Shown: positions 1 to 64,000 of the stretch, piece by piece
How positions within the stretch are numbered: the first letter of the stretch is position 1
Layout: each line of letters starts with the position of its first letter
DNA from: Podarcis bocagei
Lineage: Eukaryota
Reading direction: 5' to 3' (one strand)
Assembly (NCBI GenBank): GCA_964188305.1
Contig: OZ076887.1
Length of the DNA stretch: 64,000 nucleotides
Notes under the pieces: generated by a model
Seen by the model: only the letters and a program-made list of their open reading frames with translations
What the model was told of the DNA's origin: nothing
Databases searched by the model: none
Translations under genes and position numbers: made by a program

Positions 1-14
1 CTGGGGGTGGCAGT

Positions 15-263
15 GAGAGCCAGTGTGGTGTAGTGGTTAAGAGCGGTAGACTCATAATCTGGTGAACCGGGTTCGCGTCTCAACTCCTCCACATTCAGCT
101 GCTGGGTGACCTTGGGCTAGACACACTTCTCTGAAGTCTCTCAGCCTCACTCACCTCACAGAGTGTTTGTTGTGAGGGAGGAAGGGAAAGGAGATTGATA
201 GCCACTTTGAGATTCCGTAGGGTAGTGATAAAGTGGGATATCAAATCCAAACTCTTCTTCTTC
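15..263 (+). mobile_element. Squam3-type tRNA-derived SINE, full length
   Basis: Starts GAGAGCCAGTGTGGTGTAGTGGTTAAGAGCGG (pol III A-box), has a GGTTCG B-box-like motif, and ends AAATCCAAACTCTTCTTCTTC. Short cagtg direct repeat at both ends. Matches my recollection of the lacertid Squam3 consensus. Confidence 0.85.
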
Positions 264-845
264 AGTGGAAGGGCATGCCACGCACCACACGCATCATTAG
301 GAGGAGGCCAAGAAGGAGGTGCTCATCACTGGGAGGAGGTCTCCTCTGCCCCTTCAACATTGGGGGAGCTCAGCTTCCGGCCTACAAATATTGAGGGGAG
401 ATGGTACCTATGGCTTGATGTTAACAATTCAGGGGCAGCCAGAGCTGGAAAATATATAAATGCATATTTGTCATATGGCAGCTATTGTTGCCCTGAAATT
501 TCAGACAATAGTAAAGTCAATGAGAATTTGTAGGAAGTAATGTTGAGAGGTTTTAAAACTGATGATTTCTCTAAAACTTTGAGAGAGGCATTACGAATCC
601 CTAGCTACATCTGTCTTTGTAAAATATCTGCTACTGACTCGTTGCACAGGTGGCCTGTAACGTTAGTGAACCAAAGTGGCTGTATGGATGTAAGAGGTCT
701 AGGCAAGCCCAACAAAGTCACTGAAACCTGCATGGTGGAGCACCTGGGCTTTTAAGGTTTAGATAGAAGCAACATTTTTAAGCAGCTGCAACTAAGTCTA
801 TTATTTCTTCACCAGCTGATTGGTAAAGAAAGCAGTCTTCTACAG

Positions 846-979
846 ACTTCCAATAAGATGCTGCAGCAGGATGAAGCAATATCAGCCTTAAAAACAAGGC
901 ATGTGTTTCGCGAGTCTCTTCAATCAGAAGAATGGGGCAAAATCTCCAAAATGGCAGATTCCATGAAGAAACTCAACAG
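846..979 (+). CDS. Candidate penultimate coding exon of an unidentified plus-strand gene (TSNKMLQQDEAISALKTRHVFRESLQSEEWGKISKMADSMKKLN-R)
   Basis: Acceptor cttctacag ends at 845. The exon is 134 nt, open in frame 0 and ends in phase 2. The donor AG|GTCAAT is weak. Helical, coiled-coil-like composition; phase matches the exon at 2235. Confidence 0.45.
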
Positions 980-2234
980 GTCAATGACAGTAGTCAAAAC
1001 AGGAAAATAGGAATCTGGGATTGTAGATGGGTTTTGATGTCTTATGAACAGAATTCTGAACACTGATAAACTTTAAACAACATTTATATGGTGTAATGTA
1101 ACCTGGACAATTAATGATGACTTTCCCCCCCTTAACTGTTCATTTCATTATGTTTTTAGATGTGCTGGAAGCTGCCCAGAGTGGCTGGGGTATAAATAAT
1201 AAAATTGTTTTTGTTGTTAGTTTATCAAATTCATATATTTCCCATTGCTTAAGAAGCAACCTCTTGGTGGCATATATAGAGTTATTGTCAGCACTGGATT
1301 TGGGGCAGTGTGGGCAGTTCCCCTGCAGCAGCAACAACAACACCTATATTTATATGGATACCTACTGAGATCAATTTTAAAAGCAACTGTACCAAAATGT
1401 ATGATTGTGAAAATAAGAAATACTGGGGATGGGGCACCAAATGTTGTCCTCACTCAGGGTGCCATATGACCAAAGTCTGCCCCTTTTATCATATTCAGCC
1501 CTCTTCAAGGCTATGCAAAACAAGTTACACCAATTAGGGATGTTGAAGAATTCTGACAGAAATAGGAGCAGAGATTGCTGATGTTTGCTTATTCGGCCCA
1601 TGTCCAGAATGGAAATCAATCCACCTGATAGGATCGATATCCGTGGCAGCTGTTGTTTTCAGTCTGCAAATGATGCATAACTGATTACCTCTCCCTGCCC
1701 ATTTGCATGGTGCTTCCTTTGCATCGACAGGAATAGTGTAGAGCAATATAGCAATAACATAATTACATTATTAATTCCACAAAATTCCACCACAGCAGGC
1801 AACAAGATGAACAATGTAGCTTTTGTTGGAAGCTGAACTGCAGTGGAACAGAAACAGCACTGCATGCAATGAACATAGGTCTGAAGAGAAATTGATGCTG
1901 TCTTACATCCCTAGCTGAGACATAGTTTGAAACTTGTCAAAGACCATCCCATGAATTAGGCTTCTACACACTCCATGGCACACTGCTATCTCCTCCTAGT
2001 AAAGCACTATGAGGTGGGAGACATTATATCCAATCAGGTTCCCCCTTTCTGTGCCAGTGCTGAAAGCAAGTGATCTCTTGTCTTGTATGGAATCTTCCAG
2101 CCTCTCTTATAAATGAGGGGTAATTATACTGACACCTATACAGTTACTCTTGCAGAAAGGAAAATTTGGCAGAAGCTAATCAGGTCCCACAGGTATACAT
2201 TTCTTTAATTTATATTTTACATTTCGTATTTCAG

Positions 2235-2271
2235 ATGTAAGACTGAACGCAAAGTCAGCGGACTCTATTAA
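2235..2271 (+). CDS. Candidate terminal coding exon ((R)CKTERKVSGLY*), followed by polyA signal AATAAA at 2282-2287
   Basis: Strong acceptor ttctttaatttatattttacatttcgtatttcag. Phase-2 join with 846-979 gives an open frame to TAA at 2269-2271. AATAAA lies 10 nt after the stop. Confidence 0.5.
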
Positions 2272-4083
2272 TATGAATACAAATAAACGTTATTCAAGCA
2301 TCATCCCTGACTAACAATTCTAAGCCCTAGTCCTTTAACATTTAAATCCCAACATACCTGAGCTGTTCTGTCAAAAACAAAAGATGGCAAAAGGGCCACA
2401 TGGATATTTAAGGTTCTCTCTACTGCCAAGGGGCCTCCCACAGCTCTTATCTCCCTTAACAGCCAAGCTCTGAACCAAGCCAGCTTCCTCCAGCCTGCTG
2501 CAGACCTCACCACCCAGAGGATTTCATGCTAATTAGCACAGTTATTTGCATATGGCAAAGCTCTTTTGTGGGAAGCTCATAGCACCTCAGTTTATTACAG
2601 CTTCCATGAGCCAATGGAGTGAGTTTCAATCACGGTCCCTTTAATTAATATTTGTGCTGCAGTGGAATTGTGCCACAATAAGTGTTTAAATATGGGTTAG
2701 ATGCATTCCTTTGGTTGTCTGGATTTTTAAAAATCCCTTTCATCCTTCAGATCTAGTTAGAATGGATGGCAGAGGAGGGGAGACCCTGAAATATATGGTG
2801 CTTCTTCAGAGAAAAGGTTGGCTTTTTTTAAGACATGAAAACTGCAGTTCCAACTTTATTCGGTTTGTTTATTTATTTATTTATTTGATCTATATATTCT
2901 ATTTTGATGCAATTCCTACTGAATCCCAGCCCTATATGGACAAAAGAGGCAAAACACCTGTAAAGAAAAGCAGAATTAGAAATCCTGCTCATCACATGGA
3001 ATCTCAGTAAAATGTTTCTGGCTATAGCAGCAACCGAAATCCAAGAACGTTTGGCAATATAGGAAAAAGCAGGAAGAAAGGGGGGGGGGAGTAAAACAAC
3101 AAAAGGCATTGTAACAGACTAAAAATAGAAAAACACAGGAAGGACAAGGAAGGGAAGGGAAATGGATGAATAGTTAAGAATTGCCAAGCGAAGAATGTTA
3201 CAGCTAGTCATACAGCATAACAGTGTTTAAAAGTCAAGATCCGAGGGAGAAGATGATTCACAGTGTGCCTGCAAATCTATAACCCAGATAAACAGACAGA
3301 CCTGGATTTCAACCACTGAGTCCTAGTGAGATCAACAAGACTAAATCGGCATACATCCAAACAAATAGGCTATGTAGCCTAGCCTAGTCAGCTGCCAGAA
3401 ATTCAGAGGGTGGGAGAAATATGAGAAGAAAATGAGCACTAGAGATAAGATGAGGTGGTGCATGTAAGATACCCTAAATTGCAAGGACATGTAGAAAGAG
3501 CAGGGAGATATATAAGAATGAAGAAGCTGAGCAAATTGTCAGGGAGGGAGGTAGACAAAAGGTCAAAACAGAACAGATGAGCTAGTGCAGAGAACCTGGG
3601 ATGAGGAGAGAAATCGAATTGGATTGGGAGATGGATAAAAAGTCATTGAAGGTGACAGAGTATGGGATGATAAGGTCCTGCTTCCTGGAACAAAGGAATA
3701 GTCTAGCCATGCTAGTCTGGAAATCCAGACAGTGCTTAAATATGCAGCAATGAAGCTTTTATCAGTTAAGAGTAGCCAAAAGGTCCAGGATTCTTTAAAA
3801 TATCAGTGAACCTCACAGGCACTCCCATCTTTTGATTCCTGCACATAGCTCAGAAAGCATTCGCCATGTTTTCATTCAGAATAAATATAACCACACAGCA
3901 GCTAACATAATTCTATTTGTCCCACAGGGTTTTCATTTGGATATGCTGTGAAATGCCATGGCACTTGAAATCCACAACAACACGCCGATCAGCTAAGGTT
4001 GCCAGCTTAAATATAGTATGGTGCTCTTATGCCTTTAAAAGTTCACAAGAGAGAGAACTTTAGCAGGGGGTGCTTATCTATAC

Positions 4084-4150
4084 CTGTGAAGTTTCTTTTG
4101 CGTTGTCTCTGTAAGTAAATATTTTTTAAAAAATAAAAATCCTGTTGAAT
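4084..4150 (-). other. Candidate 67-nt non-coding (5'UTR) exon of the minus-strand gene
   Basis: Minus-strand acceptor gtcttcttttacag|ATTC and donor CAG|GTATAG; no ATG inside. An alternative acceptor lies at 4108. Confidence 0.35.
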
Positions 4151-4799
4151 CTGTAAAAGAAGACACTAATTGTTAACACTGGTTATGAATGGAAGACTAC
4201 CTGAAAGTTCAGAAGACCACTGTGGAATTTATTTATTGAATGATTGTTTTTAAAAATTGATTAATTGAGTTATATTTCATGCCACATCTACTGATTATCA
4301 AAAGTGTTTTGATACTTTAAAGAACTCATTTTGACATGAATTTTCCTAAGCACTAGCATTCTTCAGATGCAAACAGTAGTCAGATTTGGCCATAACTTTA
4401 AACTTCAAACAACTTCACAACACTTACTTGTACATGAAGTTGCCAGCCCCAAAGAGCCACCACCAGCAAAGCAATGGTTCATCCATGCGCAAAGGAGAAT
4501 ATACATTTACTGGTAGCAATGAACATTTCTTCCCCACCCATGCAAAGTGACATCAATTATTGAACAAAAGAACTCTAAATGTATAACATATTCATTAATT
4601 TGAGCAAAGGCTAACTGCAGTTGAACTCCGGCAGCTATTCTGAGTGCAAGAGCCTGTAAATTGAAAAACAATGAAGTTTAATACCCCTGAGCATGTACAG
4701 AATGCACCTCTGCATATCCTATTAAGCCAAATGTATCTTGGATTTCACAGAAACATCTTCAGAAGGAACAATTTTGAGATATGAATATGCACCAGCACC

Positions 4800-4855
<56 letters not shown>
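4800..4855. repeat. (GCTT)n tetranucleotide microsatellite
   Basis: About 14 perfect GCTT units. Confidence 0.95.
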
Positions 4856-5439
4856 TCAGGAATTAAGGACTGAATACAATCCATTCTCTCATAGAAAATC
4901 CATTGGCACTCAGGTAGGATTTCACATTATTATTATTTTTAAGTGTTGAAGTAAACATGATTTGAATCACTCATCTTGTGTAGTATTAAGCAAAGGAATA
5001 AATAAAAAGTAATAGTCTCAGCTCTTGCCACTTAACATAAATTGTTATCAGGCTATTTTTCCTCCAGACTAAATCAGCATGTACAAAAGCCTGTACAATA
5101 TAAGTGGAACAGTTTAGAGACCATGGTATTTCTTGTTTAATTTTCAACAATTTATAAAGAACAAAAACCCAACTATTTATAGACCAAGCATTTATAGAGA
5201 GAGAAAAATGAAACACTTCCTGGAATGGCTTTTAATTCAAATTACCTTTCTGGATACCATTGTACTTTTATCCTCTGTAGAGCTTCCTTCTGTTTTCACT
5301 CCCTTTCTCAACTTGGCAAATTTTGCCTGAACTCATAATGCCACTGTGGGAGATTTCAGCAGATATACCTGCCTGCTTTCCACTGTCTCACCACTAACAT
5401 GCCAGTAGACATCCACCATATCCAAAAGATGAGTTTAAG

Positions 5440-6437
5440 ACCATCCCTAAAGCAGACTATTATTACAGATGCAAAGCAAGCTGACCACTCCTGAAGAAAT
5501 CAACTCCAGACCCAGAAGAATTTAATAATTATCAGCCAATTGCTAAAATCCACCTCCTAAAGAATATATCTGAGCACGTGGTTGATGTACAAGTCCATGT
5601 ACTCTTAGACGAGAATGAGTTTCCAGATACGTTGTAATCTGAGTTCAGGACATTGTTTAGGCATCATGGTGTTTGGACACCTTGAATGGATAACCTATGA
5701 AAAGAGAAAGATGGAGGAGTGTGATACCGTTGATTTTCCTGGTCATTTCAGCAGCTTCTGTTAACATTGACCATGATATCCCTTCTGGAGAGTCCACAGG
5801 GACTGGAGTCACTGTGTTCCATTTCTACCTCTATGGACAATTCCTGATGATGGTTCTAGTTAACTACAGCTTGTGTTTTTGGCATTTATACTTTGGGATC
5901 CTGGATGACATGATGTATCCCATGCTATTTAATATCTACATGAACATCTGAGTAACGTCAACTAGTAGAATGAATTGAGAGATTATTAATATTTCACTAA
6001 TGGTGATGGCGATGATGATGCTCTGCGCACCAAAACTGTAAGAAGGAGCAGTATGAAAATCAGATAAATAAATATACAGATGACAGCCAATATTTATCTT
6101 CTTTCCATCAAAGTGGAGTATTAAATCAGTTTCTGGCTACAGTAAGGGACTGAAAGAGAGACAAAAAACTGAGGATCAATCAGGACAAGACAGAGATTCC
6201 TTGGGAGAGTAACTCATCAATTCAAGGGAGTGGTGTGTGCTAGACAAAATTGCCAGGTACACTCCAGGTTATAACACATGCCACATGGGGCTGCAGTTAG
6301 GAATCAAGCAGTCATATTCTGCGGTAATTGCAACTGAGTTGTGTGTTCATGTTAGGCTTATGTCAGCTGCACTAGTTTACAGTTCATTTCCGTGATCAAA
6401 CCAAAGTGGTAAACTCTTAAAGCCCTTCACAGCCTGA
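5440..6437 (+). mobile_element. Degenerate L2 LINE reverse-transcriptase fragment, interrupted by BovB
   Basis: Conceptual translation PLLKKSTPDPEEFNNYQPIAKI...DTL*SEFR resembles L2 ORF2 (PLLKKPSLDP..NYRPVSNL..LDPFQSGFR). Many stops and frameshifts; boundaries approximate. Confidence 0.7.
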
Positions 6438-6449
6438 CACCAGAGTACT

Positions 6450-6802
6450 TTGTTGTTGTTTAGTCGTTTAGTCGTGTCCGACTCTTTGTGACTCCATGGA
6501 CCAGAGCATGCCAGGCACTCCTGTCTTCCACTGCCTCCCGCTGTTTGGTCAAACTCATGCTGGTAGCTTTGAGAACACTGTCCAACCATCTCATCCTCTG
6601 TCGTCCCCTTCTCCTCGTGCCCTCCATCTTTCCCAATGTCAGGGTCTTTTCCAGGGAGTCTTCTCTTCTCATGAGGTGGCCAAAGTATTGGAGCCTCAGC
6701 TTCAAAATCTGTCCTTCCAGTGAGCACTCAGGGCTGATTTCCTTCAGAATGGATAGGTTTGATCTTCTTGCAGTCCATGGGACTCTCAAGAGTCTCCTCC
6801 AG
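6450..6802 (-). mobile_element. BovB (RTE clade) LINE, 5'-truncated 3' end
   Basis: ORF 6460-6789 RVPWTARRSNLSILKEISPECSLEG...LKLRLQYFGHLMRREDSLEKTL...GRQRMRWLD is the BovB C-terminus. (CAA)n tail. 12-bp TSD caccagagtact at 6438-6449 and 6803-6814. Confidence 0.95.
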
Positions 6803-7861
6803 CACCAGAGTACTATCTGTGCATTAAAGTCTTCAATGGAGAGTCTCCTGTAGATGCCCCAGGTGCAGAATGTCTGCCATTGTTTTTCAGCACCAGGCAG
6901 GCCTCCATGACTTCATTGTTCCTCAACTTCTCATGCTAAATGCCTGTGATGATAACACACACAATAACCCTCAGAAAACAAGGGGCAGGTGAGCCAGCAG
7001 CTCAGATCTTTACAAGAAGAGAAACTTGCTGCTGAAGTAGAGGCATTAAGAAGATGCTGCCAAAATGAATACCTGCCCATACCAGCATTTAACTTTATGC
7101 TGCTCCAATTCTTTGAAGTATCATTTGAATCAGGATAAGTCATTGTTATAGTTTAACAGTTTACTGTGTGCATTCAGTGAGCCCCATAAAATTCAATGAG
7201 TCTAAAAGGGTTAAAATCTTATTGTCTTTACTGAGCCAAGTTGCGCATTGGACTATTGTCTTTCATACTAAATTATGAATCCTGGAGCTGGAGCAGCTTC
7301 TCTGGCTAAGGATTTCCAAACCAATAATTATGTCAATGTCACTAAACTGCCCTAGCAAAATGCAGCAGATGTTTTTTTGCATTGCCATGCATGCTTCCCA
7401 TAATTGGTGATATCCTATCTAATAAGTCAACTTTAATCATAGCAATATGAATTAACACAACCTTGTGGCTGTCAAGGACACAAAACTAGGTGGATGGAAC
7501 CCCATTATCCATCACGTTCAGAAAATGAGCCAACATCCAATTTATATACAAGTCAGAGGAACCCTAAACTGCCGCCACCACTGGCATATGAAGAGCGCTG
7601 AACAAACCTCTTAGATCTCAAGTACCCTGGGTTTAAAAGTCCATCCCTCTTCTTAGAGAACTCTGGGAATTGTAGCTCTGTGAGGACAATACAGATCTCC
7701 TAACAACTCTCAGCATTCTTAACTACAGTTCCTAATATTTTCTGGTGGAAGCCATAGCTACTTAAAGTGGTATAATGATGCTATAAATGTATATTACAGA
7801 TGGGACCTCATTCACTTGAGAATGTTTAACAATGCAGGTCTTGCTGTACCATTCCACCATA

Positions 7862-7864
<3 letters not shown>

Positions 7865-7900
<36 letters not shown>
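7865..7900. repeat. (TG)n microsatellite
   Basis: About 18 GT units. Confidence 0.95.
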
Positions 7901-7904
<4 letters not shown>

Positions 7905-8479
7905 AAGAAAGCGAGAGAGAGCAAGAGGGGGGAGAACCTGGAAAATGAGGCCTTTTGCACTAAAGTACTGTGGCTTGGAATAAACTCATAAACCTGCCTG
8001 AGAGCAGCGGAACAGGGTTAAGGGGACTGCAATCCCTGCATATACTAATGATGTTTGTTGGAAAAAAGTACCTAGTCGCCAACTGACTGTATACAATCTT
8101 CTCCATCCCAAAGTTTTGACTGTTAAAATAAATGGCCTCTCAATAAGAACGAAACAGCAATGAATATCTAAGTACAGCAATCCATTAATGTTTATGAACA
8201 CAATCCATAAAGCACAAAGGTTTGAATTTTAATCTCCAAGGATATCTTGGCTTTAAAAATACCCATTGGCAAATGAAAGATTGTTTTTATATAGAATTAT
8301 TAGAGTTGACTTCATTCTTCTTATCGCTAGTATCCTTAGTGCTCTTCAAGAGCAAAACAGGAATGCATGACAACAATTTTTTAAAAAAAGAACCTGTGAG
8401 AATCTTTACCTGTTTAAAGTTCATTTTTACAATCGTTAATGCCGCTTACTCTCAATACCCATATGACTTGATAGGATAG

Positions 8480-10300
8480 CATTATTTATTAATTTATATA
8501 CCACCTACTTGCCAAAAATCGCTTCCAAGTGATTTACAAGTATAAAGCCAGCTACAGAAATATGGCCACACGTGATTGAAATATACAATAGAACAATTCA
8601 TCAAAACATTAAAATAAACATCCATACTGAAAATGTACCATAAACAAGGCCATTAAAGCCGCAGAATTGAAGCAGCAGTTAAAACAATTAAAATAGGGTG
8701 TTCAGATCAGGGAAATGCGCATGTTAAAAAAAAAGTGTTTTCAAAAGTTGGCAGAATTGCAGTATTGAAGGAAGGAACCTCTTGAATTTCAAAAGGTAGA
8801 GGATTTAACAACACAGGTGCCACCATTGAAAAAGTCTGTCTCCGTATTACCACATGCCAGTAATCATCAGGTCATGGCAGACTAGCCAGGTTCCATTTGT
8901 TGGCAGTGGAGGAGAAGACAGTCTTTTAGTTAACCTTGTCCAGAGTTATTCAGGGCTTTATATGTAAGTAGCAGGATCTTATAATAGGTTAATAGGCAGC
9001 GAATGCAGATCCTTTAGTACTACAGTGGTACCTTGGGTTAAGAACTTAATTCATTCTGGAGGTCTGTTCTTAACCTGAAACTGTTCTTAACTTGAGGTAC
9101 CATTTTAGCTAATGGGGCCTCCTGCTGCCGCCGCTCCGCCACCAAGCAATTTCTGTTCTCATCCTGAAGCAAAGTTCTTAACCTGAGGTACTATTTCTGG
9201 GTTAGCGGAGTCTGTAACCTGAAGCGTCTGTAACCCGAGGTACCACTGTAATATGATATGCACCCAATAAGGAGAACTACTCACCACCTGGACCATTGCA
9301 TTCTGTACCAGCTGCAGCCTCTGGGCCAGCCTTAATGGAAACCCTACATAGAGCACAATACTCTAAAATGTGAGGTTACACATGGTTATGTTAGAGTGGC
9401 CAAAGTGTCAAGTAAAGGATGTAGTTGACACTGTGGCCAAAGCTACTGATGGGCATTATTCACCATGAAGGCCACTTGGGCCTCCATGGACAAAGACAGT
9501 TCTAATAACCCCCCTCAAAAACTGTGTTGCTTCAGAGGGAGTGCAATCTTCTCTAGAACAGGCAGAGAAGACCCCCTTAGCCCTCAGACCTGGGAACCAC
9601 TCGCCCAGTACATCTCTGTCTTAGCGGGATTCCAGTTTCACTCTATTGGCCCTCATCCACCCCACCATTGCACCCAGGCACTGGTTCAGCTTATGCACAG
9701 TGTCTACGACTCAAGATATAATGGAAAAATTGAGCTGCATGTCAGCATACAGTACTAATGACACTGTGCCCCAGATCTCCTGATGACTTCTCCTAGCAGC
9801 TTCATATAGATGTTTAATAGGATTGAGGGCAAAATATTGGTACCCCCAGCTAAGCTGCCGGGGTATAGACACATAGTCCCCCATGGCTGTTTTCTGATAC
9901 CAGCCATTCAAGGAGAAGCACTGTAAAACAGGTGCCTTTGACTCCCAGCACAAATAGACAGACCAGCAGGATACAATGGCCGATAGTGCCAAAAGCCACG
10001 GTGAGATCCAACAGCAGCAACAGCTCTCTGTCTCTCCCTTGAAGGAGGTCATCTGTCAGAGCAACCAGGGCTGACACTATGCCAAAACCAGGCCTGAATC
10101 CAGACTGGAATGAGTCCAGGTACTTTGGTTCAGTTTCAGCCAAATGTGCTTCCAGCTTAATTGCCACTACCCTCTAGGGCATTTTGCTCAAAAGGGGAGT
10201 TGTATTAGGGACTGGGCAGTAGGGACAAATACCTCAGAGTTTAGGGAGGGTTTTTTTCCAGCAGCAAATGTAACACCATCTCTTTTAAGCTGATAGCGAC
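8480..10300 (-). mobile_element. Old L2 LINE 3' portion (RT domain to tail), interrupted by a Tc1/mariner MITE
   Basis: ORF 9850-10167 contains YLDSFQSGFRPGFG..SALVALTDDL..LLLLLDLTVAFGTIGH. ORF 9159-9356 contains LYVGFPLRLAQRLQLVQNA. AT-rich tail near 8480; boundaries approximate. Confidence 0.8.
9023..9248. mobile_element. Tc1/mariner-superfamily (pogo/Tigger-like) MITE
   Basis: Terminal inverted repeats CAGTGGTACCTTGGGTTA...TAACCCGAGGTACCACTG flanked by TA at 9021-22 and 9249-50. Same family at 18255, 41931 and 49977. Confidence 0.9.
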
Positions 10301-10963
10301 CATCCCCTCAAATTTCAGTGGCACCCTGTGTGACACCAAAATTTGGTAACCCCCAACCCTCTGCCTCTTGCCTTCCATTCTACACAGTGTTAGTAGCTCA
10401 GGTATAGATGCTAGGCACCAAATGGCTCCTTAAATTAGGGTTATAATCACCAAAACAGAATGACTAGTTGTCATTTTGGACCCAGACAGCTCAAAATTTG
10501 TATTTTTCAATGACTTTTTGGTTTCTGAAATTCATTCTGATAGTGCAGATAAAACATAATGGATAGAATTTGACAGGATGTGTTGCTAGTGTGTGTAAGC
10601 AGTCAAATAACCAAAGATCCCCCAGACATAGCAGCCAACCACCAAACCTAAGATGGTGGGAGAATAGGTGGAAAAATCCAATCCAGATAATATTGTGTTT
10701 TGGGGGGGAGTTATGTTGCAGACATTGCTTCAGATACCCAGGACTCAAAACAATTTAAAAGGAAATACCAGTTCTTTAATTGAACTCACAAACTAACTTG
10801 CAGCTAGTTTTGGTCTCTGCAAAGCATGCCTGTTAACCTCACCATCATGTTCTGAACTAGTTGCAGTTTCTGCAACTAGTCTATTCGTAAGTAGAGGTAC
10901 TACTGTACTACAATAGTACAGCTTCTTAGCAGAGCCTCATTCCCTGCTTTTACCTTGCTCAGG

Positions 10964-11570
10964 CATAGAATCATAGAATCATAGAGTTGGAAGAGACCAC
11001 AAGGGCCATTGAGTCCAACCCCCTGCCAAGCAGGAAACACCATCAGAGCACTCCTGACATATGGTTGTCAAGCCTCTGCTTAAAGACCTCCAAAGTAGGA
11101 GACTCCACCACACTCCTTGGCAGCAAATTCCACTGTCAAACAGCTCTTACTGTCAGGAAGTTCTTCCTAATGTTTAGGTGGAATCTTCTTTCTTGTAGTT
11201 TGGATCCATTGCTCCGTGTCCGCTTCTCTGGAGCAGCAGAAAACAACCTTTCTCCCTCCTCTATGTGACATCATTTTATATATTTGAACATGGCTATCAT
11301 ATCACCCCTTAACCTCCTCTTCTCCAGGCTAAACATGCCCAGCTCCCTTAGCCGTTTCTCATAAGGCATCGTTTCCAGGCCTTTGACCATTTTGGTTGCC
11401 CTCCTCTGGACACGTTCCAGTTTGTCAGTGTCCTTCTTGAATTGTGGTGCCCAGAACTGGACACAGTACTCCAGGTGAGGTCTGACCAGAGCAGAATACA
11501 GTGGCACTATTACTTCCCTTGATCTAGATGCTATACTCCTATTGATGCAGCCCAGAATTGCATTGGCTTT
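10964..11570 (-). mobile_element. CR1 LINE, 5'-truncated 3' end
   Basis: ORF 11271-11639 [47 protein letters not shown]...[11 protein letters not shown] is the CR1 ORF2 C-terminus. (GATTCTAT)n tail at about 10964-10985. Confidence 0.95.
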
Positions 11571-12532
11571 ATAATATATGTCCACAACTTTACAACTGGC
11601 AATATATGTCCACAACTTTACAGTATGAACCAGGCACACAAACCTCTGCTTTAAAAACTGGGTGGTCTTTTTAAAATGAAGAGTAGTCTAAATACGAAAC
11701 AATTTAATAAGAAAAGGAAGGCAAAGTGAGCACGAATCATCAGGGAAATTGTACTTTTTCTGTACATTCTGCTTGTTCATATACTGCAGAAATACCCAGT
11801 GGGCATGACACAGCTACTGTAGGTGGATAAAGGGAAAACTCAGTTCACCTGAGTGGCCATTTGCAAAAGAAAAAGAAAAAAACCCAGGTAATCTTTTTTT
11901 TTTAAAAAAAGTTATGCATGTTGCACTAAGAATCTATTCATCACTGCTACCCATGAAATGTCAAAAAACAAGTGCTTTATGTTTGTTTGGGATTTGAAGT
12001 GTTTAATTAGGAGGAAAACCCCTGGCAGTGACTAGATTATTCTTCCCTCTTTAAAATTAGTATGATAGTGTTATAATGCTACAACAATTTCATTAAACCA
12101 TATTTTACTAGTACTTTTAAATTTAAAACAATGATAGATTGATTTAAAATACAAATGGGATTATAAAATGATGCACACTGCAGAGGTTATAGTGAACATG
12201 TGCTGAGCTGTGATAGATTCACCTGTCTAGTGCGACATGCAGTCAGTCCCATGTCAAAACCACACCTCTTTCAAAAGACGGAAGAGTACTGCTAAAAGCA
12301 TTTATACCTTTGGATACTGTCAGAAGATAAATATGTTCCCATAAGAGAGTTTTCTTTTTCTGCAGTGAGAAAAAAAGTGTGGAAGAAGTGCTGAGAAAAC
12401 ACAGGAGGGTTACAAATGCATGACAACATTATGTGGACTTTCCATAAAACGTAAGTGAATGAGGAATGACAAGTCCACTCTAAACACTGTGTCTGGAAGC
12501 AACCCAAAACAGAGGCCCTGGGTTCACAGTAC

Positions 12533-12604
12533 CTTACGTGAGAGGACTGGAATGAACTGGATGCAATTGCGGAGAGAAACTTTCTGGTGTTTTCAAATGC
12601 TCTC
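12533..12604 (-). other. Candidate internal exon (72 or 67 nt) of the minus-strand gene
   Basis: Minus-strand acceptor ccttctgactttgctcag| with a CTGAC branch-point-like motif. Two overlapping donors: AAG|GTACTG (12533) and CAC|GTAAGG (12538). Confidence 0.3.
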
Positions 12605-13362
12605 CTGAGCAAAGTCAGAAGGAAGAGCCCACCACAGAACAAAAAGTAACAAGGTAACACTGGCAACGAATTCACTTTCATAGGTCAACTCTAAGACAAT
12701 CCCTCCAAGTCTTGGGGTTCAACCAGACAATTCATGAAAGCATGCCCCAGCCATATTTTAAGTTGTACAGAAAAGGAAGCTCTGTGCAGCACATTTAATA
12801 TATAAATATATAAATTGTTCTATAGGCTGTGCTCAACACTGGAAAAGGAGAGCACTGAGCAAAAGAAAATAATATATATTTTTTTAAAATGTGATCTCAA
12901 CAGAAGTGATACTGGGCAGAAAGTGACAGATAAAAAGTGCCAGTTCAACCTCATTCATCCACTAAGCTCAAAATAGGATTGATTTATTATAAGTACTTTT
13001 ATACCATCCTTCAATCATATTCCCAGGGCAGCTTACAAAAAGAATACAACAATTAAAATGTAAACACAAATAATATTATGCCACAACATTATAAAAAAGT
13101 AGGCTAAGCACAGTCAGCAGACTTATAATTGCTTCTAAAAAGTTTCGGAAGCTATAATAGTGTTTGCCTGGCATCTGAAAGATGATATAGGCACCAGGTT
13201 AACCTTTATGGGTCATTACCATTGAGAAGATTCTCTGTTGGCCAGCATGTCATCTTAGGACTACTGATAGGAAGCCCTTCTAATTATGATCCCAATTATG
13301 AGTAGGATGTAATGTAATTATCTCTGAGCAGTAGGCACAAATTTACAGGTATCTACATACCT

Positions 13363-13696
13363 GTGGCACTGTGGTCTAAACCACAGAGCCTAGGGCTTGC
13401 CGATCAGACAGTCGGCGGTTCAAATCCCCGCGAAGGGGTGAGCTCCTGCTCCTGCCAACCTAGCAGTTCAAAAGCATGTCAAAGTGCAAGTAGATAAATA
13501 GGTACCGCTCCAGCGGGAAGGTAAACGTCATTTACGTGCGCTGCTCTGGTTCGCCAGAAGCAGCTTAGTCATGCTGGTCACATGACCTGGAAGCTGTACG
13601 CCGGCTCCCTTGACCAATAAAGCAAGATGAGCACCGCAACCCAAGAGTCATCTGCAACTGGACCTAATGGTCAGGGGTCCCTTTACCTTTACCTTT
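13363..13696 (+). mobile_element. Sauria (Squam1) SINE
   Basis: GTGGCACTGTGGTCTAAACCACAGAGCCTAGGGCTTGCC...GCAAGTAGATAAATAGGTACCGC...GGGGTCCCTTTACCTTTACCTTT. Highly similar to copies at 15782, 16783 and 63818. Confidence 0.92.
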
Positions 13697-14094
13697 ACAT
13701 ATCAGGTGCTTTTACTACATATCTTTAGGGGTCAGGCAAAAAAATTCCTCTTCTTCCAGGTCTTTGGTTAATTAAATAATATTCCTTTTAAACTGAATTG
13801 GCGGGGGCAGATTTGGTGTGGTTGTTGTGGTGGTGGTATGTATTTTTGTGTTTTTATATTGTAATCCTCAGATGAACGGCTGTATAGAAATTTAATAGCC
13901 AACAAACAATTATTGTTCCCAAAATGAATTGATGGAATAAGCCTTTGGACATGTATACAAGACACAGGAACAAAAAAAGGCAGTTATAATTCATGAGAAA
14001 CAGTAGTTCTACAGTAGTACTACATTCAGAGTGTACTTGCATTACAGAGAGGCAAGAGAAAGCTCCCAAGGACATAGGGTGTGTGGGGTGTGTG

Positions 14095-14255
14095 TCTCCA
14101 AAGCCCACAGGGCGGTTCACAACATAAAAATACAAAATGAAAACACAAAAGGCATAATAAAACCAAAGCGAAAGCGAAACAAACCAATAGCCCCCTCCCA
14201 GATACACATTTAAAAGGCCACAGAATGGTAAGCAGCCAAATGCCTGGTTAAAGAG
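14095..14255 (-). mobile_element. L2-type 3' tail fragment
   Basis: cccacagggcggttcacaac followed by an A-rich tract and gcagccaaatgcctgg resembles an L2 3'UTR and ORF2 end. Confidence 0.45.
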
Positions 14256-14279
14256 ACAATATAGTCCAAGAACCTACAA

Positions 14280-14855
14280 GGAACTAGACCAGGCCATTAG
14301 GAGGATCCTAGCCTGTGATCACCTATTCCTGCTGGGAGATTTCAGTGCCAGAGCTGGGAACAATTGTCACTCATGGGACAACTGCATAGGCCACTTTGGT
14401 ATTGGCAGCATGAACAAGAACTGACAAAGGCAGCTTGAGCTGTGCTTGTACCACAGCCTTTGCTTCATGGACACGTTTTGCCTCATGGACCACTCCCTGG
14501 TGGCAAGCAGGATCCTTCCCCAGCAAAAGAGGACCTACAGCACAAAACAAAAAGTGCAGACACTTCCAGAGCAGCTATACTTGAATTTTGTGGGTGCTTC
14601 GCCGATTCCATCAAACAAGCTCTACTGAACTGCCCCACAGACAGCACTGAAGCAAGGTGGAACTACATCAAAGAGGCAGCCTGCAAAACAGCTATGTCCA
14701 CTCATTTGGCAAAAGAGAGCAGCAGATCCCTGACTGGTTTGAGGCCGGCATTAAGGACATGGACATGGAGCCTGTTATTGCCACAAAGGACTAGGCTCTT
14801 GTGAACTACAAGTATGTGCCGTGTGAGAAGATGCTTGCTGCACAAAGAAAGGCAA
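14280..14855 (+). mobile_element. Degenerate RTE-clade LINE, endonuclease region (resumes at about 15513-15600)
   Basis: Translation LDQAIRRILACDHLFLLGDFSARAGNNCHSWDNCIGHFGIGSMNKN*QRQLELCLYHSLCFMDTF matches RTE APE motifs (GDFNARVG..GKMNENGQRLLELC). Resumes as IARQYANDYRIKLCQNIQ after the nested L2. Confidence 0.8.
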
Positions 14856-15510
14856 TACTAATAATTTATTTATTACACCCCCCCCCAATCTGGCTAGGTT
14901 TCCCCAGCCACTCTAGGCAGCTCCCAACAGAATATTACTCATAATAATTAAAAAGCAATAAAACATTAAAAACTTGCCTAAATAGGGCTGCCTTCAGATG
15001 TATTCTAAAAGTCAGATAGTTCCTAATTTCCTTGACACGTTCCATAGGCAGTGGCAGAGGAAGGGGGGTGCAAGAGGTGCAGTCCATCACGGGTGTCATC
15101 ACGGGGGGGGGGTGACAAAATGACAAAAATATGAGTTGAGGGGGGAAATGGGCTCACGAAACTTTTTAGTTCAGTCAACAAACGTAATGAAACGTGGCTG
15201 GCACTGGGTGCCACAAAGCGGGGGCCAGCACTTTCCGTGGGGCCTGCAGTGTGCCCAAGCCACGCATCTCTCCTAGGAGTGACATGGTGGTTTGGGTGCC
15301 TGCAGGCTCCACGCTGCCTGAAGCAGCTGCATGGAACTTGCGTCTGCCCTCCGTCTCTCCCTCAGCCGCCCTACAGCTGAGGGGGAGGCGGTGGAGAGGC
15401 TCCATGCAGCGTGCCCCGCCCACACCTGGCACCTGAGCAATTAGCTACACCGCTGTCCACAGGGCGGGCGCCACTACCGAGAAGGCCCTCTGCGTAGTTC
15501 CCTGTAGCTT
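14856..15510 (-). mobile_element. L2 LINE 3' end inserted in the RTE and split by a hAT MITE
   Basis: Tail ...ccccagccactctaggcagctcccaac and VKEIRNYLTFRIHLKAALFRQVF (14935-15040). Continues at 15456-15510 (tccacagggcgggcgccactaccgagaaggccctctg), collinear with the copy at 45507-45833. Confidence 0.85.
15049..15455. mobile_element. hAT-type non-autonomous DNA transposon
   Basis: 8-bp TSD tccatagg (15041-48) and tccacagg (15456-63). Imperfect terminal inverted repeats CAGTGGCAGAG and GCTACACCGCTG. Confidence 0.8.
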
Positions 15511-15781
15511 CAAGGAGTGATGCCCATTGGATTGCCAGACAATATGCCAATGACTACAGGATAAAACTTTGTCAGAACATTCAACTCGATGCTGAGCATC
15601 CCACTTCTACAACAAGCATAGAAACCAAGCGGAGTGCCAGAAAAGACAAGCCCCTTGTTCTGTGACCTGCATTGAAATGCAGCAGGCTGCTTAAGGTGTA
15701 ATGGAGTTCGCAGTCCCTCCTCTGCTAACTGCCTCCCACCAACAAGCTAGCAAAATGTTTTGCAGGCCAGTAACTTCTCTA

Positions 15782-16130
15782 GGGATGCGGGTGGCACTGT
15801 GGGTTAAACCACAGACCCTAGGGCTTGCTGATCAGAAGGTCGATGGTTCGAATCTCCGCGAAGGGGTAAGCTCCCATTGCTTGGTCCCTGCTCCTGCCAA
15901 CCTAGCAGTTCGAAAGCATGTCAAAGTGCAAGTAGATAAATAAACAGGTACCGCTCCGGCGGGAAGGTAAACGGCGTTTTCGTGCGCTGCTCTGGTTCGC
16001 CAGAAGCGGCTTAGTCATGCTGGCCACATGACCCAGAAGCTGTACACCGGCTCCCTCGGCCAATAAAGTAAGATGAGTGCCGCAACCCCAGAGTCGGCCA
16101 CGACTGGACCTAATGGTCAGGGGTCCCTTT
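15782..16130 (+). mobile_element. Sauria (Squam1) SINE, full length
   Basis: tRNA-like head GGGATGCGGGTGGCACTGTGGGTTAAACC...GGTTCGAATC. TSD taacttctctag at 15771-82 and 16130-41. Confidence 0.95.
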
Positions 16131-16782
16131 AACTTCTCTAGCCTTATTTAAAACTACACATTACAACAGCAGTTCTGTGTGGCTACACATAGAATCACAC
16201 AAGAGCAAGTGCACGTTTGTGAGAGAGAAGGAGATTTTGTTTATTTACAACATTTGCATACTGTGTTTCATAATGAATATCCCAGTTCATTCTTAATAGC
16301 AAAAGCAGTACATGAGTGAGGAGGACTGCAGAACAACCCTCACACTTGCATTCCTCCTTTGCAGAAGTTCACACATTGTGAATGTTCTTCCCACAAAAGT
16401 TGAAAGCATATAGAGAAGAGGGGCTGCAGGGTGGTCAGTGGCAAGTGCGTGGAGAGTTCAAATACCTCACACAAGCACACCGCCTTTGTCATTAAAATCA
16501 GACCCACCATTTCTACATGAGTGCCATGTTTACATACACAGAACTGTTGGCGTCTTATCTAGTTCGGCCCTAAAGTGAAGCTCTTCCAGTATGCTTCTAA
16601 TTCAGTATAGGGGAAATCCAAACAAAATCACCACTATTTCAGTGTTAATGCATTCATGCACTCGTTTGCTGTGAATTTATGGCTACAGAACCTGCCACAC
16701 AATGTGCTGCCTCTTTTCAGATATAACCAATATTCTGCTTGTACTGCAGAATTTTTTGTTCCTGCCTATTCTTGATAGCAGT

Positions 16783-17144
16783 GGGACGTGGGTGGCGCTG
16801 TGTGTAAAACCTCAGCGCCTAGGACTTGCCAATCGCATGGTCGGCGGTTCGAATCCCCGCGGCGAGGTGGGCTCCCGTCATTGGGTCCCAGCGCCTGCCA
16901 ACCTAGCAGTTCGAAAGCACCCCCGGGTGCAAGTAGATAAATAGGGACCGCTTACCTGCGGGAAGGTAAACGGCGTTCCGTGTGCTGCGCTGGCTCGCCA
17001 GATGCAGCTTGTCACGCTGGCCACGTGACCCGGAAGTGTCTGCGGACAGCGCTGGCTCCCGGCCTATAGAGTGAGATGAGCGCACAACCCTAGAGTCTGT
17101 CAAGACTGGCCCATACGGGCAGGGGTACCTTTACCTTTACCTTT
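16783..17144 (+). mobile_element. Sauria (Squam1) SINE, second subfamily, full length
   Basis: Same architecture with a different central segment. (ACCTTT)n tail. 15-bp TSD tattcttgatagcag at 16767-81 and 17145-59. Confidence 0.95.
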
Positions 17145-18162
17145 TATTCTTGATAGCAGCTGCTTGCACTACTGCCTTGCACCCTATATGCCTTTAACTA
17201 GTGAATGCCATTAAATCAACTTCTCTAATTGGCCAAGGGCCTTGTTTGAGATCACCATCTCTGTGTAGTAATTTATTGCAGTAAGAGTGCAGGGCTCTGA
17301 TCAGCTAAAGCACTTAACATACACAGCTTTAAGCATGTGAATAAAGCATGTGTGGTAATGACTAGGTAGAATGGGATGTAAGGGGCAGGATGGAGACAGA
17401 TTGTCATTGCCACCCCATATTTATCTCATTGGTACACACTGGGAATGAACAAAAGCAAACAGTTCACCGCCTAAAAAAACCCAAAACTTTGCATTTCTTT
17501 CACTTGTTGCGTTTGTTAATGATAATATCAGCAATTAGAAATAAATGCACACACCTGTATCTCTGGAATTTACTTGGCCTCAGACTTCTTAATGTGATGC
17601 AGACTCCAGAAAATAGAAGCTATATGCTTTTAAAGTCTCTTACACAGAACAGAGGTCTAGTACAGCATAGTTAATTTGTGAGCATGGTGCATGCATGTCT
17701 TTAAACAATGCCTTCTTTCCAATAACTTAAAATGGTTGATCTCAATATATATGCATTTCCTAGTAGGGACAGAAACCTGGGTTCAACTCAGCTCAAGTAT
17801 TTATGGCCTTGGTAATTATGCCGGGTGAACTACGGATCATTTTGCACATGAAGGACATTCAGAAAAGTTTTTTTCACAATTTTTATTTGTGTATAGCGGG
17901 CCTGATTCAGGATGGACAATGATGCAGTAAGTGGGAAAAAAATGAATCTTAATGTGAAAACAGTTCAACAACACTTTGTCTAAACTATGGTCTCGTATCT
18001 TGTTGGAAATTAATTTGGCTGTACAGCCAGTGAATTTCATAAAATAATTTCTAGCTGGGAATAACACCGTTTGATGTGGAAAGCTTGATAATCTTTTTTT
18101 ACTACTACTAATAATAATAATACTAATTTAATATTTATACACCGCCCATCTGGCTGGGTTTC

Positions 18163-18706
18163 CTAAACCTTCCAAATGTCTCTATTTTCCAGGGGCAGTT
18201 CCAGATTTACCGCTGTCCTGGTTTGATCCCAAAATGTCCTACTTTTCCTTAGTACAGTGGTACCTTGAGTTACAAATGCCTCAGGTTACAAACACTTCCA
18301 CTAACCTGGAAGAGTTACCTCGAGTTGAGAACTTTGCCCCAGGATGAGAATGGAAATCATGTGCTGGCAGCGCAGTGACAGCAAGATTAGCGAAAGCACG
18401 CCTCTAGTTAAGAACAGTTTCAGGTTAAGAACGGACCTCCGGAATGAATTAAGTTCGTAACTGGAGGTACCTCTCATCAGAGAAATGTTGGAGGCTTTGC
18501 AACCCCCAAGCCAATGAGACATCTGAAGGCAGCCCTGTATGGTTTTTTTTCCCCATGTTTCTTTTTTATTATGTTTTTATATATGTTGGAATATGCCCAG
18601 AGTGGCTGGGGCAACCCAGCCAGATGGGTAGGGTATAAATAATAAAGTTGTTGTTGTTGTTGAATAGGACATCTCTATTTTCATCTGAGAAATGTTAGAG
18701 AGTATG
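18163..18706 (+). mobile_element. Composite MITE carrying an L2 3' tail (copy 1), with a nested mariner MITE
   Basis: Collinear, as reverse complement, with 44738-45082. Ends aaccttccaaatgtctctatttt and gagaaatgttagagagtatg. Internal L2 tail at about 18517-18660. Confidence 0.7.
18255..18474. mobile_element. Tc1/mariner-superfamily MITE, right end clipped
   Basis: TA|CAGTGGTACCTTGAGTTAC ... GTAACTGGAGGTACCTCT; same family as 9023 and 49977. Confidence 0.85.
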
Positions 18707-19099
18707 GCAGGGCAGACCTCTATAAATCCATGCTGAAAATAATCACTGGTAGCATTCAATGTTTCATTAACAACAATAACAACAACAGCAGAAACCGTAA
18801 CATTAATTTATACACACAAAACTTCCCAAGTTCATCATTAGATCCACCTGGGACACATTCAGAGTCTTCTGCACAGTTCTGATTGCCACACATCTGAGGA
18901 TGTCATAAAGATGGAAAGAAACAGAGTATTTAAAGGTGATCATGGAATGGATAACCTTTCACATAAAAACTGGTTGAAAGGTTTGTGGCATTTTCCGGGG
19001 GGGGGGGGTAGAATTCCAAGGGTTGTAAATGCTAGAGCTTTTGTATAATTATGAATGGACCAGTTTTTAATGGAGAGACAGATTGCTCCCATGCTATAC

Positions 19100-19290
19100 T
19101 GCCGTTTTGGGTCACCCAATGAAATTCATTAAGCTCAGAACAACAACAAAAGTACTTCTTCAGATAGAGTTCAATTAACTAAATACAATTCACTGTAGCA
19201 AGATGTGACAAAGGACCCTTGCTTAAATTGTTTTTAAATAAGGTTAGACAAATTTGATAGATCCGTAAAGGGTTATTAGCTGCGTTAGCT
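19100..19290 (+). mobile_element. Ancient CR1 3' fragment
   Basis: ggtcacccaatgaaatt..aaaagtacttctt..caattcact..tttaaataaggttagacaaatt resembles the degenerate end of CR1 ORF2. Confidence 0.45.
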
Positions 19291-22200
19291 AAATAGAAAC
19301 ACCGTGTACAGAGGCACTGTACCTCTGAAAGGCACTTACTGGGGACAAACAACAAGAGATGTTCCATTTGAATAATGCAGAGTGCCTGCCTTTAGAAATA
19401 GAGTGCTAGTTTAAATATATTTTGTAAGTAAGACAACTGTTCAGGAATCTCTGTAGAAAGTGAGTGGGTCTGCATTATGCAATCAGTCTCTACATTTTGT
19501 GTCTTCATGCTATAATCATTATAAAATGTTATTATCTATGCTCTGCCCTCCCAGTCTTCATCCTACAAGAATGTCTACGCTGCTCAAGGAACAATTTCTA
19601 CTGGTCTTAAATTAGGATACAATTCAAACTGGAATTTGACTTTTAAACTGTTTGAGTCGTAAGCCTGCTCTAGTGTTTTCTACCATATAAAATTCCCACA
19701 GGAGACCAAATAAGACAATGCCAAACAAGTTTCCATTTATTATCATACTTTTCCATTCCTTACCACTCTGGAGAATTTTCAGGGTCAAGGCTATGTTTCA
19801 TGAACATTGTTTGGAAACATTTTATTCATTTTCTGGTGTGGCATAAGGTGTTATTTATACCATAGTTTTTAACACAAATTACTGCTATTCATTAACTCCT
19901 TCCTTTGTCCCTGTGTTTAAATCACCCCAAATCCCGGAAATAACAGGCCACTTGAATACCTGCTGCCAAAGTCCATGGCTACCAAACAAATATCCAAGTT
20001 GGGATTATACATTATTACTTATGGCGTTGAATACTGATGAATACAGGTTTGCTAACTATCTCATACATGCTCACAGCAGCCTGTCATGATGCTACTAATG
20101 CTCATCCATGCACCAAAACCTGCCTCCATGCATAGGAAGCAGTTTCTGGATAAGACTGACTTATTTTCAAACCTGCCCTTTATGAAAAGTTCCATATGTG
20201 TAATAAATGTAGGCAATTATTACTATATTTCCAGGAAACAGTCAGTAACCCACACTTAACTTTTGCAGTACAAAATGTACATTAAGTGACACACCTGCCT
20301 CAAATACAGGACATATAAATTTTATGATAACTGGAAGTACAGGACCTCCAAACTCTTAATGGGTGTTCATCCAAATTTGCATGGGGGCACCAATACCACT
20401 CATTGGGAAACTTCAAATAGTATTTTCAGATGTCCCAAAACTGGGTACACTCTATTTTAGTGGGCTGCAGGACTTGTTTCCAAAAGGTAAATATTAGCTG
20501 AAATATTGTAATATGCCAAATCATATATAATTAGTTTGTATATATAATACCAACTTCAGACACCATGACTGGCTTCAGGGAGCTAATTCAAGAATTCCTC
20601 TAATACAGGAAGGCCCCATGAAAGGACCTTCAATTATACAGAAGGTCCCATACGCAATCAATGGCATGTCCAAGTGGTAGGCCTGTGGAAGGTTCCTGTC
20701 TGAAACCCTGAAGACATAGACAACGCTAAGCTACATGGATCAATGGACTGATTTCATAAAGGACAGTTTCCTATGTTCTATTGTTCCACACTTTCAGAAT
20801 TACAGAAATACAAGGAACAAGTGAAATGCAGAACTAGCTTCCTGTTTTTGAACTTCCCTCTGTAAAGATCAGAGCAAAGTTGGGCATCTCCTCCCCACAG
20901 TGAGATGAGTTAACTCCAGATGTAAAGACAGCTTACATCTCACTCTGGGGAAGAGCTTCAGGGTGGATGTGGAGAGGTCCATACACTGTGCTTCAGCAGC
21001 AAGAGTGTAAACAAAAGCAGAATGGACCACACACATTCTTCCTCTCATGTATCTTCTCCATAAAGTTGCTAAAGCTCCTGTGTACTTCAGCACTAAAGAC
21101 AATAATCATTCTATGTCTGTCCTGAAAATGAAATATCCCTGACAGATCATGGCTAGCAAATAAAATTCCCTTTAATTATAAATGGAATTGGTGTGGATAG
21201 AAGCCTTCAGAGATGAACTAATTTGGAAGATTTAGACATCTGATTGTAGTTAATTTGCAACAGAATGGGACTGTTTTGTACTGAAATAAGCAGACTCAAG
21301 AACATCATCAATCTAAATATAGCTTCACTATACATCAGAAGATGCTCTTGGGTGTGAAATGTACCATGCATGTTGCCACCTATATTAAGAAAAGGGAGCA
21401 ATGATAATGGCTTTGTTTTTTCCTTAGCTGTCCAGCAAATTTAACTTTCCATACTTTACTTTAATTTATATTTACAAAGCCAAACCTTACTGAAGTTTAA
21501 ATGCATCACACATGACCATTATATTTTTCAGTGTGGAAAAAAGGATTAATATTAGATTTGATCAGGAAACATATCTTGATCAGGTATAGTTCTAATGAGC
21601 ATCTGCCTAATTTGTGGAAGTCATAAAACTCTTTGTCCTGGAAAGGTCAGTTTGCCCCTTCTCTTGTTTCATTGTATGGCAAAACTGTTATTTGTTTGTT
21701 TAGGCAGACTTTTGGTTTATTAGATAGATAAGGGGGCTGCTCCTGACTAATTTGAAATCATCACTCTTTTTCCTGAAGTCACTGCTAGAAGTGGGAGAAA
21801 AAAGGCTATATTTTTTGTAGTTTTACGTAATCACACAGATTTTTGTTAGATTGCATTTACCGTGTTTATTTCTATTGGTATCCTTACAAATTTATTTCTG
21901 CCTCTAAAGTGCTGACTCTAAACTGGAAAGTAGTTGGCAACTGGCAAGCGCTAAAGCTGTATCTCAAAATGAAGAGGCTCTGAATGAAAATTTGCGTTTG
22001 TCATCTTATAGACATGACTGTTTAATTTCACTACATCAAAACATGCTTAGTCAGATAAACCAAATGAAAACAACAACACTCTTAACACTGAAATAGGAAT
22101 TAATATGAAAGAAATTAATAGTTGTTGGATGCATTAAGGAACAATGCATTAAGCCTGACAGGGATCCAGATTTCACAGGTTTAAAAATCTGTGCTTCAGC

Positions 22201-24119
22201 CTTTATTAAAGGGGAGGCTTTTTTATATAGCTCGTTCTAATCTCCCACAGCTCCAGAACAGCGCAAGGGACTGTCACCAGTGTGGGAAGGTAAGCCCTCG
22301 CGATGTCATCATAGTAATGGCAGCCTGCTACAAAATTCTGTTCAACCACCCTTTCTCAGCAGCAGGACACCTTTGCAACCTGTAGAGGTGACAGGAACTC
22401 AGGCCTTGTTTCCTGGTAATGCCTCACATCACCACATAACTCCCCTGCACACGATACAGTGGGGGGGGATCCAACTTCATTCCCTCTTCCTCTGTTGGTG
22501 GCACATGCCCTCCCTCCTTGATTCTCAGTGCAGGCTAGGGTGATTTGGGGCTGTAAAGGAACTTTTTGCTCATTGGTTGCTCATTGTGGCTGGTGAGTTT
22601 TTTCACCCACTCCATACTGACCAGTGGGCAGATGTCATTAGGGGTCTGGTCCACCACTGTAGACAAGCATATCTGGTTCAATTTGGTCACTTTTGGTAGT
22701 TAGGTGTGGGATGGGGAGAAATAAAATTTCAGCAAGGTGACCTTAGAAACCTTTCATGGTGAAGGCATGAAGGGTCATCAGCCTGTGTTGCTGACGTAGG
22801 GTGACACCATCATCAGAGACACACACCGTGAGCAAAGGAATCAGTTGCCAGAATGTATCAGTAGAAAAAGAAGAGCTTTTCTACAAGCTTCCACAAGAAG
22901 CAAGCAAGCAATCTTGGGTCAAAATACTACAAGAGAACTCTGCTGGTGCCCAGCTTCTTTAGTATTGGTGAGTGCACAATAAAATATGAGATCAAGGTCT
23001 GAAACAGCATTAGCACAACTAAAAGCTATCTGAATTTGCAGCACAAGGTTGAGAAGAGGCAAAATAGAATGTAGCCTTTTCTACAAGGTCTCCTGCTTCT
23101 TAGTAATAATACATTAGCATAAGTGGTGAGGACTACTAGAAGGTAATTATGCAGAGCAGATGTAATAAGAATGACAGGACCTCACAGCTGGCATCAGCTA
23201 TACCTGTAAAACTGCAGCCTGGAGTACCTGAAATTCACCAAATGGCTCCAGAATAGAGCCATCCAAATGTGCATTCTAGACAGCAGCCAGATATGGGCTT
23301 TTAACCAAAACTGGAATGTTTTGCTTGAGATGCTAACACTATGCCAAAAGGGTTTCCCATGTTAATTTTTACTACATCCATTAAGAGCATGCCACCCACT
23401 TTTGTACTCCATGCTCATTAATCCAGAACCGCTTCTCTAACATCTGCCCTTCACTCATGAACATGCAGTAACAGGATATCCACTCCTGTATGGCAGGATG
23501 TTCTTGGTTAGACCTTGTAGTTAAGGAGAGAGCTTAACCATGAAGTGGGTTCAAACAATAAACTAAGCCAAACAGCGGCTTAGCTCCTGCGCCATGCAGA
23601 GATAGAACTAGAAGGTAGGGAACAAAATGGGTATAAGCCTCTCTCTCTGCAAGCAAGCACATTTGCACAGACCCAGTAAGCCATAGTTAAGCTGTCATGC
23701 AAACCAGGCCAATATTATGATAATTTTCCTTTTATTTTATATATGTATCTGGGCAGGTCCAGCTGTAGTATTCTCCATGTTGGGGGAAAATATATTAAAA
23801 ATGAAGAGTAACTGCAATTGTATCCCCACGCAGAAAACCCTAGAACATGAACTTGTTCACAAATGAATATTCAATACTTTATAACTACAGTGTCAGGAGG
23901 TGGTTTGCATGTGTCAATAAGCTATCAGGGATCAAGCAGAGCAGACAGAACTTTTACATCAGCACACATTTCAAACACAATGCTTTTCACTTGATTCCTT
24001 TCACAAGTTCAGCTGCAAATCAAAACGAATAGAGAAATCAAGTTGCATGCAAGTCTGTGCAAAAACAAACTGAGAAACCCAGTTGCTCCAAAGTTTCTAA
24101 ATGCCTATGAATAGGTTAC

Positions 24120-24355
24120 ATTACAAAACCTGCCCTTTGGCATTCCCTTTCCTTGAATCTAAGACAGGTGCCATCTCTGTTGTCTTTTTGGCACCTACTG
24201 AAAATCGCCCTCTTTCAACAAGCCTTTTAAGCTGCTATCTTTCCCAGTATGTCTTAGAATCATTTTTAATGTGTTCTATTGACTTATCCCTTGTTTGCCA
24301 CCCTGGCCTCATTTGGAAGAAAGGGCAGGATACAAATTAAATAAAGAAATAAATC
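24120..24355 (+). mobile_element. Old L2 3' end
   Basis: ggcacctactgaaaatcgccctctttcaacaagcctttta (LLKIALFQQAF), then gggcaggatacaaattaaataaa tail. Confidence 0.55.
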
Positions 24356-27300
24356 CATTTCTTGACAAAGAAAGTAGGTAACTGGACTTATTTTGGCTCA
24401 GGACTGCATTGAGTCAGTTCCACACCTGAGATGCACACACAACCCATGTAAATGTTGTATACTAATGGTAATATCCATGTTGGGCCACAAATGTTGAATC
24501 TGCATAATGGCTTGTGCCCAATATATTAAAAAAGATCATATCCTTGCCTAAAGTCAAATCTGTTCTCAGACTGGCTGAAAGAGCTATCTTAACAATACCA
24601 CCTATTTGCCAAAATTCAGCAGAAACAGAAGTATTCTCAGGGCTGCCCAAAAACTGGGCAACTGCCTTTACCCAGAGGTTTGTCAAACACTTGAGCTTTT
24701 TTTTAAGAATAGCTGTAAGCAGTTTATAATGCATAAGAAGCTTTTAGCATGCAAGGTTGTGTCACCATATAGATGAGAGTGTAGCATTTTGATGTGTTAA
24801 AACAAAATCATGCCACTAAAATCAGTGCATGTTGCTAATTTGCCATCATCTACCCTGAACATTTGGGAAGAGGCTGGATAGAAATTTGAATAAATAAAGC
24901 ATACTCCAAGACAGCTCATTTTTAAGTGCAGCCCTACAATCTTGTGCTCTCAGTTTGCATACATAATTTTTAATGCTATCACTGAACATTCTGTCCACAA
25001 TCCAAAGGCAGTAGATGGTCATGACAGACAGATTGTTGACAAGTCTGCTAGGAAGAAGAAAAAAATCCATTAGTGATCTGGATTTTAAGTCCAAGGAACT
25101 GACAATGAAATTGTTTAAATCACAATAGTATCATCAGTTCCTGATTTCTACCAAAACTTAATTTGCTGGCATTTAAAGGTTAATATTATTGATAACCAGT
25201 AAAATATTTCAGCCTATTACTGTTTAGATCATTAGTGACTCTCTCTCATTTGTAAACAGCTACAATAACTTGTCCTTGGAGGGGTGCAAATGAGAACATT
25301 TCTTGGCCTGCTGTATATGTGTAGCTAATCCCTTGGGGAAATATTGTTTTTAAACTTGTCAAAAACATAGTAGTTTTTCAGAGTATTTGGAAATGGGAAT
25401 AAAGTTGACTAGCTAGTCCCTTGGACTATCAAATGGATTGAAGGTACTGATAATTACGAGGTCAATTTGGGACACTGGCGTAAATTATAAATTTTATGCT
25501 ATTCAAAAGTATGCAACCTGTTGACAATCACATTTTACTAACAACATGCTTTATCAAGACTATTCTGGTTCCCAATAAAATATTTGGAAGACAATGGCCT
25601 GGTCACACTAACCCAAATCTTTGCTTAGCATGACAATTCTTTGCTTAGTTTGGCACTTTGCTCCTCCCCTGTCTTTTTGCAGTTGTGCCAAGCTAAAACA
25701 AAGTTAGGTTTGGCATGTTGTCCAACCCCAGAGTTGTGGTTAAGTTTTATTCAGACTAACCATGAGCTATAACAAAGAATAAACCTTGGCCTCTGGTCAA
25801 ATTCATTAATGCCCTTTTATGCTTACCATTTTAATGTACCTTTTTAATGACACATTCTAAAAAAAACACTTAAGGCCACAATTCAAACTTAACTGGATTG
25901 TTTCTAGTGTCCCTAATCCATAGCATGCCTTCTACTAACTAAGTTCTAATGAACTCTGGGAGATTTAATTCTGAGTAAATATGGCTAGGACAGGGTTTCA
26001 CATTACTTTCAATTATTTGTCATAATGTATGTTTGTCTGATGCTTCTCAATAAATCTATCAACTACCCTTTGTGATAGGCCAATATTATACAGTATATGC
26101 ATTTTTAAAGGAAGTTGATGAGACACGCAAAATGACTTTGTGGCTGAGGAAAGATTTGAACTGGGAATCATTCCCACCCCTAGCTGCTGCTTTGGAATAC
26201 TATGCCACACTAACTCCCTGAAATCACAATGGCTAAAGTCATATTCAAGAGCTCCAGAGACAAAATCAATCCTGCTTAAGCCCCACTGAACTAAATGTGA
26301 ACGGAGCTAGTTGCAACAGAGTTCTCCTTTATTTTAATACAACTTTAGGACAAATGGCTTTGCCTGGACTGGTACAAATGTGTTCTTGTTGCAGCTCTCA
26401 AACACATTAAGATGAGCTCAACTTTAAACAGAGTCGGTCCCCACAATCATTTCTTGGTTATGTTTTCTGCAATAAATTTCCTGTAAGTTTTGTATGTGAG
26501 AGAGAGCACTGTACAATATAATATCCCACCACCTCTAGAAAACTTTCAGAATGTGAGCTGAGATAGGATATGGTGATAAGCAATCTCATAACATGCCTGA
26601 TATATGTCGGTATGTGTGTCACAACACTACTAACCACCATGATGGAGGCAAAATCATCCTATGTTGGCTTTATCACATCAGCTGCAATCCCAAAAATGGT
26701 TGTACAAATCCACTACTACTGACAACAACCCCTCTTTTAAACTAGAGGCAGTACAAGAGAAACATATTTTACTGGCCCACTTATTTACCTGCATAGCCCG
26801 AATTCTTTTTTTTAAAAAACTAAATCTGAGACAAAAAGACCCAATACTAGTCAGGATAAACTAGGCTTCCCTGGTTTAGTATACATTTTAAATCAAGAGG
26901 TTCTCCTCAGCTGTGCTCTTATAAAAAGCATGTGAGAACCTCAGTTCATAGCGCCATGGCCCATTGATTGAACATCCTTTGGAAGTACTAATACGTCATG
27001 ATTCCTTCTTCAAGACAGATTGAAGAGAAATATTGTTTAAACTATATTTTTCATCTCCAATCTGTTAGTCCTTCCAAAGCACCTTGTATCAGAGTTTTCA
27101 GTTGTGTGATCCATCAAGCATAGCAGAATCATTATGTACAGCCTAGAAGCAGAAACAACATCCCATCCGGTGTTAAATGTGAGGCAGGACTCAAAGGCAA
27201 AAGATCATCCCTTCCATAATTTCTTCAAACAACAAATCTCAGGTATCCTAAGCTCACAGCATTGAGGGGAGGGGGTTATATGAAAAGAACAAATGTTCAG

Positions 27301-28979
27301 GAAGTGACAGAGATGGACAGAGTTAAATGCTGTAACATGGTACTTATTCACAGCACATTAGGCAAAAGAACACTAAAATTAGGCATAACATTTTATTCCC
27401 TTGGTAATATTCTTCAGCCCTGACCAGAGATGGTAGAAGACAAAATTTTGCTTGGAAAAATGAATTTTGACACTAACTCTGCCCCAATAATACCCCAATA
27501 AGTATAAAATGTAAGGTGGAACCATATAGTCTGTTGGACCCAGTACCTAAACATTTAAGCTAATCCATCACAAACTTGACTATTTAATATGTTCTTCATT
27601 TCTACAACCAAAATAGAAATAAATTCTAGAAGGTTGAAAAATGTAGAAAGCTAAAAACATCCAGTCCTAGAACAATATACAACTGAAGCTAAATAAATAA
27701 GGTTTTGCTGTTGTAAACAGCATATATGGACACTGAGGACAAAGAAGCTTTAACTGTGCTGTGTTCAAGACCAAAGTAGCTGTCTGCTCAAAACCTAGCA
27801 TGCAAATGATTTTTTAAACAGTGCTTTCCCTACCACTCCATGGCCAATAACAACTAGCAATGAGCAGCACAATCCACAACCCACAACTTACAAACAGCTG
27901 GATCATTGCCAGATAGAAATAAAACATCAGTATATACCATGCCCTTTTTCTAATCAGTTTCCCAATTCAAGAGCACCATGCTGGCATGAGATATGCCATG
28001 CTGGGATGAGGGAGATGGGTTTTGAAAACAGCAGACCCTGATGCTGAATGGCCTTAAAATCTTCAATCTTGCAGATGTTTATGAGTTTGCCTGGTGCAGA
28101 GCTATAATCAATTTGCTTATGCCTGACCCTCAAGATGCATTAAATTTATCCTGAAGGAAACTAGTGTCTGAAACCAATCGGCCAGACTCATTAGACACGT
28201 GGGAGTTTCAGAGAACCGAAGGGCCTACTGGCAGATGCAACATTGATTTCTGTATGTTCACAATTTACCAGACTGCTCCATACTAGACGTGATGGCTCTC
28301 TATGGGGTGCCCTGCAGCCTTGATTATTTCACATCCAAGCTGGCTAGCATAGTTATGTGGCAAATGTATATTTGCAGCCTTTCCCAAGGAGCAATATTAA
28401 ACTCTGGTATCCACACCATATCTAACGAGATAAAATAAATAAAATAAACATTTTACTTTAATGGTCTGTTAGACATTTTTGTGACTCGAACCACTTCTCT
28501 ATTCTCCTTCAATCATTTTGTAACTTTAAATTTTTCACATAAACATGTTGGTACTAATAAAAGAATAATGTACTTTAATGGGAGGAAATCACATTTAATC
28601 GATATACTATTAGCATGGGTGAACTGTACTTTGTTGACAAACCTTAGAGAGAATTTACAGCGGGCAAGTTACTTGCCCCAATAAACAATTTGCAAATGCT
28701 GGGGCTCTGTGGTTCATAAGAGTTTAAATATCACCACAAAGCCTCCCCATTGCTTACAATCAAAGAAGGAACAAACAATAACAAAATGGTACATTTTGTT
28801 GAACTATAATGGCAAGAGGTACATGATGACAACAGCAGTTATTCTGCTTGATACAAGTGTTATCCTAGAAAATGAGATCACTTACTAAATGTGATTCTGA
28901 AGGATGGCATTTGAAAGAACAGCTATATTTTGAACTATCATTGTGTCAAAAAGTATAATTACTGTGTGCCTGCTTAAGT

Positions 28980-28981
<2 letters not shown>

Positions 28982-29016
<35 letters not shown>
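28982..29016. repeat. (TG)n microsatellite
   Basis: About 17 GT units. Confidence 0.95.
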
Positions 29017-29019
<3 letters not shown>

Positions 29020-32000
29020 ATTGATAAAGTATAGCAATGGTTATGTCTGCAAGGCACCACTGCTTCATTAGATTCAGAACAGCACTTTCTGAATTCAACT
29101 TGCAAAGTTCCCATGAGAATGTTTGTGGCTGGTTTGTGAGTACACACACCTCTCTCACTATATATAGGGGTGGGTATACCCACATGTTCATTTTTTATAT
29201 ATATATTGACTCAACTTCTGCATAATGTGAAATTATGAAGAGTCAAAACAAACTAGAGTTCCTCAAAAAGCAAATTTAATGATTCATAATGGAAAACAAG
29301 ACCAGGGAAATCGTACAAAAAAACCAGGATAGCTCACCATAAAGTCATACTATAAATTAATAACTTCGGTGAACAATCTAGTCACATATGCAGTGGCAAG
29401 AACATGCTTCAGCAGTGTATACTCAAACACAAAAGAAGAGCTGTTGCTGGCAATGAGCAAACTATTTTGCATGCCAAGCTCTTAGGCTTGCCACCTAACA
29501 CTTATTAATTCATCAGACAAGACAATCTATAAACTAAGCTAAAAATCAAAGTACTGCTTTTAGTTCTTTCTTAAAATCCCCACCGCACCCCCATTTTCAA
29601 TTATTTTGTCTTTATTTTTTTTCTTTGTGTAAGCTTGTCAGTACAGCTCACTTTTTTCCCAGTGGCCAAAAACAGGACCTCTATCTTTTAAAAAGCAATT
29701 ATGTTTTTATTTACACAGCTTTTTGATTCTCTCACTTATCTGGGTTTTATTTTGTATTATAATCTCACTATACTTAATAAATACATATGCATATGGTGAT
29801 TTAACTAGATGGTAACCACTAAGTTTAAGATCAGCATTCAAACTTGAACAATGAGTGAAAGTAACTGCAAGCTGTTACATATGAAGGGTTAACAGTTTGC
29901 TCAAACAATTCTTTGTCTGATGATTATTGTGTCATTTTTACCATACTTAGTTCTCATATTTGGTATTTCATCAAAGGTAGCCTGAGAAACCCAAAATTTT
30001 AAATCTGCACCTCCTTAGTATACATATATTTTCTACAAAGAAAAGAAGTGAGGGGGTATACTTATAAATTAGACCCCCAAAAAACCCAACAAAAAACCCA
30101 AACACTCCACAGTCAATTTCTAGTGGCTAGAGGACTAATTAAATACAATTAAGGGATAATTTATGCTTAATTCCAACCTCACAACCAGGATAGGTTGTTT
30201 TTGGCTTTTTAAAAAATTAGGTCAGTTAAAATGAAAACCTCGGTTTTTAAGGAGATTAACAGCCATTATAACAGGATAAAACTACTCTTATATCATAAAA
30301 AGAAGGAAGGCATTTTCAACCAAACATTCTAGTAATCCAGCACAATTATACAGTAAACATGTAAGTCAATTATTAGCTTACTAGAAGACTAAATTATATT
30401 CAGGTCCTGTGAAAGACTTTGGAGTAACTGAAATAATAGATTTTACTGTCTACAATTAAATAGGCTTTTTTTGCTATCTCTGTTCTGCTTTTCTATACAG
30501 AATATCATTTGGCAGTACAAAAATAATACTTCCCTTCACCCTTTGCCACCTCTGTATCAGTAAGTCGTTAAGGTTCTCAGAATCACAATATAAGGCACAA
30601 TATTTCAGTCAGTGAAAACATATACTCTCTCACAAGCATGTCACACAGAATTAATTCCTTCTGAAATTTTAACTGAAACAACATTAAGACTATCCGTCTG
30701 ACTTTCTCCTTTTTAGAAAAACAAAAAATAATGATGCAAACACTGAATAATGGCTGCTGTGCATTTCAGAAAACAAAACCACTAAATTCCTGTTTGACTT
30801 AGAAGAAGAATCAGGTTCTCTCAATATTTCATATATTTCCCCCCCCCCAATGCATGCAGTAAAAAGAAATAGCCTATTCTTTTGTTCCCTCGTCAAGCAA
30901 ATCAAATTCCTTGCAGTTGCTGAACAGAAAGCCAAAATAACGAAGTATAAAAGAGGGCATGCTTACCTTTATGGGCTATCAAATGGAACGCAGGAAAATT
31001 GCAAAACAAAGTAGTCCAAATGAATTATCTATGCATGCAGTCCAACTTTGCACTTTCAAGTAGGCCACACCGTCAAGCAATCATTTCAAACACCAGCCAC
31101 CCTGCTTTTCCATCTTCGAGATATTCACCCAGAAATCTGTGACAAACCAGCTTCACGCTAACAACACAAACTCTTGCAGGGCTTCCAAATGTCCACCATT
31201 TGTTTGCCATTCACCCAGTCAACTTTTTCCAGTGCACATCTTCTCTCTGTGTGTGCATTTCCCGAGGTACAAGAGACAGGAATTGCTCATTTGTATGCTA
31301 ATTATTTTGCCACACAGACAGAAGTCATAATGTTTTCAGACAGGAACACAATGGATCCAAAGTTGGAAGGCAAGAAATTAATAAGTTGACGCCACTAAAC
31401 GGCGGAGGAAGATGTACATGTGTGCAGCACTCTGCTTGCTGGATCAGCAGTAGCCTCCATTTAAAAGAACTAGCAGCAGAGAGGCAGGCAGTGGGCTACA
31501 GGAAAGCCTAGCTGTGTAGTATATGCATCAAGCACAGGTTCCCTTAGAGACCACATTACTGCAGCAAAATAACATCAGTAGCATACTGCTGACTGATATC
31601 CTCCTCTAGCTGCTGTAAACTTCACCTCTGAATTAAGAGAGGGGCTCCTCGCCTTCCTTTGCCCCCACTTTTGGATTACAACAATAGTTTCTAAATCTCC
31701 TGTTTATTAGACTCACCAACAGAGTCAGGCAAGATTGAGGATGTATACTGTATGCTGCCTACATTGTTACCCACAGGCCCCTAAATCTCTGGAGGTGTAT
31801 CATGTGCAATGCTGTATTTAATATAATAGATGGGAACGGTAAATACTACTCAAGCTATTTAACAGCAACCCAGTGAAAGATATATGTTTTTAACATGGGG
31901 TCTCCAATTCTACGACGGACAAAAGTCTGCTCTTTATAGAAAACGCCAGGAAATTCAGCAAGCTCCCTACCATTTTGACGTGTTTCCTTGGAAAGAATTA

Positions 32001-32950
32001 AAACTCTGCTTAATCCTTATATAATCGTGCAACGTGTACAGGGTTAACTCCAAGTATGTCTTTAACCTCATTTTGGTTAGCATATAGCTACACATACCTT
32101 TGAAGGGAAGGCGCAAGAAAAGCAAACCTTTAATGAGGATAAATGGAAATAAGCCAGATACATTAAACAAAAACTATCTCTGCTATAAAGTTTGGGAACA
32201 AAACTTTTGTGTGTGTGTGTCTGTGTTTGTTTGTTTGTGTGTGTATGTGTATACATACACATACATGTGATGATTCATATACAAAAAAGCTAGGGTGTCT
32301 GGAAGCTTTCTTCAGAATTTTGCCACAAGATATATTTTGTTTCTGCTGCACTTTCTCCCAAGGCTAGTAAAGAACTGTTTTAAAGGGTCATCAGTCAGAG
32401 ACAGGTCTAAATTAATTCACTTCAGGCACACAGCACATACCTGAAAAGTCTAACCTGCATAATACTCATAAGACAGGTAACTTTGCTGTTACTGTTGCTT
32501 GAAACATGACCCTTTAGGAACTTTGCGACTGTAACCCTATGCTTAAAAGGTCAAAATAAATTTTACTGGCCAGTTCCCTGCACAAGAAGGGGTTTGTTTT
32601 TAATGTATTTTATGCCAACTTTTCTTAATTCTAATTATTGTGGTCAAAACCAGTGAGCTAGGTACAAGCTGTAGGGACCTTTACATGGAGGCACTCCACA
32701 ACTACAGGAAAGCCATGAAAAGAAACCAGAAACATCTCACACAGATGGCAACACACACAAACTACTCTTCCTGGTACTATTTTTTCCCCCATGTATAAAA
32801 CATGTATGGACATTGGAGAAGTAACTGGCGAAGAGCTGCAAGAGAGAAAGCTTTCCCTGTGATTGAGGAACAAAATCTCTTCCCACACAATATCTTATCA
32901 GAGTGCTCTGTGTGTCTGTCTCTCACACAGACAGTAGCACAAGCCTGCAT

Positions 32951-32952
<2 letters not shown>

Positions 32953-32995
<43 letters not shown>

Positions 32996-33011
32996 ACACA
33001 CACACACACAC
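32953..33011. repeat. Compound (TA)n(CA)n microsatellite
   Basis: About 20 AT units followed directly by about 9 CA units. Confidence 0.95.
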
Positions 33012-33099
33012 CACAGTTCCCTCACGAGTTCTCTCTCACACACGGTCAAACCCACCCACCACCCCATTCACTCACATCCCACCGTTTTCTCCCCCCTCA

Positions 33100-33140
33100 C
33101 ACAAGCACAACCTTCCACAATTTCCCCTCACAAACGCGCG

Positions 33141-33173
<33 letters not shown>

Positions 33174-33631
33174 CCCAGTCCCCTCAGAGTTCTGTCACAC
33201 ACAATGCCCACCGCCTCCATCTCTCCCACCACACAATGCAGACACGCGTGAAGTTGCCCCTTCTCAACACACCCCAGATCTCCCCATCTCTCTCTCTCTC
33301 TTCCCCCCTACACTCATTCCCCCCTCTTCTTCTCCTTCACCATCCACTAGCTCCGTGTGTGTTGTGTGTGTGTGAACGCGCGCGCGCGCCCTCCCCCCAC
33401 CGCCGCCTCCGAACTGCAGCCTCCTCGAAAAGGAGAGACAACAATACTGACCGCTCCTGCCGCGGCGGAGGAGGCAGCTGGGCTGACCCCAGCGCGGGAA
33501 GTCACACGGCGCACCTCCTTGCGCAGCCACACACCAGCCAGAGTAATCCGCCTCTCGCGGCTGCCTGAGGTGGCCCGAGAGAAGAAGGCCCGAGACGAGA
33601 GACGCCGCGGCCAGCGGCGGCCGCGCACCAA

Positions 33632-33683
<52 letters not shown>

Positions 33684-33864
33684 TGGCAATTCCCTTCCCA
33701 GCTCGCACTGCAGTCTGTGAGGGGAAGGGAAAGCCTCGCTGGAGCGCAGCCCGCCCTTCGCTCGCTCGCTCGCTCGCTCTCTCGCTTCCCTCCTGGGCTC
33801 TCCCCGGCAGCTCCACAGACGAGGCAGCCACGCTGAGGGCAAACTTTGCTGACAAATCCTGCCC

Positions 33865-33908
<44 letters not shown>

Positions 33909-34520
33909 GGGGTGCGCGCGCTGCAGCGAAAGAATGCGAGGGCACAAGCCTTTCTCTCCTTGGACTCGATTGGGGAGGGGGGAGGCGGGACGCCGAGGTG
34001 TTTCCCCAGGAAGGAAAAGGGATCTTAGCGGGCTACCCCCTCCCTCGCACCTGGGCTTCCTTTCGCCTCCCCCAGCTCGCCTTCTCCATCGACGGAGCCT
34101 CCTGGGGCTCCCTCGGTTACACCTAAAGGCTCGAGCAGTGCGTCTGACCGGGGAAGCAAACAAACAAAAAAAGACTCGGAGTAACCTGGTGTGAACCAAG
34201 GGTGGCGATCCGAAGATTACGCAGGCCAGGCCAAGCCTGCGCTGGCTTTCTCGGGAGTAAGCTTCTGTTACTCCCGAGTAAGTGTGTGCAGGACGGCACT
34301 GCAGCTTTTCCTGGGGGGCGAGTTAAAGCTCGTCATCGAAACTCAGGGGACTTACTTTCAAGTAAAATAAATAAAAATTCCTTTAAATAAATAAAAGTAA
34401 CCCAGGATCGGAAGGGAGGGAGTGAAAGCGTGTTAAGGCGCTTTTCCAACGGATACAGCGCGTGGACAAAGCGTGATATAAAGCATCTTCGCTTGTCCTG
34501 GAAAAGCCCCGTCGATTTTG
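33100..34520 (-). promoter_or_regulatory. CpG island / proximal promoter of a minus-strand gene
   Basis: Sharp rise in CpG and GC content against CpG-depleted flanks. Contains (CT)n at 33634-33680, (TG)n at 33868-33907 and a minus-strand splice donor at its left side. Confidence 0.8.
33452..33760 (-). other. Candidate non-coding first exon (5' boundary approximate)
   Basis: Donor GCG|GTCAGT (GT at 33451-33450 on the minus strand) at the edge of the CpG-dense block. No ATG-initiated credible ORF. Confidence 0.55.
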
Positions 34521-37500
34521 ATGGTGCAGGAAAATTAGGAGGTAGAATTGGGTAAAATTAGGAGCCTGGTGTTTCTTCACACTTCCAGTGGCACTCTGAA
34601 GAAGAAGATATACCCAGGGGAGGGCAGGTGCCCCTCAGATATCATGGCGGGGCAGCCTGCACTGACTCAAAGGTCCTATGGATTTGTCACTGCTTTCAGG
34701 GTACTGATAATAAAGCTGGGTGAAGGTTAGCTCGCCAGGGCTACTGATGACTTCCTCCTAAAATGATGATATGTGCAAGTGGCTTTTGGGTGGCAGATTA
34801 GGTTTCTTGGGGGGGGGGGTCCTCGTCCAAATTACTCAGCGTTTGAAATGGGAAGAGGGATAAGTATTAGTTATCAATTTAAATGGGCATCTGTTTCTAT
34901 GGCTTTTGAGGTCAACTCTACTTTCCCCTCTTTCAAAAAATAAATAAATCAAATTGTTAAGGATTTGACCGTCTTTTAACAACAAAACAAAAGCATGTCC
35001 CGTACGAAGTCCCCTTACATGCAGCTATCGGCAGGAGCAGGATGAGAAAGCTCATACGGATCTTTCACATTTCTCCAGAATGTTTACATCATCTGCATTA
35101 GATGCCTCCCTGAAGTCACAAAGGCAAGACTTTACAGCCCCTTTCATAATTAGCGCTGCACCAAGGGTGCAACCCTAAGCACAATGGGAAGTAAACCCCA
35201 TTGAGTTCTGAGTAAGCATAGTTAGGATGGCACTGTAGTATACAGGAACCCATGCAGACGAACATCTTACCACAGATTCCCACCGGCTGTGTAAGAGAAC
35301 GTCGCCTTACCACTTGGTACGTTGGTGCAGAAGAAAGTTCACCCGAGGTTCTTTGGTCATCTGCATAGGCTCAAGTGCTAACGGGGATTAGACACCCTTC
35401 TTGATGAGCATGCAGTGCGAGGGGATGGGGAAATCCATCCTTTACCCACTGTGACTCTATGATACGATGGTTATAGGGAGCTAAGGAAAAGGATACTGAG
35501 TATATATACACTGTGCTGTTTTTAAGTGTGGATGCATTTACTCCTGAGAGAAGTGTTGGCGAAAAAGCAAGCAGCCCCCACTCTAGGGCGAATGCACTTA
35601 CAATTGGGTGGTAAGGGGCACCTAAAAAATAATGAAATTTGGTGCACCGCCGGGGAAACATCGCAAAGCTCCCACGCCCTGACTTCAATTGAAAGTCAAG
35701 GTAGGGACCCCAAACGACTGCAGCAGAACTGGCAAGTTCGAACAATAGCAAGTGCGGCAAATCGCTGCACTCGCCAGACTTGGGCTGAATGTTGGTGGGG
35801 TGGCGTGGGGCTTCCTTTCCCCAAAGGTATCTCTGCAGCAGACCGCTCTTTCCACTGGGTAAAGCTGTCATCCACGAAGCACCTATAATGAGAATGCAAC
35901 GCCTTCTCTTTGATGCACACGGGAGCAGGATAACGCAGTTTGTCTCATTCAGCCCCTACACTTGAAAACATAACGTTTCATTTATTTTGACTGGCTGGAG
36001 CGGGAGAGGGGCCGGACCTGGAGGAACACGAGACAACGCCAGAAGTACAACAGACAAGGTTCACCACTGCCAGGCTGGAACTGTAGATCTTTGTGGGAAT
36101 GCAGAGCTGTGAACAGCCTTCATTTAAACAGCAAATTGTAGGTGTCACTATGAATGCCTCTGTCCTATATATTCTCTCTTCCCCTAGCTTCCTCCTCTTA
36201 CTTTCTCCCCACCCTGAAAACAATACACACGGGCACACGCACAAGTCCAATACTGTACTGAAATCCCATGCACACGTAGTAGCAACTCCCATTGCATACA
36301 CCGGGAGTTACTTCCCGTGTAAACATGCAGAATATGTTGCTGGAGAGAGTAGCAAATAAAACTGGCCTCAAATAAAGCGTTCACAGTGTGCAACCAGGAG
36401 CCCTAATTGCATGCTTAACAGCTCAGTACTAAACACATTTTCTTAGAAGCATGCATAGGATTGCATCTTTAACAGAGTTGCCTAAGAATGAGGAGCGGGG
36501 CATATATGCATATCTAATTGTCTCTGCCACAAGTCCCTTGAATTCAGAGAAAACTCTGAACACAATGGAGTCTAATGATGGCTTGGAATTTTCAGCATAG
36601 TGGCACGTTTCCTGAAAAATAGGGAGGATATTCAAAACAGGATGGAAAAGTTGCTGCACATGCGCAGTAACCGCATCTCATGATAACAATGTAGCTTCAA
36701 ATAATAAAGTCAAACAGCAGACAGCTTCGTTGATCATGCGCGGATGCTATGCAAAACATCGTGCTTCAAACAATGTTCTTTTAGACTTAGTTCAGGATGC
36801 TGACGGAGTGTTAGCTCCACACAATGAAGGGGGGGAGCAGAGACTTCTCAGAAAAGACAATCTCTATGATTATTTAGTACTACAGCTGAGACATTCAGTT
36901 GAGCAAACGCTCTCGGAAGAAATAAATGTGCGTGAGTGAGTGAGTGAGAGATGGGGGGGCGTTTAAAGTCTGAATATGGGTGGGAGTCCATTGCAAGCGC
37001 GGTGGAGTACTGCAGTTGTGAAGAGTTTAAAGTGATGGTGGGCATGCTATTGTTCGTAGGTTTGTAGGGAACACTAGTCATGTTTGTTCCAAACGGGCTC
37101 ATTTGAAGGCAAGCAACGCTGTTGAAGGAAAAAAACCTGCAATGTCAATAATGTCCTAGTCTTAAAACTGTATCTATGAAACAATGCGAGAGAGAGAAAT
37201 TCCTACATTTTCCCCACCCCAACGTTTAGCAGGCTAAGTAAAATACATGCATGAATAAGGACAAAAGTGGATATATCTTGTGTTTTTTCCCTCTTCAAGA
37301 ATATGCATAGTGCCTATGATGGCTGTGGAGTATAAACATTCCCCTTTCTTTAACCTGCTCTTTGTAGTAGAGTCGCTGAACTGAGGGAAGTGAGTTATTT
37401 TCCTATTTGCCAGTGAACTAATAGGAAGTCAGGACTCAAAAGTAATTGCTATCAGCAACGGACAGCTCCTGGTGCTGAAAAGAGAAGCCGCTTTCATAAT

Positions 37501-39680
37501 ACAGTTCACTCAAACAACCTTCGGAAAAATCACAGCAAAACTGAATGAGGTGGCAAGTTCTTGGGCTGAATAGCACTGTCTGCAGAACAATGGCAGCCAA
37601 CTCCAAATCCCACCATAATCACATTAATGAGATTAATCAGTGAATTAGCAGCAGTCAAATGTCAGGGTGGCAAGGAGGAATCCAACCAAGCTTGGTAATT
37701 AACTTTTGTGGGGGCAGGGAAAGGGAATCAAGTGCATTATCTCTTTTTGGTGGTTGAAAAAAGGCATGTTATCACCCCCCCCCCCACACCTCACAACAAG
37801 CCATTGGAACTTTCTGAAACTTAAAGGGTGGTGGTATTAAACTCTGAATGGCTCAAATTGTTATGAAGCAAGCTATTAATTTCCCCCCAATATTCTCTAG
37901 CTAGCATCAACTGAGGAAACTAGCAATTTTATATCTCCTCAGTCTGTTGAGAGTTGGTTGTGATTGAGCATATTGGTGTGAACAAGGCTGTGTAATTCAA
38001 CTTTCACCAGAAAATCCAATTAGTGCTGGAACTATGTTTGATACAGAACTATAGTGTAGTTAGATATCTACATCTCTTTATATACATACATATATATAAT
38101 TTTTAAAGTAATGCTTAAACCAAACTTTGCATGGCAAGAGACAGCAATGCAGAGAAGTACTATTTAAAATAGCAGGTCAGGTGACCTGTCAACCAAGTTG
38201 TTTTAAAAACTCTAAGCTTCTATGTATATATGAACTAAGCAAGTTATACTTCCTTAATAGGGTTAGTTCAAAAATTCCAATTTCCCATTGATCTGAGGAC
38301 TAGTGAAATTTCTTTTCCATTTTAAATTCAGCCCACCAGGAATAGTTCAGTTTTCAAAAGTTATACTTCATTGATACATTTTGGAATCAAAGTTATGTAC
38401 AAGGGGAGAATCCTTTATTGGCTACACTTTTAGTTATTTAGCAGAAGTAGACATTCTATATTCTTCAGTGAAGAAATACTGTCCTCAATGCTTTGTCAGA
38501 TATTTACTTTTACTATGACTTTAAAAACATCTATAATTACATTGTATGCAGTAAACCACTATTTAATATATATAAAAGTTTTTGATTTGCAGTATTTACA
38601 GCTGACTTCCAGGACTGTATCACAGGAAATAAAATGCAAGTCAATTTGTTCTTTGGTGTTTAATCTTTTTCATAGCAAGTATAAATTCAGCAAGAGAATC
38701 AGCTTAGTATTTATAACTGTTCTTCTATAAAGGGAAGTAAATTTGCTGTGCCAAACTATTACAATATTTATCACACACACCAAGTTTGCATATCTGAAAA
38801 TTTCAGTGCAGTATTCTCAACTCTGTGCCATCTTTAAATTGAAGGTTGTAGAATATAAAAATGGAATTTAATAAGAGTTAATTTTCACATGTTGTGACAA
38901 GTTAAATATATCATAACTCAGCTCTAGAACTGAAACCTATGTATACATTTATTTTAACTTGTTACATAACATATATACATTGCCAGTCTTTTGTCATGGT
39001 GATTTTAAAAATACAGGTGTTGAGAATAAAGGCACAAGTTGGAGTCCACTTACTCCAGAGTAGCCCATTAAAGTCAACAAAACTGCTCCACAATAAGTTG
39101 TGGAATGCCAACTTAGTGTCGTCGTTCAAATGTATCTAGATCTCCTATTAATGACTGGTTATATTCAAGTGATGAATGGATGTCTGTGAAGTTTCTGCCT
39201 CGATTGTTTTCTTAGCAAACAAGTACTGTTCAGCATGCAGCAACTTTATATATAAACAACATGCTTCCTGCATGCACGATAATGGCTGTATACATTCGCG
39301 ACAGATTTCACCCTGAGATTACTTCCTATTCCAGAGTCCCATGCAGTTTCGACAGCACGGCAAATATGCTGTGAAGATTTTTGAGGGAGAAGAAGGGGGA
39401 AAGGGGGGTGGGGGTGGGGGTGGGCAAGCAAACAATGGAAGCTGTAGGTATTAAAACTACCCAACAACTGAAGCAAAATAATACGCAGTCAGCTCAGACA
39501 ACCAACCCCCAGATGAACACAATCCCCAACCTTCATTCACCGTCAGATAAGCTACAACATATGAAATCTCGGCACGGTTAAGGGAAAGAGGGTGGGGACG
39601 GGGACACACGCATATGCCTTAGCTCGCTGCAACTTTAAACGGACGAGAAGTAGTTAAAAAAAAAAAAGCTCGAAGCATAC

Positions 39681-39860
39681 CGCGGAGACCCCCGGAAAGA
39701 TTCCGTTTTTCCCCCTCTTCACTGAATACTGAAAAAAAAAATCCCACGTTCCATAGATTTTAAAAAAAATAAAATAAAACACACCCACCAACGCTCAGTG
39801 TTGAAAGCGGCGGGTGGGGGCTGCGAGAAGACTGCGGGGGGGGGAATAGCCCCTCGCTCT
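39681..39860 (-). other. Candidate alternative non-coding first exon
   Basis: Donor GCG|GTATGC (GT at 39680-39679 on the minus strand) within a local CpG-rich patch at about 39570-39860. Confidence 0.35.
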
Positions 39861-40095
39861 CTCCCCTCTTTCTCTTTAGTGTGCAGGAGCTATGGGGGGG
39901 AAATGTCGCCCTGGCAGAGATGACAAATTCAGAAGGAAAGGCTAGCAGGCCTAAGGGATCTGTTTTACTTCCACATACATCCCCTAATGCACGCACTCCC
40001 ACTCATTCTCTAGATATGGTTTCCCTCCTCCCGGTTTCCCCCTTTCCTCTCTTCCTCCTCCTCCTCCTCCACTTCTCCCTCCCTCCCCTCCTCTC

Positions 40096-40271
40096 NNNNN
40101 NNNNNNNNNNNNNNNNNNNNNNNNNNNNNNNNNNNNNNNNNNNNNNNNNNNNNNNNNNNNNNNNNNNNNNNNNNNNNNNNNNNNNNNNNNNNNNNNNNNN
40201 NNNNNNNNNNNNNNNNNNNNNNNNNNNNNNNNNNNNNNNNNNNNNNNNNNNNNNNNNNNNNNNNNNNNNNN
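40096..40271. other. Assembly gap (176 N)
   Basis: Run of N after a polypyrimidine tract. Confidence 1.
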
Positions 40272-40741
40272 GAGAAGGGAATAATATCAATAATAAGCCT
40301 CGCTGCATAATAAGGTTGTCAATCCCACAAATCAAAGTCTCCGGCTAAATCAGGTAGCCCACCCCACGACTAGCTATCAGGTAGGAAGAAAAGGAAGAAA
40401 GGAAAGGATCGGAGTAAACACAGACAGCAAAAGCCGGGGAGGTTGTGGGTGGGGGGCGTGCGATGGGCATTGCCACCGAGTTCAGAGACAAGGAGATGGT
40501 CCAGAGGTCTCCCTCTCATTCTGTCGCTAATTGTGCTTTATTTAATTATTTGGGGAGCGGTGGGGCTTTTCCTTTGCGAATTCCGCCCCGTTCCCCCTCC
40601 TTTAAAAAAAGAAAGGGGGGCGGGGAGGGAAAAGGAGAAGAACCACCCAACCCAGAAACGCTGGTATATTTTGAGCTGGATCTGCTGAGGGCTGGTGCCA
40701 GATTTCCGTGCCTTCTCTGTGCTGTCGAGTGGCGCATTGAT

Positions 40742-40881
40742 NNNNNNNNNNNNNNNNNNNNNNNNNNNNNNNNNNNNNNNNNNNNNNNNNNNNNNNNNNN
40801 NNNNNNNNNNNNNNNNNNNNNNNNNNNNNNNNNNNNNNNNNNNNNNNNNNNNNNNNNNNNNNNNNNNNNNNNNNNNNNNNN
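40742..40881. other. Assembly gap (140 N)
   Basis: Run of N followed by (GCT)n. Confidence 1.
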
Positions 40882-41930
40882 GCTGCTGCTGCTGTTAGTC
40901 TGGCAAGCAAGCAGGCTCAATATAGCTTTTGCTAATAATGGCTTCCTGCCTCTCTCTCTCTCTCTCCTCCCACCCCACCCAGCACGTTTCCCCCCACCCC
41001 TTCCACCATCGCCAACCCTCATTTTTTCCCCTCCCGCCCCCCCCCACATAATGGTTCTGATTTCCCCTCCTTCCCTCCGTCTCTCCCTCCTCTCGCCCCT
41101 TAATTGTATATTGTTCGCAGCCACAGTCTGTCAGGCTGACAAGCGCTTATTGTGAAACTGCAAGCTTTCTTTCCGGGGTTTTCCTCCTTAAAAAAAAAAG
41201 CGCTAGGGTGGTAAGGGGGCATCTTAGCTGGCAGCTAGAACTTATTGCCAGCCCTCAGCTACGACAGACAGCTCAAAGAAAGGAGGTGGGGGAGAGAGAA
41301 ACTAGCCCGATTAATTTCTTATCCGTCTGTCCTTATACTCCGGGGGTGGGGAGGGAGCATTGGAAATGTGCGCATGTGGGAGAGACACGATGTGTCTAAT
41401 GTTGGCGATTATGCCCCACCAAACCACCCCCCCTGCTAATTGAAAAAGCAAGTCGCTTCTGCTCCATTCGCGGTGTGTGTATCCGCAAGAAGCAGTTGGG
41501 ATGGAGGAAAAGCTTAGGGATGTCCTGAAACGCAGTTGCCTCATTGGATGAGAAGAGGGCGGCCAGTCGCGTTGGGGAGGGGAGGTGGGAGAAGAGAACG
41601 AGAAAGCTTCTACACTTTCAAACATGATGTCGTCCCCCAAAGCCATTTTTATTTTATTTTAGTTTGGGCTGGGCGAAACGTGTTGCTTAACGAAAATCCT
41701 CCTTCGCTCATATATGCTCATATTTTCGATGGAGGAAGGAGGCAAATGAAAGCAAGCTTTGGCTGCTCAGATTCCGGCTGTGCCAGCCTATTCCTTCCCC
41801 AAGCATACTGCAAGCCAATGCTTTGGGTTAGCTTGCCGTAGGTCTTCGAGATGGTCCTGCGCATTCTGCGCCTGCGCCCTGTCCATCTTCGCTCTCCCCT
41901 TCTCTGTAGAAGTGGCATGTGCGCATATAT

Positions 41931-41985
41931 ACAGTGGTACCTCGGTTTAAGAACAATCTGGTTTAAGAACGATTTGGTTTACAAA
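41931..41985. mobile_element. Tc1/mariner MITE left-end remnant
   Basis: TA|CAGTGGTACCTCGGTTTAAGAAC; no matching right end found. Confidence 0.65.
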
Positions 41986-42113
41986 TCTATAGCTATAGCT
42001 ATGTATATAAACGGATAGCTACAGTCTATGTTGAAATGTCTGCATACACCTAAAAATGGGTCTCTATGAAAAAAGAGAGAAAAAAAGAGATGAAAAAAGA
42101 GAGAACGCAAAGG

Positions 42114-42220
42114 TGCTGGGATAGCTTAATGGCTAGACTCTTAATCTCAGGCTCATGGGTTCGATCCCCACGTTGAGCGACAGATTCTTGCATTGCAGGG
42201 GGTTGGACTAGATGATTCTG
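42114..42220 (+). mobile_element. Short tRNA(Lys)-derived SINE with CR1-like tail (Squam2-like)
   Basis: GCTGGGATAGCT..GACTCTTAATCTCAGG..GGGTTCGATCCCCACGTTGAGCG (tRNA-Lys-like, with a deletion) fused to CATTGCAGGGGGTTGGACTAGATGA (CR1-type 3' end). Confidence 0.75.
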
Positions 42221-42990
42221 GAGGCGCAAACAGTCTCGCTTTCTCATGCAACCTATTAGCACCGTCCCATACATGCAGACATGGCTCCTCTTCTACCATC
42301 TTTCCCCATTTCTGCCTTCCATCCCTGCTAGTCCCCTCCAACGGTGCACTCCCGGTTCGGCTGCTGCTGGCTGCAGCTGCGACGTGAATCAGAAATCAAT
42401 AGCTCTCCTCTAATGGAGGATCCGATCAGCAAAGCAGCCGCAGTTGGCCGTGCACAAAAAGCGCGCGCGCACACATACCACACAACACACACACACGGAA
42501 GATATTGAGAGTTTAATGACGTCTGCGCAACTTGTACAGCTGATTGGGCACCGCATCGGATGTTCTGTGGAGCAAAGAATAGGAATCGCTTACAGTCTAC
42601 TTCCACATATATAAAATATGGAAAAAAAGGTCGCTCGTATTTTCCTGTCTCCGGGAGACCAAGGTCTGATTTTCCCTCGCCGTCAGGTGACAGTCGGTCA
42701 GGAGCAACGACCAGACCAGGGAGCTGGGGGGGGGGGGATGCGCGTGACGTCACCGCGCCAGGGAAGCGTCTCCCCCTTCCCCGCCACCGCCTCCAAGATG
42801 AGGATCATGTGAACGGTCGTGACACAGAGAGATCCGCATTGCACGGGGGTTTTTCCACACCGTGCCTTGCGCAAGACTCCCAAAACGACAGCCAGATTTT
42901 TAATTTATTTATCTTATTTTGCGCGCCCGCGCGCGTGTTTTTAACCATCAACATCGGGTTCTCCTGAGAGCTCTCAATTTCCCTCTCTGG

Positions 42991-43160
42991 CAGGGATGCC
43001 AACTTGAATAAAATATTGGGGGGGGGGGTAAGCCCCGCCCCACATAATCGATCACCTGACATGGCCCACGCACACTATTTGAATGGCAACTTGGGCGGGA
43101 GCTCCCTCTCAAATATTTTATTGGAGGGGGCGATGGGACCTCGGACCCTAGACTCCTATG
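42991..43160. mobile_element. hAT-type MITE
   Basis: Starts CAGGGATGCCAACTTGAATAAAATATTGGGGG and ends GACTCCTATG. 8-bp TSD ctctctgg / ctgtctgg (7 of 8 match). Related to 54123-54503. Confidence 0.75.
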
Positions 43161-43316
43161 CTGTCTGGTACCCTACCCGGGCGCCATTGCTTGGTTCTGC
43201 TGTTACATTTTTAACCCAACCTCCCATTCCCGTCGGCTTCTGCAGCCCAGCTGCGGCTGAAATTCCAGCCGTGGGCGTTCCAGAAACTGGTGGCTGGTTG
43301 TTGTCGGAAGGGGATT

Positions 43317-43317
<1 letters not shown>

Positions 43318-43348
<31 letters not shown>
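43318..43348. repeat. (TG)n microsatellite
   Basis: About 15 GT units. Confidence 0.95.
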
Positions 43349-43350
<2 letters not shown>

Positions 43351-43385
43351 GGGGCAGTCCGCATCCCCGCCAGCAAATCTGGAGC

Positions 43386-43640
43386 TAGGGGTGCCAACTT
43401 AAACAAAATATAGGGGGGCATCATCAATCACAAGGCGTGCCATACACACCCCATGAGAATGGCAATGTCCACCAACTTTTTTGGGGGGACCTCAGATATT
43501 TTATTGGGGGGCATAGCCAGGGGGTGTGCAGCTGTCCCCCTAAACCAAGTAAACAAAAATACGTCGTAGATAACTCGGTTCTGCCCCCCTATCATAAGGT
43601 CTGCCCCTCTCCCCATAAAGAAATCCTGGCTATGCCCATG
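43386..43640. mobile_element. hAT-type MITE derivative
   Basis: Left end TAGGGGTGCCAACTT..AAAATATAGGGGGG resembles 42991. Internal inverted repeat GGCATAGCCAGG (about 43510) / CCTGGCTATGCC (about 43625). No clear TSD. Confidence 0.6.
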
Positions 43641-44737
43641 GGAAGAAGGGTTCTTCTGCGCCTGGAGCTCCAGGATGCCCTGCGTGGACACGCTGCGTAG
43701 CCCCGCGCCCCGCTTCTTTCAGGAGCCCGCGAGTCCCCTCGGTTCCAGCGGGGCTCGCCCTCCCAAGTCCGCGCGGGAATGGCGGGCAGGAGGCGCACCA
43801 CAGCCACCGCAGCAGTACTGCGGCACAGACCCCTCGCCTCTTCCTCCGCCACCTCCTCCTCCTCCTCCTCCAGCCCTGTCAATGTATTACAACTCCGGTA
43901 TATTGACAGCAACCGCCCTCCTCTCCGTCTGGCTCCAGTGAAGCATTTCCAGGCGTCCCTCCCTCCCTCCCTCCACCCGCAGCCAGTTGCGAGCCCTTCT
44001 TGCAGGGACGAGGAGAGCGCGCCAGTCCCCAGATCAGGGCTGGAGAGGAGCAGAGATCTGGGGGAAATGAATGAATCATGAGGCCATATTGCGACGACAC
44101 AAGTCGCAGCCTGGGCTGGCATTTTCTTTTTCTTTTTTAATGCTTCTCTCTTTCTCAGACGGGGGGGGGGGGGACCAGAGAGAGAGGATGGGAAATGGCA
44201 GGCGGAAACCTCGTAGACCGCAGGATGTCTCAGGACAAACACGAGAGGATGCGAAGCTCCTCCTTTTCCCAGTTAGCACTTAGACCACCACAGCGCTGCT
44301 TCCCCTTCCTCCTCCACCCGCCTCACCAAATCTCTCTCTCTCTCTCTCTCTGAATTTTCTCTTTAAATTATTTATTCCAGCTTCTTTCCCCGTTGCCAAG
44401 TATGAGCTTCTGTCTCCCTGAAGAGATACTGCCCGGGTTTCCTTCCTGCCCTCTACCTACTTAGCTTTCCAACCTTTCTCTTTTCCCCTCGCCTCCCCTC
44501 CCACCGCGCGGCGGACAGGAAGGTGGTTTATTTCTTCTTTTATTTTATTTTTTGGCTCGGCAGCCATTTTGAATCTCCGCCCGAATGAAAGGAAGGCAAA
44601 GCCTAGAGTCTTGCCCAGATGCTCGTTTTATTATCGCGCCATGCAAGCGCCGTTGTCGTTCATCTCTTGGGAAGGATCCGGATTCATTCATTCATTCATT
44701 TATTTTTAAAGATTCAATGTAGCAGTTCTTTTTGGGG

Positions 44738-45082
44738 AACTCCAGCATTTCTCCAAGGAAAATAGGGACGTCCATTCCATAATGATACATGTTACTATTT
44801 ATACCTCGCACATCTTACTGGGTTGCCCCAGCTACTCTGGGCAGCTTCTAACATGTATATAAAAACATAATAAAACATTAAACATGTAAAAATAAATAAA
44901 TCCCTATACAGGATTGCCTTCTGACGGCTCCGGGTGGAATAACTCCATACCTTCCAACATTTCTCCAGTGAAAATAGGAACATCCTTAGGAAAAGTGGGA
45001 CATTTTGGGATCAAATCAGAAACCGGAACGGCTTCTCTGAATCAGGAATGTCCCTGGGAAATAGGGATACTTGGAGGGTCTG
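44738..45082 (-). mobile_element. Composite MITE carrying an L2 3' tail (copy 2)
   Basis: Core MITE CATACCTTCCAAC (about 44946) to TTGGAGGGTCTG (45082). L2 tail at about 44795-44925. Duplicated end motif CTCCAGCATTTCTCC..GAAAATAGGGACGTCC at about 44740. Confidence 0.75.
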
Positions 45083-45504
45083 AAAATATTTAGTCACTGG
45101 TCCCGTCACCCCCCCCCGCAGACTCGCCTCACCCATGTAGGAAGTAGATGGTGTAGCAACATCAGTCTTGAACTGATTTATCTGTCATTATGCTTCCCCA
45201 GTGGAACCGTAGCAAACAGATGTAGTCTGTAGAAATGGACTAAATGGGAAGATTGGTCACAGTTTCCTACATCCTTTGAAAACATGTACAGAGGAGGAAA
45301 ATAAATCTTGCCCACTCTTTCTGGACAAAGGGCCTTCCACTTTACAGAGTTGATTCATATAACAATTTTTACTTGCATTGGGGACATAGTAGAATGGTCT
45401 TCTGAAACTGAAACACAACGCCCCAGAAAATAGTTATTTTCTTGTTTTTGTCAGGGTATGCAAGCCCATGACACACACTATTTGAATAGCAAAGGGTCTG
45501 TAGG

Positions 45505-45506
<2 letters not shown>

Positions 45507-45543
<37 letters not shown>

Positions 45544-45833
45544 ACCCTGCCCATTTGGCTGAGTTTCCCCAGCCACTCTGGGCGGCTCCCAATCAAGTGT
45601 TAAAAACAATACAGCATTAAATATTAAAAACTTCCATAAACAGGGCTGCCTTCAGATGTCTTTTAAAGATAAGATAGCTGCTTATTTCCTTGACATCTGA
45701 TGGGAGGGTGTTCCACAGGGCGGGCGCCACTACTGAGAAGGCCCTCTGCCTGGTTCCCTGTAACTTGGCTTCTTGCAGTGAGGGAACCACCAGAAGGTCC
45801 TCGGCGCTGAATCTCAGTGTCCGGGTTGAACGA
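45507..45833 (-). mobile_element. L2 LINE, 5'-truncated 3' end
   Basis: ORF 45617-45844 RTLRFSAEDLLVVPSLQEAKLQGTRQRAFSVVAPALWNTLP...FKRHLKAALF. (TAA)n tail. Possible TSD taggat at 45501-06 and 45834-39. Confidence 0.9.
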
Positions 45834-45899
45834 TAGGATAGCACAGGAGTGGCTGCGGAACCATTTTGGCACCTCGCCCCCCAAAAAGTCCAACAACTT

Positions 45900-46025
45900 T
45901 GGCTCCTCTGCTCTGCTAAGCTTCGAATTTCTCATGGACCTTTGGTGGGAGGTGAGTGCCACACCCCATAGTTGCCTTTGACTGGACTTAACCACCCAGG
46001 GGCCCTTTACCTTTTACCTTTACCT
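45900..46025 (+). mobile_element. Sauria-SINE-like 3' end
   Basis: GAGGTGAGTGCCACACCCCATAG..GACTGGAC..AGGGGCCCTTTACCTTTTACCTTTACC resembles the Squam1 3' end; no tRNA head recognised. Confidence 0.55.
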
Positions 46026-46319
46026 TAATGATTTTGAAAACACACCAGACTTATAGATGGTGTATTAGATTGTAATAAGAGTAGGTGGATAATGAAACAT
46101 GCTGGTCTTAGGAAATCTAAGAATTTCCCTAGAAATGAAATTCTAGGGACTCTGCCCTGTTTTAGCCTCCCCACCAGCTTACCTTACGTGAACAGCTGTG
46201 CTAGTAGAGAGTCCCATAGTGATGGTCCACATGACATTTTGCTGGCATAGTGTGGGATCCCTCTAATCCTACAGGTATAAATCAGCTGATGTAACTGATG
46301 TTCTCTTAAAGTTTGAACT

Positions 46320-47015
46320 ACTTTAAGATGCTGCAGAATGCCGCGGTGAGACTCCTCATGGGGTCCTCGCCACGGGAGCACATTCATCCGGTTCTATACC
46401 AGCTGTACTGGCTCCTGCTGGGGTACAGGATCAGGTTTAAGGTGCTGGCCTAGGACCCTCATACCTACGGGACCGCCTCGCCTGGTATGCCCCACGGAGG
46501 ACCTTAAGGTCTGCAAATAGTAACACTCTGAAGATCCCAGGCCCCAGGGAGATTAGACTGGCCTTGACCAGAGCCAGGGCCTTTTCGGACGTGGCCCTGG
46601 CCTGGTGGAATGCTCTCACAAGAGACCAGGGCCCTGCGGGATTTGACATCTTTCTGTAGGGCCTGAAAGACGGAGCTGTTCCGCCAGGCCTTTGGTCAGG
46701 GTTCAGTCTGATTCTTTTATTTCTGTATAAGAACAAGCATTATAGAGGCCTCTTAGCCCGCTCGTAGGTCCTTTATAAGACCAGTGGTAACATTTGGCCC
46801 TGGAGAATATTAACCACTCTCAATTTTACCCGTGGACTGCCATCTATCCAGATTTTAATTTGCTCTGAACTAATTTTAAGATGTATTTTAATTAATTGAT
46901 TGCCTATTTTTATGTTCTTATGTTCTTTGTGTGCTGTGTTAGTTTTATGATGTTAGCTGCCCTGAGTCCGGCTCTGGCCGGGGCACAAATAAATTTATTA
47001 TTATTATTATTATTA
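46320..47015 (+). mobile_element. L2 LINE 3' fragment (different family)
   Basis: LQNAAVRLL..LYQLYWL.. and ARAFSDVALAWWNAL..LKDGAVP-type L2 C-terminal motifs with frameshifts. (ATT)n tail at about 46995-47015. Confidence 0.8.
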
Positions 47016-48168
47016 AATGGCAAAACAGATTTATAAATTCTTTTTTTAAAAAAAATAATTTTTATTAAATTTTCCATTTTAACAATCCAATCAGATCACA
47101 TTACGTATTCCAAATTATACAAATACATATCATATAGTCCAAATATTCTGCCAAATTATAAATTTTTGTTGGGGCTTCCCATGCTTCAAGTTCAGTGGGG
47201 CTCTAATCATCTTATGTTTCTACTGCCTTGAGTTTCCAATAGTTCCTTCCTTAAATTTTCCTGTTGTTATCCTTCCTTCATTCGTGGCCTCTTGAGTTGT
47301 TTCCACAGGCATGTTGAAATAAACAATAATGTGCTTCTGTGTGGAATTTGTATGACTCTGCTTTTTTTGCAGCTGTTAAGTCTATTATTTGCAGAATGTC
47401 CTCACACGCTGGTGTTTATACCGAATCAATCCAAAAGTCCTTCTGTGGTGGCAGACGCCATCTTCTCTCAGTTCCGATGAAGTAAAATCTAGGCATTTGC
47501 TCATTAATTTTCTCAGACAGGTTGCATCAAACCTTAGTCTTACCAGGGGAGATTTGCCAAACAAATTTATAAATTCACTTCGGACTGAATGAACGTTTTC
47601 TCTAAGCCGCAGCAGAGGGAGTGATGGGGCAGCAGGCTCACTCCATTGGTTTGGCTGAGAGACCACCTGCCATTGAGCTTTCCTTCTCCATCCACTGCAA
47701 TTTTATCATCAGCCGCTCCACCTAGTTATGGTACAGGGAGAGACAGGGCAGCAGGGTCCACTCCACCAGCTCTACTGAGAAATCAGCTGCCATTTGGCTC
47801 TTCTCTTCCCCATAGCGTTTCCATTCAAGCTAGTTATTACGGCAACTATGTACCTCGAATAATTGGTGCCTGAGCTTGCTTGTTTTCTCCTTCCTTTTCC
47901 TTTTGTGTCTCTTAGAACAGGGATGGGCAGAAGGTAGGTCTGGGCCTGTTACCAGATCTTTGGATGATTGCAGTATACCAGCAAGGACTCATAACCCTTA
48001 ATTGTTTAACAATAGCAACAACACAATGATTCCTCATTATTCTAAATAATACTGCTGAATTGAGGAAAGCTTGTGGTAACCACAAGTAGGGTTTGTGTAG
48101 GAGGGCTGTGTGCTACATTCAGTTTACGGAGCTCAGAACAAATTCTTGGGCTCAGAATTTTTGAAGTA

Positions 48169-48345
48169 CCGTATTTTTCCGTGTATAAGACTAGGTTGAC
48201 TAGGTTTTTTCCCTAAAAATACAATGTCAAAAATTAGGGGGTGTCTTATACACGGGACCATCTCCTCCCATTTTCTTAAATCTGAGTCCCCAAAAATAGG
48301 GGGTGTCTTATACATGGGGGGCGTCTTATAGACAGAAAAATACCG
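48169..48345. mobile_element. Tc1/mariner MITE (CCGTATTTTTC..TATAAGAC type)
   Basis: TA|CCGTATTTTTCCGTGTATAAGAC ... GTCTTATAGACAGAAAAATACCG inverted ends, with internal GTCTTATA repeats. Confidence 0.8.
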
Positions 48346-48346
48346 T

Positions 48347-48424
48347 CTGTGTGTGTGTGTGTACACACACACACACACACACACACACCGTATTTCTCTC
48401 TCTGTCTCTGTCTCTCTCTCTCTC
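48347..48424. repeat. Compound (TG)n-TA-(CA)n and (CT)n microsatellite
   Basis: Direct reading of the sequence. Confidence 0.9.
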
Positions 48425-49976
48425 TGATCTTTGCACCATGCTATGATTGATGGGTCTTGGGGCTCTGGTTAAAAACAAAGAGATTCCACAAGTCCAAAGT
48501 CTGCCAGTATCTGCTTTAGAATGCAAACCTACAGGCAGGTACTTACTCATACATAATGCTTGTAGATCATTTAGTAAAATATAGGCACCTTATAAAAAAA
48601 TACTAACAACAATAATAACCATTTCTATACAACTTCTCAAGGCGTTTATTTTGATCCTCCTGTTAATTAAGACTCTGCATCTCTCTGCTAAATGTTTTGC
48701 AAGGAATAAGGGCAAAATAAGGATAAGCTGGACAAATGAAATGTCGTATGTAAACACAGACAAGGCATTGCTGCATCTGGTTAAAAATAGAAAATCACCA
48801 AGACTGCACTTACATGCAAGCAGGGATGTAATTTATGCCAAATCTGGGCCATGATACAGTCTGCAGTATTCCCAGTTCACTTCCGGGATCAAAGAAAGCC
48901 AGAGCAGCACTGAAGAGTGGCACTTGTTCTCCAGACAGCTGTCTGCCAGTTGTTTGATACCTCTGGCTCTTCCCATTGGCATTAGAACATTGCTGGAGAA
49001 CCCAGGCCTTTCTCTTTGTAAGCAGACACAATCCCTTTCGGAACAGGGCTCCTTTATCTACATCCAAATCTCACATGGTTTCTTTCTATATATACCCTCG
49101 CTGCACAGAGAATACCTGTATTACAAGTCCAAAACACTTAGCATTATTGAAGTCAAGAATGTCATGTCCATTTGTATTATAAAGCAGTCAGATTATTTTA
49201 TGTGCATCTTTCAGAACACTGGTTGCCCATTTTGCTCCTCAATCCGCTTCAAAGTACTTGTTGTGATTCCTGTTGCCTTGTTTTTATTTTTGTTTTTATT
49301 TATTTATTTAATTTAAATTCATCATTAATACACATATACAAGCATACAAACATACATTTCATACAATCCTTAAAAATGTTCAAACATACTTACACTCAAT
49401 CCCACAAATAGTTCCTTTCCCCATCACCATCCACCAACCCTTCACCCCACTTTTGTGGGGTGTTGCCTTGTTTTTACTGACTGTTGTTTATTGTTTCGTT
49501 AAATATTTGGGGGCCTTTTCGTCCCCCCAAAGATAATTCATACAAATTAATAGTCCAATATGGGATTCAGTTGTGTGTTGTTGTTTTTTAATAGCCTGTA
49601 TCAGGTGCAGGCATTCTGCAGCATTAGGTTTGCTTGTGGCCCTCGGACTAATTTTATATGGCTGTTGGCCTAATTTCAAAACCCTCCGCAGGTGATCAGT
49701 TCAGATGCTGTCAAGAGTTATCTATATCCCTCTGCTGGCAGCCTGCTGGGTGGGGAAGGAGAGAGAAGGGAATGTCAGAAGACAGGAATGCCGCAGAAAC
49801 AGAGAGCAAAGGGTCACACTTTTGACTCTGCCTGTGTCCACACCAGCTCTGCCCCACAATCAATAGGCAGCCTCCACCAGGTTACTCCTGGGAATGCAGT
49901 GCATAGCAGGGGGGGGGGGGGAAGGATTACATATCCTAATCTACATGATGAATACTCACAAAAAATAAGACAATTA

Positions 49977-50218
49977 CAGTGTTACCTCAGGTTACATACG
50001 CTTCAGGTTACATACGCTTCAGGTTACAGACTCCGCTAACCCAGAAATAGTGCTTCAGGTTAAGAACTTTGCTTCAGGATGAGAACAGAAATCGTGCTCC
50101 AGCGGCGCGGCAGCAGCTGGAGGCCCCATTAGCTAAAGTGGTGCTTCAAGTTAAGAACAGTTTCAGGTTAAGTACAGACCTCTGGAACAAATTAAGTACT
50201 TAACCTGAGGTACCACTG
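49977..50218. mobile_element. Tc1/mariner-superfamily MITE
   Basis: TA|CAGTGTTACCTCAGGTTA...TAACCTGAGGTACCACTG|TA; reverse-complement homologue of 9023-9248. Confidence 0.9.
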
Positions 50219-50313
50219 TATTAAAGTGCACAGCTGTAATTTCTTAAATCTTGGTGACTTTTTTGTCTTGTTTTAAAAAGTAAATATCAAAGCAAATACA
50301 TGGTGCATTTTAA

Positions 50314-50344
<31 letters not shown>

Positions 50345-52986
50345 TACACAATTCTACTGAAATTTGAGAACTTTTAAATCTCACTGAATTGATTTCAAAG
50401 GGAATTAGTTTCCCCAAATTTACGCAACAGTTCTGTGAAGGACCATGGTCTGTTTAATAAGTGATTTACTCATTACCCAATGACCATGAGTGGCAATAGA
50501 TTCAGGATAGGTTTTTTTTTTTTTAACGTCTTCACTGCAAGATGAGATGATGGTCACTAAATTGCTGGGTTGGTTTTTTCTTTTGGGCTGGGCAGTATTA
50601 GTAATGATAGTTAAAAGCAATCCCCGCCCCCCGACAGGGAGTTAGTATGCTTTTTAATACATATGAATAAATGAAGGCAGTATACCTCTAAACCTGCACG
50701 TCAGAAACAAGAAACAGGAAAAGGCTTCGACTTGCATCCTTTTTTGGTAAGCTTCCAGAGGCAGGTTGCTGGTCACACAATACAGGACTAACTAGTCAGC
50801 ACCACCAGCCATGCAGGCAATTTCTATGTCTCTAACTTTCGGTTCCTTCAATATCCTTCAAGATTTGAATATTCAACTATGTGCATTCTATTTATTGATT
50901 AAAATTCAGTTAATTTATTCGCTTAAAAAAACAGCAGCCCACAGTCGTAGTTCTAATTAGAAATTAATACAGCATGATGTAGCATGATATGGGAAAACAT
51001 AGATTTATTCAAAAGCTGGACCAGGTCACTATAAATTCTATATTGAGTGGTAGCAGTTCTCTGGGATTTCAGACAGGGAATTTTTTTGGGCCCATCTGGA
51101 GAAGATGGGGATTGAACCTGCTCTGGCATTCAGAGATGAGCCTTCTCCTTAAAGTTCAAACCCTTTCTTAGCTAGGAAGCCACCCAGTGGCCTTCAGTGT
51201 GTCATCGTGTTAGAATCTCACCTACATAAACTGCTGATTGCATTAGATCATTCCATATATGCTGTCCTGAGCGTTTCAGAGGAAAGATGGGACACAAACA
51301 TGACACATAAATAAATGTATGTAATTATAGCTAAGCGGTTTCTCAGGTGAACGAACTACAAATAAAGGGCAAGGCATTTTGACTCACACCATTCATCATC
51401 TTCTGTGTTCCAAAACAAAAAGCCCAAGTTGCAGTAAGTAACAGATCCCCTTTCATCCATAGCTGTACTTCAAGTACTTACAAAAGTGGTTTAATTGTGT
51501 GTGTTTTGTTAAGGAAGTGGCTAGTTCCATTCATCCAGATCATTCCCAGATAGGGAGTTTCTCAAATAAAAATGCAGCCAATGTATATTCAAGTAACATA
51601 GGCTAGAAAAGACACTCTTCTTCATTTCTGCTGCACCAGGACAGCACCTCAGGTGAAAACCCAAAAGTACTGCCCCAAATGAAGGCTTTTATACATTTCT
51701 GTAACTAGAAAATAATTAACCAAAATACGTCAAAGTGTGTGTCTGCCACATGCACACATTGTATTTGTTATATAACTATTTAACATTTACTATACATCAG
51801 CCTCTGGCAATTTTAACCCACACACATAGCTCAAGGTTCATATTTGTGTTCAGGTCAAGTTGACAGAATGAGACAACAGCCTTTGGTCAGTGCAGTAAGC
51901 AATAGCTAGCAACATTTGGTATGTTAAACAAAAAGTTAAATTTTAAGTATCTAAATTAAACAGAAAAAAACTTTCCACCTTTTGCTCTCTGATTTTTGCT
52001 GCTTTCTCTGTGACCATGTGGAAGCTATTTTCACTATTGTCTCATAGGCCTGGGGTGCCAAAGTTTTGAGGTGCAAAGGCATTTCCTTCACAGTTTGATC
52101 AGTTATTCTTAGTTCGCTCAGGAACTAAGTGCCAGATTTTGGCCAGACACCTTAACTGCAAAACTCACAGATTTAGAGTTAGAGTCTTGAATCCGTGCCA
52201 AGATTGGAGTTTGGAGAATCTGTCAAAGGGAAGTAGAAGCTAGAGTAAAATAGGGCAAGGAGGACAGCAGGCAGCAAGGAACTGTAGCTGTAGCACATTT
52301 CTGTTTTAAGCTGCTGCTCATTATTTTTGCAATACTTCTGTGTGCATATGTTCCAGTTCTTCTGGAGTTGCCTGAAACCAGGTCTAATGATTGCTAGTGA
52401 ACTGTCATGACTAGCGTTGACCACAATGTCAAGCCACATGCTATAGTTCTACTACCTAAGGTTTTAGCTTTGAGCCTGGTATAGTGGTCCGGGGACTACT
52501 GAACCAGATCCCATAGCACAAGGGCCCATGAAACCATAACCAGGACCACTATGAGTGCCTTCCCCTGGGCTTGAGTAACTGAATGATTCCCACCATACCT
52601 CATCAGTCCGATGGCAAGGCTGGAGGCCATGGAATGCAGGGAAAGTGTCCATCTCTAGGCCAGAGGGCTGGCTATTTAAGAAATGTCTACTTCCAACCCT
52701 GTTGGAGTGAGTCGCTCTCCATGGTGCTGCACAATAGCTCTCCATGGTGCTACAACAATTAACTACATTTGCTTTGTGGGCTCCTCCACCAGGAGAATAA
52801 GAGGACAGAAACACTAAGGTGCCTTCAAATAGTGAAGCAAACTTTGAGGCAAAGACAGGGGAGCACACTACTGGTTTTGCTTATGTCCACTCAAGAAGCA
52901 GGAGGAGGATGGCAGAAGCAGGTAATGCAAGCATTCTTCCCTGCCAATTATGCTACTTGGTCATGGCACAACTAGCGAGGGACAGA

Positions 52987-53119
52987 NNNNNNNNNNNNNN
53001 NNNNNNNNNNNNNNNNNNNNNNNNNNNNNNNNNNNNNNNNNNNNNNNNNNNNNNNNNNNNNNNNNNNNNNNNNNNNNNNNNNNNNNNNNNNNNNNNNNNN
53101 NNNNNNNNNNNNNNNNNNN
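52987..53119. other. Assembly gap (133 N)
   Basis: Run of N. Confidence 1.
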
Positions 53120-54122
53120 TCCCGGTTTAAAAACAGGGCTCAGAGTGGCTAACAGCAAATATAAAACATTGATTAAAATGTGACTTAAAAACAGCATAAA
53201 ACAGCATAGAATACAACATAAAATAAAGCATCAATATCAATAAAATTCAAAAATTCAGGGGTCATTTTTTTTTGGGGGGGGGGAGACCCAATCAGTAGCT
53301 TATAATGATACATACATGATTTTGCCTATGGTCATTCATACTTTCCAAGCATAGATTTGGTAAAAGCATTCAACAGCTCCTAGCCACCAAAATCCCTTTG
53401 TGTCTGACGACTTTAAAAAAATAGTATCAATACTAATGGCATGGACAGCTTGCATCACACTTTATCAACTGATTGAACTCCTCCTTTGAAAGATCAGATT
53501 TGGAGTGAAAATGTTGTATCAATGATTAACCCAAAGATTGTCTCTTGCAAGGTGCAATAGATGACATCTAACAGTTGCTGCCCATATGTTATTGGTTCAA
53601 AACCGAGCAGTTGCTGCCTATACATTAGTGGTTCAAAAATGATAAAATAACGGTTAGCTAAAATCAGGAAGGTAACGGTGATTCATAAACTTACTAAGTT
53701 GATTTAATTAACAGCAGACAAAGAAGGGAAAATTATAGAGGTAAATCACTTCCATTAACTGAATTTATGAAAACTCGATATAAGATAAATATTGATAAGC
53801 GTAACTGCTTTTTCATGTAGTAAAATAAAAATATTTAATATTTATTGGATGTTAGTACTATCATTTATGTACTTGTAATGTATGTATTTATGTATTTGAT
53901 AGTCAGAATATAATGTTATGGTGTGAGTGTTTGTTTGTAGAATATGTTCTTTAAATAATAATTATAATAATTAATAACAATAACAATAACAATAATAATA
54001 ACAACACATTTACAAATGCCATTGGCCACACTGAGACAATTCTTGGGAAGTTTGGTTGTCACTCAAGTCACTGGTCTGCATCTAACATCTAACAGCTAAC
54101 TTCACAGGGATAGTGTAAAGCA

Positions 54123-54503
54123 CAGGGACGCGGACTTATAAAAAATATTGGGGGGCCCGGGAAAGCTCATGAATAATACATAAGCTCATGAATATGCAAA
54201 TAAAGTGGCTCCGGCCCTAAATAGGGCAAGCCACGCCCCCCCAGCCAGCCGATTGGCTGGCTGGGAGGTGTGGCCAGTCGGGATTCCCCTGTTCTCGCGG
54301 GGGCTGAAACCGCCAGGAGGAAGGAAATTTCCCCCGGCAGTGCCTTGGCAGTGGCGGTGCTGCTGCGAAGCAGCGAGGCAGGAGCCCCCGCCCCCGGCGC
54401 TCTGCTGGAAGGGTGCCCGAGATTATTGGGGGGGCTGAGCCCCCCCAAAAATTTTTTTGAGGGGGCTCGAGCCCCCTCAAGCCCCATGGAGTCGGCGCCT
54501 ATG
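54123..54503. mobile_element. Young hAT-type MITE
   Basis: Perfect 8-bp TSD gtaaagca at 54115-22 and 54504-11. Imperfect ends CAGGGACGCGGACT and AGTCGGCGCCTATG. CpGs retained. Confidence 0.9.
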
Positions 54504-56712
54504 GTAAAGCACCACCACAATTTTCTGTGTGTGTTGCTTTGCTGTGTACTTATGAAGGGAAGGCCAGCCATCTGGCATCAGTCCAGTGGGGAACAAGGCA
54601 AAATAAATAAATTGCACATGAATATGTCTTATGCTTTCCTACCACGGTCAAAAAAGGTGATTATGCTTATTACATCTAAAGTAGGGTGTGCGGCAGGCAA
54701 ATACACCTGCCTGTATATATGACAGACCTGGAAGGCATTAATATCCTTCATGAGGCAGGTGCGCAGCATGTGGTTCTCAGCTGAGTAAAGAGGAATCCAT
54801 GCATATGTATTTAGGGAGATATTGTGGGGGAAAGGAAAAGGGATGAAAGTTGGTCTGACACAAAGGAGAGGCATGAAACAGGAAGACAGATGACTGAAGA
54901 GAAAAGGAGACAGATGTAAGAGGATGCTACATAGGGGAAAACAGCCTGCATTAGAGAGAGAAAGCAAGGTAGGGAGAGAGGCAAGAGGGGAAGAATGAAA
55001 AACAGAATGATGCATGATTGGCACACACTGGCAGAAATCATTACTAAAATAGGAAGAGAATAGCATTATAGCTGAACAACGCTGTCCTTTTATAAAACAT
55101 GGATTCCATCGTTCTTTTCCCCAGCTCACTTTTACTGGTAGCCTTTGAGAATACCTGAATGCACTGAATCTGGAGGAAGTCCAAGACAGTAAGTCTAACG
55201 AGTGAGGCTCTGTATCAACATCCTTCTGATGTCTCTTGTTGCTACTTTCCTATCTCTTATTTGTTCTAAGTCCCATTCATATGACTGTCCTTTTTTTCTG
55301 GAATGAAAGCAAAATATATGCAGGATTTGTCAACATGCAAGGAAAACTAACAAAGCAATTTGGAACAATCGCCTTTGGTCCCAGTAGACTAAAAAAAAAA
55401 AAAGTTTTGGGAATTTAAATAAATCTGCATATTGCAGAATCTTTTCCTCCTGGGTCTTCACACTAACTCATTAGCCAACAACTTGACAAAGAGGTCAGTC
55501 AAGGAGATTCATTGACATGCAAGCAAACACTGGGTAGTAGGTAGCCAAGCTGGTATTGAGGCAGCCAATGGATGGGAACTGGTTCTTTCCCCTTCTCTTC
55601 TTAAATCATCTTCTGGACCTGCAGCAGCTTTTGTCCATCTTCCTTAAGCATCCCAGGAACTGATGGGTTTAAAGGGGCTACTCCTGCAATTAGGTATTTC
55701 AGCATTCATAAAAAATATAAATTTGGTACGCCTGAATTCCCAGATTTTCTAACTACAAACTTTGAAAGTGGCAATTTGCACGTCTCTACGAAGAGAAAAC
55801 CACCCTGAAATTCATGAGGCATCCCCACACCACTCCTTTGGTATGAATCTCAAAGCATTTCGACCACTAGAGAAGGTCTAATCAGACATTCTTACAGCGA
55901 ACAATCAGAGCCCAGGATCTCTTCTAGTAGAGACCAGCAGTCCAGCACAAAGGAAAAATGAAGCATACATGGAGTGGAATAATGAACTGTAGAAGTGGTA
56001 GTGCTTCTTCAGACACTTAAATCAGCCCAAGAGGAGCATCCATTAGGAGCTAGTGTTTGCAGATTCCACAGCTGAGCTGTCACTTAAAAATACAGAAATG
56101 GTCTACAGAATAGAAAGAATTCAGATGCTGATGGAGAAATGGAGAGAATATTGAGGGAAATGAATTTGTTACATTCTAGAGATAAATTTCAACCAGAATG
56201 AATCTTAAGCACAAGCATCCCTTCCTCGTTGTAAGTGAATGAAACTGTACCACTGACTCTCAGTATCTCCCTGACCACCCAACCAACATTCTTTATTTTA
56301 TTTTTTTTATAATATTTTTTATTGCGTTTCTTTTCATAGGTTCACAGATTCATTTATAAAGCAAGAAACAAGAAGCAGTTTTTGGATATACAGAAAGATA
56401 AAAAAGAAAAAAGAATTAGTTATGTTTCAAATCGTCCTTCTATAAGTTGCTTTCCATCTGGACCTCCTCACATCCTCCCAACATTGCGTTCTTTGAACTA
56501 GCAATATCAGCAATTTATCATCTTATTTCACCGCTTATTGTACCTTTCAATTTATTATGTTACCAATTTCCAAAAACTTATAATTCTATTTGATACCTTC
56601 GAAATAAACATAATATATTTGTTTCAGATTTGTGTCCTTTTTTGTCATATCTTACTTTATCATTTACCTAATCAAATTGCAGAAGCATAACGTTTCTTAA
56701 TCGTGCACCATC

Positions 56713-59700
56713 TTAACATTCATACAATTTATAATATTTTTGCAAATAGTCCTTAAATTTTTTCCAGTCCTCCTCAATTGTTTCTTCGCTCAGATCTCGA
56801 ATTCTGCCAGTCATTTCTGCCAACTCCATGTAGTCCATCAACTGCGTCTGCCAGTCCTCCAGTGTGGGTAAATCTTGTGTCTTCCAGTACTTTGCGATAA
56901 GAATTCTTGCTGCTGTGGTTGCATACATAAACAAAGTTCTGTCCTTCTTTAACACCTTCCGGTCCACCATGCCCAGAAGGAAGGCCTCCGGTTTCTTAGT
57001 GAAGGTATATTTAAATACCTTTTTCAATTCATTATATATCATTTCCCAGAAGGCCTTTACTTTCGGGCAGGTCCACCAGAGGTGAAAGAATGTCCCTTCT
57101 GCCTCCTTACATTTCCAGCATTTGTTGTCAGACAGATGGTATATCTTAGCCAACTTGACTGGGGTCATGTACCACCGGTATACCATTTTCATAATGTTCT
57201 CTTTCAAAGCACTACATGCTGTAAATTTCATACCGGCGTTCCACAACCTTTCCCAGTCCTCAGACATAATGTTATGTCCAACATCCTGTGCCCATTTTAT
57301 CATAGCAGATTTAACTGTCTCATCCTGTGTATTCCATTTAAGCAGCAAGTTATACATTCTCGAAAGTACCTTAGTTTTTGGTTCTAGTAATTCCGTCTCC
57401 AGTTTCGATTTTTCCACCTGGAAACCAACTTTTTTATCCATTTTAAAGACCTCTTGAATTTGAGCATAATGTAACCAATCTCGCACCTTACTTTTTAGTT
57501 TGTCCTGGCTCTGTAACTTCCAATTATCTCCAGTTCTTTCAATTAATTCCCAATATTTCGGCCAGTAGGCCTCCATATTGGGCCTTTTTTTGAAAACCTT
57601 GGCCTCCATCGGTGATAGCCACCTCGGGGTCTTGCTTTCTAATAAGTCCTTGTACTTCATCCAGACAGCAAAAATTGATTTTCTGACAATATGGTTTTTA
57701 AACAATTTATGAACTTTCGCCTTGTCATACCACAAGTATGCATGCCAACCAAAAGCATTGGTTGTCAAACCAATGTCAAACCCTTCAATGTCAAACCCTC
57801 CAAACCCATTGTCAAACCCTTCCAGATCTAGGACATCTGTGTTCTCCAACAAAAACCAATCCTTCAACCAGCAGAAGGCTGCAGCTTCATAGTATAACCT
57901 TAAGTCCGGCAGGGCAAACCCCCCTCTTTCTTTTGAGTCAGTTAGTATTTTAAATTTTATTCGGGGCTTTTTGCCCTGCCAGACAAACCTAGATATATCC
58001 TTCTGCCATTTTCCAAAACATTCCACTCTGTCCACGACCTGTAGGGTTTGAAATAAGAATAACATTTTCGGCAAAACACACATCTTTATAGCTGCAATTC
58101 GACCTGACAAGGTAAGTTTCAATCTTGACCAAATTTCCAAATCCTTTTTAATTTCCAACCAACATTTTTCATAATTGTCTTTAAATAGGTTCAAGTTTTT
58201 GGTGGACAAAAATACCCCCAGGTACTTCACTTTTTTAACCACACTTAATTCTGTTTCTTTCTGGTACCCCTCTGTTTCTGTAGGTGTCAAATTTTTAGCC
58301 AAAACCTTAGTTTTTTGTTTGTTTAGCTTGAATCCCGCCACCCGACCAAACTCCGAAATAAGTTCAAGAACTCTTTTTGTACTAGATTCTGGCTCCTGTA
58401 ATGTTAAAACTAGGTCATCTGCAAAAGCTTTCAATTTGTACTGTTTCGCTCCGACCACTATCCCCTGCACCAACCGGTCTTCCCTAATCATGTTCAGCAG
58501 CACCTCCAGAACAGAAATGAATAACAGAGGAGATAGAGGGCACCCCTGTCGTGTCCCTTTTTCAATTTTGAGTTCCTCCGATACCACATTGTTCACTATC
58601 AGTTTAGCTTTTTGTTCTGAATAGATTGCCTCTAGACCATTTTCAAACCCCCGCCCCACTCCCATCCCTTCCAAGTTTTTCTTCATGAACATCCAAGAGA
58701 TGTTGTCAAATGCTTTCTCCGCATCAATAAAGATTAACACCGCCCTTGTGTTCCTAATCCGCAAAAGCTCCAATATGTCGATGATGTTCCTGGTGTTATC
58801 AGACATATGTCTACCAGGGAGAAAGCCTGCTTGGTCCTTATGAATTACTTCATTTAGTACTTTTTTAAGTCTGCTTGCTAAAATGTCTGCAAATATTTTG
58901 TAATCCACATTCAGGAGTGAGATAGGACGGTAGTTCTTAAGCTGGGTCTTTTCCGATTCTGACTTGGGTATCAGTGTGATGAATGCTTCTTTCCACGTTT
59001 CCGGTGCCCTCTTCCCCTCCATGATCTGGTTACAAACCTCCAACAACGGCTGTGTCAAAAAGTCCTTTAAAGTCTTATAATATTTGGAGGTGAGTCCATC
59101 CGGGCCTGGAGATTTGCCAAGTTGCATATTCTGAATGGCACCTTCGATTTCCTGTTGAGTTATTTTGCAATTAAGGATTGATCTTTTATCTTGGCTTATT
59201 TTAGATAGTCCATTTGTCTTTAAAAATTGGTCTATTTCCAATTCTTTCTGAGGCCCCTGTGCATAAAGATCTTTAAAGTATCTGTGGAAGCACTTCCTTA
59301 TTTCTTCTGGTTTCTGAATTATTCTTCCTTGAATCTCTAGGTTTGTAATCGTATTTAACTTTTGCCTTTTTTTCAGCTGCCAAGCTAGCAGCTTTCCACA
59401 TTTATTTGCTGATTCAAACGATCTCTGCTTCATTTGTTTAATTTTCCATTCTATCTCTTGGTTAATCAATTTCGAATATTGTGCTTGATGGAATTTGATT
59501 TCTCTTAGCACCTCCTTTGACTTTGGTTTGGTTCTCAACTTTTTCTCTCCTTCGCTTATTTTCTCTAAAATTTTCTCCTTTTTCCCATTCCAGAATTTTC
59601 TCTTTATTGTGTTCTGTTGTATCAGAAACCCTCTCATAACTGCTTTACTTGCGTCCCAGATTGTTCTTTTTTCCACCGTAGTGTTCAAATTTATTTCAAA

Positions 59701-60504
59701 GTAGTCCTTTAGCGTTTTTTGGGCCTTCTTGACGATCTCTTGATCCCTTAGCAAGGTGTCATTCATTCTCCATCTGAAGGATCCGGTTGGGATAAGTCTC
59801 AATTCCATTTTCAAAGCATTATGGTCGGAGCAGGTTTTTGGGCAGATTTCCACCTTTCTTGTTTTAGGTGCCAGCCCTCTAGATATCCAAATTTGGTCGA
59901 TTCGTGTCCATGACAGATGGGCCTCAGAAAAAAAGGTTCCTTCTTTACCCAAGGGGTTCTTTGTCCTCCATATGTCAATCAGATCTATATTGTCTGTCAT
60001 TTCAAAAAACGTCTTAGGAAGTCTGCCGTCTGTTGTTAAATTTTGGTTTTGAGATTTGTCCATGTTTGTTGACACCACCCCATTCATATCTCCCATCACG
60101 ATGATGTTAGGATAGTCCAAATAGTCCAGCATTGTCTCATGCAGCTTCTTATAAAATTCTGATTTCCCGTCATTTGGTGCATAAATTCCTAATATCAAGA
60201 TTTTCTCACCTTGTGTTTGAATTTCGATTGCCAGAATTCTTCCATGGTCATCCTTAAATAGAAATTTTGGTGACAGGTTCTCCTTTGCATATATTACCAC
60301 ACCCCTTTTTTTGACTTTGTCCGATGAGATAAATTCTTGACCCAATCTTTTGTTGATTAGTACTTTCCTATGGAGCCTGGTCCCATGTGTTTCTTGAAGA
60401 CATATTACATCCAATTGTTCTTTTTTCAAAATATGGAATATCCTCCTTCTTTTTTCCGGGGAATTTCCGCCATTTATATTCCAACTAAGTAGCTGCAGAG
60501 ACAT
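56713..60504 (-). CDS. L1 ORF2p: APE endonuclease, reverse transcriptase and C-terminal CCHC motif (1263 aa)
   Basis: Endonuclease motifs SWNING, LQETH, IYAPN, GDMN, RIDQI, SDH. RT motifs SPGPDG, NYRPISLLNVDYKI, DAEKAFD, GTRQGCPLSP, FADD, YLG. Zinc knuckle CWKC-x8-H-x4-C. Confidence 0.97.
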   Translation of the reverse strand: MSLQLLSWNINGGNSPEKRRRIFHILKKEQLDVICLQETHGTRLHRKVLINKRLGQEFISSDKVKKRGVVIYAKENLSPKFLFKDDHGRILAIEIQTQGEKILILGIYAPNDGKSEFYKKLHETMLDYLDYPNIIVMGDMNGVVSTNMDKSQNQNLTTDGRLPKTFFEMTDNIDLIDIWRTKNPLGKEGTFFSEAHLSWTRIDQIWISRGLAPKTRKVEICPKTCSDHNALKMELRLIPTGSFRWRMNDTLLRDQEIVKKAQKTLKDYFEINLNTTVEKRTIWDASKAVMRGFLIQQNTIKRKFWNGKKEKILEKISEGEKKLRTKPKSKEVLREIKFHQAQYSKLINQEIEWKIKQMKQRSFESANKCGKLLAWQLKKRQKLNTITNLEIQGRIIQKPEEIRKCFHRYFKDLYAQGPQKELEIDQFLKTNGLSKISQDKRSILNCKITQQEIEGAIQNMQLGKSPGPDGLTSKYYKTLKDFLTQPLLEVCNQIMEGKRAPETWKEAFITLIPKSESEKTQLKNYRPISLLNVDYKIFADILASRLKKVLNEVIHKDQAGFLPGRHMSDNTRNIIDILELLRIRNTRAVLIFIDAEKAFDNISWMFMKKNLEGMGVGRGFENGLEAIYSEQKAKLIVNNVVSEELKIEKGTRQGCPLSPLLFISVLEVLLNMIREDRLVQGIVVGAKQYKLKAFADDLVLTLQEPESSTKRVLELISEFGRVAGFKLNKQKTKVLAKNLTPTETEGYQKETELSVVKKVKYLGVFLSTKNLNLFKDNYEKCWLEIKKDLEIWSRLKLTLSGRIAAIKMCVLPKMLFLFQTLQVVDRVECFGKWQKDISRFVWQGKKPRIKFKILTDSKERGGFALPDLRLYYEAAAFCWLKDWFLLENTDVLDLEGFDNGFGGFDIEGFDIGLTTNAFGWHAYLWYDKAKVHKLFKNHIVRKSIFAVWMKYKDLLESKTPRWLSPMEAKVFKKRPNMEAYWPKYWELIERTGDNWKLQSQDKLKSKVRDWLHYAQIQEVFKMDKKVGFQVEKSKLETELLEPKTKVLSRMYNLLLKWNTQDETVKSAMIKWAQDVGHNIMSEDWERLWNAGMKFTACSALKENIMKMVYRWYMTPVKLAKIYHLSDNKCWKCKEAEGTFFHLWWTCPKVKAFWEMIYNELKKVFKYTFTKKPEAFLLGMVDRKVLKKDRTLFMYATTAARILIAKYWKTQDLPTLEDWQTQLMDYMELAEMTGRIRDLSEETIEEDWKKFKDYLQKYYKLYEC

Positions 60505-60525
60505 CCTGTTCTATTTATATTGTTC

Positions 60526-61611
60526 TTAAAGTGGGGTGTCTTCTTTTTCCTCAGATCCCGAGGGTGTGGGCGTTGGCCCACCTCCAGGCGGTGTTGGTAT
60601 AGGTAGAGGTGGTGACCAAGTTGCTCCTTTTTGGAGATCTTCCCCGTGGTCGTGAAGGAACTTTCGATTATCTTCAGGTGTTCTAATTTTAACCTTCTTT
60701 TCTTTGTAAGTAAAAGATAGTCCTTGTGGGAACTCCCACCTGTAGGGTATTGCGTTGTGTCTCAGTAGTTTTGCTAGTTCTGTATAGGTGGCTCTGAGGT
60801 CTAGTAGCTGTTTCGGGATATCTCTATAAATTTCCACCCTTTTGTCTTGTATTTCAATTGCTTTTTTAAAGTGTAGGCCTAGAATCTTGTCTCTCTCTTC
60901 CTTTGATCTTAAAATTATCAGACAGTCTCTAGCTCTGTCCTTCCTTACCAATCTTCCCAGTCTAAATGCCGAAACAATCTTGAAATCTGTGTCTTCCTTT
61001 ATACCCCAGAACTTGGAGAATTCTTGTGTCAGATATCCAATCAAATCTCCTTGCTCAAGTTCTGGGATGCCTCTCAGTTTGATGTTGTTCTCACGATTTT
61101 TCAGTTCCACCATTGACAGGTAGGCTTGGTGTTCACCCACCTGTTTGTGCAGAGGCTTAACTTCTCCTTTTATCTCCTCAACTTCCTTCTGTAGAACTCC
61201 CACTTTCTGTATAACTTCCCCAGCTAGTTCACGATTTTCAGCTGTTGCTCCTTGCAGATTCTCTATTGCTTGTGTGTGCTGGGAAACTTGTTCAGTCAAT
61301 TTTTGAATCGAAGATGTCGCTTTATCTATTTTCGAAGACTGGTCGTCCACCTTTTGATTTAACTTTGACAATTGCTCCAATATTTGTTTCAAAACTACGT
61401 CTGATCCACCTGTTGCCATATCTTCCTCAGTGGGCTTCTCAGTTATTTCAGCTTCCACCTTTTGTGCCACCAGCACAGTTGGAACCGACGATCGGCGTCC
61501 TTGGGTCAGAGTTGTTTGTACAAGTTGAGCTGGGTTTTTTTCCTTTTCTTTTTCCTTGGCCTCTTTAGTTTCCTTGGCTTTAGACGCTCTTGTTCTCCCT
61601 GCACCACTCAT
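60526..61611 (-). CDS. L1 ORF1p: coiled coil plus RRM/CTD nucleic-acid chaperone (361 aa from the first in-frame ATG)
   Basis: The track ORF 60526-61758 starts at a GTG; the first in-frame ATG is at 61611 (MSGAGRTRAS). Heptad-rich central region, then RENNIKLRGIPE and IYRDIP..RWEFP motifs typical of L1 ORF1p. Confidence 0.9.
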   Translation of the reverse strand: MSGAGRTRASKAKETKEAKEKEKEKNPAQLVQTTLTQGRRSSVPTVLVAQKVEAEITEKPTEEDMATGGSDVVLKQILEQLSKLNQKVDDQSSKIDKATSSIQKLTEQVSQHTQAIENLQGATAENRELAGEVIQKVGVLQKEVEEIKGEVKPLHKQVGEHQAYLSMVELKNRENNIKLRGIPELEQGDLIGYLTQEFSKFWGIKEDTDFKIVSAFRLGRLVRKDRARDCLIILRSKEERDKILGLHFKKAIEIQDKRVEIYRDIPKQLLDLRATYTELAKLLRHNAIPYRWEFPQGLSFTYKEKKVKIRTPEDNRKFLHDHGEDLQKGATWSPPLPIPTPPGGGPTPTPSGSEEKEDTPL

Positions 61612-62199
61612 TACACATCTGTCAGTGTTCAAGGTCAGATTGTCTATTGTTCCATGGGAAGAACAGATCCAGTTATAAACAACCAGTAAAGAGAAAGTCA
61701 AAACAAAAGTCAGTTCCCAGGTTTTTGTAATCCCAAAGCCCTGTAGGGGGAGTGCCACCAGGTTTCAAAGACAAAGAAGGAAGTTTTCCGCCATTAAAGT
61801 TCCAATTTAGTTCAGTTCAGAAAATCCAATAGTCCCTTCACAGACCAAAAGTTCCCCAAAGCACTTTTTAAAGTTCAACAAAGTTTCATAGAAGGTGCCT
61901 GTAACAATGTCACATCCAGTCTGTTTCTGCTCAAAAGTATCAGTTATGTTCCAACAAGTTTCATTAACTGTATCCGCAGTTTGACAAAGTCTCTCCTCCC
62001 TGGCAGCCCGCCGATCTGGCTCTTTAAAATTGCAGCCCGAAAAATAGGAGGAAAGTTCCAACGTAATACTTAGAGTCTCTTTTAATCAGTAACCATTTCT
62101 ACTTTCCATTTAGGAAAAAACAACTCCATAAGCGCACGAAAGTTAAAGCTTCCCACAGTCTCTTTTTAAACGCTTTCCGCTTCTTAGATCTTTGCTTTG

Positions 62200-62627
62200 A
62201 TCTTACCAGCAATGCCGGGAGGCGGACTTCCCTTTTCTCGTCTCCCGGTTTCAGTCAAATTCAACAGATTTTTTGCCAATTGTAATCCCCTTACTCACGG
62301 GTTTGTTGCTTGCAGCTTGGTGTTGATTTTTAGGAAGAAAGGTCAGCGCTCATCTGCAACAGCCGCGCGGCTTCGCTTCCGCGGAAAGAGCGATGAACTC
62401 ACAGCACCGCTCCCCCCTCCTTCACTCCGGATCTCCTTACGGGGTTCCTTCTGTGACTTTGGGGTAGCTTCTGGTGCCCGCCGAGTCCCACGGCCACGGG
62501 CTCACTCTACCCGTGGTTTTTCTTAGTGGGTCGCCGCTATGCCGCAGCGAGCGACCCTTTTCCGCGGAGCCCCTCTTCAGAGAACGAAGAGGACCGCCAT
62601 TACAGTTTCGCGCCGCCTCCGGAAGTG
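62200..62627 (-). promoter_or_regulatory. L1 internal CpG-rich promoter
   Basis: CpG-dense 5' end. The element begins CACTTCCGG (ETS/GABPA motif, 62619-27), followed by a YY1-like TAATGGCGG at 62594-62602. Confidence 0.75.
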
Positions 62628-63817
62628 CCAACCAACATTCTTTATACCCCTCCAATTATTTCTGGGGACAGAACAGGTAGCCAGCGAAATATCACATGCA
62701 AATAAATATGGCACAATCTAGGTCACTTATCACTCTTACCACAGTGCAGGGAAAGGATATATGATGGCTCGAGATTTGTGCCCACGACTTGCAAACATTA
62801 TGAGTGAACAGGCCATTAAATGACGTGCAATACTTGAACTAAGTCTAAGTGAAGGCTATATACACTTCATTCCTACTGAAATCAATTATATCCAAGCATT
62901 TTGCTTTGCATGTTCCTTCCACTGATTTCAGGGGTCCTAGGCACACCTAACTTTGGCTGGGTTGCATCTATTGCCTGTGAAATGTTTGCTACATCCTCAA
63001 AAACATCCTTTTGAAGAGATACCCCACAAAGGTATACAACGACCTGATTTACCACCTCACTGCGCCAACATACCTAACATTCACGGACAAACGGAGGCAA
63101 TTTTAAGGCTCTGCAAAAGTCAGCATATTGTCTCTGCAACACCAGCAGAAGTAGGATGGCAATAAGAGTTTCGCTTTATCCATAGTGCATTGTATTGTTT
63201 TTCTGTTTGAATCAACAACACAGCCCACAGGACGTTCCAGGTTGAAGTGGAGACAGGCAAAAAACATCCAGACAACAATAGGTACCTTTGGAGAGATTTG
63301 GACACTGGAGAACAGGACAAATAATACCCGTGTGCAACACATTTCTGCGGCATCTGCTGTTCAAATTCATATTGATTGCACTCTGGGTTTTATGTATAGG
63401 TGAAAAGAGTGATTGACATTTTTTTCTCTCCTGCAATTCCCAGGCAAGGCCAAACCTATCCTTTACAAATAGCTCGATGCAAGAGATAGTTTATTTCCGT
63501 TTGGCTGTCAAGGTCCACGAGCACTGCTGGGGTTATTTAAATTACGGTTAAAAAGAGAGAACCTGGGCACATTAAGCTTTTGTTTAAAGTGTGAGATATT
63601 ATGCTAAAATATTACTTTATGTTTACACCTGACATGATGAACTGCAAACGTCTGACAGGTGCCATGTAACCCAGTCCAATGCATATTCACTCAGAAGTGC
63701 ATTTGCTCCCTGGACCCTGCTGGGTGAATTCATAGCCTCTCTCACGCACAGACACATTTACCACAGCACTTTTTTCTGAATGTGACGAAAGGTTATATGC
63801 AGAAGCAGTCACAATAA

Positions 63818-64000
63818 AAAGGTAAAGGGACCCCTGACCGTTAGGTCCAGTCGTGGCCGACTCTGGGGTTGCGGCACTCATCTCACTTTATTGGCCGAGG
63901 GAGCCGGCGTACAGCTTCCGGGTTATGTGGCCAGCATGACTAAGCCGCTTCTGGCGAACCAGAGCAGCGCACAGAAACACCGTTTACCTTCCCACTGGAG
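63818..64000 (-). mobile_element. Sauria (Squam1) SINE, 3' half (runs off the window)
   Basis: AAAGGTAAAGGGACCCCTGACC...; reverse complement of the 3' half of the copy at 15782. Confidence 0.92.

Follow-up and report, generated by a model that had tools for sequence, protein, structure and literature searches.

Results

A probable copied terminal exon near the left end of the window

The window, which is the whole 64,000-nucleotide stretch of DNA analysed here, carries close to its left end a plus-strand segment homologous to the 3' end of a coiled-coil protein gene, and this segment lies between a tRNA-derived SINE and a fragment of a dispersed repeat (Table 1). A first-pass annotation had taken part of it, positions 846-979, for an exon that is spliced to a short second exon at 2235-2271, the two together forming the hidden 3' end of an unrecognised gene. 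The letters on which that reading was built are all in place: AG at 844-845 opens a 134-nt segment free of stops that is followed by GTCAAT, ttcAG ends at 2234, the frame then runs on to TAA at 2269-2271, and AATAAA stands at 2282-2287. The translations of both peptide pieces were also reproduced. What held on comparison with other genomes is that the segment is plus-strand, coding-type sequence derived from the C-terminal end of a coiled-coil protein; every splice site, the second exon and the description of the gene as unrecognised did not.

Table 1. Features at the left end of the window, with the evidence on which each assignment rests.
Positions	Strand	Feature	Basis
1-260		tRNA-derived SINE copy beside the putative relic	sequence reading
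804-815	+	Putative leftover of the pyrimidine tract and AG acceptor that end the parent gene's last intron; left edge of homology	blastn
816-1010	+	Putative last-coding-exon copy (64 codons, then TAG at 1008-1010)	tblastn, shared stop column
846-979	+	Previously proposed exon 1; arbitrary sub-segment of the exon copy	homology past both borders
1011-1118	+	Putative copy of the proximal ~105 nt of the parent 3'UTR; right edge of homology	blastn
1143-1218		Dispersed-repeat fragment, 25 nt beyond the right edge of homology	self-blast
2235-2287	+	Previously proposed exon 2 with TAA and AATAAA; chance match	no reads, no homology

A phmmer search with the 44-residue peptide encoded by 846-979 returned four proteins. 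The first is a long repetitive protein in which four stretches matched, at 36% identity. The remaining hits are an 84-residue turtle fragment (72% identical), a 335-residue Python protein and a 438-residue Notechis protein, and in each of these three the match sits just before the C-terminus (E 6e-10 to 2e-7 for the snake and turtle matches). The 90% cluster of the Notechis protein contains six further snake orthologues, each with a different automatic name. In tblastn comparisons, residues 17-83 of the turtle fragment aligned without gaps to window positions 807-1007 (57% identity, E 1e-21), snake proteins aligned to 813-986 (62-69% identity), and lacertid proteins aligned to 810-1007 (75-79% identity over 66-68 residues, E 1e-24 to 1e-25). 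By homology of this C-terminal exon the segment belongs to the same protein family, with tblastn E values of 1e-17 to 1e-25 over 58-68 residues. Because the homology runs ungapped over both 846 and 979, the real unit is 816-1010, and the segment at 846-979 falls inside this predicted, homology-supported frame.

A single uninterrupted last exon encodes the corresponding stretch of the protein in both Notechis and Podarcis, extending from the acceptor that corresponds to window position 816 to the stop codon. At the Notechis locus this exon is entered via ...ttctatcttCAG, followed across the border by CTTGCTGGGAAAGAA; the window counterpart reads ...tttcttcaccAG, followed by CTGATTGGTAAAGAA, with the exon starting at 816. 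Scored with an approximate, general splice-site matrix, this acceptor, which aligns with the last-exon acceptor of both species, belongs to the best-scoring 1.7% of all AGs across the window. The stop of the copy occupies the same alignment column as the stop in four lacertids. Homology to the Podarcis locus begins at 814 in a standard blastn comparison and at 804 under relaxed scoring (804-1115), and it ends at 1115-1118 against the four lacertid loci. Self-blast of positions 1-3000 found the exon region to be single-copy within the window. Pfam gave no match for the exon peptide or for a 50-residue ORF, exact look-ups found no record of that ORF or of an L1 ORF2, a word search with the 44-residue piece that covered proteins of 24-77 residues returned nothing, and Rfam had no match in the whole window.

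The parent gene and its family

The parent is an unnamed gene for a coiled-coil protein of about 436 amino acids. Annotations of it exist for snakes, lizards, turtles and amphibians, and it has relatives in invertebrates. It had been called unrecognised, but RefSeq annotates it in many squamates; in Podarcis muralis it is LOC114594115, encoding XP_028579152. A word search with the Notechis protein found lizard orthologues in Podarcis, Zootoca, Anolis, Pogona, Varanus, geckos, Elgaria and Rhineura, further orthologues in turtles, a gharial, amphibians and a ray, and relatives at 30-39% identity in echinoderms, molluscs, annelids, cnidarians and others. Among the 120 best matches in this search, none came from a mammal, bird or teleost. 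The family corresponds to no Pfam family and has no solved relative in the PDB.

The orthologues of snakes and turtles (Notechis scutatus XP_026521802, Python bivittatus XP_025029626 and the Platysternon fragment TFJ95599) are members of the same family as the window copy, and in them a single-piece last exon closes an all-helical protein of roughly 335-438 amino acids. They differ from the copy in sequence, with 57-69% identity to the window, and in being complete genes upstream of a TPD52-family gene. Their automatic names conflict with one another: spindle pole body component 110-like, tumor protein D53 isoform X3 and tryptophan 2,3-dioxygenase. In snakes and lacertids alike the parent gene lies 2-5 kb upstream of the TPD52-family gene, whose first coding exon reads MEAQAE in Podarcis, and in Zootoca the coiled-coil gene is also found downstream of an IBR-domain ligase gene. 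The neighbours in Notechis and the lacertids therefore give the order RNF217, coiled-coil gene, TPD52L1. No AATAAA or ATTAAA occurs in the canonical lacertid UTRs for at least 670 nt after the stop, and because the canonical polyadenylation signals lie that far downstream, the window copy ends inside the UTR.

Comparison with the canonical lacertid loci

We compared 5.2 kb around the last exon at the lacertid loci, of which 3.0-3.8 kb could be aligned. Between P. muralis, P. raffonei, L. agilis and Z. vivipara, alignment continues at 89-94% identity through the last intron and the downstream DNA. The window matched each of the four only at 814-1115/1118, at 87.7-88.0% identity, and to the left and right of 804-1118 its best local alignments to the canonical loci scored like those of shuffled sequence. 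Because the window is itself lacertid, orthologous flanks should align to these loci. The dispersed repeats of the window have 92-95.5% identity with those at the lacertid loci, and none is shared with the snake locus.

A complete gene of this family has about eight or more coding exons and about 436 codons; within the 64 kb only the last exon was found, and nothing similar to the upstream family exons was detected at 261-815. Neither the first coding exon of TPD52L1 nor TPD52 motifs were found in the unmasked sequence of the window, and there is no CpG island in its first 12 kb. The copy has neither alignable flanks nor a position between RNF217 and TPD52L1. Furthermore, dS between the window and Podarcis is only 0.15, and similarity in the copied UTR, about 88-93%, is like that in the exon; together these values are at odds with an orthologue or paralogue so old that its neutral DNA can no longer be recognised. 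The window copy is thus probably not the canonical gene itself, and the functional gene would be the one at another lacertid site, flanked by RNF217 and TPD52L1.

Substitutions in the copy

When the window was set against the canonical exons of four lacertids, which hardly differ from one another, it carried 37 private substitutions, compared with 3-6 in each canonical species. The 15 private coding changes are distributed 3/6/6 over codon positions 1, 2 and 3, and the UTR part has seven private changes in 108 nt, the same rate as the coding part. This pattern looks neutral, with small counts. The dN/dS against Podarcis is 0.56, a value that comes from only 18 changes (5.5 synonymous and 12.5 non-synonymous) and is inseparable from the usual ratio of the parent gene (0.43-0.48) or from 1. 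One in-frame deletion of 6 nt is the only indel in the coding part, and the window has Gln at a position where all inspected orthologue tails, those of a starfish and a nemertean through to snakes, retain Leu. Among simulated copies given 15-22 random substitutions, 44-56% stayed open, and for that reason the open frame of the window copy is uninformative.

RNA reads at the locus

Three bulk and one single-cell RNA run from one organism, their tissues not stated, were each sampled at 6-13% of their depth and mapped on positions 1-6000 at 93% likeness. DNA runs of the same organism contain 73-74% of the 31-mers of window 600-2500, which indicates that its genome carries this region nearly unchanged. 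Read depth at 401-6000 was zero apart from repeats and eight reads over ~816-905 in one run. All eight cross 846 unspliced and keep G at 845. At the diagnostic sites, all of the 7-8 reads over 818-887 have C818, A823, T868 and G887, exactly as in the canonical Podarcis exon, where the window's own letters are G818, G823, A868 and C887; the eight reads also match the Q allele of an older P. muralis annotation. Because their letters are those of canonical Podarcis, these reads stem from the canonical gene and map to the window by cross-mapping only. None of the four runs contained a read with the private letters of the window copy. There is thus a weak indication that the copy is silent; the parent gene itself gave just eight reads, all in one run.

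The proposed splice junction

The splice pattern proposed earlier is one of very many that the sequence allows. On the plus strand of the window, open segments that run from AG to GT over at least 134 nt begin at 1,070 different AG positions, and 69,973 two-exon models (open exon, intron, short tail, stop and polyadenylation signal) can be drawn. The first 30 kb hold 20,190 such models, against 9,357-17,202 in each of ten dinucleotide shuffles. Since shuffled sequence yields thousands of like models, the pattern carries no weight beyond chance. With the same approximate matrix, 61% of all AGs in the window do as well as or better than the acceptor before 846; the donor at 980 falls among the best 8% of GTs and the acceptor at 2235 among the best 4% of AGs. 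The G at 979, which improves the look of the donor, is a private derived change of the window copy.

The proposed acceptor before 846 is not a splice site, for homology continues across it and the eight RNA reads pass it unspliced. Similarly, the proposed donor after 979 is contradicted by ungapped homology that continues through 979 to 1007. The C-termini of the canonical proteins align to the read-through at 980-1007 and not to the tail at 2235-2271, the 12 codons of which were compared by eye because they are too short for search tools; the predicted C-terminus of the frame is accordingly the read-through to TAG, not the distal tail. The second exon has no homology at any canonical locus, and no joints, depth or molecule ends were seen at 2201-2400 in the four RNA runs, which also lacked the 979^2235 junction and a polyadenylated end near 2300. 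Retention of CpGs in a depleted background had been noted for both proposed exons. The CGCG at 910-913, however, reads CATC in the canonical lacertid genes, and because it is private and derived the argument from CpGs fails.

The suggestion that the gene is nested antisense in an intron of a minus-strand host gene found no support, as there is no read depth on either strand at 401-6000 beyond the repeats and the eight cross-mapping reads. Pfam searches with ten long ORFs surrounding the 33-55 kb CpG islands returned no match that would identify the presumed host gene.

Discussion

Based on these results, we interpret 804-1118 as a non-processed, fragmentary paralogous relic comprising ~12 nt of intron end, the last coding exon and ~105 nt of 3'UTR, a reading to which we assign a probability of about 0.72. 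Compared with the last exon of LOC114594115 and its lacertid orthologues, the copy has the same acceptor position, reading frame and stop column, ~88% DNA identity over 804-1118, and the lacertid-type residues at the start (LI.KESS) and end (GK) of the peptide. Unlike these orthologues, it lacks RNF217 and TPD52L1 as neighbours and any intron or intergenic flank that can be aligned, and it differs from them in its private substitutions and 6-nt deletion, in the change from Leu to Gln at a conserved heptad position, and in the want of reads with its own letters. In these respects it resembles non-processed gene-fragment pseudogenes, which are likewise isolated genomic pieces with little intron and with the other exons missing, for which no expression is seen and in which all codon positions change at equal rates. 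In contrast to typical duplicated pseudogenes, it has no disabling mutation, and one of its breakpoints coincides almost exactly with the exon border, an uncommon place for a random duplication to end.

Under this interpretation, the copy would have arisen by a DNA-level (or pre-mRNA-templated) event before the split of Podarcis, Lacerta and Zootoca, and it would have drifted neutrally since its origin. The open frame and the good acceptor would have been kept by luck and the copy would do nothing, while the 979^2235 splice and its tail exon would be products of chance. Around the fragment, a search for terminal inverted repeats and target-site duplications found only short repeats at chance level. 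Some observations count against a relic. The left edge of homology lies no more than ~12 nt from the exon acceptor, where a random DNA breakpoint would fall about 1% of the time, and this coincidence is unexplained by any mechanism we can offer. Additionally, the strong acceptor and the in-frame indel also fit a terminal exon that is still in use.

The same observations are the basis for the main competing explanation, in which 816-1010 would still serve as the last exon of a gene that has escaped annotation and extends to the left of the window, either a fast-evolving full paralogue of the coiled-coil gene or a chimera that took up the copied exon. The high-ranking acceptor at 816, the open frame with its ancestral stop column and in-frame deletion, the coincidence of the homology edge with the exon start and the dN/dS of 0.56 would all be expected of such an exon. 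On the other hand, chance alone would leave the frame open in about half of such copies, third positions show no excess of changes and the private changes accumulate at the UTR rate, and a Leu kept universally among the orthologue tails inspected has been lost. No read in the four RNA runs carries the letters of the copy, the variant is absent from representatives of 1.84 billion proteins and from the word search, and the exact 50-residue ORF is without a record. We consider a working exon of this kind unlikely, and it keeps its place mainly because the left breakpoint lies so near the exon border.

A related proposal, which we regard as more doubtful, is that the exon was captured as the terminal exon of another, or of a duplicated, plus-strand gene to the left of the window that is lacertid-specific and expressed in unsampled tissues, for example testis. 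Such a capture would explain the survival of the acceptor, the frame and the stop as well as the start of homology at the exon border. If true, the captured exon would belong to a lineage-specific lacertid gene with a borrowed coiled-coil tail.

It is very unlikely that the canonical coiled-coil gene itself ends in the window, as an orthologous 3' end whose flanks have merely diverged. The exon and proximal UTR do form the sole conserved island against both snake and lacertid loci, as is usual for distant orthologues, and the peptide has lacertid-type residues. With dS at only 0.15 and a UTR that is so similar, however, neutral flanks should align and do not, even though the canonical lacertid loci align mutually through their introns. 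Moreover, the organism from which the RNA came holds this stretch nearly unchanged and expresses the canonical Podarcis-type sequence, and neither a TPD52L1 start within reach nor a CpG island in the first 12 kb accompanies the exon. A gametologue on the W chromosome was also considered and was dropped by reasoning, the canonical gene being located on chromosomes of 118-125 Mb in four lacertids.

A processed retrocopy of the parent mRNA is highly improbable. A short, isolated piece that starts at an exon boundary is what retrotransposition might leave, but the sequence before 816 matches the intron pyrimidine tract and not the penultimate exon, and alignments to the upstream coding exons score like shuffles. 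There is no A-tail, homology stops ~105 nt into a UTR whose polyadenylation signals are at least 670 nt downstream, and no flanking direct repeats were found. A processed pseudogene was rejected on the intron-like upstream sequence and the absence of an A-tail and of target-site duplications. The two-exon model of the first-pass annotation, with 846-979 spliced to 2235-2271 and polyadenylation near 2300, is barely credible, since its letters and the high-ranking acceptor at 2235 are set against homology that runs through both borders, a private G979, tens of thousands of equal models by chance and four RNA runs empty of joints, depth and molecule ends at 2201-2400.

Returning to the duplicated relic, its chief value is as a correction, in that the seeming hidden, spliced end of a gene would be a duplicated exon fragment; all three proposed splice sites are spurious. 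For annotation, we suggest that 804-1118 be marked as a pseudogene fragment and that no gene model be based on it. The relic is most likely an ordinary finding, with its parent gene already annotated in related lizards. The conserved parent family is a side result that is possibly more useful than the relic itself; these coiled-coil proteins of ~440-560 amino acids, distributed from cnidarians to reptiles under contradictory automatic names, merit naming and a functional test.

The repeats beside the segment were also recorded. The fragment at 1143-1218 has copies at 18564-18661 and 44826-44875 in the window, as found by self-blast, and it also occurs in the Podarcis locus. On the SINE at 1-260, hundreds of mismatched RNA reads pile up.

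Public names and a likely allelic difference of the parent gene

Products of the parent gene, the unnamed coiled-coil protein gene between RNF217 and TPD52L1, appear in public records of Python (P0003), Platysternon (P0001) and Ophiophagus (P0022) under misleading names. Among them are 'tumor protein D53 isoform X3' and 'tryptophan 2,3-dioxygenase', as well as 'putative E3 ubiquitin-protein ligase', the label of a model that contains an IBR domain. Most likely, the adjacent genes TPD52L1 and RNF217 are the source of these names, either because they were merged with the parent gene or because their names were taken over.

The two annotations of the P. muralis protein disagree at position 21870 of the canonical locus (L002), which lies in the canonical exon and is the equivalent of window position 845, where XP_028579152.2 encodes His (CAT) while XP_028579152.1 encodes Gln (CAG). 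Gln is the allele found in the RNA reads, which makes a polymorphism likely.

Repeats and masked sequence in the window

Further features of the window are listed in the table below.

Coordinates of repeats and N-masked stretches in the window
Feature	Position	Strand	Remarks
tRNA-derived SINE	1-260
(GCTT)14 microsatellite	4800-4855		perfect
~350-nt dispersed repeat, four copies	13363-13691, 15776-16135, 16782-17139, 63817-64000
N-masked stretches (n=3)	40096-40271, 40742-40881, 52987-53119
L1-type element	56713-61758	minus	full-length; ORF1 and ORF2 open
L1-type ORF1	60526-61758	minus	410 aa, open
L1-type ORF2	56713-60504	minus	1263 aa, open

Mismatched RNA reads cover the SINE at 125-190x in all four RNA runs. 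In the single-cell run, 18 reads share a recurrent joint that goes back 36 nt (from 49 to 14) with seven extra letters, which probably reflects a different SINE variant or a library artefact.

The first two N-masked stretches are separated by 470 nt and both lie within the CpG-rich block at 40-44 kb, where their readable flanks resemble conserved non-coding sequence. For the L1-type element, an exact look-up of the ORF2 product in a public gene-call collection returned no record.

One window copy of the ~350-nt repeat shares 95.5% identity with an intronic copy in the canonical Podarcis gene (L002 18803-19161), which makes this a young lacertid repeat family. Separately, the canonical locus of Lacerta agilis (L003) carries a species-specific repeat insertion of ~440 nt (19708-20150). 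The insertion is related to window 46477-46723 and is followed, 95 nt downstream, by the canonical last exon.
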